The translations under genes were made by a program, and so were the position numbers. Below are positions 1 through 64,000 of a stretch of 64,000 nucleotides of DNA, one piece after another. Within the stretch, counting starts at the first letter, position 1, and the number at the start of each line of letters is the position of its first letter. The notes under the pieces were generated by a model. It was given only the letters and a program-made list of their open reading frames with translations. It did not search any database and was not told the origin of the DNA. The DNA comes from Desulfuromonadales bacterium (GTDB taxonomy: Bacteria > Desulfobacterota > Desulfuromonadia > Desulfuromonadales > SZUA-540). The stretch covers positions 192,001-256,000 of the forward strand of contig JAWSUS010000002.1 in assembly GCA_033549025.1 (NCBI GenBank). The letters are read 5' to 3'.

Positions 1-1021
1 TGCCGATGAGCCCGCGGCCGGCGTCGACCCGGCTGCCGAAGCGGACCCCGTCGTAGCGGGCCAGGTTGCTCGACGCTTCGGCCGTGGCGATCAGATAGTA
101 GCAGGCGACGGCATAGTCCGTATGGGGCAGGCTGACCTCGACAAACTCGGCCCCCAGTTCCCGATAGGTGGCAATCGCCGCGTCCATGGCCGTCTTAACC
201 TCGGGATCGAGCCCATCGATGAAATACTCGCGGGGCAGGCCGATCTTCAGCCCCTTCACCCCCTCTTGGAGCTGGGCGCGGTAATCGGGTACGGGACGAT
301 CCACCGAAGTGGAGTCGGCCGGATCATAGCCAGCGACGGCTTCAAGCAGAATGGCGCAGTCCTCCACGTCGCGGGTGACGGGCCCGACCTGGTCGAGGGA
401 GGAGGCATAGGCGATGACCCCGTAACGGGAGACGCGACCGTAGGTGGGCTTGAGACCGACCACCCCGCAGTGCGCGGCGGGCTGGCGGATGGAGCCGCCC
501 GTATCCGTCCCCAGCGTGGCCACCGCCTGCCGGGCGGCCACCGCCGCTGCCGAACCGCCGGAGGAGCCGCCGGGAACCGTCACCCTGTTCCAGGGGTTTT
601 TGACCGCCCCGAAGGCGGAATTCTCGTTGGAGCTGCCCATGGCGAATTCATCCATGTTCAGCTTGCCGACAATCACGGCACCGCGTTCTTTCAGGCGGGC
701 CACCGCCGTGCCGTCGTAGGGGGCAATAAAGTTGTCGAGAATCTTCGAGGCACAGGTGGTGCGCACCCCTGCCGTCAGAAAGATGTCCTTGAGCGCCACG
801 GGGATGCCCGTGAGCACATCCGCTTCGCCGGCGGCCAGACGGCGGTCCGCTTCGGCCGCAGCGGCCAGGGCTTCCTCCCGGCACACGGTGATGAACGCGT
901 TGATTTGATCATCGGTGGCGGCAATGCGGTCGAGAAAGGCTTGGGTGAGGGCGACCGACGTCGTCTCTCCCTGGCGCAGCAGCGCCTGCAGCTCGTGTAT
1001 GGTTTTATCGATCAGTTCCAT
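1..1021 (-). CDS. gatA: Asp-tRNA(Asn)/Glu-tRNA(Gln) amidotransferase subunit A (3' end outside window)
   Basis: Not in the ORF track. Manual translation from ATG at 1021 gives [68 protein letters not shown] (amidase signature). RBS GGAGAA; lies directly downstream of gatC. Confidence 0.97.
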
Positions 1022-1045
1022 CGGTTCTCCTGTTCAGACGGAGGC

Positions 1046-1333
1046 TCATTCAATGACGCGGGGTACGCGGAAACAGCCGTTGTCGGCCTCGGGGGCGTTG
1101 GCCAGGGCCTTGTCCACGCCGATGGAGTCACGGACGACATCCTCGCGAAAGGCATTTTCCATCGGTACGGCATGGGCCGTCGGCACGATGCCGTCGGTGT
1201 CGAGCTCCTTGAGCTTCTCCACATAGTCCAGAATCGCATCCATCTGCCCGGTCAGGGCGTCAAGTTCTTCATCCTGCAGGGCAAGCCTCGCCAGTCTGGC
1301 AACGTGCTCGACCTCCGCGCGGGTGATCTTCAT
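1046..1333 (-). CDS. gatC: Asp/Glu-tRNA amidotransferase subunit C
   Basis: MKITRAEVEHVARLARL..FREDVV..ALANAPE..FRVPRVIE, a typical GatC; upstream of gatA. Confidence 0.97.
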   Translation of the reverse strand: MKITRAEVEHVARLARLALQDEELDALTGQMDAILDYVEKLKELDTDGIVPTAHAVPMENAFREDVVRDSIGVDKALANAPEADNGCFRVPRVIE

Positions 1334-1378
1334 AAGTTGTTCTCCTCCATGGGATTTTTACTCTCTGCAAGACCTGAA

Positions 1379-1407
1379 AAAGTAGCACGGGCCCGCGCAA
1401 TTTTCAA
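1379..1407 (-). promoter_or_regulatory. sigma70-type promoter for gatCA
   Basis: Minus strand TTGAAA-N17-TACTTT with an extended -10 TG. Confidence 0.55.
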
Positions 1408-1546
1408 GCATCAAGGCCCTCGATCGAAAGGAAGAAAAACGAATACATATTGATTTTTTAAAAAGTCGTGCTAAAAATGGAGGCATTTCCATCGAAGCTC
1501 CGTCGACGACGGCGCAAAACTATCCACCCAAAAGGAGAAATGAAAA

Positions 1547-2197
1547 ATGCGTAAGAATATCTGTTACCTTCTTGTTGCTGGCCTCGTTCTGGCCGGTTGT
1601 GCCCAGCCCCAGACCAAAACGACCCAGGGAGCCATGGTCGGCACCGGCGTCGGTGCCGCCGTCGGTGCCGGCCTTGGACAGGTCATTGGCGGTGACACCG
1701 AGGCCACTCTTATCGGTGCCGGCATCGGCGCGGCCCTCGGCGGAGCCACCGGTGCCTCCTTTGGACGCTACATGGATAACCAGGAAGCCCTCATGCGTCA
1801 GCAGCTGGCCGGAGTCGAAGCCGCCAACATCCAGCGCAACGCCAACCTGCTGGCCATCACCTTCAAGTCTGACTTCATGTTCGACGTAAACTCTGCCAAT
1901 CTCAAGCCCGGCTCCTACGACGAGATTACCCGAGTGGCCCAGGTACTCAACCAGTACCCGCAGACCTCTGTCCAGATCGCCGGCCACACCGATTCCACCG
2001 GTGCCGAAGCCTACAATCAGGATCTCTCCGTCAAGCGTGCCAATGCCGTCAAGAATGCCCTCACCGGCCAGGGAGTGAATCCCGCCCGTCTGAATGCCAT
2101 CGGCTTCGGCGAATCCCAGCCCATCGCCGACAACAACACCGAGTACGGCCGTCAGCTCAACCGCCGGGTCGTCATCACCATCGCTCCACAAGGCTGA
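1547..2197 (+). CDS. OmpA-family outer-membrane lipoprotein (YiaD-like: glycine zipper plus OmpA C-terminal domain)
   Basis: Lipobox LVLAGC; GA..G..GA..GA glycine zipper; GHTDSTG..YNQDLS.KRA..V..GFGESQPIADN.T.YGRQLNRRVVI; RBS AGGAG. Confidence 0.93.
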   Translation: MRKNICYLLVAGLVLAGCAQPQTKTTQGAMVGTGVGAAVGAGLGQVIGGDTEATLIGAGIGAALGGATGASFGRYMDNQEALMRQQLAGVEAANIQRNANLLAITFKSDFMFDVNSANLKPGSYDEITRVAQVLNQYPQTSVQIAGHTDSTGAEAYNQDLSVKRANAVKNALTGQGVNPARLNAIGFGESQPIADNNTEYGRQLNRRVVITIAPQG

Positions 2198-2220
2198 GAA
2201 TTTTCCCTGTTTCTGCCAGC

Positions 2221-2257
2221 AAAAACGGCTCCCGGGTTGTCCCGGGAGCCGTTTTTT
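2221..2257. terminator. bidirectional intrinsic terminator
   Basis: AAAAACGGCTCCCGGG-TTGT-CCCGGGAGCCGTTTTTT between convergent genes. Confidence 0.9.
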
Positions 2258-2282
2258 ATTTCACTGCGCACACCGCAAAGAT

Positions 2283-3887
2283 TCAAATGCCGGTGATCCG
2301 CTCGTCGGCCGGATAGGTGACATGAAAACGGGTGAGCAGGTCCTCTTTTTCCCCGGCGGCAAGCTCCCTGGTCCAGGTGAGGGTACCGTCCGCGGCGATC
2401 TCCGCTTCGGTAGCGGCCGGTGAGACGACGGTCACCGCAATCTTTTCGTGGGCGGAGACGGGAACCTGATCGCGGATCAGCAGACGCACATGCCGCGCCT
2501 TGCCGTTGACGATCTCCGTCTTATAGGCGAAATGCTTGCGCGTCTGCTTGCTGAAGGCACCGATCTCTTCGGTGAACTGTTCCTGCAGACTGTGGGTAAC
2601 GAGAATGGTTTCATCCATCCCGAGGGCCAGGCGCATCTCGTCGCCGGCGGGGATGGACACCGCCACCCGGTTCGTCCCCACATAACGGCCATCCAGGAAG
2701 ATTTTAAGTTCGCCTTCCTGCAAGGGAAAAACGAAGGGATTCTTGAGGACTGCCGTCAGAGAGGCAAAGCGGGACCGTCGGGGCACGGCCAGATACTCGA
2801 AGGTCGATTCAGCGTCGGAGGTTGATATCAGAATCTTGTGGGGCTGGTTGTCGGACGGCAGCGCAATTTCCCGATTGAGCCGGTAGGACATGGACGTCGC
2901 CTCGCTTCGCACCTCGGGTTCGTAGGCGCCTGCTGCGGCCATTTCCTCCATGGGCGCCGATTCCGCCATCTTCAGGCGATCCGCGGCCAGGGTACGATAG
3001 GCCACCGGCGGCGGTTCATAGAGATCCACGCGCCAGGGGGAGAGTGGGGGAATTTCGCCGGAAACGCTCGGACGCGCCGTGGAAATTTCGACGCGGGCAC
3101 CACCCAGATCCTCGCCCGTCGCTTGCTGGACCACCGCAAAGAGATGGAGGGAAAGGCGCTGCTGCGTCGAATCAGCCCGCACTTCATAGAGCGGCCGCCA
3201 GCGCACATCCGTCAGGAAGTAGGAATAGTCGAGCTCGATGGAACCCGCCGTTTCGGCCAAGACCGTCACCCGCAGACTTTTGGAGTCCTCGCGCAGGGGA
3301 CCGAGAGCTTTCAGCTCCTTCTCCAGCTCCGTTTTTCTTCTCTCCAGCTCGGCAAGGGCCTGATCGAGGCGGGCGATGTTTTCCAGACGCGCCGCCACGG
3401 CCTTTTCCATCGCCCCCAGATAGCTCTGCACAACCTGAAAGGTCGTGTTCTGCTCCTGGGGAAAAGGCATCACCTTCTGCAGAAAAGCGATGGACTGGCT
3501 GTTGACTTCGCGTTCAGTCTTGTGTCCGACAATCTCTTTTTCGATCGTGTCAAGCTCCTTCTGCAGACTGCGCAGACGCTCCTGCACCGGCTTGACCAGG
3601 GCCGTACGGCGCACCTGAACATCCAGAACGCTCACCTTGGCATCTCCGCGAATATTCGCCTGTACCGAGTCATCCAGGAGATTCGGTACCAGCCCCGTGA
3701 TATCGAAAGAGGTCTCCCCCCGTTCCACGGAAACACGCAGGCTTTTTTTCACCATGGCCCGATCGGGATAGACAACCACTTCCCGCGTGGCCGCGGAGGC
3801 GGCTTCATACTCCGCCTGCCCCCAAGTGAGACAGGGCAACAGCAAAAACGGCACCAGCATCAGGCCTGAAAAGACTTTTCGCAGCAT
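2283..3887 (-). CDS. DUF4140/DUF4139 (MuiA-like) exported protein
   Basis: Signal peptide; N-terminal VVVYPDRAMVK; coiled coil; W.P.Y.VR; Q.TGED; C-terminal IRDQVPVS..GTLTW..L.AGEK. Start set at ATG 3887 with a GGAGG RBS. Confidence 0.85.
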   Translation of the reverse strand: MLRKVFSGLMLVPFLLLPCLTWGQAEYEAASAATREVVVYPDRAMVKKSLRVSVERGETSFDITGLVPNLLDDSVQANIRGDAKVSVLDVQVRRTALVKPVQERLRSLQKELDTIEKEIVGHKTEREVNSQSIAFLQKVMPFPQEQNTTFQVVQSYLGAMEKAVAARLENIARLDQALAELERRKTELEKELKALGPLREDSKSLRVTVLAETAGSIELDYSYFLTDVRWRPLYEVRADSTQQRLSLHLFAVVQQATGEDLGGARVEISTARPSVSGEIPPLSPWRVDLYEPPPVAYRTLAADRLKMAESAPMEEMAAAGAYEPEVRSEATSMSYRLNREIALPSDNQPHKILISTSDAESTFEYLAVPRRSRFASLTAVLKNPFVFPLQEGELKIFLDGRYVGTNRVAVSIPAGDEMRLALGMDETILVTHSLQEQFTEEIGAFSKQTRKHFAYKTEIVNGKARHVRLLIRDQVPVSAHEKIAVTVVSPAATEAEIAADGTLTWTRELAAGEKEDLLTRFHVTYPADERITGI

Positions 3888-3967
3888 ATCAACAACCTCC
3901 ACTCGCTAAAATGAACCGTATCAGCCACGTCGAGACAAGAGCGAAGCGCCGCCTCATCCACAACGAT

Positions 3968-4504
3968 TCAGCGCGCCTCGATCAACGTAGAGAGATATTG
4001 AACCACCTGAGGGGCGTTCCAATCCAGCGCCCCGGTGACCGACTCCACAATCTTCCCCTCCCGATCGATGATGAAAGTGTGGGGCAATCCGTGAACCTTG
4101 TAAAGGCTGGCTACGGACTGGGTCTGATCCAACAGAATGGGAAAGTTCAACGGCACCTCTTTTAGGAACTGCTCCACGGCCTGCTGACCGTTTTCCTCCA
4201 CATTGACCGCCAGCAGGACAAAGTCCTCCTTTTTCAGTCGCTGATAAAGAGCCTCCATGGAGGGCATCTCTTCCTTGCAGGGCGGGCACCAGCTTGCCCA
4301 GAAGTTGAGAAAAACCACCTTGCCCCGGTACTGGGAAAGAGATACCGGCACGCCTTGCATATCCGTCAGAGTGAAATCCGGGGCCATGGCGACAGAAGAC
4401 GGCTCTTTCGCCCTCGACAACTCCGGCTCAGGAGAGCCCGCCAGCCAAAGATAAACCAGAGCCAAACCAATCACCACAGCGGCGATGAAAATCTTGCGTT
4501 GCAT
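3968..4504 (-). CDS. TlpA/ResA-like thiol:disulfide oxidoreductase
   Basis: N-terminal membrane anchor; APDFTL..GKVVFLNFWASWCPPCKEEMP; P.TFIIDREG. Start set at ATG 4504. Confidence 0.92.
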   Translation of the reverse strand: MQRKIFIAAVVIGLALVYLWLAGSPEPELSRAKEPSSVAMAPDFTLTDMQGVPVSLSQYRGKVVFLNFWASWCPPCKEEMPSMEALYQRLKKEDFVLLAVNVEENGQQAVEQFLKEVPLNFPILLDQTQSVASLYKVHGLPHTFIIDREGKIVESVTGALDWNAPQVVQYLSTLIEAR

Positions 4505-4670
4505 GTAATAAATCTCCTTATGATCTTTTTCGCAAAAACCGGCAACCAGCCGGCCATTGCGAGAGAAACGAGGTCGGATTTTGACCGAAAGGCCAAGGTT
4601 AAAACAAGGCGGGAACAAAAAGCAAGGCTTGCCGGCAGATGGGCAGACCCGCCTTGTGGTCCGCCACCTT

Positions 4671-4698
4671 TTGACAGTTTTTATTTTTCGGCCATAAT
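4671..4698 (+). promoter_or_regulatory. sigma70-type promoter for the ferritin-like gene
   Basis: TTGACA-N16-CATAAT about 40 bp upstream of ATG 4740. Confidence 0.55.
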
Positions 4699-4739
4699 TT
4701 CATAAAGAACAATCAAATCAACCATCACAGGAGGGATCT

Positions 4740-5237
4740 ATGCCGCAAGAGTATAAGATGAAAGAAGCCCTGAAAATGGCCATCGAGGCCAAAAAGCACC
4801 TCATGGATTTTTACAACGAGGCCGCCGCCGCCACGGAAAACCCCAAGGGAAAAGTGGTTTTTACCCGCCTGGCCCAGGAGGTCCGGGAGAATGCCGGTAA
4901 GTTCTTCAAGCACTACAAATGGGACGACCTGGGCACCTTCGATGACTTCATGGCGAAGCCGGCCAAGGCGGACTCGGCCATGCTGCACGAACTGAAAAAG
5001 GCCATCGACAAGAACGTACACGAACGCAAGGCCCGCGAGATCGCCCTGCAGGAAGAGTCGGACATGGAGAAGAACTTCACGCTGGCTGCTTCGCACATCG
5101 TGGATCCGTCGGTGAAGGCCATTTTTATGGAAGTGGCCAAAGATACCCGTATCCATTATGAAATCATCGAGTCGGAATACGCCCACACCATGGGCATGGT
5201 GCACGAAACGGATATCGATACTTACGTGCGCGAATAG
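4740..5237 (+). CDS. ferritin-like/rubrerythrin-family protein
   Basis: Two repeats of the AL..AI.....FY..AA....K..F..LA.E pattern typical of the four-helix bundle; diiron ligands look partly degenerate; RBS AGGAGG. Confidence 0.75.
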   Translation: MPQEYKMKEALKMAIEAKKHLMDFYNEAAAATENPKGKVVFTRLAQEVRENAGKFFKHYKWDDLGTFDDFMAKPAKADSAMLHELKKAIDKNVHERKAREIALQEESDMEKNFTLAASHIVDPSVKAIFMEVAKDTRIHYEIIESEYAHTMGMVHETDIDTYVRE

Positions 5238-5296
5238 AATCGCATTCGTCGACACGTGAGGCATTTCGAACAACCAGAAGGACAAGGAGGAACGTA

Positions 5297-5509
5297 ATGG
5301 CTGAAAAGGACGTGGTAAGCCACATTTTGAAATTCTGTCGGGATCACGCTTTTGCGAAAAAAGCTTTTCAGCAGATTGTCGAGGAGAAAAACAAGAGCAT
5401 CCAATTGCCTGACGGCGAGGTGCAGTTGACGGACGAGGAGATGGCGGAATTCGTCGAGCGCTTCAGCGCCGAAATCGAGCCGACCCTCTATACCCCCAAA
5501 CGCCTCTGA
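5297..5509 (+). CDS. small hypothetical protein (70 aa)
   Basis: Strong RBS AAGGAGG; protein-like composition; same strand as the ferritin-like gene and just downstream of it. Confidence 0.75.
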   Translation: MAEKDVVSHILKFCRDHAFAKKAFQQIVEEKNKSIQLPDGEVQLTDEEMAEFVERFSAEIEPTLYTPKRL

Positions 5510-5572
5510 TTCGCCGGGGTTGTCGTCTTCGGCCTTGTCAGCCCGGGACGGCGACCTTCACTTCATCAGATC

Positions 5573-5604
5573 GAAATCCCCCGTCAATGCGGGGGATTTC
5601 TTTT
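5573..5604 (+). terminator. intrinsic terminator overlapping the 3' end of the convergent PLD gene
   Basis: GAAATCCCCCG-TCAATG-CGGGGGATTTC-TTTT. Confidence 0.7.
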
Positions 5605-6753
5605 ATCACGACCGAACCAGGCCACTATCGCCACCGCCTTGCCGAGAAACCATTCCCACAGGCGGTAGGTCCAGGGCCGAACTTGCCACTGCGTATATTC
5701 AACTTCATAGCAGCGGGGAAAATCCTCTTCGAAAAAGGCCTGAACCGCTTCGGTGATGGCCGGGGCCTCCACTTCCTGGTTGGCTTCCAGGTTCCAGTGA
5801 TCGTTCCAGCGGTCGCCATTGGCCGAGCCGATAGAGACCCAGTGGTCACACATAAGCACCTTGGCGTGGAGAAAGTGGGGCTGGTATTCAAAAATACGCA
5901 CCCCGTTGCGGAGCATCCGCTCATAATGATGGCGGCCAATCCAGCGGATTTCCGGATGATCCGTATAGGGACCCGGCACCATCAGCCGCACATCCGCTCC
6001 ATTGCCTGCGGCACGGATAAGGGCCCGTCGCAACTTGGAGGAAGGGACGAAATATGCCGTGGACAGCCAGACGCGCTGACGGGCCTGGCGAATATGGGCC
6101 ACGAACGACCGTTTGATCTCGGAACGTCCCAGATAGCGGGAATGGGCGGCCACCCGCCCCGCCTGGGTGCCGGGCGTTCGGGGGGCAGACAGGGGCTCCG
6201 GCAGTTGCAGGGGAACCTTTGACCAGCGATTCCAGGTTTCCGTGAAAAGAGTCTGCCAATCCCTCACGCTCGGTCCCTCGATCTCGAGCATGACATCGTG
6301 CCAGAACCTCTCCGGCTCCGATTCAGGGTCAAACTGGTTCTTCAGCCCTGTGCCGCCCGTGTAGGCCAGAACACCATCCACCAGCAGCAGCTTGCGGTGG
6401 TTGCGAAAGAGATTGCGCTGGCCATGGAAAAACCGCAACGGATTGTAAAAGAGCAGATGTACCCCTGCCTGCCGCAGAAAGTCCCGATCACCCCGCGACA
6501 GGCCCAGACTGCCGTAACCGTCGAAGAGGAGATAGACCTGCACCCCGCGTTCGACCGCCTCGACCAGCGCGGTGAAAAACCGGCTTGCCAGCGTCCCGGA
6601 TTCGACCAGATACATCTCCAGCAGGATATAGCGCCTGGCCTGCCGAATGCTGTCGAGCATAACCGGAAAGAAACTGCCGCCATCTACCAACAACCGAAAC
6701 CTGTGACCGCTCTCCCACGAGGCGCGGTCATCTTCTGTAGCTGGATCCGTCAT
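5584..6753 (-). CDS. phospholipase D family, cardiolipin synthase B-like
   Basis: Two HKD motifs (RNHRKLLLVDG, FLHAKVLMCD); no N-terminal TM helices; start ATG 6753 with GGAGG. Confidence 0.88.
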   Translation of the reverse strand: MTDPATEDDRASWESGHRFRLLVDGGSFFPVMLDSIRQARRYILLEMYLVESGTLASRFFTALVEAVERGVQVYLLFDGYGSLGLSRGDRDFLRQAGVHLLFYNPLRFFHGQRNLFRNHRKLLLVDGVLAYTGGTGLKNQFDPESEPERFWHDVMLEIEGPSVRDWQTLFTETWNRWSKVPLQLPEPLSAPRTPGTQAGRVAAHSRYLGRSEIKRSFVAHIRQARQRVWLSTAYFVPSSKLRRALIRAAGNGADVRLMVPGPYTDHPEIRWIGRHHYERMLRNGVRIFEYQPHFLHAKVLMCDHWVSIGSANGDRWNDHWNLEANQEVEAPAITEAVQAFFEEDFPRCYEVEYTQWQVRPWTYRLWEWFLGKAVAIVAWFGRDKRNPPH

Positions 6754-6781
6754 AAAAGTCCTCCGCGACAAGCTGCGCCAG

Positions 6782-7672
6782 TCAGACCTTGCGGGCTTTT
6801 AAGAGCTGTCGCCCCACCCAATGACTGGAAAACTGCAGGGCGGTGCGGCCACAGCGCTTGCTCTTGTCATGGGACCACTGGATGGCCGCCTCGCGCAGCT
6901 CCGCCGACCATTCCACATCCAGGCCGTTTTGGCCCGCCAGCTTTTCCACGCACTGCCGCACCACCCGCAGATAGTGGTCCTGGGAAAATACGTGGAAAGC
7001 CACCCACAGGCCGAAGCGGTCGGAGAGGGAAATCTTTTCCTCCACCCCCTCGCCGTGATGAATCTCGTTATTGACCATCTTGGCGCCCAGATTGTCCGTC
7101 TCGTACTCGGGCAGCAGATGGCGGCGATTGGAGGTCGTATAGATGCGCACATTGTCGGGCGCCGAATAGACGGAACCGTCGAGGGCGCTCTTGAGCATCT
7201 TGTAACTCGGCTCTCCCGGCTCGAAGCTGAGATCGTCGCACAGCAGGATAAATTTGAAGGGTTTGTCCTCGATAGCGGCGAAGATGTCCGGCAGGTAGGT
7301 CAGATCGTCCTTGTCCACCTGCACCACCCGTAGCCCCTGAGGCGCGTAGGCATGCAGAAGGGCTCGCACCAGGGACGATTTGCCGGTGCCGCGGGTTCCC
7401 CACAGCAGCACGTTGTTGGCCGGGTAACCGGCGAGAAACTGGCGGGTATTCTCCTCCACGACCTCCTTCTGCTCATCAATCCCCAGCAACTCGTCCAGAC
7501 TGACCTTCTCTACTTTCTTCACCGGCTCCAACGTGCCGGAAAAAGAATGGCGGCGCCAGTTGGCGGCCAGGCAGGTCTGCCAATCGATGGTTTCCACGGG
7601 GCGGGGCAGCAGCTGCTCCAGGGAGGTCAGCACCCGCTCGAGCTGGGCGACCACTTCGGGCTTGAGGTTCAT
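6782..7672 (-). CDS. DUF815 family AAA+ ATP-binding protein
   Basis: ANNVLLWGTRGTGKSS, CDDLSFE, YKMLKSALDGS, YTTSNRRHLLPE, EEKISLSDRFGLW. Start ATG 7672. Confidence 0.92.
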   Translation of the reverse strand: MNLKPEVVAQLERVLTSLEQLLPRPVETIDWQTCLAANWRRHSFSGTLEPVKKVEKVSLDELLGIDEQKEVVEENTRQFLAGYPANNVLLWGTRGTGKSSLVRALLHAYAPQGLRVVQVDKDDLTYLPDIFAAIEDKPFKFILLCDDLSFEPGEPSYKMLKSALDGSVYSAPDNVRIYTTSNRRHLLPEYETDNLGAKMVNNEIHHGEGVEEKISLSDRFGLWVAFHVFSQDHYLRVVRQCVEKLAGQNGLDVEWSAELREAAIQWSHDKSKRCGRTALQFSSHWVGRQLLKARKV

Positions 7673-7865
7673 GAGGTTCTCTCCTGTCGTCATTGGGTGT
7701 AGCGAGCAAGCGCTGTCCCACAGGAGTAAGGAAGGTCTTGAACCGGACGCCCCGACTTGGGGAAAGGGGCTCGGGGGCCTGCGGGAAGCAGGCCTATCAT
7801 AACGCAAATGGAGCGAAGGGGATAAATTTTTCTCCGACAGGAGGATACAGGGGGATGGCGAGGAC

Positions 7866-10800
7866 CTAGTAGCCGATAAAAGTCCCCGCCGCATCCGCAT
7901 CCACGGTGCCCACGTTGTTGGCGCCGTCCGGTGAGACCAGGTAGGCTTCCACCTCCGCCGGCGAGGTGCCTTCCGTCATGCCCTTGATGGCGATGAGACC
8001 GTCGCTGGCGCCGCCGGTGGTGGTCAGGCTGAAGGTATTGGCCGTATTGCTGCTGAGGTCGAGTCGCAGCGTGGACCCATTGATGGAGGTGGCGGCAAAG
8101 CCACCGAGCCCGAGGGTGTTGCCGGAGACCGTCGCCGTCATGGTACTGCTGGTATCCTGCAGCAGGGTGATGCCGCTGTCCACCAGGTTGAAGGAGATGT
8201 TCTTGGCGACAAGCTCGCCGATGTTGCGGGCGTAGATACCCGCCGTGCCGCTGGTGATACTGCCGCCATTGACGGTGAAAGAGCCGGCGCTGTTCTCCAG
8301 GTGGAGGCTGTTGCCCAGGGATCCGCCGATATCCACGTTGGCGACCGTGACATCGGCCAGGGAATTGGTGTAGGTAATGGTGTTGCCACCGACGTTGTTG
8401 GGATTGGTGACGGTAATGTCCCCAAAATTGATCAGACCGTCGGCGTCGTTGATTGCGATAGCCGAACCGATACGATCAATGATGTCAACCTGGTCGAAGG
8501 TGATGGCCGAACCCGAACCGATCCCGTCGATATTGATACTGGTGGTCGCCCCGTCGATGGAGGTATCGCCCAGGACCTGAAAGCGGGAACCGGCACTCAG
8601 ATTGCTCAGGTTGATGCCAACGTCGCCGGCATTGACGGCATGAACCGAGGCCAGCGTCACATTGGTCGTAATGGCATCCAGGTCAATGGCCGGTGCATTG
8701 GTGGTGTCGATGAGGCCATCGATCACCGTGAGAGTCGCCTCGGCACTGTTGCGGGCCAGAATACCGGTGCCGCTGTTGGTGAAAATATCCAGATCCTTGA
8801 AGGTATAGCGGCCGCTGTTGTTGTCGAGATAGAGGGGATCGTTGATCAACCGGGTCGTATCACTGCCCAGAGTCAGGTTATCAAAGCTGACGTTCCCCGC
8901 TGAATTGGTGATGCGCACACCCTGGTTGTTCGCCGTCAGGGCCTGAATACGACTCTCCGGGGTGGCGGCAATGAAATTGACGGAACCACCGGCGCGCAGA
9001 TCATTGATGTTGGCAATATAGCCCGAGGCGCTGTCAATGCGTCCACCGTAGCTGACGTTGGCGGCGCTGCCGTCAAGTCCAAAGGCCGTACCCGACTGGC
9101 TGACAATAGTCGTATCGCTGCCGAAGGTGAAGCGACCGTCGGAACCATTGCGGATATCGATACCTACCGGGGAACCCAGCTCTTCGAGCAGGGTAGAACC
9201 TTCGAAACGATAATCACCGCCGGCGTTGCTAAAGAGCAGGCCGCCGCCGGCCGTCGCTTCCAGGCTGCCCGTATTGAACGTCAGCGTGCCGCTGGCGTGC
9301 TCGCTGACACGCACCAGGGCGGCGTCGCGCACCTGGGTTATATCCCCCTGATAGGTCACGCTGGCCGTGCTGCCATTGACGCGGAAAGCGTCGCCGGTGG
9401 GGCTGACAATGGACGTGTCGGCACCGAAGGTGAAGCTGCCGCCGGAACCGGCCAGAATATCGACGCCGGCATCGCCGCCATCCAGGGTGGTCCGCCCCAG
9501 GAATTCGTAGGTGCCGTCGGCGTTGACGAACTGCAGGCCGTCGCCGTTGCTGGCCGTCACCGCGCCGTTGCGGAAAGTCAGCGTGCCGCCGGCGTGATTG
9601 GTCACTTCCACCGCGCTGGCAAGATTGCCCTGGCCGAGCTGTCCTTCGTAGCTGACGGTGGCGCTGCTGTCCCGCACGGCAAAAGCTGAGCCTGTCGGAT
9701 TGGTGATCCTCGTGCTGCTACCAAAGGTGAAGCTGCCGGCCGAATCCGCCAGAATATCGATGCCGGCATCGCCGCCATCGAGGCTGGTGCCCCCCAGAAG
9801 TTCATAGGTGCCGTCGGCGTTGACGAACTGCAAGCCGTTGCCATTGCTGGCGGTCAGATTGCCGTTTCGCAGGGTCAAAGTGCCCGTGGAGTGATTGGCC
9901 ACATCGAGCAGGCTGGCTGCATTGGCTTGGCTCATGGAGCCGCTATACACCAGATCGGCCGTGCTGTCCCGCACCGTTAAGGCTGCGCCCGTTGGATTGA
10001 CAATACTGGTGCCACTGGAAAACTCGAAGCTGCCATCGGAACCGGCGAGGATATCAATACCGGCGTTGCCACCCTGAAGCCTATTTGTTCCCAAAAAGGC
10101 GTAAAGACCATCCGCATCGTAGAATTGAAGACCGTTGCCGCCGGTGGCCTCGATGGTGCCGGTGCGGAAGGTGACGGTGCCTCCCGTGTGCTTGGCAACC
10201 TCCACGGCGTTGCCCGGGCCGTTCTGGGTAATGGTGCCGCTGAAATCGACAGTGGCACTGCTGTCGCGCAGGGTAAAGGCGCTGCCGCTGGGGGTGAATA
10301 TTCCCGTATTGCTGCCGAAGGTGAAGCTGCCGGCCGAATCGGCCAGGATATCGATGCCGGCGTCGCCGCCGACCAGAGTCGTCGTGCCACGGAAATTGTA
10401 GACCCCGTCCGCATTGCGGAACTGCAGCCCGTCACCGTTACCGGCTACGAGCGTGCCGCTGTCGAAAGTCACCTCGCCACCGGTGTGATTGCGAATGGCC
10501 ACGGTCGAGGTGGCGCTGTCGTGGCTCAGGTCCCCCTGGTAGAGGAGATTGGCGCTGCCGCCATCAACGGAGATACCGACGCCGCCTGAATTGGCGACGG
10601 AGCTGCCCCGCCCGAAAGCGAGGGTGCCATCCGTCTCCACGATATCGACGCCCGTGCCGGCGGCGCTGTCCACCTGCAGACGGTTCGCCGCCAGGTCGAG
10701 CTGACTGTTGGCGATATGCACACCGGCATCGGTCGATCCCGTCGAGGCTATCGTTCCCGTCACGGTCATCTGCCCGGTCACGCCGGCAAAATCGAGGGCG

Positions 10801-13475
10801 CTGCCGCCGCCCGTCACCGCTACCTCGGCCAGGGTCAGGTCGACCGCGGTCTCGCTCAGGACCAGCGCATCCCCGCCGACGGTGCGCACGTCGCCGGAAG
10901 CCACGCGCAGCGAGCCGCCGTTGCTGGCGACCAGCCCTTGTGCCCCTGCGGTCTGGATGCGTAAGTCGTCGATGGCGATGGTCGTCTGGTCATTGTTTAG
11001 CAGGGAAAGGGCCTCGCCGCTACTCGTCCCCGCAACATGTACCCGGCCAAAGAGCAGATCCGCGTTGCTGCCGTTCTGGATGCGCAACCCCAGACCGTCC
11101 TGATCCTCCAGGACGGCGCCACGAAAATCGAGCGCCCCCTGATGGCCGTCCAGATCGATCACCCTTCCGCCCGTCTGGGCCAGAGTGCTGCCTGTGAATG
11201 CCCCGCTCAGGTCACTGCGGGAAATTTGCAGGGCGGAGCCGACGCCGGTAGCGGAAAGCAGGCTGTCGGCCACGCTGAGGGTGCCGGTACTGTTGTCCAG
11301 GGCCAGACCGGAGCTGGCGTAATCGCGTACATTGAGGTCGGCCAGGCCCAGAGAGTCAATGCCGCTGCCGACGATCCCGCGGGCGCCGCCGCTGATATTC
11401 AGACCGGACAGGCGGTTGCCGCCAGCCAATGCCACCACGTCGCCCGTACTGGCCTGACTGAGCGTCGGTCGGCCGCTGGTTGAGGCAATCGCCAGCTGAT
11501 ACTCCGGTCCTTCCGGTAGCCCTTCAAAGGAAATAAGCCGGGTGCCGAGATCGCCGATCCCCATGAGCTGCTGCCGTTGCTGAAGGGTGAGGGCCGGACT
11601 TTCCGCCCCCCCTGAGGCAATCTGGCCGGCGTCGTTCACCAGAAAGAGGATATCGCTGAGAGAGGAAGCCTGCTGGGCTTCCGCCAAGGTCATGGGGGCG
11701 CTCTGGGTCCCGTCGGCCACGGACAGGCCGTTGAGGTGAGTACCGTCGGCATCGACGAAGTAGACATCGACGGGAGCCTCTGTTTCCGGATCGACCACGG
11801 CGTACTCGTCGGTAATGGTCACCGACGGTCCTTCCTCCGTCCCCGGCGTCCTGGCCATATCCTGGGAGAAGGTGACGATATCGACGTCACGGATGACCGG
11901 CCGCATCATGCGGCGCTCGATCTCGGCCCGCGCGTAGGTCGGCGGCGCTTCCTGGATGACTTTGCCCAGCGGGATGCGCACGTTGGCGAAACCAAAGCTC
12001 TGGGCCCCGCGCACCTGGTCATCCTGGTATTCGACCCCCAGGCTCAGGCTGCTGCCCAGAAGGCTGAAGGGATCTTTGCGCTCATAGGCCAGACGCAGGC
12101 GCGGTCCGGCCACTTCCGGGGTCAGCGCGTTGTCGAACCAGAAGTAGCCGGCGTGACCCCAGAGGGTGTTTTTCTCCCCAAATTCAAGACCATAGCCGGC
12201 CTCAACGTCAAAGCCATGCAGGGGCCTTTCGCGGGTCTCGTAGAGGGTGGTGCGCACGACCACGGCGGTGCGGTCAAGTTCAACCCCCGTGGTCGCAAAA
12301 CTGTCAATGACATGGGAGGTGTTTTCGGGCAGATAGGCGTTGGCACGCAGCTCCCAGTTTCGTCCCAGCAGTTCGGCCCCCAGGGTGAACTGCTGGAAGG
12401 AAAAGCCGTAGGTGCTGCTGCGATTGTCGTAGAAGGCATAGGCGCCCCAGATGGCCTCGCCGAGAAGGGGCAGGCCGTGGTCGAGAATCTTCCGGTAACC
12501 GAGACCGTAGTTGCCTTCGAGGCTCGAATCATCGGGCAGCACCACGCGCAGGTCGGCGAAGAAAATCGCGTCATCCGTCTGCCAGAAAGGCCACATCACG
12601 CTGAAGCGCCCCAGGCTGCGATCCGTCCCTTCCTTGTACGTCATGTCCAGCTGCGGCCCCCATTTGCCGGGCGGGGTGAAATAGGGCGCCACCACTCTTC
12701 CGGCCGTCAGGGACTTTTCCTGCTCATAGAAGGGGACATAGTCGTCTCTGTAGCTGGCCGGCAGGGGTTTTGGGGCGGCCGCCAGTGCCGGCGCATCGAC
12801 GGGATAGACGGCGCGGTTGCTGAAAGCCTCGCCGGGCGGCGGCGAATAGGGCACCGGAGCCAGCTCGCGGTATTCCTGCCTGGCCGCCGGCGGTGCGCTG
12901 GCGACAGCGCGAGGGGCGACCGGGCTGGCCGATGACGCCGGCACGGCTGCACGCTGACTCAGGGCGGTCTCTTCCCGGCCGGGTCGGGGTGCCCTTTCGG
13001 TCTGAATCCAGATTTCGACCCGGCGATTCTGGGCGCGGCCTTCTTCGCTGCTGTTGTCGGTGACGGGCAGCGTGTCGCCAAGGCCCTCCACCAGGACAGT
13101 CGCCTCGGGGGGAACCTCCAGAATGCCCAGAAGATGGTCAGCCACGCTCTGCGCGCGGGCCTCGGAAAGCTCGAAGTTATCCTTGAAGGGCTGTCCGGGG
13201 CTTCTCTGCAAGCGCCGGTCGTCCGTATGACCGGCCACGTAAATATGAACGATGCGCAGACCGTCGAGGGCCATGGACAGCCCCTTGAGCAGAGCCTTGT
13301 CTTCGGCGCTCAAGGTATTGCTGCCAGAATCGAACCGGGGCCAGAGGACGTACTCCTTTTCCTCGAGAAAGGGCGCCGCCAGAGCCAGGTTATCCAGCGC
13401 AGCTTCCATGGCCAGCACGCTGCCGGGAGGCAACGCGAGCAGCATGGCCATCAGCAGGCTCAGCAGCCGGACCAT
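7866..13475 (-). CDS. giant surface protein: OmpA-like domain + inverse-autotransporter (intimin/invasin-type) beta-barrel + beta-helix-like repeat passenger
   Basis: Signal peptide MVRLLSLLMAMLLALPPGSVLA. OmpA motifs GHTDD..NFELSEARAQSV..GLGDTLPV..N.SEEGRAQNRRVEI. Barrel motifs GNYGLGYR, WGAYAFYD, QQFTLGAE, ANAYLP, GFDVEAGY, RMMRPVIRDVDIV. G/S/T/N/D-rich repetitive C-terminal region. Start uncertain (13475 or 13526). Confidence 0.85.
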   Translation of the reverse strand: MVRLLSLLMAMLLALPPGSVLAMEAALDNLALAAPFLEEKEYVLWPRFDSGSNTLSAEDKALLKGLSMALDGLRIVHIYVAGHTDDRRLQRSPGQPFKDNFELSEARAQSVADHLLGILEVPPEATVLVEGLGDTLPVTDNSSEEGRAQNRRVEIWIQTERAPRPGREETALSQRAAVPASSASPVAPRAVASAPPAARQEYRELAPVPYSPPPGEAFSNRAVYPVDAPALAAAPKPLPASYRDDYVPFYEQEKSLTAGRVVAPYFTPPGKWGPQLDMTYKEGTDRSLGRFSVMWPFWQTDDAIFFADLRVVLPDDSSLEGNYGLGYRKILDHGLPLLGEAIWGAYAFYDNRSSTYGFSFQQFTLGAELLGRNWELRANAYLPENTSHVIDSFATTGVELDRTAVVVRTTLYETRERPLHGFDVEAGYGLEFGEKNTLWGHAGYFWFDNALTPEVAGPRLRLAYERKDPFSLLGSSLSLGVEYQDDQVRGAQSFGFANVRIPLGKVIQEAPPTYARAEIERRMMRPVIRDVDIVTFSQDMARTPGTEEGPSVTITDEYAVVDPETEAPVDVYFVDADGTHLNGLSVADGTQSAPMTLAEAQQASSLSDILFLVNDAGQIASGGAESPALTLQQRQQLMGIGDLGTRLISFEGLPEGPEYQLAIASTSGRPTLSQASTGDVVALAGGNRLSGLNISGGARGIVGSGIDSLGLADLNVRDYASSGLALDNSTGTLSVADSLLSATGVGSALQISRSDLSGAFTGSTLAQTGGRVIDLDGHQGALDFRGAVLEDQDGLGLRIQNGSNADLLFGRVHVAGTSSGEALSLLNNDQTTIAIDDLRIQTAGAQGLVASNGGSLRVASGDVRTVGGDALVLSETAVDLTLAEVAVTGGGSALDFAGVTGQMTVTGTIASTGSTDAGVHIANSQLDLAANRLQVDSAAGTGVDIVETDGTLAFGRGSSVANSGGVGISVDGGSANLLYQGDLSHDSATSTVAIRNHTGGEVTFDSGTLVAGNGDGLQFRNADGVYNFRGTTTLVGGDAGIDILADSAGSFTFGSNTGIFTPSGSAFTLRDSSATVDFSGTITQNGPGNAVEVAKHTGGTVTFRTGTIEATGGNGLQFYDADGLYAFLGTNRLQGGNAGIDILAGSDGSFEFSSGTSIVNPTGAALTVRDSTADLVYSGSMSQANAASLLDVANHSTGTLTLRNGNLTASNGNGLQFVNADGTYELLGGTSLDGGDAGIDILADSAGSFTFGSSTRITNPTGSAFAVRDSSATVSYEGQLGQGNLASAVEVTNHAGGTLTFRNGAVTASNGDGLQFVNADGTYEFLGRTTLDGGDAGVDILAGSGGSFTFGADTSIVSPTGDAFRVNGSTASVTYQGDITQVRDAALVRVSEHASGTLTFNTGSLEATAGGGLLFSNAGGDYRFEGSTLLEELGSPVGIDIRNGSDGRFTFGSDTTIVSQSGTAFGLDGSAANVSYGGRIDSASGYIANINDLRAGGSVNFIAATPESRIQALTANNQGVRITNSAGNVSFDNLTLGSDTTRLINDPLYLDNNSGRYTFKDLDIFTNSGTGILARNSAEATLTVIDGLIDTTNAPAIDLDAITTNVTLASVHAVNAGDVGINLSNLSAGSRFQVLGDTSIDGATTSINIDGIGSGSAITFDQVDIIDRIGSAIAINDADGLINFGDITVTNPNNVGGNTITYTNSLADVTVANVDIGGSLGNSLHLENSAGSFTVNGGSITSGTAGIYARNIGELVAKNISFNLVDSGITLLQDTSSTMTATVSGNTLGLGGFAATSINGSTLRLDLSSNTANTFSLTTTGGASDGLIAIKGMTEGTSPAEVEAYLVSPDGANNVGTVDADAAGTFIGY
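8975..10660 (-). repeat. five degenerate 297-bp (99-aa) tandem repeats plus one partial, inside the giant gene
   Basis: The G[DNG]GL[QL]F anchor recurs at 10420, 10123, 9826, 9529 and 9232, an exact 297-bp period. Confidence 0.92.
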
Positions 13476-13654
13476 TCCCGGGCGCGAGCCGGCCGCTTTA
13501 TGGGTCGTTTCAGGGGAAAAAATCATAAAAAGGCATCCAAAAACCCCCGGCGGCAGGGGTTGGGTTCGATCAGGGGACGGAGCTGTCCCAAGCTTCATAT
13601 CGGTCCCACGGAGCCTAAAGTTTAGGGAAAAGGCCGCGAATTTTTGGCGAGCGT

Positions 13655-13692
13655 AAAGGAAACGCCCGGGAGAATGCCGATTCCCCCGGGCG
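13655..13692 (-). terminator. intrinsic terminator of glgP
   Basis: Minus strand CGCCCGGGGGAAT-CGGC-ATTCTCCCGGGCG-TTTCCTTT right after the glgP stop. Confidence 0.75.
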
Positions 13693-13696
13693 CGTT

Positions 13697-16204
13697 TTAA
13701 GGCGTGGTGCCAACATCCAGCGGCGCCAGCCGCCAGATATCGTCATTGTATTGGGTGATGGTGCGGTCGGTGGAAAACTGGCCGCTGGCAGCCGTATTGA
13801 GGATACTCAGGCGGGTCCACTGATCCTGGTCCTGATAGGCGGTGGCCACCCGCTGCTGGGCCTCGACGTAGCTGCGGAAATCGGCGGCGACCAGCCAGGG
13901 GTCCTGGGGATTGAGAATGGCCTGCACCAGGGGCTCGAAGAGGCCCGGCTCGAACTGGCTGAAGTGGCCGCTCTGCAGCAGCTGCAGGACCCGCTGCAGA
14001 TCCGCATCGGCGGCGACGAGGGCGTGCGGATCATAGTGCCGCCGCGCCTCCTCGACCTGCGCGGCATCCAGACCGAAGAGGAAAAAGTTGTCCTCACCTG
14101 CCTCCTCGCGAATCTCGATATTGGCCCCGTCCAGGGTGCCGATGGTGAGGGCGCCGTTCATCATGAACTTCATATTGCCGGTGCCCGAGGCCTCTTTGCC
14201 TGCGGTGGAGATCTGCTCGGACAGATCCGTCCCCGGACAGATGACCTCCATGGCGGAGACACCGTAGTCGGGGAAAAAGACGACCTTGAGGCGGTCGGCC
14301 ACATCCTCGTCCGCATTGATGCGGGCGGCGACATTGTTCACCAGCTTGATGATGAGCTTGGCGGTGGCGTAGCCGGGCGCCGCCTTGCCGCCGATGAGGA
14401 CGCAGCGGGGCGTCCAGTTTTCCACATCATCCCGCTTGAGGCGGTCATAGAGATGAATGACATGCAGGACATTGAGGAGCTGGCGCTTGTACTCGTGGAT
14501 GCGTTTGACCTGCACATCGAAGAGCGCATCCAGCGGAAAATCGACCCCGCAACGGCTCCGGACGACCTCGGCCAGGCGGGCTTTGTTCTGCCGTTTCACC
14601 TGCCGCCAGCGCGTCTGAAAGGCGGGGTCGTCGGCCAGCGGCTTCAGCTGCCGCAGCCGGTCGAGATCCGTCACCCAGCCCTCGCCCAGGGTCTCGTCGA
14701 GCAGGGTGCTCAGGCCCGGATTGGCCCAGAGCATCCAGCGCCGCGGGGTGACGCCGTTGGTCTTGTTGTTGAATTTATCCGGCCAGAGTTCGTAGAAATC
14801 GCGGAAAAGCCCCTCGGTAAGCAGGCGGGAGTGCAGGGCGGCGACGCCGTTGACGGAGAAGCTGCCGACGATAGCCAGGTAGGCCATGCGGACCATGGGT
14901 TCCGGGCCTTCCTCGATGATGGACATGCGGCGCTGACGGTCGCTGTCGCCGGGCCAGCGCCGGGCCACCTCGACCAGAAAGCGGGCATTGATCTCGTAGA
15001 TGATATCGAGCAGGCGCGGCAGCACCTGCCGGAAGAGACGCACGGGCCACCGCTCCAGGGCTTCGGGCAGAAGCGTGTGGTTGGTGTAGGCCATCGTTCT
15101 GGTCGTGATCTCCCAGGCCTCGTCCCAGCCCAATCCTTTACCGTCCATGAGCAGGCGCATCAGTTCGGGGACGCTGCAGCTGGGGTGGGTGTCGTTGAGC
15201 TGGAAGCAGTTCTTGGCGGCGAACTCGGCCAGGTCGCCGCTGCAGACGCCGCACCAGCGCTGCAGCACATCCTGCAGGCTGGCGGAGGCGAGAAAATATT
15301 GCTGGCGCAGACGCAGCTCTTTGCCGTTCTCGCTGGCGTCGTTGGGATAGAGCACCATGGTGATGTTTTCGGCGGCGTTCTTGGCGGCGACAGACTCGGG
15401 GTAACTGCCGGCGTTGAATTCCCCCAGGTCGAACTCGTCGGTGGCCGCCGACTTCCACAGCCGCAGAGTATTGACCATGCCGTTGCCATAACCGGGAACG
15501 GGAAGGTCATAGGGCACCGCCAGGACGTCGTGACTGTCGACCCAGCGGAAGCGCTGGCGACCCTCGGCATCCCGATAGGCCTCACTGCGCCCTTCAAACT
15601 GAATGCGCTGCGTGTATTCGGGGCGCTTGATCTCCCAGGGGTTGCCGGCCCGCAGCCAGTGGTCAGGCTCTTCCACCTGAAAACCGTTGACAATTTTCTG
15701 GCGGAACATGCCGTATTCATACCGGATGCCGTAGCCCATCACCGGCAGCCGCAGGGTGGCGCAGCTGTCCAGAAAACAGGCGGCCAGCCGGCCGAGGCCG
15801 CCGTTGCCCAGACCGGCATCCTGTTCGGTATTCACCAGCTCCTCCAGCTCGAGCCCGAGCTGATGCAGGGCCCGGGTCGTCGGCTCCGCCAGCCCCAGGG
15901 CCAGCATGGCGTTCCCCAGAGCCCGCCCCATGAGAAATTCCATGGACAGGTAATAGGCCCGGCGGCAGTTACGCTCGTCGCAGGCGTAGCGCGTCGTCTT
16001 CCAGCGCTCCATCAGGCGATCGCGCAGGGTCAGAGCCAGCGCCTCGTAGATGTAGTGGCGGGAGCGGCAATACTTGTCGCGGCCCAGGTTCAGCGTGTAG
16101 TAACTGCGGAAATCCTCGCTCAGACTCGCCGCGTCCATCCCCAGAGGGGGAAGCTCGGTGAGGCTGGCGCAGGGACTGCTCTTGTCCAGGGGCTTGGTAT
16201 ACAT
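13697..16204 (-). CDS. glgP: glycogen/starch phosphorylase
   Basis: DAGLGNGGLGRLAACFLDS, QLNDTHP, KRIHEYKRQLLN, and the PLP-lysine motif EASGTGNMKFMMNG. Start ATG 16204. Confidence 0.97.
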   Translation of the reverse strand: MYTKPLDKSSPCASLTELPPLGMDAASLSEDFRSYYTLNLGRDKYCRSRHYIYEALALTLRDRLMERWKTTRYACDERNCRRAYYLSMEFLMGRALGNAMLALGLAEPTTRALHQLGLELEELVNTEQDAGLGNGGLGRLAACFLDSCATLRLPVMGYGIRYEYGMFRQKIVNGFQVEEPDHWLRAGNPWEIKRPEYTQRIQFEGRSEAYRDAEGRQRFRWVDSHDVLAVPYDLPVPGYGNGMVNTLRLWKSAATDEFDLGEFNAGSYPESVAAKNAAENITMVLYPNDASENGKELRLRQQYFLASASLQDVLQRWCGVCSGDLAEFAAKNCFQLNDTHPSCSVPELMRLLMDGKGLGWDEAWEITTRTMAYTNHTLLPEALERWPVRLFRQVLPRLLDIIYEINARFLVEVARRWPGDSDRQRRMSIIEEGPEPMVRMAYLAIVGSFSVNGVAALHSRLLTEGLFRDFYELWPDKFNNKTNGVTPRRWMLWANPGLSTLLDETLGEGWVTDLDRLRQLKPLADDPAFQTRWRQVKRQNKARLAEVVRSRCGVDFPLDALFDVQVKRIHEYKRQLLNVLHVIHLYDRLKRDDVENWTPRCVLIGGKAAPGYATAKLIIKLVNNVAARINADEDVADRLKVVFFPDYGVSAMEVICPGTDLSEQISTAGKEASGTGNMKFMMNGALTIGTLDGANIEIREEAGEDNFFLFGLDAAQVEEARRHYDPHALVAADADLQRVLQLLQSGHFSQFEPGLFEPLVQAILNPQDPWLVAADFRSYVEAQQRVATAYQDQDQWTRLSILNTAASGQFSTDRTITQYNDDIWRLAPLDVGTTP

Positions 16205-16317
16205 GGATAGGTCCTCGGCCAAAAAAGGGGCGTCAACAGGGCGACACTCTATGCTTTACCATATTTTGACGCGATTGAAATACCGGCGGGCTTTTTGATC
16301 CCCGTCGGCGGCGAGGC

Positions 16318-17916
16318 TCAGATCAGGCGGAGCAGGGCGAGGTTGACGAGTCCGATGAGAAAGCCGAGCAGGGCGCCGAAGAGGTTGATGTACTTGAACT
16401 GCTCTTTCATGATGCCCATGAGCAGCCCTTCCACCTTGAGGATATCGAGGGAATTGACTTTCTCCTCCACCATGCGGCTGACGTTGAGGGTTTCCACCAG
16501 GGGCGGCACTTCCTTCTTGAGCAGCTCGGCCAGCTGCCCGTAGAGGCCGTCCACCAGCTCTTCGCGTACGTCCGCCGGAATACGGGCCGACAGCTTGCCC
16601 AGGGGGCGGCCGAAAAGCCAGTTTTCCAGCCAGTTGGACAACAGGGCGTCGAGGGCGTCCCGCGCCTCGGTGGAGCGCAGCAGGGCCAGCAGGCGCTCGG
16701 CGGCATAGTCGCGCCCCTGCTGCAAGCCCCCGGACGGCAGGGCCTTTTCCAGCAGGGAGGCAAAGGAGCGATCCTTGATCTTTTCAAGACCGCTCTCGGT
16801 CAGCAGCAGCAGAGAATCGACGGCCTTGCGGCTCTGCACCATCGTCACCACGCGCTCGCGGGCGAAGCGACGCATCCCCGCCACTTTTTCGTAGGAGACT
16901 TTTTCCAGGTAACTCGACAGCGGACGGTCGAGCAGAACGCCGACGCGCTCCCGCAGCAGGGCGGCCACTTCGGCCTGCGTCTTTTCTTCCCGCAGCCAGC
17001 GGGCGATTTCGTCCCCGGCCTTGTCGAGAAACTCGGGGATGCGGGCGTAGATCTTGTCCATGTTGATAAAGCCGGCCAGCAGCCCCGACAGCCCGCCGAG
17101 GGAGTCGAGAAAGCCCTCGATACCCTCGCGCCCTTTCTGCACCAGGCGCTGGCGGAAGTCGGGATCGTAGAGCATGCCGCCGAACTTCTCCAGCAGGGGA
17201 GGAATCTCCTTCTCCATCTGGACCAGGATCACCTCGACCAGATCCGCCGGCAGCAGTTCGCGGATCGACCGCGGCGAGGCCAGCAGACGTTCGCTGCGGC
17301 TGTCGACGAACGTGCCGACGGCGCGGCCGACGGCGGGGGAGGTCAGCAGCGTCGTGAGACGATCATCGAGATGGCCGCGCAGACCGCTGTAGCGCTCCGG
17401 CGTCAGAAAGCTCTCCAGATCGCGGGCCAGCAGTTCATCCCCCTTGCGCTGCAGATAACCGCGCAGCGCCTGCTCGAAGGCCTCGGAGTCGGCGTAGGCG
17501 AAGACCGACTTGACCACCTTGTAGCGCAGCAGATCGACCAGGTCGCGAAAACGGCCGCGGAAATCGACGGGCACCAGCGACTCGACGGTGCCCAGATCCC
17601 GATCGAGGAAGCTGCCGAGTTTGTCGGCTACCGCCCCCTTGAGTTCACGGCGGAAGCCTTCTTTTTCCAGCGCCCGGCCGACATCTTCGGAAGTCAGCAG
17701 GTGGCTGCCGACCATCTCGCCCATCTTCTCCGCCAGTTCGCCGCGCTTGGCCGGAATGATCCCCGGCGTCAAGGGCAGGCGAATCCCGAGGATGCGCCAG
17801 GGGCGTAAGGGGCGAAAGAGCATGCGGATGGCGATGTAGTTGGTCACATAGCCGATCAGGGCCCCAAGCAGGGGCGGCAGCAGATAAGGCAGGAGCTGTT
17901 CGTAGGACATCGTCAT
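16318..17916 (-). CDS. DUF445 family membrane-anchored protein
   Basis: N-terminal PLLGALIGYVTNYIAIRMLFRP..GIIPAKR and C-terminal I..FGALLGFLIG. Start uncertain by a few codons. Confidence 0.88.
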   Translation of the reverse strand: MTMSYEQLLPYLLPPLLGALIGYVTNYIAIRMLFRPLRPWRILGIRLPLTPGIIPAKRGELAEKMGEMVGSHLLTSEDVGRALEKEGFRRELKGAVADKLGSFLDRDLGTVESLVPVDFRGRFRDLVDLLRYKVVKSVFAYADSEAFEQALRGYLQRKGDELLARDLESFLTPERYSGLRGHLDDRLTTLLTSPAVGRAVGTFVDSRSERLLASPRSIRELLPADLVEVILVQMEKEIPPLLEKFGGMLYDPDFRQRLVQKGREGIEGFLDSLGGLSGLLAGFINMDKIYARIPEFLDKAGDEIARWLREEKTQAEVAALLRERVGVLLDRPLSSYLEKVSYEKVAGMRRFARERVVTMVQSRKAVDSLLLLTESGLEKIKDRSFASLLEKALPSGGLQQGRDYAAERLLALLRSTEARDALDALLSNWLENWLFGRPLGKLSARIPADVREELVDGLYGQLAELLKKEVPPLVETLNVSRMVEEKVNSLDILKVEGLLMGIMKEQFKYINLFGALLGFLIGLVNLALLRLI

Positions 17917-17951
17917 AATCAACCGGTCAGAGCGGGCTCAGGCAGAGACGC

Positions 17952-18947
17952 TCAGCCCTCCATCTCGATCAGGGAGTGATCGCCGATATTCATGCGGCGC
18001 GGATTGCCCACCAGGGCGACGGCGTCGCCGAGGATCGAATCGCGCAGCACCATGCCGCGCACCTGGGAATCGGTGTTGATGATGGAATCGCGGATGACGC
18101 TCCCTTCAATGAGGCAGCCGGCCGCCACCGACACGTTGGGACCGATGACACTGTTGCGCACCACCGCGCCCCGGCCAATATGCACCGGCTCAATGAGCAC
18201 GGTGTTGTCCGCCTGGCCGTGGCAATGATGGCGCTCCTTGAGCAGGTAGCGGTTGGTCTCCAGCAGGGTTTCGGGCTTGCCGCAGTCGAGCCAGGCGTCG
18301 ATTTCGGGTGCACGGAATTTCAGGCCGTCGCCGATCATGTTCATGAAGACGGCGGGCAGATAATATTCCCCCTTGACCGTCTCGCCGGCCTCGATGGTCT
18401 TATGCAGGTAGTCCATGAAGCGGGCGCCGTCCTTGAGGTAATAGAGGCCGACCTGGGCCAGACGCGAGATGGGGGTGTCGGGCTTCTCCACCATGTCGAC
18501 GATATAATCGCCCCGCAGCACGTTGACGCCGAAGCGCTGGTAGTCCTCGACCTCCTTGGAATAGATGAGGCCGTCACAGTCACCGCACAGCGCCTGCAGG
18601 CGCGTCAGGTCGGTCACGAAAATGGTGTCGTTGAACACCACCAGCACATCATCGCCGGGGCGGATGCGCGGCGACGCCAGGGCAACGGCATGGGCCGGGC
18701 CGAGGCGCTCTTTCTGCACGATATAGCTGCAGGACAGGGCCGGGAAGGTCTCCGTCATGAAGCGCTCGATCTGGCCACCATTTTCGTCGGTGATGAAGAT
18801 GTACTCCTCGGCCTGCAGGGGCGCCAGCCGACTGACGATGTGCTCGAGCACCGTCTTGCCGGCGACATGGACGAGGGACTTGGCTTTGGTATGGGTATGG
18901 GGCCGCAGGCGCGTGCCTTTGCCAGCCACCGGCAGAATAATCTTCAT
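17952..18947 (-). CDS. sugar-phosphate nucleotidyltransferase (long form, hexapeptide C-terminus)
   Basis: MKIILPVAGKGTRLRPHT..K; VEKP; WLDCGK; C-terminal left-handed beta-helix repeats. Confidence 0.9.
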   Translation of the reverse strand: MKIILPVAGKGTRLRPHTHTKAKSLVHVAGKTVLEHIVSRLAPLQAEEYIFITDENGGQIERFMTETFPALSCSYIVQKERLGPAHAVALASPRIRPGDDVLVVFNDTIFVTDLTRLQALCGDCDGLIYSKEVEDYQRFGVNVLRGDYIVDMVEKPDTPISRLAQVGLYYLKDGARFMDYLHKTIEAGETVKGEYYLPAVFMNMIGDGLKFRAPEIDAWLDCGKPETLLETNRYLLKERHHCHGQADNTVLIEPVHIGRGAVVRNSVIGPNVSVAAGCLIEGSVIRDSIINTDSQVRGMVLRDSILGDAVALVGNPRRMNIGDHSLIEMEG

Positions 18948-19053
18948 GGTGCCTCCTGGGAAGGGATTGTCATCTTCGCTAAGCTTGCGTAAGATGCATT
19001 CTTTTCAACGATATTCCAGCCGCGCTAAGGCGCCGCCGTGGAAAGGATAAAAG

Positions 19054-19923
19054 ATGAAAGACCATCTGGTACGTATCGTCAGCCGCGACGGTTCCCTGCG
19101 AGCCGCTGCCGCCACCACCACCGTCCTGGCCGAGGCCATCTGTTCCCGGCAGGGAACCGACGCCACCGCTGCCGTCGCCCTTGGCCGCCTGGTCACGGGG
19201 ACGGCGCTGCTCGGTAGCCTGCTAAAGGGCGATCAGCGCCTGGCCCTGATGATCGAGGGCAACGGCCCCCTGCAGAAGCTGCAGGCCGAGACCGATGCCG
19301 ACGGCCATGTGCGGGGCTCCATCCGCGTCCCCGTTGCCGACCTGCCCCTGCGGGAAGGCCGCTTCGACGTTGCGGGCGCCATCGGCCGCGCCGGTTTTCT
19401 CCACGTGGTCAAGGACCTGGGACTCAAGGAGCCCTACCGCGGCATGGTACAGCTCTATACCAGCGAGGTGGCCGAAGACCTCGCCTACTATCTTACCACC
19501 TCCGAACAGGTGCCGTCGTCGGTCGGTCTCGGCGTCTACATCGAAGCCGACGGCACCATCTCCAGCGCCGGCGGCTTTCTCGTACAATCCCTACCAAACG
19601 CCCGTGAGGAGACCCTGGCCCAACTCGAAAAACGTCTTACCGACCTGCCGCCGCTGACCACCCTTCTCCGTCAGGGGCTGGCTCCCGTACAGATTCTGGA
19701 GACCCTCTTTGAGGGCATTCCCTTCGACATCCTGGCGCAGACCGATCTGGAATTCCGCTGCAATTGCCGTCGGGAACAGGTTCGTCAGGTGCTGCGCTCC
19801 CTGGGCCGGGAGGAGCTGCGGGAACTCAGCGAGCGCGAGGAGGCGACCACGGTAACCTGTGAGTTCTGCAAGGAGGTCTACGCCTTCGACGGGAAGGAAC
19901 TGCAGGAGCTGCTTGACGCCTGA
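19054..19923 (+). CDS. hslO: redox-regulated chaperone Hsp33
   Basis: ALGRL.TG..L; YL.TSEQVPS..LGV; AGGFLVQ.LP; zinc motif CNC...CEFC. Confidence 0.96.
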   Translation: MKDHLVRIVSRDGSLRAAAATTTVLAEAICSRQGTDATAAVALGRLVTGTALLGSLLKGDQRLALMIEGNGPLQKLQAETDADGHVRGSIRVPVADLPLREGRFDVAGAIGRAGFLHVVKDLGLKEPYRGMVQLYTSEVAEDLAYYLTTSEQVPSSVGLGVYIEADGTISSAGGFLVQSLPNAREETLAQLEKRLTDLPPLTTLLRQGLAPVQILETLFEGIPFDILAQTDLEFRCNCRREQVRQVLRSLGREELRELSEREEATTVTCEFCKEVYAFDGKELQELLDA

Positions 19924-19929
19924 GCGGCG

Positions 19930-21273
19930 TCAATCTTCCTCGACGATCTCGCCGATCAGGTCGTATTCGGAAGAGTCGGTGATGCGCAGGGCGACGATGT
20001 CGCCGACCTCGGCATAGCCGGCCGTGATATACACCTGCCCGTCGATATCGGGGGCCTGCCGAATGGAGCGACCGCGCAGGAGCAACTCCGTTTCCTCGCT
20101 GTAGCCCTCCACCAACACCGGCTCGACGCGCCCCTTCAGAGCGCGGTTCTTGCGGAAAGAGACCCGGCTCTGGGCCTTCATCATCTTGTTGTAGCGGGCA
20201 TTTTTGGTGCGCTCGGGCACCTGCTCCTCCATGGCGGCCGCCGCCGTCCCTTCCTCCCGCGAATAGCGAAAGACCCCCACCCGTTCAAAGTGCCCTTCGT
20301 TGACGAAATCGAGCAGGCGCTGGAACTCCTCCTCCGTCTCGCCGGGAAAACCGACGATAAACGAGGTGCGCAGGGTCACATCGGGGATGCGCTGGCGCAG
20401 GCGTTCGACCAGGCGGCGGATGCCGGCGGAGTCGATGCGGCGGTTCATCAGCCCCAGGATACGGTCGTCGAAATGCTGCAGCGGAATATCGAGGTAGTTG
20501 CAGATTTTCTCTTCGGCGGCGATAAGGTCGATGAGTTCGTCGCTCACGCCGTCGGGATAGGCATAGAGCAGCCGCAGCCAGGGGAGCTCCTCGATCTTGA
20601 CCAGCTCTCGCAGCAGGTCCTCCAGACGGGTGCCGTCGTCGCGGTCGGCGCCGTAGGCGGTAATATCCTGGGCAATGAGATTGATCTCCTTAACCCCTGA
20701 CGCCACCAGGCGGCGCACCTCGCTGACCACCGAGTCGATGCTGCGGGAACGCAGGGTGCCGCGCAGCTGGGGAATGACGCAGTAGGAACAGTAATTGGCG
20801 CAGCCCTCGGCGATCTTGACGTAGGTCGAATAAAAGGGGGAGGAGGTCACCCGGGGGGTCAGATGATCGTAGAGAAAATCCGGGGCGCTGACGGCGTACA
20901 AAGGCTCCTGGGCCGCCGAGCGCGCTTCGATCAGCTCGACGATACGGGCCGCATCGGCCGTCCCCATGAAAAGGTCGACCTCGGGCAGCTCGGCCGCCAG
21001 CTCCTCCTGGTAGCGCTGCGGCAGGCAGCCGCTCACCACCAGCAACCGGCAGCGCCCTTCCTTTTTGTAGTCGGCCACTTCCAGAATCGTCTCGATGGAC
21101 TCTTCCTTGGCGTCGTGGATGAAGGCGCAGGTATTGACGATGATGATGTCCGCCTGCGATTCGTCGGTGACGATCTCGAAGCGGTCGGCGGGAAGATGGC
21201 CGAGCATGACCTCGGCGTCGACCAGGTTTTTCGGGCAACCCAGGCTGACCAGACTGACTTTCTCTTTTTTCAA
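19930..21273 (-). CDS. rimO: ribosomal protein S12 methylthiotransferase
   Basis: [21 protein letters not shown], radical SAM motif [20 protein letters not shown] region APDIDG; TTG start. Confidence 0.96.
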
Positions 21274-21339
21274 GGCGTGTATCCCGTCTCCATGTGATAG
21301 CTGTGCCGTTTTATTTTCTGCCCTGAAAAGACCCGAGCC

Positions 21340-21825
21340 CTAAGAGCGCATGTTGATGAACTGCAGTTCGACGTCGAGATCCTGCCCTTTGAGCAACTGG
21401 ATGACTTCCTGCAGATCGTCGATCTTCTTGCCGGTCACCCGGACCTGATCTTCCATGATCTGCGGCTGCACTTTGAGTTTGCTGTCCTTGATGAGCTTGA
21501 TGATCTCCTTGCCTTTTTCCTTGGAGATGCCCTGCACGATGCCGACACGCTGCCGGACAGCGCCGGCGGAGGCCGGCTCTTTCTTGCCGAAATCGAGGCA
21601 TTTGGGCGACACCTGGCGACGCACCAGCTTGCCTTTGAGAATATCGACGATGGCCTGCAGCTTGTAGTCGTCGGCGGCCAGGATGGCGATGGCCTCCTTT
21701 TCCAGCGTCACCTCGTTGGCCGACCCTTTAAAGTCGAAACGCTGGCTGATCTCCTTCACCGTCTGATTGACGGCGTTATCTACCTCCTGCATATCCACCT
21801 TGGATACGATGTCAAAACTCGGCAT
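21340..21825 (-). CDS. yajQ: YajQ family nucleotide/c-di-GMP-binding protein
   Basis: [47 protein letters not shown]. Confidence 0.97.
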
Positions 21826-21933
21826 GTGACCCTCCCTGTGGCATGAGAATAAACGTCTTAAAGAACGTCATTGAAACAGGTACTTATAGCACGTACCCGG
21901 ATGAATGAAAAGTCTCTTTCGGGGGCATCGCCC

Positions 21934-22710
21934 CTAGAAGGCTGGCCCGAACTGGTCGGGCGTCACCACTTCGACACCCTCGGGCACCTGAAAGGTAAAC
22001 CGGCCGTCGGCCAGCTTCGGGTTGATGCGCACCCCGGCAAAGGTCAGGTGGGTCCGGTTGTCGTTCGTGTCGACGATCTCCACCGTCCGCAGAGGAAAGA
22101 CCGGCTCGCCCCCCCGGCTCAGCACCGCTTCCTTGGCCACGGCCAGACGCAGGCTCTGCACCATGGCGGACGGTTTCTTCGGCGCCAGCGCCAGCAGGTA
22201 GTTGCCGTCCTGGTCCTGGCGCGGGCTGGCCCAGGACAGGGTGAAATTCTCCGACAGGTTGCCGAGCCCAGTGATGAAGGCCAGAGGATTTTCCTGGGCC
22301 TGACCGGCGCCCACCTCCGCCAGGGAGCTCTGGAGCACCTGCTGGTTCTCCGGCAGGTAAACCCAGACCGTCTCGCCATCGGAGACGATCTCCTGGCTGG
22401 AAGGCTTGGTGTAGATCCAGCGGAATCTGACCTTGGCCGGCGCCTCTTTTTCCGGCGGGACAAATTTCACCTGCATGAGGCCGCTGCCCTGCTGGCTCTG
22501 TTCGAGGGAGGCAATCATCGACTGCTGTTCAAAGGCCGCCTCGAAAGCCGTAATGGCCTGCCGCCCGCTGGAGTCGGGGCGGAAAGGGGCTTCCACGGCC
22601 TCAACCACGTGCGCCAGTTCCGGCTCCTGGGCGGGCGCCTCCCCGGCAACCTGCAGCAGAACAAGCGCGCTAAAAATCGTCAAAAAAATCTTCAGGCGGT
22701 ACCATGCCAT
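21934..22710 (-). CDS. lolA: outer-membrane lipoprotein carrier LolA-family protein
   Basis: Signal peptide; A.FEQ; FRWIY.KP..QEIVSDGETVWVYLPE..Q; F.F.VPEGVEVV. Confidence 0.85.
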   Translation of the reverse strand: MAWYRLKIFLTIFSALVLLQVAGEAPAQEPELAHVVEAVEAPFRPDSSGRQAITAFEAAFEQQSMIASLEQSQQGSGLMQVKFVPPEKEAPAKVRFRWIYTKPSSQEIVSDGETVWVYLPENQQVLQSSLAEVGAGQAQENPLAFITGLGNLSENFTLSWASPRQDQDGNYLLALAPKKPSAMVQSLRLAVAKEAVLSRGGEPVFPLRTVEIVDTNDNRTHLTFAGVRINPKLADGRFTFQVPEGVEVVTPDQFGPAF

Positions 22711-22729
22711 CGTATCAACCTCCGTGTTG

Positions 22730-23227
22730 TCAAATCAGGTAATCGGACTGGGGTCCGCACACCGTTCTCACCCGAACCTGGCCCGTCGCCAGATCGAATT
22801 CCAGCGTGCGCCCGAAATCCCCCCCCACATCCTCGCCCCGCAGGGGAATGTTCAAGGACTGCAGGGTCTGCCGGGCCTGGCGCACGTTGCGCGCCCCCAC
22901 CCTCTCCTCGGCCGACCCCGGCAGGGACGCAAACATGTGGGCGCCGCCGGCGATTCTGGCCCACAGCCGCTGCCGGTCGGCCCCCAGGGCGGTCATCTCC
23001 GCCACCATGCCCAAAATGGCACCGTCGACAAACTTGCCCGCTTTTTCCCCCGTCGACCCCGTCGGCGGGGTCGGCAACAGCGAATGGGCCAGACCGCCCA
23101 CCTTGGCTGTCGGGTCGTAAAGCACAATCCCCAGACAGGAGCCGAGACCGGGAGCCACCAACAGCAGGGGCGCTCTGGCCACGCGGCAGGCGGCGATGCC
23201 CACCTTTTCCCTGGCCGGCACCGTCAT
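22730..23227 (-). CDS. cheD: chemoreceptor glutamine deamidase CheD
   Basis: GLGSCLGIVLYD..GGLAH.LLP; AGGAHMF; VGARN; EDVGGDFGRT. Confidence 0.94.
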   Translation of the reverse strand: MTVPAREKVGIAACRVARAPLLLVAPGLGSCLGIVLYDPTAKVGGLAHSLLPTPPTGSTGEKAGKFVDGAILGMVAEMTALGADRQRLWARIAGGAHMFASLPGSAEERVGARNVRQARQTLQSLNIPLRGEDVGGDFGRTLEFDLATGQVRVRTVCGPQSDYLI

Positions 23228-23847
23228 GCCTCCCCCAGCCTGCGATTGAGGGCAGCCAGCAAAGACGGGGCGGGGAGCAGAAAAAGGTGACCGACCATGG
23301 CTTCGGTCGCTTGCGGGGCGCCGACGAATTCGGTTTCCACCATCAGGACCGTATCGCCGTCAAGGCACTGGGCAATGAGGATATCGTCCACAATGGCCCC
23401 CAGCATATCGGCCGCCAGCGAGGGGGGGGAGGGCAGCAGCGCTATCCCCAGCAGGTCGCCGAGAGCACTAAGATAAACCGAGGCCAGAATGTTGGCAAGT
23501 TCCTGCAGCGCCGATGTACCGAGCTCATCCAGAACCAGTTCCGGGCCGGGATGGGAGCGGCCCAACAGACGACTCAGCAACTGGCGGGCGCTCGCTTGAG
23601 AAAGAAGGAGCAAAAGATCGCCCCTGGCATCGCCAAGGATCTGCAGCGTCATACCGACGACAGGCGTTTCGGCGCCGCCAAGCAGTTCAGGCACCTGAGC
23701 GATATCGACCTCGGCGACGCGGGGCACCCGCAACTCGATCCGTTCGGAGAGAAGCTGCGAAAGGGCCGTAGCCCCCTGCCCCATGCCAATATGACTGATT
23801 TCCCGCAGGGCGTCGAGCTGCAGGGCGGTGAGGCCTTGGCCGTTCAT
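23224..23847 (-). CDS. cheC: CheY-P phosphatase CheC
   Basis: DALREI.HIG.G..ATALS.L and SALQELANIL.S.YL.AL motifs. Confidence 0.92.
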   Translation of the reverse strand: MNGQGLTALQLDALREISHIGMGQGATALSQLLSERIELRVPRVAEVDIAQVPELLGGAETPVVGMTLQILGDARGDLLLLLSQASARQLLSRLLGRSHPGPELVLDELGTSALQELANILASVYLSALGDLLGIALLPSPPSLAADMLGAIVDDILIAQCLDGDTVLMVETEFVGAPQATEAMVGHLFLLPAPSLLAALNRRLGEA

Positions 23848-25751
23848 CGGGAGACCCCAGGCGACTGGACATTGGGCGACTTGTAGCGCTCCTCCAGCAT
23901 GGCGGCAGGATCGATGATAAAGACGACGCGGCCGTCACCCAGCACGGTGGCGCCACTGACGCCGACAAGGTGGTCAAGGGGAAAGCTGAGGCTCTGGACG
24001 AAAACCTGGCGGTGGCCAGCCAGCTTGTCGACGACCAGGCCGACCCGCCGCCCGCGAATTTCCGTCAACACGACCGGAATGGACCCCGAAAAGGGCCGAG
24101 CCGGCAATCCGAGCATCTTGCGCAGGGACAACAGCGGCACCTCTTCCTCAATGGGTTCTTCTCCCCCAAAATCCTCGACCAGACGGATGACTTTCTGGCG
24201 ACCGGATGAGAGGATTTCCTCGGCCGTGACCTCGAGGGGGCGCTGCACCCGGGTAACCGGAATGCCCACGAGCTGTTCCTGGCAGCGGACGAGAAGGATA
24301 TGAATGATGGCTACCGACAGAGGCAGTTTGAGCAGAAAGCGCGTCCCCTGGCCGCGGCTACTGAAAATTTCCAGGGTGCCGCCGAGGTTTTCCACCGCCG
24401 ACTTGACCACGTCCATGCCGACGCCTCGCCCCGAGGTCTCCGTGACCGCCGAGGCCGTGGAAAAGCCGGGAGAGCAGATAAGCTGCAAGGCGTCAGCATC
24501 GCGCATGCCCCGCGCCTGAGCAGGGGAAAGGAGACCCTTTTCCACCGCGCGGCGCCGCAGAGCTTCGGGATCCATGCCGCGACCATTGTCGGCAACCTCC
24601 ACCAGGGCCAGATCTTTGTCGCGCCAGGCCGCCACCCTGACTTCTCCGGCTGTTTCAATACCGTGATCCACGGCATTGCGCACCATGTGCACGAGGGGAT
24701 CGGCCATCGCTTCCAGAATGGCCCGGTCCAGTTCGATATTTTCGCCGGCCAGCTGCAGGGATACTTTTTTCCCCGTACTGCGGGCCAGGTCTCTGACCAG
24801 ACGAGGTAGCCGGCCCGTGATGCTCTCCAGCGGCATCATGCGTACCTGCAGCACGTCATGGTAAAGCTCGGAGATCAATCGGTTGAGCTCATCCAACCCG
24901 TCCCTGAGACCGTCCCTGTCTTCTGCCTGGGAGGCGGAAAAAAGCTGATAGCGGTTGGTTATGAGCTCCCCCGTCAACTGGATGAACCGATCAAGCAGAT
25001 CGGTACGTACCCGGACGCTGCGGGCCGCCTCCGGCTTCTGCCTTTCCGGGGCCGGCGCCCGGGGCGACGGTTCGACCGCGGCTGGCGCCTTGGATTGCGA
25101 CGCCATCCCCGCCGGCCTGATGGCGACGCGGCTGACATCCCGGTTGCGTAGCAGGGCCGCGCGCAGATCGTCTGGCGCCAGTTCCGTATCCAGCAGCACG
25201 TGCAGACGCCGCAGCGCCCCCCCCTGACGCAGGGTGGAGGCCGTCGGCTTGCTGGCCAGCACGGTGCCGACGCTGGCCAGTTCTTTCAGCAGCAGCATCG
25301 CCCGGATGGCCGGCATTTCCGTATCCTGAGTCAGTTCGATTGCGACCTGCATCCCCTGCAGGGGTACGGAGAGGCCGCCGGGGCTGGCGGGAGCCTGGGG
25401 GGAGGCCAGAAAATCGGCCACCGGTCGCTCTGGCCGGGAAGCCTTCAGGTCCTCCAGCAACTTCTCCAGCCGATCCAGCCCGGCCATCAGGCGATCGACG
25501 GCTTCGACGGGCACCTGCCCGCTCTGCCGGAAACCGGCCAGATAGTCTTCCAGATGGTGAGCCAGCTTGGTCGTTTGCTCGTACCCCATGGAAGCGGCCA
25601 TCCCTTTGATGGAATGCGCCTCGCGGAAGAGGGCGTCGATCCCGGCCCGGTCGGCGGGATCCGCCTCCAGGGCGACAATCAGCTGTCCCATTTTCTCGAG
25701 ATGCTCGGCCGTTTCGCTCAGAAACATCTCTTTGTATTTTGACATATCCAT
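23844..25751 (-). CDS. cheA: chemotaxis histidine kinase CheA
   Basis: HPt LFREAHSIKGMAASMG; HMVRNAVDHGIE; DNGRGMD; SGRGVGMDVV; C-terminal CheW domain. Confidence 0.97.
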   Translation of the reverse strand: MDMSKYKEMFLSETAEHLEKMGQLIVALEADPADRAGIDALFREAHSIKGMAASMGYEQTTKLAHHLEDYLAGFRQSGQVPVEAVDRLMAGLDRLEKLLEDLKASRPERPVADFLASPQAPASPGGLSVPLQGMQVAIELTQDTEMPAIRAMLLLKELASVGTVLASKPTASTLRQGGALRRLHVLLDTELAPDDLRAALLRNRDVSRVAIRPAGMASQSKAPAAVEPSPRAPAPERQKPEAARSVRVRTDLLDRFIQLTGELITNRYQLFSASQAEDRDGLRDGLDELNRLISELYHDVLQVRMMPLESITGRLPRLVRDLARSTGKKVSLQLAGENIELDRAILEAMADPLVHMVRNAVDHGIETAGEVRVAAWRDKDLALVEVADNGRGMDPEALRRRAVEKGLLSPAQARGMRDADALQLICSPGFSTASAVTETSGRGVGMDVVKSAVENLGGTLEIFSSRGQGTRFLLKLPLSVAIIHILLVRCQEQLVGIPVTRVQRPLEVTAEEILSSGRQKVIRLVEDFGGEEPIEEEVPLLSLRKMLGLPARPFSGSIPVVLTEIRGRRVGLVVDKLAGHRQVFVQSLSFPLDHLVGVSGATVLGDGRVVFIIDPAAMLEERYKSPNVQSPGVSR

Positions 25752-25774
25752 GTCAGTACCCGAAAAAGACCCGG

Positions 25775-26149
25775 TTAGCCGCCTGTGGCGGCAGTCAGCC
25801 GGTTCGCGACCTCAAGCACCCGCTCGGCCTTGAACGGCTTGACGATAAAGTCCCTGGCCCCCGCCTCTACGGCTTCGGCCATCAGGGTCTCCTGCCCGAG
25901 GGCGCTGCACATGACGACCTGCGCCTGCGGGTGAAAGCTCAGAATATCCTTGAGCGCCTCGATGCCGCCGCGCTGGGGCATGACGATATCCATGGTCACC
26001 AGGTCGGGACGGAGCGTGCGGTATCGTTCCACCGCCTCCTCGCCGTTGGCGGCTTCGCCGACCACCTCATGCCCTGCCTCCATGAATATCCCGCGCAGCA
26101 TGTTGCGCATGAACAGGGCGTCGTCGACGATGAGGATTCTCAGCCCCAT
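25775..26149 (-). CDS. cheY: response regulator CheY
   Basis: ILIVDDALFMR..PDLVTMDIVMP..MCSALGQ..DFIVKPF; start ATG 26149 with AGGAGG. Confidence 0.94.
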   Translation of the reverse strand: MGLRILIVDDALFMRNMLRGIFMEAGHEVVGEAANGEEAVERYRTLRPDLVTMDIVMPQRGGIEALKDILSFHPQAQVVMCSALGQETLMAEAVEAGARDFIVKPFKAERVLEVANRLTAATGG

Positions 26150-26598
26150 AATGTCCTCCTGTCTGGCGCTCTGGATTCCCCCAGACCGCTTACCAGCTTT
26201 TCCACATTGAGCAGGCACAGCTCCCTGTCTTCATGCTCCACCCGGCAACGAATATAGCCTTCTTCCTCCGTCGCGGGTGCTTCGGGAATGGTCTCGGCTT
26301 CGAGCAGAACGAGCCCTTCAATGCCCTCCACCGTAAACCCCAGTACACACAAATCCGGATGGAGCACGACAACCCGCTTGTCGCGCTGGTCACTGCCAGA
26401 GTCGATCAGGGCCGGCAGGTCCAGCACGGGGACGACCTTGCCGTGAAAATTGATGGCGCCGGCATACGGGAAGCCCGCCCGGGGGATAAAATAGAATTCG
26501 GGGGCCTTGACCACTTCCTGGATCTGGGCTACCTCCACCCCGTACAACCGGCCGCCGAGTGAAAAGGTGAGTATCTGTTCGAAATTCCCTTCGCTCAT
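26140..26598 (-). CDS. cheW: coupling protein CheW
   Basis: LTFSLGG..YGV....IQEVV..IP....[15 protein letters not shown]. Confidence 0.9.
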
Positions 26599-27866
26599 TC
26601 CCGTTCCGCCCCGATGTGGAATTGATCGACGGCCTGCATCAGGGAATCCGCCAGGGCCGAGAGTTCCTGGGCCGCATGGGACATTTCCTCCATGGCGGCG
26701 GACTGTTCCTGGGTCACGGCGGACACCTCCTCGGTGGAGGCGGCGTTATCCGTCACGACCCGGGAAATCTCGTCGATGGTCCGCACGATGCTGCTGGCGC
26801 CTTCGGCCTGCTTCACCGCCAGCTCGGCAATGCTCGAAGCCTTGGTCTTGGTCTGAAGCGCCGTCTCGATAATCTCCTCAAAGGCGCTCCCCGTCACATC
26901 CACGGCTTCATGGCCGGCGGCCATCTCACGGATGGTCTCCTTCATGGCGCCCTGCACCTTTTCGCTTTCAGCCTGAATCCCTTCGACCAGCGAGGTGATC
27001 TCGCCGGCCGAGCGCGCCGTCGAGTCAGCCAGCTTGCTGATTTCCTGGGCTACCACCGCAAAGCCCCGCCCCGACTCGCCCGCCCGCGCCGCTTCGATGG
27101 AGGCGTTGAGGGCCAAAAGGTTGGTCTTTTCGGCAATGTTGGTGATCACCTCGACAATCTTTTCGATCTTCTGCAGCCGCAGGCCAAAAGAGAAGAGCTG
27201 ATCCCCGCCTTTTTCCACATCGCCCAGCACCTTCTTCATCCTCTCCATGGTCGAGCGGGCCGTCTGGCCGCCTTTTTGGGCCGTGGTCGCCGTTTCGGTG
27301 GCGGAGGAAGCGACCTTCTGGGCCGAAGCGGCGACCAGGTCGATGGACAGGGCTACCTCGCGGATCAGGCTTGAGGCCTTTTCCACCATCTCCGCCTGGG
27401 TCTCGGCGCCGCCGCTGATCTGCTCCACGGCGTTGGCGACCTCATGGGCCGAGGCCGTCATCTCCTCGGAAGTCGCCGTCAGTCCCTGGGCCGCATCGTT
27501 GACCTGCAGGGAGGTCGCCCGAATCTGCGTCACCAGTTGCCGCAGGCTTTCGCCCACCCGGTTCAGCGAGGCGGCCAAATCGGCTGTTTCATCTTCCAGG
27601 AAGCTCGGCGGTACCTTGACGGCCCGTGAAAAATCGCCCTGGCTGAAACGTTCAGCCCCCGCATTGAGCTGGCGGATATTGGTGCTGAAGGCCTTGGAGA
27701 AAAACCAGCCGATCACCAAGCCGACCAGCAGCGCGCAGACGGTGGTGAAAAGCTGCTGCCACTGGGGGTCGACCCCCAGGTAGGGGACGATATAGGGGAC
27801 AGCCACCGTTGAGGCAATGACGATGATGAACCCGATGACGAATTTGTAGGTGATCTCTACCCGCAT
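26595..27866 (-). CDS. methyl-accepting chemotaxis protein without a periplasmic sensor domain (DifA-like)
   Basis: Two adjacent TM helices, HAMP domain, hairpin tip [30 protein letters not shown]; start ATG 27866 with AAGGAG. Confidence 0.93.
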
Positions 27867-27900
27867 CGATGCGCTCCTTTGCAAAGACTGACACTGTTCT

Positions 27901-28761
27901 TCATATCAAAGAGGCCTTGCGCCTGTAAATACGCTCGCTTAAACTTTCCGGTTCGAAGCAGTTCCGACTCTTTCCCAGCAGGGTCTCGGACTTTCCCAGC
28001 ACCAGCACCCCGCCGGGGGGCAGGCTGTCGGCAAAACGCAGGAGAATTTTCTCCTGCTCCTCACGGGAAAAGTAAATGAGGACGTTGCGGCACATGATCA
28101 GATCGACCTTGGGACAGGCGGAATCGGCCAGGATGTTGTGATGGCGGAAGGAAACCAGCCGCCGGAAAGGCTCGCGCAGACGGTACTGCCCCCCCGCCGG
28201 TTCGAAGCATTGCTCACGCAGGGCTGCGGGAACCTCCGCCAGGCGCTGGGCATCGAAGATTCCCTGACGCGCCCGCTCAAGAACCGCCTCACTGACGTCC
28301 GTGCCGAGAATCCGTGCCCTCATTCCTTCCTTCAGGAGTCCAGCCAGCAGGATGGCCAGCGAATAGGGCTCCTCGCCGCCGGCACACCCCACGCTCCACA
28401 GGCGCAGCTCCCGGCGCCCCGGCGCGGCAGGTGACGCCAGCAGATCGGGCAGCACCTTCTTTTCCAGCAGGACGAAGGTGCTGGGATTGCGGAAAAATTG
28501 TGACACATGAATGGTCAGGGCCGCCAGGAGGGTGTCCGCCTCTTCCGGTTGGCGGCGGAGCAGGTCGAGATAGGCCGCAGCGTTATCAAACCCCCGAGCC
28601 CGCACCCGGGTGGCGATGCGCCGCTTGATGCATTGATCCTTGTACATCTCCAGGTTGAAGCCCCGTGTTTCCCGTAGAAAATCCGTCAGCTCGGCAAATT
28701 CCCGCTCCGGGAACTCACTGCCGACAAAAGGCGTTTTCCGCTTGGAGAGGCCGTTTTCCAC
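27901..28761 (-). CDS. cheR: chemoreceptor methyltransferase CheR
   Basis: [42 protein letters not shown]. Confidence 0.95.
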
Positions 28762-28795
28762 AGAGATCCTTGCTTTGTCCCTCAGGCTGAAACCC

Positions 28796-29779
28796 TCAGG
28801 AAAAGTGATTATAGCCCTTGGGGCTGCCGGTCGTCATCTCGCCGGAGCCGTTTCGAATTCGGAGACCATCAGCGGCCAGGTCGATTTGCCCGATACGGGT
28901 CAGGTCCAGATTGAACTGGCGCGAAAGTTCGAGCAGACGGCCTTCCCGGCTGGCCGGCACCGTGAACAGCAGTTCGTAATCCTCGCCGCCGGCCAAAGCC
29001 AGTTCCAGCGAGGCCTGTCCCTGGGAGAGGGCCGCCTGAAAATCGGCGGAAAGGGGCAGAGCGGCCGCATCGATGCTGGCGCCGACTCGGGAGGCGGCCA
29101 GAATGTGGCCGAGATCGGCCAGCAAGCCGTCGGACAGGTCGATCATGGCCGAAGGGACGCCGGCAGCCGCCAGCGCCCGGCCCAGTTCGGCCCGGGCCCG
29201 CGGATCGTGATGACGCGCCGCCAGATGAGAAGAGAGGGGTTGCCCCTGTTGCAGAAGCTGCAGGGCGAGAGCGCTGTCGCCCAGGGTGCCGGAGACGTAG
29301 ACGGCATCGCCGGGACAGGCACCGCTGCGGCGGAGCATCTGCTCGGTCGGCACGTTCCCCTGCACCGTCACCGATACGATCAGGGGGCCGGGGGAGCGAC
29401 AGGTATCGCCGCCGATAAGTCGTACCCCGTAGTCGCGGGCTGCCGCCAGAAAACCGTCGACAAAGGCGTCGAGCTCTTCCACTCTCAGGGTCGGCGCCAC
29501 CGCCAGCCCCAGAAAAAGATACGCGGGATTGCCCCCCATGGCCGCCACATCGCTGACATTGACGGAGACGCTCTTGCGCCCCAGGCGGTAGAGGTCCGTC
29601 CAGTCCAGGCGGAAATGCACGCCTTCGATGAGCAGATCCTTGCTGGTAAGCAAAAGCTGACCGTCACGCACCTCGACGGCGGCGCAGTCATCCCCGATAG
29701 CCAGGTGCACCCCCGCCCCGCCGGCCCGCTGCCGGATCCGTTCGATGAAACCGAACTCACCGATCTCAGACAGTTTCAT
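28796..29779 (-). CDS. thiL: thiamine-monophosphate kinase
   Basis: [55 protein letters not shown]. Confidence 0.96.
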
Positions 29780-32123
29780 GACGCCCTTCCAATGCCACCT
29801 TCAGCACATCGTCCATGGTCTCGGCCAGAACAAAGTCTACCTTTTTACGCAGATGGGGGGGAATATCCACCAGGTCCTTTTCATTGCGGCGGGGGATGAT
29901 CACCGTCTTGATGCCGGCCCGCACAGCCGCCAGGGCCTTTTCCTTCAGGCCGCCGATGGGCAGAACATGGCCACGCAGCGTCAGCTCACCGGTCATGGCC
30001 ACATCCTGCCGCACGGGAATTTCCGCCAGGGCCGAGATGATAGCCGTGGCCATGGTGATGCCGGCGCTGGGGCCATCCTTGGGAATGGCGCCGGCCGGCA
30101 CGTGGACGTGGATATCCTTCTTTTCGAGAAAATCCTCCGCGATGCCGAGGGCGGCGGCGCGGGTACGGGTGTAGGACAGGGCCGCCTGGGCGCTCTCCTT
30201 CATAACCTCGCCGAGTTGCCCGGTCAGGGACAGCTGCCCCTTCCCTTTCATGGTGCTGGCCTCGACACTGAGGATCTCCCCCCCGACCTGGGTCCAGGCC
30301 AGGCCGGTGGCCACGCCGATCTCGCTCTCCCCCCGCGTCTCCTCCGGCAGAAACCTGGGCGGTCCCAGAAAACGGCTGACGGTGCCGGCGGTGACCTTCA
30401 CCGACTTCTTGCGCCCCCCTTCGGCGAAGCGGCGGGCGATCTTGCGGCAGATACTGCCCAGTTCGCGCTCAAGGTTGCGCAGCCCCGCCTCGGCCGTGTA
30501 CTCAGCGATGACCTTCTGCAGAGCCTGCCGGGTAAATTCAGCGTCGCCCGGACGCAGACCATTGGCCTCCAGCTGGCGAGGCACCAGGTACTTCTCGGCG
30601 ATGAACAGCTTCTCCTCCAGGTCGTAGCCGGCCAGGCGGATGACCTCCATGCGGTCTTTGAGGGCCGAAGGGATAGGATCCATCACATTGGCGGTGGCGA
30701 TGAACATGACGTTGGAAAGGTCGAAGGGCAGATTGATGTAGTGATCGGAAAAAGCATGGTTCTGTTCGGGATCGAGCAGTTCCAGCAGAGCCGAGGAAGG
30801 GTCGCCCCGGAAATCGGCCCCGAGCTTGTCCAGCTCGTCGAGCATGAATACCGGATTGTTGGTGCCGGCCTGCTTGATTCCCTGAATGATGCGCCCGGGC
30901 AAGGCGCCGACGTAGGTGCGCCGATGACCACGGATTTCCGCCTCGTCGCGCACGCCCCCCAGGGAGATGCGCACGAACTGCCGGCCCAGGGCCCGGGCGA
31001 TGGACTTGCCCAGACTGGTCTTGCCGACGCCGGGAGGGCCGACAAAGCAGAGCACGGGTCCCTTCAGGTTCCGGTTGAGTTTGCGTACGGCCAAAAACTC
31101 CAGAATCCGGTCCTTGACCTTTTCCAGATCGTAATGGTCTTCGTCCAGAATCTTGCGGGCCCGCTTCAAATCGAGCTTGTCACGGGTGCCATGGCTCCAG
31201 GGCAGATCGGCGAGCCACTCCAGGTACGTCAGCAGCATGGAGTACTCGGCGGCTTCGGGATGCATGGTCTCCAGGCGGCGCAGCTGCTTTTCCGCTTCGG
31301 CCAGGGAGGCAGCCGGCAGACCCGCCTCGGCCAGGCGACTGCGCAGCTCGGCCACATCCTCCGAGCGCTGATCGTTCTCGCCGAGCTCGGCCTGGATGGC
31401 GCGCATCTGTTCCCGCAAATAATATTCCCGCTGCGACTTGCTGACCTCCTCCTTGACCTGGCTCTGGATGCGCTCCTGCATGGTCAGCAGTTCCACTTCC
31501 CGGTCGAGAAGGGATTTGACCTTCTCCAGCCGCTGGAGGGGATCGAGTATCTCCAGGGTCTCCTGGGTTTCGGCGACCTTCAGCCCGAGGTTGCTGACCA
31601 CGAGATCGGCGAGGTTGCCGGGATCATCCACATTTTCCAGCACCACCGGAATCTCGGGAGGCAGACTCTTACCCAGGCTCATGGCTCTGGTCAGAGAATC
31701 GCGCACCGCGCGCATCAGCGCCTCGATCTCCAAAACCACCTTGACCGTCGGTTCAGGCGTCCTTTCCACCTGGACCAGAAGGAAGGGATCATCCTGCAAA
31801 ATATCGAGAGTCCGGGCCCGGGAAACCCCCTGAACGAGCACCTTGACACGACCATCCGGCAGCTTGAGCATGCGCATGATCATGGCCACCGTCCCTACGC
31901 CGTAAATATCCTCAACCGCCGGGTCCTCGGCCTCGTCGTCCTTCTGCGTCGCCAGAAAAATCAGGCGGTCACGGGCAAGGGCGGCGTCCACCGCCGCTAT
32001 GGACTTGGGACGGCCGACAAAGAGGGGAACAACCATGTGGGGAAAGACCACCACATCGCGCACCGGCAACAGGGGTAGATCTTCAAAGGTAACTTTATCC
32101 TTCTTTTTTACTTTTTTTACCAA
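29766..32123 (-). CDS. lon: ATP-dependent Lon protease
   Basis: [13 protein letters not shown]; Walker [10 protein letters not shown]; catalytic KDGPSAG and IGGLKEK. Start set at TTG 32123 with GGAGG. Confidence 0.96.
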
Positions 32124-32260
32124 CAGGACCTCCGCGGCCTCACGCCGTTTCACCAGGCTTTTCAACAGGAAACGCCCTGATGCGCCAAGATACAAAATCC
32201 ACCGGGCAAAGTCCAGAAACTAACCGCCGGGGCTACCCCGCCGAGCCAAAGGATAAGGTC

Positions 32261-32300
32261 GAAAAAGACGAAGGGCGACCCCTTGAGGTCGCCCTTCGTT
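32261..32300 (-). terminator. intrinsic terminator of pckA
   Basis: Minus strand ACGAAGGGCGACC-TCAAGG-GGTCGCCCTTCGT-CTTTTT. Confidence 0.88.
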
Positions 32301-32324
32301 ATATCCGTTGTTTATCAACCAGGC

Positions 32325-33914
<1,590 letters not shown>

Positions 33915-34209
33915 GGTTCTGCTCTCCCATTACCTTGGTTCAAAAGGTTTGAAAAGAAAAATCCAACGATTTCAGACAGACGGCACCCTGAAGTTTGGTC
34001 AAAGGTCGCTCGGAAAGGGCACCGCGCCTTCCCATATTTCTTCGAATTTCCCACAAAAGAGACAATGTTATACCCGTAAAAACCCGGTTCTTTTATCAAG
34101 TTTAGCTCAAATAAAAAAGAAAAAATTGCCTTTTACCCTAAATAAAAAAGCAGATCCCCGGCGACAGCGACTTGCCTTCCTGCCACAATCTACAGCTACT
34201 CGCAATTTT

Positions 34210-34626
34210 TCAATCTGACAGAACTTCTGAACGAACCCGCAGGTAGGCGACGATGGACCAGATCTCCTCTTCGCTGAAATGGGCGCCGTAGGCCGGCATA
34301 ACCGAACCCCGGGAAAGATAAGGCTCAACCGTCTTCCCTTTGCGGATCCGCCAGAACAGATAGGCTGGATCGGCCTGACGGTAGGCCGGAGAGGTAAAGT
34401 TTGGGGCGGGAGGATGGAAAAAATCAGCCCGTTGACTGCGCCCTTCCGCCGGCCTGCCGTGGCACTCCGCGCAAAGCTGCCGGAAAAGGCGGCGGCCTTC
34501 CTGCTGGTTTTCCGCCCGCTGCAGATAACCGTCGGGCGGGGTCACCTTGGGGTAGGACGGCCCTCGGTCGCTGCAGGCCACCACCAGCAGAAGGGAGAGC
34601 CCTGAAACGGCGAAACGGCTAACCAT
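34210..34626 (-). CDS. monoheme cytochrome c lipoprotein
   Basis: Lipobox LVVAC; one CAECH; axial Met in SVMPAY; strong RBS; directly after the hydrogenase protease gene. Confidence 0.85.
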   Translation of the reverse strand: MVSRFAVSGLSLLLVVACSDRGPSYPKVTPPDGYLQRAENQQEGRRLFRQLCAECHGRPAEGRSQRADFFHPPAPNFTSPAYRQADPAYLFWRIRKGKTVEPYLSRGSVMPAYGAHFSEEEIWSIVAYLRVRSEVLSD

Positions 34627-34643
34627 GCGCATCCTTTCTCCCT

Positions 34644-35120
34644 TCAGGCGGCGGCCAGAGAGACTCCCCAGGCAGCCAGCTCGTCGGCGACGGCATCCAC
34701 CACCGGCTCCAAGGCCCGGCCGACCGCCGGACTCAGCTGGAGCCCCGGCTCGATTTCTGCGACCTGCACCCCCCAGACCACGACCTCGGGCGGCAGATGT
34801 CCCTGCAGCTCCGCCACTGCGAGCAGATCCTGCAGTCCCATCTGATGCACGGACAGTTTGCCGGCAAAGGCGCGCGGCACCTCCTCGCCGGTCAGGCGCA
34901 CGATCGTTCCCGCCGCCGTCTGCAGGTCAAGGGCGTCCACAATCAGCAGGCGCTGCACCCCTTCGAGCTGGGGGAGCAGGTCAAGACCCAGGGTTCCGCC
35001 ATCGACCACCTGAACCTCCGCCGGAAAGACGAAGCGCTCCTGCAGTCGCCGCACCACATGCACCCCCAGGGCATCGTCCCCCATCAGCAGGTTGCCCAGG
35101 CCCATCACCAGAATGGCCAC
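34644..35120 (-). CDS. hyaD: [NiFe]-hydrogenase maturation endopeptidase (HyaD/HybD family)
   Basis: GLGNLLMGDDALG; DGGTLG; IVDA; SVHQMG. Start set at GTG 35120 with GGGGAG. Confidence 0.92.
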   Translation of the reverse strand: MAILVMGLGNLLMGDDALGVHVVRRLQERFVFPAEVQVVDGGTLGLDLLPQLEGVQRLLIVDALDLQTAAGTIVRLTGEEVPRAFAGKLSVHQMGLQDLLAVAELQGHLPPEVVVWGVQVAEIEPGLQLSPAVGRALEPVVDAVADELAAWGVSLAAA

Positions 35121-35121
35121 C

Positions 35122-35775
35122 TCAGAGTTCTCCCCGGTCAATATACTTGTAGCCGCCGAAGATGCTGCTCATGGTGCCGTTCATCTCCTTCATGTCCATG
35201 AGCCAGGCACTGTAGATGTGGTTGATGACGAAACCGGCCAACAGCCACATCACCAGATGATGAACGAGGCGCAGGGACTGATTGTCGATGAGCAGCCAGA
35301 CCCACCCGAACAGGGAATCGTAGAGACCGCCGGGCGCATACTGGCCGTAGAGCGCGAAGCCGCTGAATATCTGCACGACGAACAGGGTAAAAACGCCGGC
35401 GTACGCCAGAGTGGCCAGAGCGTTGTGGCCGATCTCGTAGGGAATGCGCGAACCGGTGAAGGTGTAGTAGCGGAAAAATTCGAAGCCGTTCTTCTGTCCC
35501 TTGCGGGTGACCAGGGGCATGAACATGCGCCAGGAGGACCATTCGTTGCCCAGGAAAAACCAGATCATGCGGGCCAGCACGGAGAAGGCAAAGAGATAGG
35601 CGAAGACAAAATGGATAAAACGCATCCAGCCCATGATATAGGCGGATGTCGTGTGGGCGCCGACAAACGGATGGCCGATGTAGATGCCGGTGCCGGAAAG
35701 AACCACCACGGATACCGCGTTGATCCAGTGCGTCAACCGAACCGGCAACTCCCAAACATATAGGATGCGGATCAT
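35122..35775 (-). CDS. hyaC: [NiFe]-hydrogenase b-type cytochrome subunit
   Basis: YVWELPVRLTHW..L..TG.YI; RFIHF; HNAL; LVHH; NHIY. Confidence 0.93.
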   Translation of the reverse strand: MIRILYVWELPVRLTHWINAVSVVVLSGTGIYIGHPFVGAHTTSAYIMGWMRFIHFVFAYLFAFSVLARMIWFFLGNEWSSWRMFMPLVTRKGQKNGFEFFRYYTFTGSRIPYEIGHNALATLAYAGVFTLFVVQIFSGFALYGQYAPGGLYDSLFGWVWLLIDNQSLRLVHHLVMWLLAGFVINHIYSAWLMDMKEMNGTMSSIFGGYKYIDRGEL

Positions 35776-35790
35776 GAGCGGGCCTCCTTG

Positions 35791-37503
35791 TCAGAGAACT
35801 TTCACCTTGACGATCTCGCTGCCGCTCCCGTCGAGCACGTGCACCGCACAGGCCAGGCAGGGATCGAAGGAGTGGATGGTGCGCAGGATTTCCAGCGGCT
35901 GCTCCGGATTGGCAATGGGGGTGCCGATCAGGGCCGCCTCGTAGGGCCCCATCTGCCCGAGGGGATCACGCGGGCCGGCGTTCCAGGTGGAGGGCACCAC
36001 GGCCTGAAAATTGGCGATGGCGCCGTTTTTGATGCGGATCCAGTGGCCCAAGGCGCCGCGGGGCGCCTCATGATAGCCGAAGCCCGCCGCCTCTTTCGGC
36101 CAGGTCGAGGGGTCCCATTTTTCGCCGTTGTGCACCTCGAGGATACCGCGCCCCATGTTGTCGGCGAGCTGGTCGAGCCAGCTCTCGTTCTTCTGGGCCA
36201 GCAGCAGGGTCTCGATCCCGCGGGCGGCGGTGCGGCCCAGGGTGGAAAAGAGCACCTCCGGCCCCACATTCAGCTTGCCGAGCACAAAATCGACCACCTG
36301 CTTTACCTCGGGATGGCCCTTGGCGTAGGCGATGACCATGCGCGCCAGCGGGCCGACTTCCATGGGCTGGTCGAGATAGCGGGGGGATTTGACCCAGGAA
36401 TATTTGGCCTCGGTGTCGAGAAAATCGTAGGGGGGCTTAGGCCCCGTGTACTTGTGCGCGGTTTCACCGTCGTAAGGATGCAGCCCCTTGTCGTCGCCGG
36501 CCTGATAGCTGTACCAGGAATGGGTGACGTATTCGGCGATCTTGGCCTGGTCCATCTCCAGCACATTGGCCAGGTCTTTGCCCAGCACGACGCCGCGCGG
36601 AAACCAGTTGGCCTCCGTGCTGCCACTATTGTCGAGAGGAAAATCCCCATAGGTGAGGAAGTTGCCCACCCCGCCGCCGATGCCGGCCCAGTCCTTGTAG
36701 AAAGAGGCCACGGCCAGCAGATCGGGGATGTAGACCTGCTCGACGAAAGTCCGGGCCTTGCGTAGCAGCTTGCGGATGAAGGCGATCTTGTCTGCGTTGA
36801 GGGCATTCTGGCTGTCGGGATCGACGGGGATGGACATGCCACCCACCAGGAACGTCTGCGGATGGGGGTTTTTGGAGCCGAGAATGGCGTGGATCTTGAT
36901 GATGTCCTTCTGCCATTCCAATGCTTCGAGATAGTGAGCCACCGCCATGAGGTTGGCTTCCGGCGGCAGGCGATAGGCGCTGTGCCCCCAGTAGGCGTTG
37001 GCGAAAGGCCCCAGGCGGCCGGTGCCGACGAAAGCGGCGATGCGCTCCTGGATCGCCTTGAAGTAGGCGGTCCCCGATACCGGCCAGTCGGAGAGGGATT
37101 GGGCCAGCCTGGCGGTCGCGGCCGGGTCGGCTTTGAGGGCGCCGGTAATATCGACCCAGTCGAGGGCATGCAGGTGATAAAAGTGGATCACATGGTCCTG
37201 CACATTCTGGATGCCCATGATCAGGTTCCGGATCAGGCGGGCGTTATCGGGGATCTGAATCCCCAGGGCATCTTCCACGCAGCGAATGCTGGCCATGGAA
37301 TGTACCGTGGTGCAAACGCCGCAAAAGCGCTGGGTAAAATGATGCGCGTCCCGGGGGTCCCGCCCCTTGAGGATGGTTTCGATGCCGCGAAAGGCGGTGG
37401 AGGAGCTCCAGGCATTGGCGATGCGGCCATCCTCCAGTTGGGCCTCGATGCGCAGGTGCCCTTCGATGCGGGTGATCGGATCAACGACGATCTTCTTGGC
37501 CAT
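35791..37503 (-). CDS. hyaB: group 1 [NiFe]-hydrogenase large subunit
   Basis: DPITRIEGHL; L1 motif RFCGVC; L2 motif SFDPCLACAVH followed by a cleavable C-terminal tail. Confidence 0.96.
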   Translation of the reverse strand: MAKKIVVDPITRIEGHLRIEAQLEDGRIANAWSSSTAFRGIETILKGRDPRDAHHFTQRFCGVCTTVHSMASIRCVEDALGIQIPDNARLIRNLIMGIQNVQDHVIHFYHLHALDWVDITGALKADPAATARLAQSLSDWPVSGTAYFKAIQERIAAFVGTGRLGPFANAYWGHSAYRLPPEANLMAVAHYLEALEWQKDIIKIHAILGSKNPHPQTFLVGGMSIPVDPDSQNALNADKIAFIRKLLRKARTFVEQVYIPDLLAVASFYKDWAGIGGGVGNFLTYGDFPLDNSGSTEANWFPRGVVLGKDLANVLEMDQAKIAEYVTHSWYSYQAGDDKGLHPYDGETAHKYTGPKPPYDFLDTEAKYSWVKSPRYLDQPMEVGPLARMVIAYAKGHPEVKQVVDFVLGKLNVGPEVLFSTLGRTAARGIETLLLAQKNESWLDQLADNMGRGILEVHNGEKWDPSTWPKEAAGFGYHEAPRGALGHWIRIKNGAIANFQAVVPSTWNAGPRDPLGQMGPYEAALIGTPIANPEQPLEILRTIHSFDPCLACAVHVLDGSGSEIVKVKVL

Positions 37504-37506
37504 GGC

Positions 37507-38634
37507 CTACTCCTCCTTGTCCCTTTGCACGAGGTTGTCCGATTTGAAGGCATGCCCCTTGCGAAAAGCACTGGCCACGCCATGGGCAGCAAAGGCCGCC
37601 GCCGTTCCCACCGCCAGGCCCACACCGATCTGGTCGGCCGTCACCTCGACCCCGAAGCCCGGCACCTGCGGCAGACGACGGTAGAAGGGGGTCATGGTAT
37701 CCCAGAAACCGGGCTCGGCACAGCCGATGCAGCCGTGACCGGCCATGACCGGCCAGCTGGTGCCCTCGTTGTAGCGAATGGTTGGACAGTTGTGAAAAGT
37801 CTCGGGGCCTTTGCACCCGAGCTTGTACAGGCAGAAACCCTTGCGATGCCCCTCGTCACCGAAGGCCTCGGCGTACTGGCCCGCATCGAAATGGCTGCGA
37901 CGCTCACAGTTGTCGTGAATGCGTTTGCCGTAGGCAAAGAGGGGGCGGCCGAGACGGTCGGTGGCCGGCAGGCGGCTGAAGGTCAGGAAATGGACGATGG
38001 TGGCGGTGAGGTTGTCGACATTCAGAGGACAGCCCGGCAGGTTGATGACGGTGGCGCCGGGGACGGCCTCCTGCACCGAGATGGCACCGGTGGGGTTGGG
38101 GGCGGCGGCCGGCAGTCCGCCAAAGGTGGCGCAGTTGCCCACGGCGATGGTGGCCGCGGCATTGCCGCACACCTTGCGGGCGATGTTCAGGGCGCTGTCG
38201 CCGGCGATGGTGCAGTAGACGCCGCCATCCCCGGCGGGAATGGACCCTTCAACCACGGCAATATACTGGCCCTTGTATTTCTCCATGGCCTGGTGCTTGG
38301 CTTCCTCCGCCTGCTGACCCGCAGCGGCCATGATGGTCTCGTGATACTCCACGGAGAGCAGGTCGAGGAGGATCTCCGCCACAGTCGGCTGATTGGCCCG
38401 CAACAGAGCCTCCGTATCCCCGGTGCACCCCTGGAACTCCACCCAGATCACCGGCACCCGCAGATCTTCCAGCGCCTCGGCCACCCGGGGGACAAAGGAC
38501 AACGGCAGCGCCAGCGTCGCCGTCATCCCCGTGCAGAACTTGATAAAATCACGGCGACTGACACCGCGCGTCTCCCACTTCTGCAGGATCTCCTCCGGCA
38601 GAACAACGGCTTCAGAGGAAAAGTCTTCTTTCAT
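37507..38634 (-). CDS. hyaA: group 1 [NiFe]-hydrogenase small subunit (Tat-exported, membrane-anchored)
   Basis: Tat motif SRRDFIK; Fe-S motifs CTGD, GNCA, PGCP, HDNC, CLYKLGC, WPV..GHGCIGC; C-terminal TM helix. Confidence 0.96.
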   Translation of the reverse strand: MKEDFSSEAVVLPEEILQKWETRGVSRRDFIKFCTGMTATLALPLSFVPRVAEALEDLRVPVIWVEFQGCTGDTEALLRANQPTVAEILLDLLSVEYHETIMAAAGQQAEEAKHQAMEKYKGQYIAVVEGSIPAGDGGVYCTIAGDSALNIARKVCGNAAATIAVGNCATFGGLPAAAPNPTGAISVQEAVPGATVINLPGCPLNVDNLTATIVHFLTFSRLPATDRLGRPLFAYGKRIHDNCERRSHFDAGQYAEAFGDEGHRKGFCLYKLGCKGPETFHNCPTIRYNEGTSWPVMAGHGCIGCAEPGFWDTMTPFYRRLPQVPGFGVEVTADQIGVGLAVGTAAAFAAHGVASAFRKGHAFKSDNLVQRDKEE

Positions 38635-38727
38635 CAGCCCGGCCTCCTCAATTCAAGGTAAAAAAGCAGTGTTCGCATCACCCTAAGCTTCAGACAACAG
38701 CCATCACCCTTTAATCCCAACCCTTCC

Positions 38728-38754
38728 ATTATAGCGGCCCGACCTTCATGTCAA
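38728..38754 (-). promoter_or_regulatory. sigma70-like promoter of the hydrogenase operon (short spacer)
   Basis: Minus strand TTGACA-N15-TATAAT. Confidence 0.5.
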
Positions 38755-38889
38755 GCTTTCACCGGACATTTGTCTCCCCTCTTCGACCTTCCCATTAAGC
38801 CGTTGATCTTAAATGGTTATTTTTCCCATTTACGGACACCTCGCCGGACAGACTGGCGCCTCAGGCCATCTATACAAGAAAGCCTTTGC

Positions 38890-38898
38890 TGTTATACT
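38890..38898 (+). promoter_or_regulatory. extended -10 promoter element for the BCAM0308-archease-rtcB operon
   Basis: TGTTATACT about 40 bp upstream of ATG 38940. Confidence 0.55.
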
Positions 38899-38939
38899 GA
38901 TTTCAGCCTTCACACATGCAGCAGAAAGGGGGAGCGAAC

Positions 38940-39458
38940 ATGCAAAAAGACGTGGGAAAATTCGGCATCAGTGACAAGCGCGGCAGGGTCAAAACGAGTT
39001 CGGATCCTTACATCCCCGAAGAGGGGCGCAAGGAACCATCGCTCTGCAGTGGCTGCAAGGCCGTGTATAAAAACAAGCGGTGGACCTTTGATCCCGACTT
39101 CTACGAAACGGCCAGCAAGGACTCCGGCTCGCACTGGGTCACCTGCCCGGCCTGCCAGAAAATCGAGCAGAAATACGCAGAAGGCGTCGTGACCCTGCGC
39201 GGCAGTTACCTCTGGGAGCATGAAGAGGAAATCCGCAACATTCTCAAGAATGAAGAAACCAGGGCGATGGCCAAAAATCCCCTGGAGCGCATCATCCAGA
39301 TCAGCCGGCAGGACGACGCCCTGGTTGTGGAGACCACCGAGGAGAAGCTGGCGGAACATCTGGGCAGGGCTCTGCACAAGGCCCACCAGGGTGAGATCAA
39401 TGTCTCCTGGACGGAAGACCACGCCAGATGCCGCGTCACCTGGGAACGCGAAGGATAA
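38940..39458 (+). CDS. BCAM0308-family zinc-finger protein (NMD3-like)
   Basis: CSGC...CPAC pair; G.VTLRG; EI.NIL.NEE..NPLERI; VETT.EKLAEHLGRALHKAHQG; RBS GGGGGAG. Confidence 0.8.
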   Translation: MQKDVGKFGISDKRGRVKTSSDPYIPEEGRKEPSLCSGCKAVYKNKRWTFDPDFYETASKDSGSHWVTCPACQKIEQKYAEGVVTLRGSYLWEHEEEIRNILKNEETRAMAKNPLERIIQISRQDDALVVETTEEKLAEHLGRALHKAHQGEINVSWTEDHARCRVTWEREG

Positions 39459-39551
39459 AGACTTGGCCAACCGATCCGCGCAAAGCAACCGCTTCCTTTT
39501 CTCTTCGACCCTTCTTTGCGCTTCGCGGCCAGCGGATGGCCAGGGGTGAGC

Positions 39552-39968
39552 ATGTCCTCCTACCGTCTCCTGGAACATACGGCCGACATGGGCATCGAGG
39601 CGACCGCCGCGACCCTGGAGGAGCTCTATGCGCAGGCCGCCAAAGGACTCATCGCCATTATTTTCGGTGACAGCTGCGGCCCGGCGCTGAGTGACCGCGT
39701 CATCGAACTGGACGGCAGCGACCTCGCCGACCTGCTGGTTCGCTGGCTCAATGAGATTCTCTACCTTGTCGAAGTGGAGCACTTCCTTCCCTGCCAGTTC
39801 ACCCTCGACCCCATCCGGAACCATCACCTGCGGGGCCATGTACGGGGCTTCCAATTTGATGTGGAGGGCGTCCAGGCGGAAAGGGAGGTCAAGGCCATCA
39901 CCTATCACCAGCTCGAGGTTCGCCGCCAGGCTGCGGGCTGGCTGGCTCGGGTCTACGTCGACCTGTGA
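39552..39968 (+). CDS. archease (RtcB activator)
   Basis: Y..LEHTADMGI; LL..WLNEILY; EVKAITYH; C-terminal VDL. Confidence 0.94.
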   Translation: MSSYRLLEHTADMGIEATAATLEELYAQAAKGLIAIIFGDSCGPALSDRVIELDGSDLADLLVRWLNEILYLVEVEHFLPCQFTLDPIRNHHLRGHVRGFQFDVEGVQAEREVKAITYHQLEVRRQAAGWLARVYVDL

Positions 39969-39979
39969 GAGATGGAAAG

Positions 39980-41422
39980 ATGAGCGTTAAAATCGAGCGC
40001 ATCGATGCCTGCCGCTGGCGCATTCCCCGGGAAGGAGACATGCGCACCGAGGGGCTGGTCTTCGCCAGCGAGAAGATGATCGATTTCCTGCGCCAGGAGC
40101 AGGCCCTCGAACAGGTACGCAACGTCGCCACCCTGCCCGGCATTGTCGGCCCCTCCATCGCCATGCCGGACATTCACTGGGGCTACGGCTTTCCCATCGG
40201 CGGTGTCGCCGCCTTTTCGGCGGACGAGGGAGTCGTTTCCCCCGGCGGGGTCGGCTACGACATCAACTGCGGCGTACGCCTGTTGCGTAGCAGTCTTACC
40301 GTGGCGGAGATTCGGCCCGTCGCCCAACAACTGGCCGATACGCTCTTTCGCAACATCCCCTCCGGGATCGGCTCCTGCCGCCAGGATCTCAAACTCAACT
40401 CATCCCAGGAGCTCAAGGTTCTGCGCCAGGGGGCCCGCTGGGCCGTGGAGCACGGCTTCGGCAACGAAGAGGATTTGCTCCACATCGAAGAGGGCGGCAC
40501 CCTTGCCGGCGCCGACCCCGAACTGATTTCCGTTCGGGCCCTCGAACGCGGCCGCGCCCAGCTCGGCACTTTGGGCAGCGGCAATCACTTTCTCGAGGTA
40601 CAGGAGGTGGAAACGATCGAGGATCCGGCCGCGGCAGAGGCTCTCGGCCTTTTCCCGGGGCAGATGACCGTCACCATCCACACAGGCAGCCGGGGACTGG
40701 GCTACCAGGTGTGCGACGACTACCTGCGCCTCATGCAGAAGGCCAGCCAGAAATACGGCATCCATCTTCCCGACCGCCAGCTCTGCTGTGCGCCTCTGTC
40801 CAGCCCGGAAGGCAAGCAGTACCTGGCCGCCATGGCCTGCGCCGCCAACTTCGCCTTCGCCAACCGGCAGCTGATTACCGCCTGGGTGCGGGAATCTTTC
40901 GAGCAGGTGACGGGCAAGGGACCGGGCGACTTGCGCCTCTCCGTTATCTATGATGTCTGTCACAACATTGCCAAGTGGGAGAAACATCCCGTCAAGGGCC
41001 GGGAGATAACCCTGTGCGTCCACCGCAAGGGAGCCACCCGCGCTTTTCCGCCTGGCCATCCCGACACTCCGGCGCTCTACCGGCACATCGGTCAGCCGGT
41101 GCTGATCCCCGGCGACATGGGTCGCTATTCCTATGTTCTGGTGGGGACGCAGGCGGGCTTTGAAGAGACTTTCGGGTCGACGTGCCACGGGGCCGGCCGC
41201 CTTATGTCCCGGCATGCCGCCAAACGTGTCGCCCGCGGCCGCAACATCGAGGCGGAACTGGCCAGACAGGGTATCCTCATTCGGGCCGCCGGGCGGGCCA
41301 CAGTGGCGGAAGAGATTCCGGAGGCCTACAAGGATGTCATGGAGGTGGTCGATGTGGTGCAGCAGGCGGGGATCGGTAAAATCGTGGCCCGGCTGCGGCC
41401 TGTCGTCGTCATCAAAGGCTGA
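39980..41422 (+). CDS. rtcB: RNA 3'-phosphate/5'-OH ligase RtcB (archaeal/eukaryotic-like long form)
   Basis: MPDIHWGYGFPIGGV; GYDINCGVR; GTLGSGNHFLE; HTGSRGLG; HNIAK; HRKGAT; IPGDMG; STCHGAGR; EE.PEAYKDV. Confidence 0.97.
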   Translation: MSVKIERIDACRWRIPREGDMRTEGLVFASEKMIDFLRQEQALEQVRNVATLPGIVGPSIAMPDIHWGYGFPIGGVAAFSADEGVVSPGGVGYDINCGVRLLRSSLTVAEIRPVAQQLADTLFRNIPSGIGSCRQDLKLNSSQELKVLRQGARWAVEHGFGNEEDLLHIEEGGTLAGADPELISVRALERGRAQLGTLGSGNHFLEVQEVETIEDPAAAEALGLFPGQMTVTIHTGSRGLGYQVCDDYLRLMQKASQKYGIHLPDRQLCCAPLSSPEGKQYLAAMACAANFAFANRQLITAWVRESFEQVTGKGPGDLRLSVIYDVCHNIAKWEKHPVKGREITLCVHRKGATRAFPPGHPDTPALYRHIGQPVLIPGDMGRYSYVLVGTQAGFEETFGSTCHGAGRLMSRHAAKRVARGRNIEAELARQGILIRAAGRATVAEEIPEAYKDVMEVVDVVQQAGIGKIVARLRPVVVIKG

Positions 41423-41458
41423 TTTCAGCCTGGAGTGATCTAAAAGAGGGGGATTTTC

Positions 41459-42355
41459 ATGAAAGTATTCGTTACCGGAGGAACGGGATTTGTCGGCACC
41501 GAGATCATCCGCCAGCTCACCGCGGCCGGGCATACGGCCCGCTGTCTGGTCAGGCCGGGGTCGGAACACAAGATGGAGATTCTGAAGGGTGTGGAAATCC
41601 GGCATGGCGACGCCAGCCAACCGGAGACCCTCGTGGACGCCTTAAAAGGCTGTGACGGGGTAATCCACCTCATCGGCATCATTCGCGAATTTCCCCACAA
41701 GGGAATCACTTTCAAAAAACTGCACGTCGAAGCAACCCGCCACATTCTGCAGGCGGCCAGGGAACAGGGCGTCGGCCGTTTCGTGCATATGAGTTCCAAC
41801 GGTACGCGAGAGGGGGCGACCAGCGACTATCACCAAAGCAAATGGGCGGCCGAAGAACTGGTGCGGGATTCCGGCCTCGACTGGACCATCTTCCGCCCCT
41901 CGGTCATCTTCGGTCCCGGTGACCAGTTCATCAACATGCTTGCCGACATGATGCACAAGTTCCCTGTCATGCCCGTCATCGGTGACGGCGCCTACCGCAT
42001 GTCCCCCGTCGCCGTCGAGGATGTGGCCAAGGGCTTCATCCAAAGCCTCAAACTGCCAGAAGCCAGCAGCCAGGTCTACCATTGCTGCGGTCCCCAGGCC
42101 CTTACCTACGATGAGATTCTCGACGAGATCGGGCGGGCTCTCGGCAAAACGTCCGTGGCCAAGCTCCACCATCCCCTCTGCCTCATGAAGCCGGTGGTCG
42201 GCCTACTGGACGGCTTTTCCTGGTTCCCTCTCACCCGCAACCAGTTGGCCATGATGCTTGAGGGCAACGTCTGCGACCCCGAACCCTGGGCCCAAACCTT
42301 CGGAATCAAGCCGACCCCTCTGGCTGAAGGCATCGGCCGCTATCTGTCGTCCTGA
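41459..42355 (+). CDS. NDUFA9-like atypical SDR (NAD(P)-binding Rossmann protein)
   Basis: TGGTGFVG; IHLIGIIRE; F..LHVEAT; YHQSK; RPSVIFG. Confidence 0.88.
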   Translation: MKVFVTGGTGFVGTEIIRQLTAAGHTARCLVRPGSEHKMEILKGVEIRHGDASQPETLVDALKGCDGVIHLIGIIREFPHKGITFKKLHVEATRHILQAAREQGVGRFVHMSSNGTREGATSDYHQSKWAAEELVRDSGLDWTIFRPSVIFGPGDQFINMLADMMHKFPVMPVIGDGAYRMSPVAVEDVAKGFIQSLKLPEASSQVYHCCGPQALTYDEILDEIGRALGKTSVAKLHHPLCLMKPVVGLLDGFSWFPLTRNQLAMMLEGNVCDPEPWAQTFGIKPTPLAEGIGRYLSS

Positions 42356-42358
42356 GGT

Positions 42359-42742
42359 TTATTTCGCCTCTTCCTGCCGCCGGGAGTCCAGGTACTGACG
42401 GATCCCGGCCTGCAGGGCACTGGCAATCAGGTTGGAGCAGTGTTCCTTCTCTGCGGGCAATCCGCCGAGGGCCGCAGTCACTTCGGCATCCCCGAGCGCC
42501 AGAGCCTCAGCCAGAGTTTTCCCTTTGACCAGCTCGCTTCCCATGGACGAGGTGGCGATAGCCGCCCCGCAGCCATAAATCTTGTAGCGGATATCGACCA
42601 GGCGGTCGTCCTCGATTTTGAGCGTGAGCAACAGCGAGTCCCCGCACCCAGGGTCGCCCACCTGCACCAGCACGGTGGGGTCGTCGATAATCCCCACATT
42701 GCGTGGATTGTTGAAATGATCCAGCACCGCTTCGGTATACAT
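42359..42742 (-). CDS. NifU/IscU N-terminal-type Fe-S scaffold protein
   Basis: YT..VLDHF.NPRNVG; GCGD; YGCGAAIATSS; LGGLP.EK.HCS. Confidence 0.92.
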   Translation of the reverse strand: MYTEAVLDHFNNPRNVGIIDDPTVLVQVGDPGCGDSLLLTLKIEDDRLVDIRYKIYGCGAAIATSSMGSELVKGKTLAEALALGDAEVTAALGGLPAEKEHCSNLIASALQAGIRQYLDSRRQEEAK

Positions 42743-42780
42743 ATTCCGGCTCTCCAACCCTTCCCCGTGATGGCCGCCAG

Positions 42781-43092
42781 TTACGGCGACTCTTCTTCTG
42801 CAGGCTCTTCACCGATAACCAGGGCATAGCCTTCGATCAGGGCCTGGGCCGTTTTGCGGCGGGCGCTCGCCACCAGTCGCTGAACGGTGCCACGAGAGAT
42901 TCCCATGCGCCCCCCGGCATCCTCCTGCGTCAGACCGAGCCCGTCACAGAGATGGAGGGCTTCCAGTTCATCGTGGTGTAGAAAGAGCTGCGCCAACTCC
43001 TTCAGCGGAATGCCGGCCGGCTTGAACACCTGACTCACTTCACCCTGAAAAGGGCAGCTGCAGTTACGCGGTTTTTTACTCCGTGGCGACAT
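42781..43092 (-). CDS. DUF134 (UPF0251) helix-turn-helix protein
   Basis: MSPR.KK.R; FKPAGIP; DELEAL.L.D..GL.QE.A..MGISR.T..R....AR.K.A.AL. Confidence 0.92.
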   Translation of the reverse strand: MSPRSKKPRNCSCPFQGEVSQVFKPAGIPLKELAQLFLHHDELEALHLCDGLGLTQEDAGGRMGISRGTVQRLVASARRKTAQALIEGYALVIGEEPAEEESP

Positions 43093-43107
43093 GCGGCGTC
43101 CTTCCCC

Positions 43108-44103
43108 TTAGCCGGCGCACTTCTTTGGCTGTTTCTGCGCTGCGGCCGGGCCAAACACCCGGTCGGTATATTTGACGTACCAGGCCGCCGATTTAACCTG
43201 CACCACATAGGCCAGACTGATAACCAGAGCCGCCTCGGAACCCGCCGTCCCAAAGGCGTTGATGGCCACGGCCAGGGCGATGGAGAGGTTGCGCATGACC
43301 GTGCCGTAGACCATGGCGATGGCGTCTTCACGGGGGAGCAGCATCTTCCCAATCACCGTGCTGAGCACATAATTGAACAGGTATAGCAGCAGCAAAGGGA
43401 TAAAGATCGCCACCAACTGTTCGGGGTGGGCCGCCACCGCCCGGGCTTTGAGGGCCAGGGCGATAAAGACGATCCCCAGCACGCCCAGCACCGACAGGGA
43501 CGGGAAGAGCGGTGCCCAGGTGGTCTGAAAACGCTCCTGGCCGTAACGCCGGACGAGGGCGCGTTGGGTGAAATAACCGGCGATCATGGGCAGAAAGACC
43601 ATGAGCCCAATCTGCTTGAGAATACTCAGCAGTTCGACCTCGACCTGCGCTCCCATGAGGCCGCGCACGTAAAAAGGCGTAGCCAGAGAACCGACGATCA
43701 GCCCGACCACCGTCATCTTCACCGCCGCGGCCAAATTCCCCTTCGCCAGACCGGTCCAGGAGATGGTCATGCCGCTGGTCGGCACCAGAGCCGCCAGCAG
43801 CAGACCGAGGGCCAGGTAGGGGCTGTTTGGAAAGAACAGCTGGCCAAAGCCGAAGGCCACAAAAGGGATGATGGCGAAATTAACCACCTGGGTCAGCACC
43901 TGGGCCTTGGTATCCCCCCCCTCAAGCACCTTGCGGATCTTCAGGGTCACCATCATCGGGTAGACCATGAGAAAGGTGAAAGGGAGAATCAACGCCTTCA
44001 GAGGCCCCGCCTCCGCCAGGAGGCCATAGACGAAACCGGCGACCATCATCACCGGAATGGCGATGACCAGATTTTTACTGATCTTGTTCAACAGATTCCA
44101 CAT
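43108..44103 (-). CDS. ACR3/bile acid:Na+ symporter-family transporter
   Basis: About 10 TM helices; MVYPMM; PTSGMTISWTGLAKGN; RNLSIALAVA. Confidence 0.85.
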   Translation of the reverse strand: MWNLLNKISKNLVIAIPVMMVAGFVYGLLAEAGPLKALILPFTFLMVYPMMVTLKIRKVLEGGDTKAQVLTQVVNFAIIPFVAFGFGQLFFPNSPYLALGLLLAALVPTSGMTISWTGLAKGNLAAAVKMTVVGLIVGSLATPFYVRGLMGAQVEVELLSILKQIGLMVFLPMIAGYFTQRALVRRYGQERFQTTWAPLFPSLSVLGVLGIVFIALALKARAVAAHPEQLVAIFIPLLLLYLFNYVLSTVIGKMLLPREDAIAMVYGTVMRNLSIALAVAINAFGTAGSEAALVISLAYVVQVKSAAWYVKYTDRVFGPAAAQKQPKKCAG

Positions 44104-44124
44104 GAATTGCCACTCTTCCTTCCT

Positions 44125-44538
44125 CTACTTGCGTGCCTCTTCCAGTATTTCCCGTATTTCCCTAAAGCTCTGATCAAGGGAAGTCTAAAACTCGTCATCC
44201 TCGACCAGGGCCGCCACCAGTTCCCGGGCGTAACTGAGAAAGCGGATCTGAGTCTTGCCTTCTTTGGTGAAGGTCATGATGAACTTGGGCATCAGCACCG
44301 CCCGCTCCGGGTTTTTCCGCAGACTCTGAGCGGCCCGCGCCGGCTTGCAGATCTGAATCATGTGCAGATCAAAATCCTCGCCCACCTCCAGCCCATGGGC
44401 ACTGAAGGTATGCGCCATGGCCATTTTATCCTCATTGTGGATGGTAAAACCCCGCCGACCGGCGGCCAGGGCCAGATCCTCCACGAAAAGGGGGAGCTTC
44501 TTGTCCGTTTCCGCTTTGTACAAGGTTGCCTGAGTCAT
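44125..44538 (-). pseudogene. DUF302-like protein interrupted by an in-frame TAG at 44185-44187 (nonsense allele, read-through or sequencing error)
   Basis: The ORF stops at ..LVEDDEF* but continues in frame as TSLDQSFREIREILEEARK* to 44125. IQICKP..A...L...P motif typical of DUF302. Confidence 0.65.
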
Positions 44539-44565
44539 GGATTTCGTCACCTTTTGTAATCGATT

Positions 44566-44952
44566 CTAGTGTTCGTGTCCACAGCCGTGACCCTGGCCAT
44601 GGCCACCGCAGGTTCCCTGCAGGGTCAACTCGGGCAGGTTGTCTTCGCGCAGACAGGCGAGGTTGTCGGCCACCGTCACCCCTTGTGCCTGGAAAACCTT
44701 GAGGCCAGCGCGGTTCAGGCCCATGAGAGCACCGCTGCCGATACCGCCGACGACAATGGCGTCCACCTGCTGCCCGCCGAGGGCCCTGAGCGGCCGGCAC
44801 TGACCGTGCACATGATCTTTGTCACCGTTGTCCACGGCCTCCACGGCACGGCTCTCCGTATCGACGACCACGAACAGGGGGGCCGAACCGAAATGGCCAA
44901 AGACCACACTCTCCATCCCTTCATTACTCTCTACCGGAAAACAGATTTTCAT
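44566..44952 (-). CDS. NifB/NifX-like (FeMo-co-binding family) protein with His/Cys tail
   Basis: MKICFP..V.GHFGSAP.F; VDAIVVGGIG.GA; tail CGGHGQGHGCGHEH; ATG 44952 with AAGGAGG. Confidence 0.9.
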   Translation of the reverse strand: MKICFPVESNEGMESVVFGHFGSAPLFVVVDTESRAVEAVDNGDKDHVHGQCRPLRALGGQQVDAIVVGGIGSGALMGLNRAGLKVFQAQGVTVADNLACLREDNLPELTLQGTCGGHGQGHGCGHEH

Positions 44953-44974
44953 GGCGTACCTCCTTGAGCTGTTT

Positions 44975-45015
44975 TGTGCATATGCACATTTAAACCGAGT
45001 CGCCATGATTGTCAA
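44975..45015 (-). promoter_or_regulatory. promoter with overlapping perfect palindromic operator TGTGCATATGCACA
   Basis: -35 TTGACA at 45010-45015 (minus strand); 14-bp palindrome at 44975-44988 over the -10/start region. Confidence 0.75.
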
Positions 45016-45100
45016 CAGCTTTTTCACCTGGATTAGTGTATTTTTGATTAAAAGAATTGCTGCACTTTATACCGTGCTTTAACGTTCGAGGGAATCCTCT

Positions 45101-45188
45101 TCGAAAAAACCTATCGCCCGACCCCAAAAAAGACCCTGCCGCATAGACTTATTCTTCCCTATTACTTTTTTTACATAGGTTTTTTCGA
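45101..45188. promoter_or_regulatory. pair of 14-bp inverted repeats (LysR-type sites)
   Basis: TCGAAAAAACCTAT (45101-45114) and ATAGGTTTTTTCGA (45175-45188), each containing T-N11-A. Confidence 0.6.
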
Positions 45189-45220
45189 TAGGTGACATCG
45201 GCTGATGCCTCTGCTTTCTC

Positions 45221-45249
45221 TTGACGAACAATACCTTTCATGTCAGGAT
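45221..45249 (+). promoter_or_regulatory. sigma70-type promoter of the rhodanese operon
   Basis: TTGACG-N17-CAGGAT with an extended -10 TG. Confidence 0.5.
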
Positions 45250-45320
45250 GTGCCGTCGCTCACATTCCATATCACTGCGGGCCTGGCCCGACCTGTCTCA
45301 TTGACGAAAGGAGTATCCTC

Positions 45321-45737
45321 ATGTTCAAACGCCTCACGATGACCCTCGCACTTACCCTGCTCCTGACCGGCACTGCGCTGGCCACCAACATGATGGAAGA
45401 GGACGCGGTGAAAAACCTGCTGGAACAGGATAATGCCTTGATCCTGGTCGACATCCAACCCGCAGACGCCTTTGCCAAGGCGCATATTCGCGGCTCACTG
45501 GAAACCAACGCCTTCCCTGCCAAAACCACTGAAGAAAAGGCCCGGCTGGATCAGGTGCTGCCGGCGATCGAGACCTCCGACCTGCCCGTCGTGATCGTCT
45601 GCCCGCGAGGAAAAAGCGGCGCCAAAAACAGTTACGACTATCTGCTCTCCAAAGGGGTACCGGAAGACCGTCTCTACATCCTGGAGGGCGGCATGGCCGA
45701 CTGGCCCTTTGACGAACTGCTCGTAGAAGGCCGCTAA
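45321..45737 (+). CDS. exported single-domain rhodanese (sulfurtransferase)
   Basis: Signal peptide; LVDIQ..F...HI.GS; active-site loop CPRGKSG; LEGGM..W. Confidence 0.9.
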   Translation: MFKRLTMTLALTLLLTGTALATNMMEEDAVKNLLEQDNALILVDIQPADAFAKAHIRGSLETNAFPAKTTEEKARLDQVLPAIETSDLPVVIVCPRGKSGAKNSYDYLLSKGVPEDRLYILEGGMADWPFDELLVEGR

Positions 45738-45742
45738 CCTTC

Positions 45743-46822
45743 ATGGGGGCGGCTCAACCCGATAATCTGGGGGGTCTGTGGGAAGAGATGGCCATCCTCT
45801 GCACGTCCTGCGGCGTCTGCGTCACCCCCTGTGCTTTTCTGCGGCGCGAGGGGACGCCGGCAGAAATCTGCCGGCGACAACCGCCGGCGGATCAACTGGA
45901 CAAGGCCTACGACTGCTCCCTGTGCGGGCAGTGTGACGCCCTCTGTCCGGAAGGGCTGCGTCCCTCGGCTCTCTTTCTCGCCATGCGCCAGGCCCTGGTA
46001 CGACGCGGGGGTCTTGACACCAAAGCATACGCCGGCTGGCTGCGCTACGAAAGGCTCGGAAGCCACCCGCTCTTCCGTCGGCACCTCATTCCCCCGGGCT
46101 GCACCAGCGTCTTCTTCCCCGGCTGTTCACTCCCCGGCTCACGCCCCGAAGGGGTGCGCGACCTCTATCATCGCCTGCGCCAGCAGGATGCGTCCATCGG
46201 CCTCGTCCTTGACTGCTGCGGCAAAATCTCCCATGATCTCGGCCGCGAGGAGTACTTTACCGCCCTGTTCAACCGACTTGCCAACAGTTTGCTGGCGCGG
46301 GGTGTCCGCCGCGTCCTTACCGCCTGCCCCGGCTGCAGCAAAATATTCCGGCACGCCGACTCACCCTTCGAGGTAAAAAGCGCGTACGAAGTGTTGGCAG
46401 CAGGAGCAGGGGAATCGACGATCAGGGAGACGGCACCGACGGTGGCTATCCACGACCCCTGTCCGGCCCGCTTTGACGCCGCCCAGCAGCAGGCGGTGCG
46501 CACCCTGGTAAGCCAAGCCGGCTGGCGCATCGAGGAATTGCCCGAAAGCGGCCGCACCACCCGCTGCTGCGGCCAGGGGGGAATGGTGGAAGGCAAACGA
46601 CCCGGCACGGTCAGCAGCGAGGCCCACCTCATCGCCGCCCAGGCCCAGGGACGCCCGCTGGTCACGTCCTGTGCTGCCTGCGCCCATGCCCTCGAACAGG
46701 CCGGCCCCGTCGCCCATGTCGCGGACCTCATGGCCGGCGGGACCGACTTTAGTCCCAAGGCGCCACCCTCGGCCGTCCGCTGGCTGAACCGCCTCGGACT
46801 GCGCCTGCGGAGGAGGCTATGA
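45743..46822 (+). CDS. Fe-S oxidoreductase with a 2x[4Fe-4S] domain and two CCG domains (GlcF/HdrD-like)
   Basis: CTSCGVC..PC; CSLCGQC...CP; FFPGC; CCG; ACPGC; HDPC; CCG.GG; SCAAC. Confidence 0.88.
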   Translation: MGAAQPDNLGGLWEEMAILCTSCGVCVTPCAFLRREGTPAEICRRQPPADQLDKAYDCSLCGQCDALCPEGLRPSALFLAMRQALVRRGGLDTKAYAGWLRYERLGSHPLFRRHLIPPGCTSVFFPGCSLPGSRPEGVRDLYHRLRQQDASIGLVLDCCGKISHDLGREEYFTALFNRLANSLLARGVRRVLTACPGCSKIFRHADSPFEVKSAYEVLAAGAGESTIRETAPTVAIHDPCPARFDAAQQQAVRTLVSQAGWRIEELPESGRTTRCCGQGGMVEGKRPGTVSSEAHLIAAQAQGRPLVTSCAACAHALEQAGPVAHVADLMAGGTDFSPKAPPSAVRWLNRLGLRLRRRL

Positions 46823-47469
46823 AACGTCTTTCCCTGCGCCTGTTTTTGCCTCTCCTGCTCATGCTGAATGTTGCCGGTTCCGCCCTGGCGGCAGACGGAT
46901 CCTATCGCTTCGGCAGCGACGAGATAATCGGCTGGGAAGTCAGGTCCTTTAAGGGAAATACGGATTATCGGCTGGTGGAGGAAGCGGGGCGCCGGGTTCT
47001 GCAGGCCAAGGCCAGGGGCACCGCCTCCGGCCTGGTGCGGAAGATCACCTTCGACCCTCGCGAATACCGCTACCTGCGCTGGTCCTGGAAAATCGAGGGC
47101 ACCGTCGCCGGCGGCGACGCCCGCACCCAAAAAGGGGATGACTACGCCGCCCGGGTCTACGTGGTCTTCCCCGGCCGTTTCTTCTGGCAGACCAAGGCTC
47201 TCAACTACGTCTGGGCCAACCGGTTGCCCCAGGGCGAGTTCACGCCCAACGCCTTCACCGCCAATGCCCGCCTGCTGGCCGTACAGTCCGGCGCCGCCAA
47301 GGCGGGACAGTGGCTTGACGAACGGCGTGACCTCGTGGCCGACTACCGTCGTCTTTTCGGGGAAGAGCCGCCCATGGCCGGAGCGCTGGCCATCATGACC
47401 GACGCCGACAACACCGGCGCCACCGCCACCGCCTGGTATGGCGACATCATCCTGTCGAAGAGCCCATGA
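46819..47469 (+). CDS. DUF3047 family exported protein
   Basis: Signal peptide; F.G.T.Y; L.WSWK; GDDYAARVYV.F; LNYVW; W..ERRDL..DY...FG; IMTDADNT. Confidence 0.9.
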   Translation: MKRLSLRLFLPLLLMLNVAGSALAADGSYRFGSDEIIGWEVRSFKGNTDYRLVEEAGRRVLQAKARGTASGLVRKITFDPREYRYLRWSWKIEGTVAGGDARTQKGDDYAARVYVVFPGRFFWQTKALNYVWANRLPQGEFTPNAFTANARLLAVQSGAAKAGQWLDERRDLVADYRRLFGEEPPMAGALAIMTDADNTGATATAWYGDIILSKSP

Positions 47470-48155
47470 AGTCCAGACACCTTCTCCTGCTGCTCGTCGC
47501 CGCCCTCCTCGCCGGCCTCTTTTTCGCCCTGGACCTGGGGCGTTTCCTCACCCTGGAAGCCCTGCAGGACAACCGGCAGCGCCTGCTCGTTGTCTACCGG
47601 GAGCATCCGCTGCTGACCGTCGCCGCTTTCATGGCCCTCTATATCGTGCAAAGCGCGCTCTCCCTGCCCGGCGCCATCATTTTCGCCCTGTCGGCCGGGG
47701 CCATTTTCGGCCCCTGGTGGGGGACCGTCTATGCCGTCACCGCCGCAACCATCGGCGCCACCCTCTGCTTTCTCGCCGTGCGCACTCTCTGGCACCGGCA
47801 GATCAGCGAACGCTTCGGCGCCCGCCTCGAAGGCCTCAACCGCGAACTGGAAGCGAGCGGTCTGGGTTACCTGCTCTTTGTGCGCCTCGTCCCCGTCTTC
47901 CCCTTCTTCCTTATCAACCTGGCGGCCGGGCTCACCCGCCTGCCGCTGCGCACCTTTGTGCTCGGCACGCTGGTGGGGATGCTTCCCGGCGGCTTTGTCT
48001 ACGTCAACGCCGGTGCCGGTCTGGCCTCTATCACCCGTGTGGGCGATATCGCCTCCCCCCGCGTCCTGGTTTCCCTCGCCCTCCTGGGCCTGCTCGCCCT
48101 CGTTCCCACCCTCTACACCCGTTTTAAAAACGGCCGGCGCCGAAACGCTGCTTGA
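47466..48155 (+). CDS. TVP38/TMEM64 (DedA/VTT) family membrane protein
   Basis: ALSLPGA....L.AGAIFG; ATIGAT..F; RLVPVFPFFLINLAAGLT; GMLPG. Confidence 0.92.
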   Translation: MKSRHLLLLLVAALLAGLFFALDLGRFLTLEALQDNRQRLLVVYREHPLLTVAAFMALYIVQSALSLPGAIIFALSAGAIFGPWWGTVYAVTAATIGATLCFLAVRTLWHRQISERFGARLEGLNRELEASGLGYLLFVRLVPVFPFFLINLAAGLTRLPLRTFVLGTLVGMLPGGFVYVNAGAGLASITRVGDIASPRVLVSLALLGLLALVPTLYTRFKNGRRRNAA

Positions 48156-48218
48156 CCTCCTGACAGATATCCGCTCTATCCATCCCGTCAGGACCAAGTG
48201 TGTTTTCTCTCCCCCTTC

Positions 48219-48254
48219 AAAAAAAATGGGCGCCCCGGAAGGGACGCCCATTTT
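48219..48254. terminator. bidirectional intrinsic terminator
   Basis: AAAAAAAATGGGCGCCCC-GGAA-GGGACGCCCATTTT between convergent genes. Confidence 0.85.
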
Positions 48255-48272
48255 GACGGACGGTGTTTGCGC

Positions 48273-50198
48273 TTACTGGCACTGATGCGGATAGGGGACG
48301 TTATCCACAAACTGGCTGGCTTCGGGATCACAGGGACCGACCAGGTTCCGCTCGGGGCGGCTGAACGTGTGGCAGAAACTGCAGTCCATGCCGGGGCCTT
48401 TGCTGATATGGCCATGCATCCGCTCATGATTGCTCGGCAGGTTCTTCTCACGGTGGCACTGGCTGCAGATCTGCGCCTTGGGCCCCTTGAGCTGGTACCC
48501 CAGCGTGTCGAGCTTGCTGTCGACCTCGATCCCCCAGGCGCCGCTTTCATGACATTTGGCGCAGGAAACGGAGGTGGCCGGCGCCACGCCATGATTGATC
48601 AGCTGGTAGGTATCGGTGGTCACCCATTCGTAGGGCGTGGTGGCCGCATAGCCCTGATTCTGCAGGCCGCTTTCAATGGCCTCGATAACATCGCCGGTCG
48701 TCCCCAGATACACGAGGGTGTCGAGGGCAATGAGCTTGCGGTCGGCGGAGACCATCGGCTGATCGGCCGTCTTGTACTTGAAGGGATAGAGTTTGCCGTC
48801 ATGGATGTCTCCCAGCGGCCGGGAGGTCGGATAGGCGTTGGTCGTCGGATCCATCACGGCCACATCACCCAGCAGGTAGTTGTCCGAGAGCCTGTTCCAG
48901 AACCGGAGCTCCGGAACCAGGTTGGCAGCCTTCTCGAGATGGGGATGTCCGGGCCCGGTGAGTCCATCCGCCGGGCTGCCGTCATGGTGGAAGCGCCAAT
49001 CACGGTGGAGCTCGGTCTCGACCTTGGCATAGACATCCACGTGACAGGCCTGGCAGGACACCCGGGACACATGGCGGTCGGGCTCGTTGCGATTGCCGCT
49101 GGAGGCGTGGCCACTGCCGCTGTCCATCCCCGGATGGCATTCGGCCGTCGAACACTTGACCTCGGCGGCGAAATCCGTCACGCGCAGATCCGACCCTTTG
49201 CCCGTCACCTTGTGATCGATGAACTTATGGCAGCTCTGGCAGCTCAGGTTGGGCCCGAGCACGTTCATGTGCACATCGAAATTGGCGTCGTTGTTGGCGA
49301 TGGTGGCCATGGAGAGATCCCCGCGCTTGACCGCGTCGCCGCCCCCGGCATTGGCGTGACAGACCAGGCAGTTCTTGCGGGTCGGCTTGCCCAGGTTGCG
49401 CACAAAGCCGTCCAGGGTCGCCTGGGGCGTCTCTTCAGGCGGGGCCAGGGAACCATCGGCCAGCCGGGTGCGCACGGCCGCGTAATCCTCATTATGGCAC
49501 ATGAGGCAGTCGATATTCTCCGTTCCTACGCCGGCCGTATCGGGACGCATGCCGCGGCCAACGTGGCACTTCCCGCAGATTTTCCAGTCGCCGAGGATAT
49601 TGATACAGTAACTGTTCACCGAGTTGGTCAGTTTGCCCTGGGGGGTTCCGGGCTGGTTCACCATGTCAGGGGCCGCGCCAACCCACTGGTAGTGCACCGA
49701 ACCGAACATGCCACTGGCCTGGCTGCTGTGGCAGGAAAGGCAGTTGGCCGGGTAGTCGGACCAGGCCAGATTGGCGTGCGTTCCCCCGCCCGTGGCACAG
49801 GCGGGATCTTCGGCGTCGATCAGGCCGTTGCAGTTGTCATCGATGCCGTTGTCACACACTTCGGACGAACCAGGATTGACCCCGGCCAGAGCATCGTTAC
49901 AGTCGGCCTGAGGGTAGGTGCAGCTGGCGTCGGCCGGAAAACCGTACCCGTCGCCGTCGCTGTCCGTACAGGTCGAATCGGCGCAACCTTCGTCGACTAC
50001 ACCGTCGCAGTTGTTGTCAACGCCATCAAAACAGATTTCCGCCGCGCCGGGATAGCTGAGCGGATCGCTGTCATTGCAATCGACATTGCTCCTGTAGCCG
50101 TCGCCATCGTCGTCCACAGGCTTTCCGGCCAGGACTCCGGTGGCGCCCATACTCAGCACCAGGCAGACAAAAGCCAGCATCAACATGAGTTTCTTCAT
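48273..50198 (-). CDS. multiheme (10 heme motifs) cytochrome c with an octaheme tetrathionate reductase-like core and N-terminal MopE-like Cys/Asp repeats
   Basis: Signal peptide; nine CxxCH plus one CxxxxCH (CSTAECH); OTR-like motifs SVHYQW, GK..NS.NSYC, PTRKNC..CH..GGGDAVK.GDL, DVHM, HGVAP; two DxDGDGY..DCND..PG..E.C.DG.DNNC.G repeats. Confidence 0.85.
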   Translation of the reverse strand: MKKLMLMLAFVCLVLSMGATGVLAGKPVDDDGDGYRSNVDCNDSDPLSYPGAAEICFDGVDNNCDGVVDEGCADSTCTDSDGDGYGFPADASCTYPQADCNDALAGVNPGSSEVCDNGIDDNCNGLIDAEDPACATGGGTHANLAWSDYPANCLSCHSSQASGMFGSVHYQWVGAAPDMVNQPGTPQGKLTNSVNSYCINILGDWKICGKCHVGRGMRPDTAGVGTENIDCLMCHNEDYAAVRTRLADGSLAPPEETPQATLDGFVRNLGKPTRKNCLVCHANAGGGDAVKRGDLSMATIANNDANFDVHMNVLGPNLSCQSCHKFIDHKVTGKGSDLRVTDFAAEVKCSTAECHPGMDSGSGHASSGNRNEPDRHVSRVSCQACHVDVYAKVETELHRDWRFHHDGSPADGLTGPGHPHLEKAANLVPELRFWNRLSDNYLLGDVAVMDPTTNAYPTSRPLGDIHDGKLYPFKYKTADQPMVSADRKLIALDTLVYLGTTGDVIEAIESGLQNQGYAATTPYEWVTTDTYQLINHGVAPATSVSCAKCHESGAWGIEVDSKLDTLGYQLKGPKAQICSQCHREKNLPSNHERMHGHISKGPGMDCSFCHTFSRPERNLVGPCDPEASQFVDNVPYPHQCQ

Positions 50199-50306
50199 TA
50201 ACCTCTCCTCCATTGTTCATTTGGGGGGAATAATTCCCCGGATAGCGTTGGGCCGGTCGGCATCGCAAACAATCGCCGGCGGCCGGTGAAGTTTCCACCC
50301 GCTAGG

Positions 50307-50323
50307 AGCACTGTTGATGCCAA
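50307..50323 (-). promoter_or_regulatory. sigma54 (-24/-12) promoter of the multiheme cytochrome
   Basis: Minus strand TTGGCATCAACAGTGCT, i.e. GG-N10-GC, about 110 bp upstream of the start codon. Confidence 0.7.
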
Positions 50324-50529
50324 AATCGGTGAAGAGGTTTTAACGGCGCTGTTGGCTCACTAAAAAGCCGTCTGATTTACTGGGGTTTGCTGAAGCAGAA
50401 AAAATGATTAAGCCCGTCTAAGTTGCCGAAATTTAGAGCCTTTTAACCCAGGACAGGTTCGATCCCGGCGGGTGTATTCGTCCAAGGTCAAATCACGGGC
50501 ATAACTGCCGCGATTTGACTCTCTCTGAT

Positions 50530-51156
50530 CTATACCTCTTGCCTTCTCCCCGCCTTAAACCGTTTTAAAAGGTAATAGGCTTCGCGATCTCTCTCACCGA
50601 GGCTTTGTGAGATGGTGCGGATGTGCCCGTCAATCTCGGGCATGACCCTTTCCTCCAGCACCCGGATCCGGCGCGTCAGGCGCAGCAGCTCCTCGCCCAG
50701 GCGTTTCAATTTGCCCTCGTAGGAAGCCTGTTCCAGCATTTCCGCCAGGATCGATTCAAACCCGTGAATGGCTTCTTCCAGGTGAACGGTGGTCTGGGAA
50801 TAGTCGTAGGACCGCTGCGGCGGCGACCGGACCGGGGATCGGGTCGCCCGAACCTCCCGGTAGCGCAAGCCCAGGATATTGCCGGGCTCCACGGTCACGC
50901 CGAGATCCTGACGGCTGTCGCCGAGTAGCGAATCCAGCTCACCGGCTTCCTCGTTCCCCAGGCTGAGCCACAGTTCCTGCAACGCGCGCCGGTAGGTCTC
51001 CCGCAGGGCCTGACGGCTCTCCAGCAGCGGCGTGGCCGTGGCCAGGAGCTCGCGGATCAGGGCCTGACGTCGCCCCTTGAGAATGGCGACACTGCCGCCG
51101 ACGGCCCGACGCCTGTCCTTAAGCCGCAGCATCTCGGTCCGGGTAGGGGGGATCAT
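50530..51156 (-). CDS. atpD: V/A-type ATPase subunit D
   Basis: PTRTE.L.LK.R......LK.RR.AL; RRIRVLE...P; last gene of the operon (V/A-type nomenclature). Confidence 0.9.
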   Translation of the reverse strand: MIPPTRTEMLRLKDRRRAVGGSVAILKGRRQALIRELLATATPLLESRQALRETYRRALQELWLSLGNEEAGELDSLLGDSRQDLGVTVEPGNILGLRYREVRATRSPVRSPPQRSYDYSQTTVHLEEAIHGFESILAEMLEQASYEGKLKRLGEELLRLTRRIRVLEERVMPEIDGHIRTISQSLGERDREAYYLLKRFKAGRRQEV

Positions 51157-52478
51157 CCGCCCTCCAGATCGAATTCTTTCAGGAGCGCGGCGCCGATGTC
51201 GAGGGTCTCGGCGATGGTCCGGCGCGCCTCCCCCTGATGAACCAGCCGGCCCTCGAAGGCCTCGGCAAAGGTGAGTACTTGGATATCCGCGCGGCTCATT
51301 CCTTCCCGGCCGACGATGGCCTCAAGCTGCTGGAGCTCCCGCCCCCGTGCATAATGCCGATACAGCGCGTTGGCAAGATCCCGATGATCTTCCCTGGTTC
51401 GCCCCGCGCCAATTCCGCGCTGCATCAGCCGCGAGAGACTCGGCAGCACATCGATGGGTGGGAAAATCCCCCGCTGGTGCAGCTCTCGGGACAGCACCAC
51501 CTGCCCTTCGGTGATATACCCGGTCAAATCGGGGATGGGATGGGTAATGTCATCCTCGGGCATGGTCGCCACCGGCAGCATGGTCACCGAACCGGCCACC
51601 CCCTTCAGACGCCCCGCCCGCTCGTAGAGGGACGCCAGGTCGGAGTAAAGATAGCCCGGGTAGCCGCGCCGGCCGGGAAGCTCTTCCCGTGAGGTGGAAA
51701 TCTCCCTGAGGGCGTCGCAATAATTCACCATGTCCGTCACCAGCACCAGCACATCCATGGCTTTTTCGAAGGCCAGGTACTCGGCCAGGGTCAGGGCGAG
51801 CCGAGGCGCCAGCAGGCGTTCGACCACCGGCTCGTCGGCCAGGTTCACGAAGGCGACGAAGCCGCCCCGCATCGTCTGCAGGACCTCCATGTAGAGGCTG
51901 TACTCGCGATAGGTCAGGCCCAGGGCGGCAAATACGACCACGAAAGGGCCGCCGCCCCCCAGGCGGGCCTGACTCAGAATCCCGGCGGCTATTTCCCGGG
52001 CCGGCAGGCCGGCACAGGAAAAAACCGGCAGTTTCTGTCCGCGGACCAGGGTGTTGAGCCCGTCAATGGCCGAATACCCCGTTTCGATGAACTCTTCCGG
52101 TCGTGCCCGGGCCACGGGGTTGATCGGATAGCCGGTGATCGGCAGCCATTTCTCCGGCACGATGGTACGGCGGCCGTCCACCGGCTGGAACGAACCGTTG
52201 AACACCCGCCCCAGACAGGCCGTGGATACGGGCGCCTTTTTGACCGCGTCGGAGAAGATCACCGTCGAATGCCCCAGGTCCAGGCCCCGGGTCTCGCCGA
52301 AGACCTGCAGCAGGACGGTCTGGCCCTCGATCCTGAGTACTTCGCCCTCCTGTCGCTCCCCCTGGGGGCCGAGAATGGTCACCGTCTCGCCGAGACGTGC
52401 CTCGATGACCCCTTCCACGATCAACAGCGGACTGCGAATGGCGCCGATACTCTGATAGCGGTGCTCGCAAAGTCGCAT
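51153..52478 (-). CDS. atpB: V/A-type ATPase subunit B
   Basis: AIDGLNTLVRGQKLP.FS; PGRRGYPGYLYSDLASLYERAG; DDITHPIPDLTGYITEGQ. Confidence 0.96.
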   Translation of the reverse strand: MRLCEHRYQSIGAIRSPLLIVEGVIEARLGETVTILGPQGERQEGEVLRIEGQTVLLQVFGETRGLDLGHSTVIFSDAVKKAPVSTACLGRVFNGSFQPVDGRRTIVPEKWLPITGYPINPVARARPEEFIETGYSAIDGLNTLVRGQKLPVFSCAGLPAREIAAGILSQARLGGGGPFVVVFAALGLTYREYSLYMEVLQTMRGGFVAFVNLADEPVVERLLAPRLALTLAEYLAFEKAMDVLVLVTDMVNYCDALREISTSREELPGRRGYPGYLYSDLASLYERAGRLKGVAGSVTMLPVATMPEDDITHPIPDLTGYITEGQVVLSRELHQRGIFPPIDVLPSLSRLMQRGIGAGRTREDHRDLANALYRHYARGRELQQLEAIVGREGMSRADIQVLTFAEAFEGRLVHQGEARRTIAETLDIGAALLKEFDLEGG

Positions 52479-52481
52479 CGT

Positions 52482-54110
52482 TCACTCCCTGTCCAGTTCC
52501 GCCAGGGCCTCATCGAGCAGGCCGTCGTCCTCAAGTCGCTGCCTGGCCCGGTCGTAGGCCTCCACAATAGCGGAAACTTTCTGCAAGGTCTGCTCCGGCG
52601 TACTGAAGGCCTCGGCCGTGTAGGCATTCTGGCAGAGGAAGTCCCGCCGGAGGCGTTCGGCAACGCGGATGAGCAGACGGTCGGCATCCTGGAGCCCCTC
52701 CAGGCCGACGATCTCGGCCACCTCGCGAACCCCCTGTTCCCGCAGCAGCAGATCGCGGCAGCGGCGCACCAGCTCCGGCCAGCGCGGCGACACCGTCTCG
52801 GCAAAATGCTCCATCAGTCCCGAGGCATAGAGGGAATAGCTCTGCCCCCAGTGAACAGCGGGGAAATGCCGGCTGTGAGCCAGGGCGGTATCGAGCATAT
52901 AGAAGGCGCCCGCCGCCCGCAGGCAGGCCTGGGTGACCGGTTCGGTAAAGTCGCCCCCCGGCGGCGATACCGCCAGCACCATGCTCAGAGAACCCAGGGC
53001 CCCGGAAGCCGTTTCCACCAGCCCGGCCCTTTCAAAAAACCCGGCCAGCCGCGAATTCAGATAGGTCGGATACCCTTCCTCGCCCGGCATCTCCTCAAGG
53101 GAGGAGGAGATTTCCCGCAGCGCCTCCGCCCAGCGCGACACGCTGTCGGCCAGCAACAGCACATGCAGCCCCATGTCCCGGTAATATTCGGCCACGGTCA
53201 CGGCCGTGTAGAGGGAGGCCTCCCGGGCGGCCACCGGCATATTGGAGGTGTTGGCGACAATCAGGGTGCGATCCATCAAGGCGCCCCCGGTCCAGGGATC
53301 TTTCAGGGCGACAATCTCGTCCAGAAGCTCCGCCATCTCGTTCCCCCGCTCCCCGCAGCCGACATAAATGACGACATCGACATCGGCATATTTGGCCAGG
53401 GATTGCTCCAGCACGGTCTTCCCCGTGCCGAACCCGCCGGGAAAGATCGCCGTCCCCCCCCGCACCAGGGGGAACAGAAAGTCGAGACAGCGCTGACCGG
53501 TCATCAGGGGTTGCCCGGGGGCGAGCTTGCGTCCGTAGGGGCGCGGCTTGCGGGCCGGCCATTCCTGCCAGCCGCGCAGCACCGTGCCGTCCTCCAGTTG
53601 CCCGAGGGGCTCCTGCAGGGGCCATTCGCCACGGCGCAACGAAGCGATTCGGCCGGCCGCCGGGGCAAAGAGGAGGTGGCGGAAGGGCCCTTCCGCCACG
53701 GCGGCGAAAGGCTCTCCCGCTGTCACCGTCTCGCCGATCTTCTTGAGAGGCTCACATGGCCAGAGACGATCACAATCGAGAGGAAAGGGGTCATGGCCGC
53801 TGTGGATAAAGGGGCCCGTGGCCTCCCGCAGGGCTTCGAGGGGTCTCTGCAGGCCATCGAAAAGCTTCCCCAGCAGACCCGGTCCAAGCTTGACCGTCAA
53901 GGGGAGTCCCAGCCCCTCGACCGGCTCACCGACGGCCAGTCCCAGCGTGTTTTCATAAACTTGAACCACCGCCTTCTGCCGCTCGAGCAGCACCACCTCG
54001 CCGCAGAGGCGGTTCCGCCCCACCACCACCCGGTCGTAGAGGCGCAGCCCCTCGCAGTCGACGCTGACTGTGGGGCCGGATATGCCGATAATCCGTCCTG
54101 CCCTCTTCAT
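52482..54110 (-). CDS. atpA: V/A-type ATPase catalytic subunit A
   Basis: Walker A GGFGTGKT; GCGERGNE; NTSNMPVAAREAS; EMPGEEGYP; SPPGGDF.EPVTQ. Start ATG 54110 overlaps the subunit F stop. Confidence 0.96.
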   Translation of the reverse strand: MKRAGRIIGISGPTVSVDCEGLRLYDRVVVGRNRLCGEVVLLERQKAVVQVYENTLGLAVGEPVEGLGLPLTVKLGPGLLGKLFDGLQRPLEALREATGPFIHSGHDPFPLDCDRLWPCEPLKKIGETVTAGEPFAAVAEGPFRHLLFAPAAGRIASLRRGEWPLQEPLGQLEDGTVLRGWQEWPARKPRPYGRKLAPGQPLMTGQRCLDFLFPLVRGGTAIFPGGFGTGKTVLEQSLAKYADVDVVIYVGCGERGNEMAELLDEIVALKDPWTGGALMDRTLIVANTSNMPVAAREASLYTAVTVAEYYRDMGLHVLLLADSVSRWAEALREISSSLEEMPGEEGYPTYLNSRLAGFFERAGLVETASGALGSLSMVLAVSPPGGDFTEPVTQACLRAAGAFYMLDTALAHSRHFPAVHWGQSYSLYASGLMEHFAETVSPRWPELVRRCRDLLLREQGVREVAEIVGLEGLQDADRLLIRVAERLRRDFLCQNAYTAEAFSTPEQTLQKVSAIVEAYDRARQRLEDDGLLDEALAELDRE

Positions 54111-54421
54111 GGCGTGACCCTCACCTGGTAACCGAGCACCCGGGCCAGAAGCCGCTGCAGATAGTTCTCCGCCTCGGCCTGCTGCGGCGCCGGCAAAATG
54201 AGCAGCACCCCGAACCAACGGCTCTCCAGCTCCCGCAGCCGTTCCGGTTCGATCTCGCTGAGAAGGCGCTCGTCGATCATCACCACCCCGGCATCCGGCT
54301 CGGAAAGCGCCTCGCGCAGCAACTCCTCCGCCTCTGTCGGCGCCGCCAGCCGCTGCTCCACCCCGGCCAGGGCAAAGCCGTAACGCGCATCCTGCGGGGT
54401 AAGAACCACCACCTTTTTCAC
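54107..54421 (-). CDS. atpF: V/A-type ATPase subunit F
   Basis: KVVVL....GFALAGV; GVVMIDE; L...LG; GTG start overlaps the subunit C stop. Confidence 0.88.
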   Translation of the reverse strand: MKKVVVLTPQDARYGFALAGVEQRLAAPTEAEELLREALSEPDAGVVMIDERLLSEIEPERLRELESRWFGVLLILPAPQQAEAENYLQRLLARVLGYQVRVTP

Positions 54422-55311
54422 GCCACCATCTCCTCTCGGCCGGCCTCTCCGGCACTCGCCAGAAGGCTCAAATTGCGGGCCCGCAGGCGGCAGCGCTCCA
54501 GATAATCCAGCACCACCCCGGCCTGCAGCGGATCCCTTCCCCAGCGCCGCAGCCGCCTCAGCAGACCCCGCTCCAGCACAACCGACAGGGTCCTCCAGTC
54601 CTCCGGCGCCGCCTCCCCCGCCCAAGCGGCCGCGCAACGCAGCGTCATGGTGAGATCCTTTTGTCGCCACAGGGCCTCCAGCTCCGTCCTGACCAGCTCG
54701 CCGCCGGGGAGCAATACCGGGGCCTCGAGCCCCCAGCGCTGATGCTTGGCGAGGCGAAGCAGGTTCCGGCGATCCATAAGGGCCTTGAAATAATCACCGA
54801 CGACCCCCCGCAGCCGCCCACGACAGGGAGCGACCAGAAAGCGGTCCATCAACTCCTCTTCGAAGCGCCGCCCCCCTTCCCGGCGATAGATCGCCTCCAG
54901 CCCCCCGAGGGCCGGCGACTCCTCAGAAAGAGCGGCGGTCACCGCGGTGGCGGCCTCCACACCGTCGCGGCACTCGGACACGGTCCTTTGCCATCGCCCT
55001 GAGACCAGGCTGTCGGGAAACAGCGCCTCTTGTGTTAGCCCTTCTCCCTGACGAATAAAGCGAATCGCCCGGACCAGGCCGGGAAGTTCCCAGTAGGTCA
55101 GCAGCGGGGTAAAATCCTGCCGCCAGCGCGCATCCATCTGCCGGAAGACCCAGGCACATTCCCGGCGAAAGGCTCTCCAGGGTGCCTCCGCCGAGGCCGG
55201 TTCCACCGGGGTTCGCCGGTCGCCCAAAAGCTCCCGACGGCGGGCGCGAAGCCGCGACAGCAGATAGTCCCGCGGATAACCCCCGCCTTCAGGGCTCTGC
55301 AGTAGAGGCAT
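54418..55311 (-). CDS. atpC: V/A-type ATPase subunit C (d-like), divergent
   Basis: Position between E and F; Y...RLRARR..LL; D..NL; ..NL near the C-terminus. Confidence 0.72.
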   Translation of the reverse strand: MPLLQSPEGGGYPRDYLLSRLRARRRELLGDRRTPVEPASAEAPWRAFRRECAWVFRQMDARWRQDFTPLLTYWELPGLVRAIRFIRQGEGLTQEALFPDSLVSGRWQRTVSECRDGVEAATAVTAALSEESPALGGLEAIYRREGGRRFEEELMDRFLVAPCRGRLRGVVGDYFKALMDRRNLLRLAKHQRWGLEAPVLLPGGELVRTELEALWRQKDLTMTLRCAAAWAGEAAPEDWRTLSVVLERGLLRRLRRWGRDPLQAGVVLDYLERCRLRARNLSLLASAGEAGREEMVA

Positions 55312-55876
55312 CGCCTTCCACCTCCTTGATGATCGCGGCCGTCAAGACCGGTAGAAGATCCGGCCAGGCTCTGGCCAGCCGGACGGACAGGGTGTTGGCC
55401 ACCTGAAACTGCCCGCCTGCCGCCCAGGCTTCCAGGCCGCCGGCCATGGCTTCGTCGACGGCGATGGCCGCCTGCGGGAACAGCCGCTGCGCCCCTTCCC
55501 GCTCCGCCGGCGCGACCCGCACCCGTTCCCAGGCGATGGGGGGAAGCTCCGCGGCCAGCCGTTCCAGAAGCGCCCCTTCGCTCTGGGCCAGTTCCGGCAG
55601 AAGCTCCCTCGCCAGCACCAGGAGCCGGTCGGCCAAATCCGCCAGTGCCTCCTCCCGCAGGCGTCCCGCCTCCTGCCGAGCCTGGGCCAGGATGTCTTCC
55701 CGTCGGGCCGCATGGCGAGAGGCCAGGGTTCGCGCCTGCTCTTGCCGCAAGGACTCCTCCTGACCTCGCGCCTCGTCGCGCCGCCGGTCGGCCTCCCGGC
55801 GGGCCTCCTCCCAGAGAGCCTCTTCCCGCCGCCTCGCCTCAGCCCGCAGGCTGCTCATCAGCTCTTCATGGCCCAT
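55289..55876 (-). CDS. atpE: V/A-type ATPase subunit E
   Basis: N-terminal E/R-rich coiled coil; AGG......V.NTL..RL; operon position. Confidence 0.82.
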   Translation of the reverse strand: MGHEELMSSLRAEARRREEALWEEARREADRRRDEARGQEESLRQEQARTLASRHAARREDILAQARQEAGRLREEALADLADRLLVLARELLPELAQSEGALLERLAAELPPIAWERVRVAPAEREGAQRLFPQAAIAVDEAMAGGLEAWAAGGQFQVANTLSVRLARAWPDLLPVLTAAIIKEVEGDASTAEP

Positions 55877-55879
55877 GGG

Positions 55880-56095
55880 CTAGATCATCATGATGATCAT
55901 GGCCGCCACCACGAAGCCGAGGATGACCATGGTCTCGGGAATGGCCACCAGGATGATGACCGTGGCGGTCAATTCCGGCTTCTCCGCCAACGAGCCGGCT
56001 CCGGCGGCGCCAATGCGCGACTGGGCCCAGGCCGTGGCCAGAGCCGGCAGCCCGATAGCGAGCGCGGCGGCAAATGCGAGCCAAACCTTTTCCAT
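55880..56095 (-). CDS. atpK: V/A-type ATPase proteolipid c/K subunit (single hairpin, 71 aa)
   Basis: AWAQSRIGAAG.G.LAEKP; AIPETMVILGF containing the conserved Glu. Confidence 0.94.
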   Translation of the reverse strand: MEKVWLAFAAALAIGLPALATAWAQSRIGAAGAGSLAEKPELTATVIILVAIPETMVILGFVVAAMIIMMI

Positions 56096-56110
56096 AACCT
56101 TCTCCCTTCC

Positions 56111-58000
56111 TTAAGGCTCCCGCTTCTTTCGCAGAGGGGCAAAGGGGCGCCCCCCACCCTCGATAAACTTGCTGAAAAATTCGACATAATGCAGGCGCAG
56201 ACCATGGATGGTCGGCGCGAACACCCCCAGCAGCAGGTTGAAGGCGTGCAGCAGCACAGCCACCAGCGTACCGACCAGGATGTCGCCGCTCATGCCGCCC
56301 AGGCGGTTGGCCACATGGGCCAGCAGCACACTGGATAAGCCGATGGCCATGATGCGCACGTAGGAGATGATGTTGCCGATGCTCTTCAACAGCTCCAGGG
56401 GCGCCAGCAGCCCCCCCGCCAGAAAGAGCAGGGGGATGAGCACGGCCACCGTCACCAGCAGCGGGCGCAGTTCGAGTTCCGTCGAAGTCAACAGCATGGC
56501 GGCCGCCAGCCCCGCCACGCCGACCATGACCCCCGCTGTGAGCAGCTTGAAAAGCGCCTGCCGGGAATGTCGCTGGCGAAAGGCACCCACCGCCCCGAAC
56601 AGCAGGCCCAGGACCACATGCACCAGACCCACGGACAGGGCAAACCAGATGGTCGGCACGATGGCCCTGGCGCGATCGAAGAGAAGGGGCTCCAGGCCCA
56701 GAACCTGCCCGCCCAGCTCGCCCAAGAATTCGCCGTAGAGAAAGCCGAAAAGGATGGTGTAAGCCGCACAGACCCCCAGGATGCGCGCCCCGTCCCGCAC
56801 CAGCGGCCGGTTTTTGACCCGCCACAGCAGCACCAGGGCCAGGAGCAGCAGGACAAGGCCATAGACGACATCCCCCAGGATCATGCCGAAGATCAGCGGG
56901 AAAAAGATGGCCATAAAGGGGGTGGGATCAAAGGAGGCGTAGGCGGGCAGCGGCAAAAGTCGGGAGAAAATCTCGAAGGGAGCAAAATACCGGGGATTTC
57001 GCAACAGGACGGGCACCCGCTCCAGGTCCTCGGCCAGCAAAGCCAGCTCTTCCAGGACCACCTCCCCCTCGAATTCTGCCTGAAGGCGGGCCCGCAGGCT
57101 GTCGACCTGGCGAGCCGGCATCCAGCCGAGCAGCACAAAGCACAGATCCGTCTCATGGACCTGGCTGGTCGCCTGCAGAACGGCCAGACGTTCCTCGACG
57201 AGCTCCAGGCTGCTGGCGTAGATCGGCTTCCACTGCCGCGCGAACTGTTCCAGCGCCGCCTCATACGCATGCTGCCGGGTCGCCAGCTCCTCGAGCCGGT
57301 CGCCCAGAGAGGCTATTTTTCGGGCCAGGGGCAGGCCCGACAGCTCGGCCGGAAAGCTCAGCTCCGCCATCTTGGCCCGTTCAAGGGCCTCACGCAGACG
57401 CGGGGCCTCTTCCGCCTCCGCCACCAGCAGCGCGACCTGGGTACCGTCCTCGGCCACCGCCGTCAGCATATCGAACCTGCTGCCGACCGCCTGGCTCACC
57501 GCCTCCCGCAGAACGTCGAGCAGTTCTGGCCGTCGAACCGTTACTCCAATCAATTCGACCTTGCCGGCGGCATCGACTCCTTCCACCAAAGAGCGCAGAG
57601 CCGGCAGCAGAACGACAAAGCGCCGCAGCTCATCCCGGCTTGTCCGACACTCCTCGAGAAGATTCTGCAGACTGCGGCAACGCTCCATGTGGCGGGGGAG
57701 CAGTTGAGCCAGAAGGGGGAGGAACTTGGCGGGGTCGAAATAGGTCAGTCGAAGGGGGAGGGGGGGCAGCAGGGCAAAGAGATCGTGGACCTTGCGGCTG
57801 AAGTCCTCGTAGAAGAGCTTGGCGGACAGCTCGTTTTCATCCAGAAGCAGCGCCCGGACCCGCCTGGCGTCGTCCTCGGGGACGAGCCCGTGGATGTCGG
57901 TCTCCAGCTGGACGATACCCTCGCGCCGGATCAGCGCCAAAACGTCCAGAAGGCGTCCTTTGGGACCGGCAATTTCAACCTTGGACATCCCGATGATCAT
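56111..58000 (-). CDS. atpI: V/A-type ATPase subunit I (a)
   Basis: P.Y..FDPTP; FGMILGD..YG; GFLYGEF.G; NIISYVRIMA; H.LRLHYVEFFSKF. Confidence 0.95.
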   Translation of the reverse strand: MIIGMSKVEIAGPKGRLLDVLALIRREGIVQLETDIHGLVPEDDARRVRALLLDENELSAKLFYEDFSRKVHDLFALLPPLPLRLTYFDPAKFLPLLAQLLPRHMERCRSLQNLLEECRTSRDELRRFVVLLPALRSLVEGVDAAGKVELIGVTVRRPELLDVLREAVSQAVGSRFDMLTAVAEDGTQVALLVAEAEEAPRLREALERAKMAELSFPAELSGLPLARKIASLGDRLEELATRQHAYEAALEQFARQWKPIYASSLELVEERLAVLQATSQVHETDLCFVLLGWMPARQVDSLRARLQAEFEGEVVLEELALLAEDLERVPVLLRNPRYFAPFEIFSRLLPLPAYASFDPTPFMAIFFPLIFGMILGDVVYGLVLLLLALVLLWRVKNRPLVRDGARILGVCAAYTILFGFLYGEFLGELGGQVLGLEPLLFDRARAIVPTIWFALSVGLVHVVLGLLFGAVGAFRQRHSRQALFKLLTAGVMVGVAGLAAAMLLTSTELELRPLLVTVAVLIPLLFLAGGLLAPLELLKSIGNIISYVRIMAIGLSSVLLAHVANRLGGMSGDILVGTLVAVLLHAFNLLLGVFAPTIHGLRLHYVEFFSKFIEGGGRPFAPLRKKREP

Positions 58001-58319
58001 GCGCTTCCCCTGGCAGGATAAGGGCAAGGTGCTCGCGCAGCAACTGGTTCAGCCGGTCATCTTCCAGACTGGCCAGTCGCCGCGCAAAATCCTCCGCCTG
58101 TTCCCGCCTCTTCATGGCCGCGGCATGGGCCTCGGCCGCCGCTCTATCTTCCGCCTGCTGCGCCTCCTCCTGCAGGCGCGCTTCCAGATCGCGGGCCGCG
58201 GCGGCGAGTTCGTGCCGTACATCCGCCAGCCAGCGATCGACCTCAGCCGCCACCTCCTGGCGCCGGGCCTCCAGCTCCTTCTCCAGAGCGACAATATCCT
58301 GCAGCAAGGGGTCAGCCAC
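57975..58319 (-). CDS. V/A-type ATPase peripheral stalk subunit G/H
   Basis: Short A/E/R-rich coiled coil; first gene of the operon; GTG start with GGAGGA. Confidence 0.75.
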   Translation of the reverse strand: MADPLLQDIVALEKELEARRQEVAAEVDRWLADVRHELAAAARDLEARLQEEAQQAEDRAAAEAHAAAMKRREQAEDFARRLASLEDDRLNQLLREHLALILPGEAHDHRDVQG

Positions 58320-58461
58320 GCAATCCTCCTGGCCCGCCGGCAGTGCCTGTCGTCACGGCCATGACGGGCTTTTCAGCTGAGGTGGGCATCCGTGAGGAAA
58401 GTATACCAGACTGTCCCCCGAATTCTGCAGAAAGGTCAAAGACTTAAAGGGCAGGGCGCCA

Positions 58462-59244
58462 TCAGCGCCGCGACGTCAGCGCCATGAAGATCAGCAGATA
58501 GAGGGTCGCGGCCAGAAAGGAGGACAGGGTGCCCCAGGCCACGCCGAAAGAGGGATAGGTGAAAGATACGGACAGGGCGTAGGTGATAAGAGCGCCCAGA
58601 CCGAAGGGATAATTCTTGATGATGGTGTGAACCGGTTCTTTGCCGTAGGTGAGATGAATGATGAGCAGAAAGGGGAAAAGGGTGATGGGAAAGGCCGAGA
58701 GGATGCCGGCGGCATCGGGGCCGATGAGGCGGGCCAGGCCGGTGATCAGCAGCACGATGGAGGCGGCCGCCAACCCGCGCAGCAGCAGCACCCAGCGGGT
58801 AAAGCGCACCGCCGTGGTCACGCGCACGTTCTTCAGGCGCCGGAAGCGCCAGGCGTAAAAAGCCGTCACCGTCAGGGTGAAAAGCAGGCCCGACCCGAGG
58901 GAAAAATTGAAACGGTGCAGCAGCGCCGCCGCCAGCAGAAAGGCGGCCACGGCGGCGACCGCCGAAAAGAGCCGGGCATAACGGCTGAATGACGCCGATA
59001 CGACATAGTAGACATGCACCAGCACGAGGGAGGCACTGAGCCCCGCCACCGTATAGACGGCTCCCTGCGCCGCGAAGTCGCGGCCGTTTTCCAGCCCGAT
59101 AAAAAAGAGGGCGATGGCGGTGCCGAGGGGATAGCCGGAGAGTATCCCCGCCACCCGCGGACTGACCCGCTCGGCCACCAGAGACAGGCCGACCACGGCG
59201 AGGATGGAAACCAGGATTTTGGCAAAAATGAGCAGGGTGGTCAA
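58462..59244 (-). CDS. hypothetical multi-pass membrane protein with a two-fold internal repeat
   Basis: About 8 hydrophobic helices; repeated G...AGILS.[YF]P motif; TTG start with GGAGG. Confidence 0.75.
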   Translation of the reverse strand: MTTLLIFAKILVSILAVVGLSLVAERVSPRVAGILSGYPLGTAIALFFIGLENGRDFAAQGAVYTVAGLSASLVLVHVYYVVSASFSRYARLFSAVAAVAAFLLAAALLHRFNFSLGSGLLFTLTVTAFYAWRFRRLKNVRVTTAVRFTRWVLLLRGLAAASIVLLITGLARLIGPDAAGILSAFPITLFPFLLIIHLTYGKEPVHTIIKNYPFGLGALITYALSVSFTYPSFGVAWGTLSSFLAATLYLLIFMALTSRR

Positions 59245-59440
59245 AGTGGCCTCCGGGTGTCGGCCTGACAGGCTCGTTACAGCGAGGCTGCTTATGGCAA
59301 AGCGCCCAAGGGTCTCATGGACGCCGTGTCACTCTAGCAGATTGGCCTCTCTCTGCCTAGCCGCTGCCGCTGACGGGGGAGGCGCTTCCCTTTTCGCGCC
59401 CCTTTGCCTATAATGCCCCCTTCCCCAAAGGACATCCTCC

Positions 59441-61993
59441 ATGAAACGCACTTTTTCCCCTGAAGTCCGCCTGCTGCTGCGGCAGGCCATTGACGATGCG
59501 CGCGGCAACGAGGTCTTCTTCCTCGGCCGCACCGATGCCGAGCGCCTGGTCGTCAGTGTCGAGGTGCTGGCCCGCGGCAACGCCGAGGCCGTTCCCGCCA
59601 TTCTGCAGGAGTGCGCCTACGGCGACGTGGTCATCCACAACCACCCCTCCGGGCACCTGCAGCCCTCGGCGGCGGATCTGGAAATCGCCTCACGGCTCGG
59701 CTCGCTGGGGGTCGGCTTCCACATTGTGGATAACCCTGTGGACAATGTGTACAAGGTGGTGGAAGCCTTCGCCTCGAAGGACGTGCAGCCCGTCGAGCCC
59801 CAGCGCGTGGACGACCTGCTTGGGCCCGAAGGGATCATCGCCCGCACCCTGCCGGGCTACGAAGACCGCCCAGAACAGCTGCGCATGGCCTTTGCCGTCG
59901 CCGAGGCCTTCAACAAGGGGCGCCTGACGGTCATCGAAGCGGGGACCGGCACCGGCAAAAGCCTCGCCTACCTGACCCCGGCCATCCTCTGGGCCCTGGG
60001 CAACGAAGAACGGGTGGTGATCAGCACCAACACCATCAACCTGCAGGAACAGCTCATCCGCAAGGATATCCCTTTTCTGCAGCGGGTCAGCAACCTGGAA
60101 TTCCGCGCCGTGCTGGTGAAAGGGCGCGCCAACTATCTCTGTCTGCGCCGCAGCGAAAATATCCGGCAGGAGCCGGGGCTCTTCGACGACGAGCTGGCCG
60201 GCGAGCTCACCAGTATTCTCGAATGGGCCGGGCGCACCAGCGACGGCTCCAAGGAGGAGCTCCCCTTCATCCCCCGGGAACAGGTGTGGGAGGAGGTGCG
60301 CTGCGAAATCGACCAGTGCTCGCGGGTGCGCTGCGCCCACTACAACCGCTGTTTTTTCCACAAGGCCCGCCGCCAGGCGGCCCAGGCCGACCTGCTGGTG
60401 GTCAATCACGCCCTGCTGCTCTCCGATCTGGCCCTGCGCCAGCAGACGGACAACTACACCGCCGCCGCCGTGCTGCCCCCTTTCGACCGCATCATTCTCG
60501 ACGAGGCCCACCACCTGGAGGATGTCGCCACCCACTTCTTTGCCAGCCAGGTCACCCGTTTTTCCTTCGCCCGCGTGCTCAACAAGCTGCGCCATCCGCG
60601 CAAGCCGGAGAAGGGCCTGCTCCCCCGCTTCCTCAACACCCTGGCCGCCAAGCTGCCCGACAGCCTGGACGAGCTCTACCGGGCCCTGCACGGCCGCGTC
60701 GAAAACCTCCTCGTCGACCGCCAGACCCTCTTTGACCGCTCGGTGCAGGATCTGGAGGGGATCGGCCAGGATCTCGCCGCCGCTCTCGGCCGCCCTATCC
60801 GCGAACGGGAGGAAATCAAGCAGCGGGTGGTGGCCGACTTCGCCGCCGGCGAGGTCTGGCAAACCCTCTGCGACAGGGTGCGCGCCCTGGCCAAGGAGAC
60901 GGATCGGCTCGGCCAGGGTCTGCGCGCCCTGCTCAAGGACTGCGGCCGCCTGCCCGACGACGTGCATGAGCACCTCGGCTCCAGTCTCACCGACCTGCGC
61001 GGCATCGCCGGCCGCCTGGAAAGCATCGCCGACGACCTGCGCTTCTTTGCCGCCGCCGAAGAGGGCACCTGCGCCTGGTTCGAGATCGTCGAAGGACGCA
61101 TCGGCCGGGGCACCGGTGTCGTCACCCGCCTCTGTACGGCTCCTCTGGAGGTCGCCGGCAACCTCAAGGCCGCCGTCTACGACCGCTTCCGCTCGGTGGT
61201 CATGACCAGCGCCACCCTCTCCGTCGGCGGTCAGTTCAGCTACTTCAAGCACCGGGTCGGCCTCGACCGCGCCGAACCGGCGCGCCTGGCCGAACTGCTG
61301 CTGGCCAGCCCCTTCAATTTCACCCAGCAGGCCCTGGTCGCCATCCCCACCGACATTCCCGAACCGGGACGCCCCGACTACCCGGCCAGCGTACGCGACC
61401 TGGCCGAACGGGCCATCCTCACCGCCGACGGCCGCACCTTCGTCCTCTTCACCGCCTACTCGCTGCTGCGCCAGGTCTACGGCGAAGTCGCCCCGGTGCT
61501 CAGCGCCCGCGGCTATCACTGCCTGCGCCAGGGCGAGGAGAACCGCCATCGCCTGCTGAAAAAATTCGCCGGCGACCCCACCAGCGTCCTTTTCGCCACC
61601 GACTCCTTCTGGGAGGGGGTCGACGTGCCAGGGCGAGCCCTCGAGCAGGTCATCATCACCCGGCTCCCCTTCAAGGTGCCCACCGAACCGGTGCTGGAGG
61701 CCCGGGCCGAGGCCATCGAGCTGGCCGGTGGCGATCCCTTCATGGAATACACGGTGCCGCAGGCCGTCATCAAGTTCAAGCAGGGCTTCGGCCGTCTCAT
61801 CCGCCATCGCGACGACCGCGGCGTCGTACTCATTCTCGACGCCCGCGTGGTCAAAAAGGGCTACGGCCGCATCTTTCTGCGTTCCCTGCCCGAGGCGCGG
61901 GTGGTCGCCGCCCCCACGGCGGAGGTCTTTGCCGCCATGACCGACTTCTTTGCAGCGAGCGAACCTGAACCCACGGCAGAGGACAAACCATGA
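59441..61993 (+). CDS. DinG/YoaA-family Fe-S helicase with an N-terminal JAB/RadC-like domain
   Basis: JAB motif E...HNHPSG.LQPS.AD; Q motif R.EQ..M; EAGTGTGKS; Fe-S cysteines; DEAHH; TSATL; SFWEGVDVPG; QGFGRLIR. Confidence 0.92.
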   Translation: MKRTFSPEVRLLLRQAIDDARGNEVFFLGRTDAERLVVSVEVLARGNAEAVPAILQECAYGDVVIHNHPSGHLQPSAADLEIASRLGSLGVGFHIVDNPVDNVYKVVEAFASKDVQPVEPQRVDDLLGPEGIIARTLPGYEDRPEQLRMAFAVAEAFNKGRLTVIEAGTGTGKSLAYLTPAILWALGNEERVVISTNTINLQEQLIRKDIPFLQRVSNLEFRAVLVKGRANYLCLRRSENIRQEPGLFDDELAGELTSILEWAGRTSDGSKEELPFIPREQVWEEVRCEIDQCSRVRCAHYNRCFFHKARRQAAQADLLVVNHALLLSDLALRQQTDNYTAAAVLPPFDRIILDEAHHLEDVATHFFASQVTRFSFARVLNKLRHPRKPEKGLLPRFLNTLAAKLPDSLDELYRALHGRVENLLVDRQTLFDRSVQDLEGIGQDLAAALGRPIREREEIKQRVVADFAAGEVWQTLCDRVRALAKETDRLGQGLRALLKDCGRLPDDVHEHLGSSLTDLRGIAGRLESIADDLRFFAAAEEGTCAWFEIVEGRIGRGTGVVTRLCTAPLEVAGNLKAAVYDRFRSVVMTSATLSVGGQFSYFKHRVGLDRAEPARLAELLLASPFNFTQQALVAIPTDIPEPGRPDYPASVRDLAERAILTADGRTFVLFTAYSLLRQVYGEVAPVLSARGYHCLRQGEENRHRLLKKFAGDPTSVLFATDSFWEGVDVPGRALEQVIITRLPFKVPTEPVLEARAEAIELAGGDPFMEYTVPQAVIKFKQGFGRLIRHRDDRGVVLILDARVVKKGYGRIFLRSLPEARVVAAPTAEVFAAMTDFFAASEPEPTAEDKP

Positions 61994-62433
61994 ACGAACG
62001 GTCTTGGCCGATCCGTCAGGTCGTCACCGCTTTTCTACGGCACGAAGGCAAGATCCTGCTGCTGAAGCGCAGCGACCGGGTCCGCACCTACCGGGGCCGC
62101 TGGGCGGCGGTCAGCGGCTCTCTCGAGGCGCCGACTCCGCTGGCGCAGGCGCTACGGGAGATTCGGGAGGAGACGGGCCTGGGTGAAGCCGACCTCTGCC
62201 TGGTCGCCGCCGCCCCGTGCCAGGAGGTGGTCGATGCGAACCTGGCGACGCGATGGCTCATTCATCCTTTTCTCTTTGAGGTGAACGGCTCGCCCGGCAT
62301 CCGTCTGGATTGGGAGCATGAGGAAAGCCGCTGGGTCGAAGCGGCGGAGCTGGCCCATTACCGGACCGTGCCTGCCCTGGCCCAGGTTCTCGCCGCCTGC
62401 CTGCAGACGGAAGCCGATAGCCGGGGCGACTGA
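61990..62433 (+). CDS. NUDIX hydrolase
   Basis: ILLLKRS..V.TY.G.W..VSG; A.REIREETG; L.WEH...W; ATGA overlap with the helicase stop. Confidence 0.9.
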   Translation: MNERSWPIRQVVTAFLRHEGKILLLKRSDRVRTYRGRWAAVSGSLEAPTPLAQALREIREETGLGEADLCLVAAAPCQEVVDANLATRWLIHPFLFEVNGSPGIRLDWEHEESRWVEAAELAHYRTVPALAQVLAACLQTEADSRGD

Positions 62434-62461
62434 ATTCTTTTCTTTCACGTTGGGCAAGTCC

Positions 62462-62470
62462 TGCTATAAT
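62462..62470 (+). promoter_or_regulatory. extended -10 promoter element
   Basis: TGCTATAAT about 50 bp upstream of ATG 62520. Confidence 0.55.
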
Positions 62471-62519
62471 CCAGAAAGTTGTGCATACTGTCACCCTGAA
62501 GTGAGGAAGGAGGCCCGCC

Positions 62520-63122
62520 ATGGCCCGTCTCAAGAAGTGCAGATCCCTGATTCTTTTTTTCAGCCTCTTCTACCTGTTAAGCTCAGCGGCAACCGCCTTT
62601 GCCGGCACCGTTTCCATCAGCCGGGTCGCCCAGGACGACGCCTTCCTCACCGACCTGGCCTACGACAACTTCTATCTCTCCGACAGCCAGCTGGCCCAGA
62701 GATATCCCTCCTACCAGGTGGCCGCCAACCAGGCTACCGCCGGCACCCTGGCCGCTGAACCGGTAGAGAAGAAATCGAGCCTGAGCCTGCACAAGGTTCT
62801 CGGCTACAGTACCGTGCTGCTGGCCGCAGCCGCCGGTGTGGCCAACTCGGATGAGGACACCCACCATGCCCTGGCCTACACGGCCTCGGCCGCGGCGGCC
62901 GGCACCGTGCTGAGCGGTTATCTGCAGCACGGGAACCAGCTTGGCGGCGGGCAAGGGCTTTTCAGCGACCCCAACCTGCATGCCATTTTGGGAACCCTCG
63001 GCGCCGCTGCCCTCATCGCCGGCAGCGCCATGGCCGACGGCGGCAGCGAATCGAGCCACAGCGGCATCGCCGTCACCGGCGCCGGTCTTATGTTTCTTTC
63101 CATCATCGACATCAAGTGGTAA
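62520..63122 (+). CDS. hypothetical membrane protein with a signal peptide and four His-initiated hydrophobic helices
   Basis: RBS AAGGAGG; signal peptide; segments HKVLG.., HHALA.., HAILG.., HSGIA.. Confidence 0.75.
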   Translation: MARLKKCRSLILFFSLFYLLSSAATAFAGTVSISRVAQDDAFLTDLAYDNFYLSDSQLAQRYPSYQVAANQATAGTLAAEPVEKKSSLSLHKVLGYSTVLLAAAAGVANSDEDTHHALAYTASAAAAGTVLSGYLQHGNQLGGGQGLFSDPNLHAILGTLGAAALIAGSAMADGGSESSHSGIAVTGAGLMFLSIIDIKW

Positions 63123-63140
63123 AGGCTTCCGATCCGCAGC

Positions 63141-63521
63141 ATGGCAAAGATCCTGATTATCGACGATGACAAGGCGTTTCTCACTTTCATGCAGGGATAT
63201 GTGGCCGAAAACTATCCCTGCCTGGAAGTGGAAACCCGCCTCGACCCTCTGCAGGGGCTGGCCGCCATCACGGCGGATCTCAGCCTGCTGCTCCTCGATC
63301 TGGAGATGCCGGGAATGGATGGCGGCAAGATTCTGGCTTACGCCACCGCCAAAGGCTTAAACAAAAACCGCATCATCATCCTGTCGGGACGCGATGCCGA
63401 TTATCTGCACGATCGTTTCCCCATGGGCTGCTGCCTGGCGGTGCTAAACAAGCACGAAGTCCGGCAGAAAGCCGTGCTCGACATGATCTTCAGTTCGCTG
63501 CAGCAAAAGGGCCAGTCATAG
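63141..63521 (+). CDS. single-domain response regulator
   Basis: KILIIDDD; LLLLDLEMPGMDG; IIILSG; LNK. Confidence 0.9.
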   Translation: MAKILIIDDDKAFLTFMQGYVAENYPCLEVETRLDPLQGLAAITADLSLLLLDLEMPGMDGGKILAYATAKGLNKNRIIILSGRDADYLHDRFPMGCCLAVLNKHEVRQKAVLDMIFSSLQQKGQS

Positions 63522-63576
63522 GATACAGACTCTGCAGTCGACCGGCCCGTAGTGCTGCGCGGCACGAGAGGCGACC

Positions 63577-64000
63577 ATGTCCCACCACACCCTCAAAACC
63601 GGCTACGCCAACCTGAGCGAACGGCTCAACCGCTTTCCCCAGGGGGCACCCCCCTCCCAGCTTCTTTACGACATCCTCGCCCTGCTGTTCTCTGCAAAAG
63701 AGGCCGACCTCGTCGCCCGCCTGCCCATTCGGCCCTTTTCCGCCGAAAAAGCCGCCAAGGCCTGGGGGGTTGGACTGGCCGAGGCCGAAACGACCCTGCA
63801 GCGCCTGGCCGATCGCGCCCTGCTCGTCGACATGCAGGTCAAGGGCCGCATGGAATACGTGCTGCCGCCCCCCATGGCCGGCTTTTTCGAGTTCGCCCTC
63901 ATGCGTCTGCGCGACGACATCGACCAGAAGCTCCTCTCCCAGCTCTACGAGCAGTACATCAGCGTGGAAGAGGATTTCATCAGGGCCCTCTTTGTCAACG
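63577..64000 (+). CDS. N-terminal part of a probable 4Fe-4S-cluster protein (truncated by the window end)
   Basis: Manual translation MSHHTLKTGYANLSERLNRFPQGAPPS..LFSAKEA..LADRALLVD..PPPMAGFFEF, open to the end of the window. The N-terminus resembles deltaproteobacterial ferredoxin-domain proteins, but no Cys motifs fall inside the window. Confidence 0.65.
   Translation, partial: MSHHTLKTGYANLSERLNRFPQGAPPSQLLYDILALLFSAKEADLVARLPIRPFSAEKAAKAWGVGLAEAETTLQRLADRALLVDMQVKGRMEYVLPPPMAGFFEFALMRLRDDIDQKLLSQLYEQYISVEEDFIRALFVN

Follow-up and report, generated by a model that had tools for sequence, protein, structure and literature searches.

The first gene of a four-gene operon from a Desulfuromonadales bacterium encodes what profile searches and a predicted structure identify as a truncated homologue of NMD3, reduced to its second zinc clef plus an eL22-like domain. 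NMD3 is the 60S export and peptidyl-transferase centre (PTC) maturation factor of yeast and humans, with homologues in archaea. The bacterial protein, here called the gene 1 protein, is a member of the BCAM0308 family and is encoded ahead of an archease and an archaeal-type RtcB RNA ligase. We propose, with a probability of about one half and on the basis of sequence, modelling and analogy, that it may act in dormancy or quality control by binding the large ribosomal subunit, under regulation shared with rRNA repair and in a gene setting resembling that of Balon. Because the protein is predicted to share its fold with the part of Nmd3 that plugs the ribosome, a ribosome-binding protein expressed beside the ligase at times of stress is a likelier product of this gene than an adaptor for the ligase.

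The window (the whole stretch of DNA analysed, 64,000 nucleotides) holds four open and co-oriented genes on the + strand, and open reading frames and family searches agree with the preliminary description on their positions and identities: a BCAM0308-family gene (gene 1; 38940..39458, 172 aa), an archease gene (39552..39968, 138 aa), an rtcB gene of the Thermus/Pyrococcus type, without an intein (39980..41422, 480 aa), and a gene for an NDUFA9-like NAD(P)-binding short-chain reductase (41459..42355, 298 aa). The gaps between them are 93, 11 and 36 nt. A purine run at 38925..38934 (+ strand) is the ribosome-binding site of gene 1 and, together with the homologues, which begin at the same residue, places the start at 38940 and rules out one at 38916. 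The archease (E 1.7e-37) has its HTAD motif, K114 and terminal Asp conserved, and RtcB (E 4.8e-176), whose nearest solved structures are those of T. thermophilus (1e-185) and P. horikoshii (1e-183) RtcB, has D64, C97, H203, H234, H328 and H403 intact. Both the catalytic-site motifs of RtcB and the metal-site motifs of the archease are present and invariant across 33 sequences. The reductase, whose top PDB matches are mostly NDUFA9/39-kDa subunits of complex I (E 7e-24 to 1e-14), is the usual but not constant fourth gene, found downstream of rtcB in 25 of the 32 close loci with room for it, and is likely a co-transcribed passenger.

In its adjacent archease and archaeal-type rtcB genes, with only the 11 nt gap between them, the locus resembles the archease–RtcB 'tRNA splicing' operon (PMC3973293), for which the legend to Fig. 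1B of the same paper (Desai et al. 2014) lists Pelobacter propionicus and Syntrophus; here, however, the operon is led by a BCAM0308 or mini-NMD3 gene and usually continues with the NDUFA9-like reductase. With the E. coli rtcBA-rtcR and Ro60/Y-RNA operons it has an RtcB-family ligase in common. The earlier report that RtcA, RtcR and Ro60 are absent from the window extends to the whole genome (100% complete; search covering all but 9464 bases), with 0 matches to RtcA, RtcR or Ro60/TROVE. No Rfam family was found within 30000–50000 and no tRNA in the window.

Membership of the BCAM0308 family is clear, as the gene 1 product scores 161.6 bits against NF040826 (lxa_BCAM0308; cut-off 100, model 9–153 of 153). 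Against Pfam NMD3 (PF04981) it scores 35 bits (cut-off 24.9, E 1.4e-8), a match limited to residues 67–156, equivalent to model positions 132–220 of 243. The predicted structure (pLDDT 90.5) consists of a basic N-terminal tail of low confidence (residues 1–20), a zinc clef (C36/C39/C69/C72) and an eL22-like domain (79–172). All of the motifs quoted in the preliminary description are in the sequence, but CPAC is the second CxxC pair and not a third site. With this model, Nmd3 ranked first in Foldseek (E 3.4e-4). In a search of 48,161 chains the top three were Nmd3 residues 154/155–250 (Z 10.7, 9.3 and 9.2) with rmsd 2.0–2.4 over 83–84 residues, the best at rmsd 2.0 over 83 residues; next came a designed protein (Z 8.1), and the best other natural chain reached 7.1. 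When 1000 chains were re-aligned to the model, the top 14 were all Nmd3. The likeness to NMD3 that had been noticed by eye in the CxxC and eL22-like part is thus borne out by a Pfam score above cut-off and by three fold searches, including the structural comparison suggested at the outset. In full-length Nmd3 chains, residues 33–172 of the model align with Nmd3 55–250 (126 residues, Z 9.4, rmsd 3.8), so that clef and domain follow one another in the same order and with the same fold. Judged by end points only, the structural match starts at model residues 31–36, equivalent to Nmd3 53–58, and one starts with C36 at residue 58; the zinc ligands of the second zinc site of Nmd3 have been described (PMC6393466). 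We infer that the gene 1 protein binds zinc.

What has been lost is considerable. Unlike NMD3, the gene 1 protein has 172 aa, is bacterial, patchy and dispensable, and is missing the N-terminal zinc finger and nearly all of the eL31-like body with its histidine thumb, only four cysteines being conserved; the C-terminal SH3 and OB (eIF5A-like) domains are also missing, the chain stopping at the point that corresponds to residue 250 of Nmd3. In NMD3, the N-terminal zinc finger contacts eIF6 and the SH3/OB domains anchor the protein in the E site. The two CxxC pairs are separated by 22–41 residues in the family (median 29), as against about 85 in yeast Nmd3. Sequence searches of the PDB returned only zinc-finger and repeat noise, Nmd3 being absent from the profile search at E<=10; no longer or fused relatives were found among candidates of 350–2000 aa, which is weak evidence. 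In M. jannaschii, one control run gave a sub-threshold NF040826 match that other runs did not repeat. The missing SH3/OB domains and N-terminal finger, together with an identity of 11–16% to yeast and human Nmd3, speak against a ribosome role for the modelled protein, and a shared fold shows no function.

Among 128 homologues C36, C39 and C69 are invariant and C72 is 98% conserved. Apart from the cysteines, conservation is highest at basic or aromatic residues of surface type in the eL22-like domain. The positions of R117, R165 and R170 are basic in 94–95% of the family, and a basic stripe runs along helix 2 (136/140/143/147, 73–79% K/R/H). The family has a median pI of 8.8 and an N-terminal tail of net charge +3; the protein of this locus is near neutral (pI 6.3). 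In Nmd3, the eL22-like domain occupies the P site, where it lies against helices of the rRNA. Passages of one structural study describe this domain as reaching into the PTC, with its sheet contacting H80 and helix 2 residues K204 and N205 contacting PTC RNA (PMC6579518).

The mechanism that we favour would run as follows. The cut-down NMD3 homologue probably binds in the P site of the large ribosomal subunit, where it would shield or idle the PTC during growth arrest. Archease activates archaeal-type RtcB, and the archease of this operon is predicted to do likewise, the ligase then resealing broken rRNA or tRNA. The tie between gene 1 and RtcB would be one of shared regulation for a shared job, the provision of usable ribosomes, and not one of a complex. 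A bolder version is less likely: BCAM0308 proteins might form a widespread and so far undescribed bacterial class of P-site- and PTC-plugging proteins derived from the NMD3 core, which cap the 50S subunit when growth is arrested and which in Desulfuromonadales keep damaged subunits out of translation while archease and RtcB reseal the rRNA. Were this so, bacteria would have an NMD3-type checkpoint, which would hint at the ancestral job of NMD3.

The analogy comes from Balon, a proven hibernation factor with the same kinds of neighbours, including Hsp20 and RtcB (PMC10901736), which as Rv2629 belongs with the RtcB Rv2631 to the DosR block Rv2623–Rv2631 (PMC5309233). Like Balon/Rv2629 and HPF, the gene 1 protein would be a small putative ribosome ligand from stress clusters with Hsp20 and RtcB, and Rv2629 precedes Rv2630–Rv2631 as gene 1 precedes archease–rtcB. 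We take Rv2630 to be an archease. The fold is unrelated to that of Balon, which is aeRF1-like and occupies the A site, and binding is proven for Balon but predicted here.

NMD3 has so far been studied as an archaeal–eukaryotic ribosome maturation factor, whereas the bacterial form of ~170 residues keeps just the PTC-contacting domain and has turned up in about 30% of the genomes sampled in two phyla (47/151 and 119/401), as well as at the Burkholderia low-oxygen locus. Databases already label the family NMD3-like. Literature searches found no paper on a bacterial NMD3 homologue or on NMD3 together with RtcB and archease, and the linkage may be in print in surveys of RNA repair. If the protein does bind the 50S subunit, it would be a new hibernation or quality-control factor using a site that Balon does not. 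It would then also be a small, easy protein for studying the job of NMD3 before nuclear export. Should it not bind ribosomes, the locus would come down to an ordinary ligase operon carrying two passengers. The operon is, besides, a tractable system in which the natural substrates of bacterial archease-dependent RtcB could be sought.

In some other clades, the family sits in lxa/DosR-type stress clusters and only sometimes near RtcB or RtcA. Of 30 loci examined in another phylum, 26 have Hsp20 no more than 1.5 kb from the gene, accompanied by PRTase, USP and CBS genes, and annotated plasmid loci have Hsp20, USP, BON, FtsH or class II RNR near the gene. Many other loci have unrelated housekeeping neighbours, and in 12 of 42 clustered loci the gene is upstream of mraZ–mraW. 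HPF was within 10 kb in 1/80 genomes among the matches listed and in one of five annotated plasmid loci; two queries found none in the remaining loci, and no general adjacency to HPF emerged. At the Burkholderia lxa locus, low oxygen raises the expression of the neighbouring genes BCAM0307 and BCAM0309 by 89- and 130-fold (PMC3721108). The clade studied here differs from that locus in having archease–rtcB rather than USP/BON/FtsH and no lxa/Fnr motif upstream.

Some neighbours would suit a stress protein with a general, zinc-dependent role as RNA binder or RNA chaperone, which acts on tRNA or free RNA ends and no longer has the ribosome function of NMD3; we regard this explanation as unlikely. 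RtcA is upstream of the gene in two loci outside the order (L109 and L118) and two genes downstream in a third (L023), a YbaK-like ORF (read by eye) lies beside it in L118, an AmmeMemoRadiSam radical SAM enzyme is near it in five loci, and S1-domain, TlyA-family and pseudouridine-synthase genes occur among the neighbours; the conserved basic surface and tail and the missing E-site anchoring domains point the same way. The RNA-enzyme neighbours are scattered, however, and with 78/80 genomes of the class having it, the radical SAM gene is uninformative; the sole domain to have survived complete is the one with which Nmd3 touches PTC rRNA.

The preliminary description had instead cast the gene 1 protein as an adaptor for RtcB/archease, bound to them and directing the ligase to nicked rRNA or tRNA, a role we consider improbable. 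The conserved operon that it predicted does exist within the order: gene 1 leads archease–rtcB in 17 of 22 carriers and in 38 of 41 close GTDB loci, and these arrangements fall in one clade of a quick tree, in 51/56 rows of which gene 1 comes first. The presence of the gene also agrees with that of archaeal-type rtcB in 33/40 genomes of the order and in 32/40 of the other orders of the class, where they do not form a single operon. Beyond the RtcA loci, separate cases of proximity include a divergent archease–rtcB near the gene in L137, outside the order, rtcB at 2.1 kb in one genus (3 genomes), and rtcB within 10 kb in 4/80 genomes against about 0.5 expected, a count in which one rtcB is a fragment and some genomes are related. 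This loose but recurrent nearness to RNA repair outside the order also supports the reading that we favour. The operon linkage nevertheless arose in one ancestral event; it is found in 0/46 phylum-wide carriers and is missing at 38 of 39 distant GTDB loci and all 30 loci of the other phylum. Five relatives in the order keep archease–rtcB with gene 1 gone from the site (four genomes have no family match, the fifth has the gene elsewhere), and three carriers are without archaeal-type rtcB. In the phylum sample RtcB is present both with the gene (44/46) and without it (32/34), and the class-level agreement falls to p=0.08 with one family removed. In P. horikoshii, archease and RtcB act as a two-protein system (PMC3973293). 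An adaptor role for the family is not supported, because the linkage is a single event, broken both ways within the order and missing elsewhere.

Improbable too is a proteostasis or metal/redox stress protein with no RNA role (a zinc/thiol sensor, or an FtsH/Hsp20 adaptor), fixed before archease–rtcB by one insertion and shared stress regulation, since the FtsH directly beside the gene in Burkholderia and L008 and the Hsp20 beside it in Azospirillum and L057, which with PCMT near it in four loci and the four conserved cysteines (98–100%) favour this account, are general members of lxa/DosR-type clusters (PMC3721108), and the best-conserved remaining positions are those basic or aromatic ones of the eL22-like surface.

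The operon has one shared promoter-like element in front of it, as first described. An extended −10 element (TGnTATACT; TGTTATACT, 38890..38898, + strand) precedes gene 1, and of 53 close loci 44 have TGnTATA[AC]T in the 130 nt upstream, where shuffled sequences give 0.14. In three of the five relatives without gene 1 at the site it lies upstream of archease, with a plain TATAAT in a fourth. A second weak promoter-like site at 39965–39993 is within chance (2 found, against 0.7), and a terminator scan found no + strand terminator, 4/4 sites being on the − strand. A 1418-nt contig from a sediment RNA library, with 37 differences, covers 38955–40372, from gene 1 to rtcB, and RNA depth was low at 38670–38936 in 4/4 runs; contigs cannot show a single transcript, and these data are therefore only compatible with co-transcription. 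Within 130 nt upstream, an lxa-type TGA-N6-TCA box was found in 2/53 close loci (1.33 in shuffles) and a TTGA-N6-TCAA (Fnr/Anr) box in 0/53, on which Fnr/Anr control was rejected; low-oxygen control is thus not shown for this operon.

A NiFe-hydrogenase operon diverges from gene 1 across a shared intergenic region of 305 nt (38635–38939), as had been noted, but the redox stress link drawn from it is not supported. The hydrogenase is upstream in just 13 of 33 close loci, has a separate promoter-like site facing it (TTGACA, 15 nt, TATAAT; 38728..38754, − strand), and no Fnr/Anr box is present at the close loci (0/53). The hydrogenase still adjoins archease–rtcB in four of the five relatives where gene 1 is gone, and is an inherited gene-order neighbour rather than part of the module.

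The BCAM0308-family gene (gene 1; 38940..39458, + strand; 172 aa) opens an operon of four open, co-oriented genes, being followed by archease (39552..39968), rtcB (39980..41422) and an NDUFA9-like reductase gene (41459..42355), with gaps of 93, 11 and 36 nt in the window sequence. Profile searches assign its product to the BCAM0308 family (NF040826, 161.6 bits against a cut-off of 100) and the others to archease, RtcB and an NAD(P)-binding reductase; the nearest relatives of the RtcB are the T. thermophilus and P. horikoshii enzymes, and those of the reductase are NDUFA9 subunits of complex I. The extended -10 element reported upstream of the operon (38890-38898) is kept in 44 of 53 close loci versus 0.14 in shuffles, and the reductase gene lies downstream in 25 of 32 close loci. 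RtcA, RtcR and TROVE partners, noted earlier as missing from the window, had no match in a search of the whole genome. An RNA-library contig covers gene 1 through rtcB, which is compatible with co-transcription and is no proof of it.

Profile and model comparisons identify the gene 1 product as a predicted NMD3 homologue, genuine but truncated. Residues 67-156 match Pfam NMD3 with a score that exceeds the cut-off, and homologue names in JGI and UniRef already read NMD or Nmd3; the likeness is therefore already in databases. With a structure model built from 128 sequences (pLDDT 90.5), Foldseek ranked Nmd3 first (E 3.4e-4). The top three hits of a second, independent search of 48,161 chains were Nmd3 residues 154/155-250 (Z 10.7, 9.3 and 9.2), and re-alignment of 1000 chains gave Nmd3 as all of the best 14. 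Nmd3 chains with a modelled N-terminus lengthen the match to residues 33-172 of the model and 55-250 of Nmd3. By the domain map in the available sections of PMC6579518 and PMC6393466, the matched part is the second zinc clef and the eL22-like domain. The resemblance to NMD3 that the preliminary description saw in the C-terminal half thus holds for these parts but not for the rest: the first finger, eL31-like body and SH3/OB domains are absent, and the product is therefore not filed as an NMD3 orthologue, a label that we rejected. Counting against homology are an identity to Nmd3 of just 11-16% and the failure of sequence searches of the PDB with the gene 1 product to retrieve Nmd3. CxxC spacing in the family is 22-41.

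In Nmd3, the eL22-like domain reaches into the PTC via its sheet and helix 2 (PMC6579518, in part), and this PTC-entering domain is the one retained in the gene 1 product. Helix 2 of the bacterial family is basic along one face (a stripe at positions 136, 140, 143 and 147; 73-79% K/R/H); R117, R165 and R170 are basic in 94-95% of members, the N-tail is basic in 73% and the median pI is 8.8. Judged from sequence, these four features would fit RNA binding; the window's own product has a pI of 6.3. We propose, with a probability of about one half, that the gene 1 product sits at the 50S P site, which it would idle or shield during growth arrest; gene 1 would have entered the ligase operon once, because it and the ligase would share a promoter and a task, the upkeep of ribosomes. 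This role is modelled on Balon, for which hibernation is proven, whereas the role of gene 1 is predicted by analogy. Balon is found beside Hsp20, RaiA and RtcB (PMC10901736, in part), and its homologue Rv2629 lies in a DosR block that ends with the RtcB Rv2631 (excerpts of PMC5309233). The basic features would also suit a general RNA binder; the PTC-entering domain points to the P site, and general binding is possible, if rather unlikely.

Linkage of gene 1 to archease-rtcB is genuine yet local. Among 80 genomes sampled across the class (Desulfuromonadia), the operon occurs in 17 of 22 gene 1 carriers of the order Desulfuromonadales versus 0 of 19 carriers of other orders; across the phylum (Desulfobacterota) it occurs in 0 of 46, one of which has rtcB 4.4 kb off on the opposite strand. 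Conservation across genomes holds within the order and not in these wider samples. Of 152 GTDB loci, 80 were retained, several with short flanks (41 close, at 55% identity or more, and 39 distant): archease lies downstream in 38 of the 41 close loci and rtcB in 37 (a contig end cuts one short), and just 1 of the 39 distant loci has archease-rtcB, in divergent orientation. All 51 operon rows of a quick tree (150 rows; 24 near-identical loci, L150-L173, excluded) fall inside a single clade of 56 (SH-aLRT 97), which argues for one origin of the operon and a few losses.

Gene 1 and archease-rtcB are also uncoupled in both directions. Four genomes of the order have archease-rtcB and no family match, and in a fifth the gene is on a different contig; at four of these five sites archease and the hydrogenase are still 311-404 nt apart, three retain the -10 element and a fourth has a plain TATAAT. 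Archaeal-type rtcB is absent in three gene 1 carriers. Presence and absence of gene 1 and rtcB are concordant in 33 of 40 genomes of the order and 32 of 40 from other orders of the class (Fisher p about 1e-4 in each set, although related genomes are not independent); the second drops to p=0.08 once one family is removed. Phylum-wide, RtcB is present in 44 of 46 genomes with the gene and 32 of 34 without. An adaptor bringing RtcB and archease to nicked rRNA or tRNA at the ribosome under redox stress, as the preliminary description had it, would suit the operon of the order; set against this two-way uncoupling, it is doubtful.

Coupling to redox stress is unsupported, because the hydrogenase is preceded by a promoter-like site of its own and the gene 1 operon lacks an upstream Fnr box. 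That site, before the small subunit gene (38728-38754, - strand), pairs a perfect TTGACA and TATAAT over an unusually short 15-nt spacer and was missed by a standard scan. The NiFe-hydrogenase operon (34213-38634, - strand) encodes small and large subunits, cytochrome b and a maturation protease, assigned by eye, and is followed by a cbb3-type cytochrome c gene, found by profile search; the hydrogenase is upstream in 13 of 33 close loci. A PEP carboxykinase gene adjoins this region, an order common to many Desulfuromonadales. Genes on the - strand at 42359-45027 converge on the gene 1 operon across a 3-nt gap: a NifU/IscU-like gene and a DUF134 HTH gene, assigned by profile search, followed by a gene for an ACR3-like transporter and one that is NifB/NifX-like, both named by eye.

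Outside the operon clade, members of the family occur either alone or as part of stress clusters. A second phylum, whose centre genome is labelled Betaproteobacteria yet nests with Nitrospirota in the quick tree, has the gene in 119 of 401 genomes. Its 30 top-scoring loci are close relatives of one another; 26 of them have Hsp20 at a distance of at most 1.5 kb, PRTase, USP or CBS genes occur there too, and none has archease/rtcB. Five annotated plasmid loci (of 13 matches) have Hsp20, USP, BON, FtsH and class II RNR, and HPF once; many other loci have unrelated neighbours. In the available text of PMC3721108, lxa is compared to the DosR regulon and genes flanking BCAM0308 are strongly induced in low oxygen, BCAM0308 itself being unnamed; an orthologue appears in a differential-expression table in PMC4981469 (seen in part). 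Such contexts would suit a stress protein acting apart from RNA; set beside the conserved basic positions of the eL22-like domain, that reading is improbable.

Looser ties to RNA repair come back in separate lineages: RtcA lies near the family gene at loci L023, L109 and L118, archease-rtcB lies near it at L137, and three genomes of a single genus have rtcB at a distance of 2.1 kb. Within 10 kb, rtcB occurs in 4 of 80 genomes (one a fragment; about 0.5 expected) and HPF in 1 of the same 80.

The archease-RtcB pair (PMC3973293, in part) and its ligase operon are already known, as are the BCAM0308 family and its NMD3 label in databases. Literature searches, covering main texts and leaving one key RNA repair survey outside their reach, found no paper on bacterial NMD3 or on the linkage of gene 1 to archease-rtcB; NMD3 is unmentioned in the accessible portions of PMC6514570 and PMC4275035.

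L118:4739-9820 and L109:3702-8289, a second RNA-end-processing context of the family, share an order in which RtcA comes first, then BCAM0308, then an ORF like a small class II ribonucleotide reductase; L109 has an archaeal-type SAM synthetase-like ORF between the first two, and L118 has YbaK-like and USP-like ORFs, named by eye, besides. An AmmeMemoRadiSam radical SAM gene (TIGR04337) adjoins the BCAM0308 gene at L023, L024, L025, L028 and L059 and in genome G167, and lies at 3.5 kb in G187. At L038, L042 and L043 (G217, G219 and G213), an opposite-strand S1-repeat gene separates the BCAM0308 gene from rtcB, with PCMT on the other side. A Ralstonia megaplasmid (L176) has an unannotated HPF-like ORF (11455-11739, - strand; tblastn E 1.6e-6) about 1.1 kb from the BCAM0308 gene and an annotated HPF at 5.3 kb. 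Genes of L079, L081 and L115, labelled Chloroflexota, Pedobacter and Betaproteobacteria, nest in Desulfuromonadales or Nitrospirota clades of the quick tree, and these records are likely mislabelled or misbinned. Genome G494 has eight family matches, several with stops, and paired copies occur in many genomes of its phylum.
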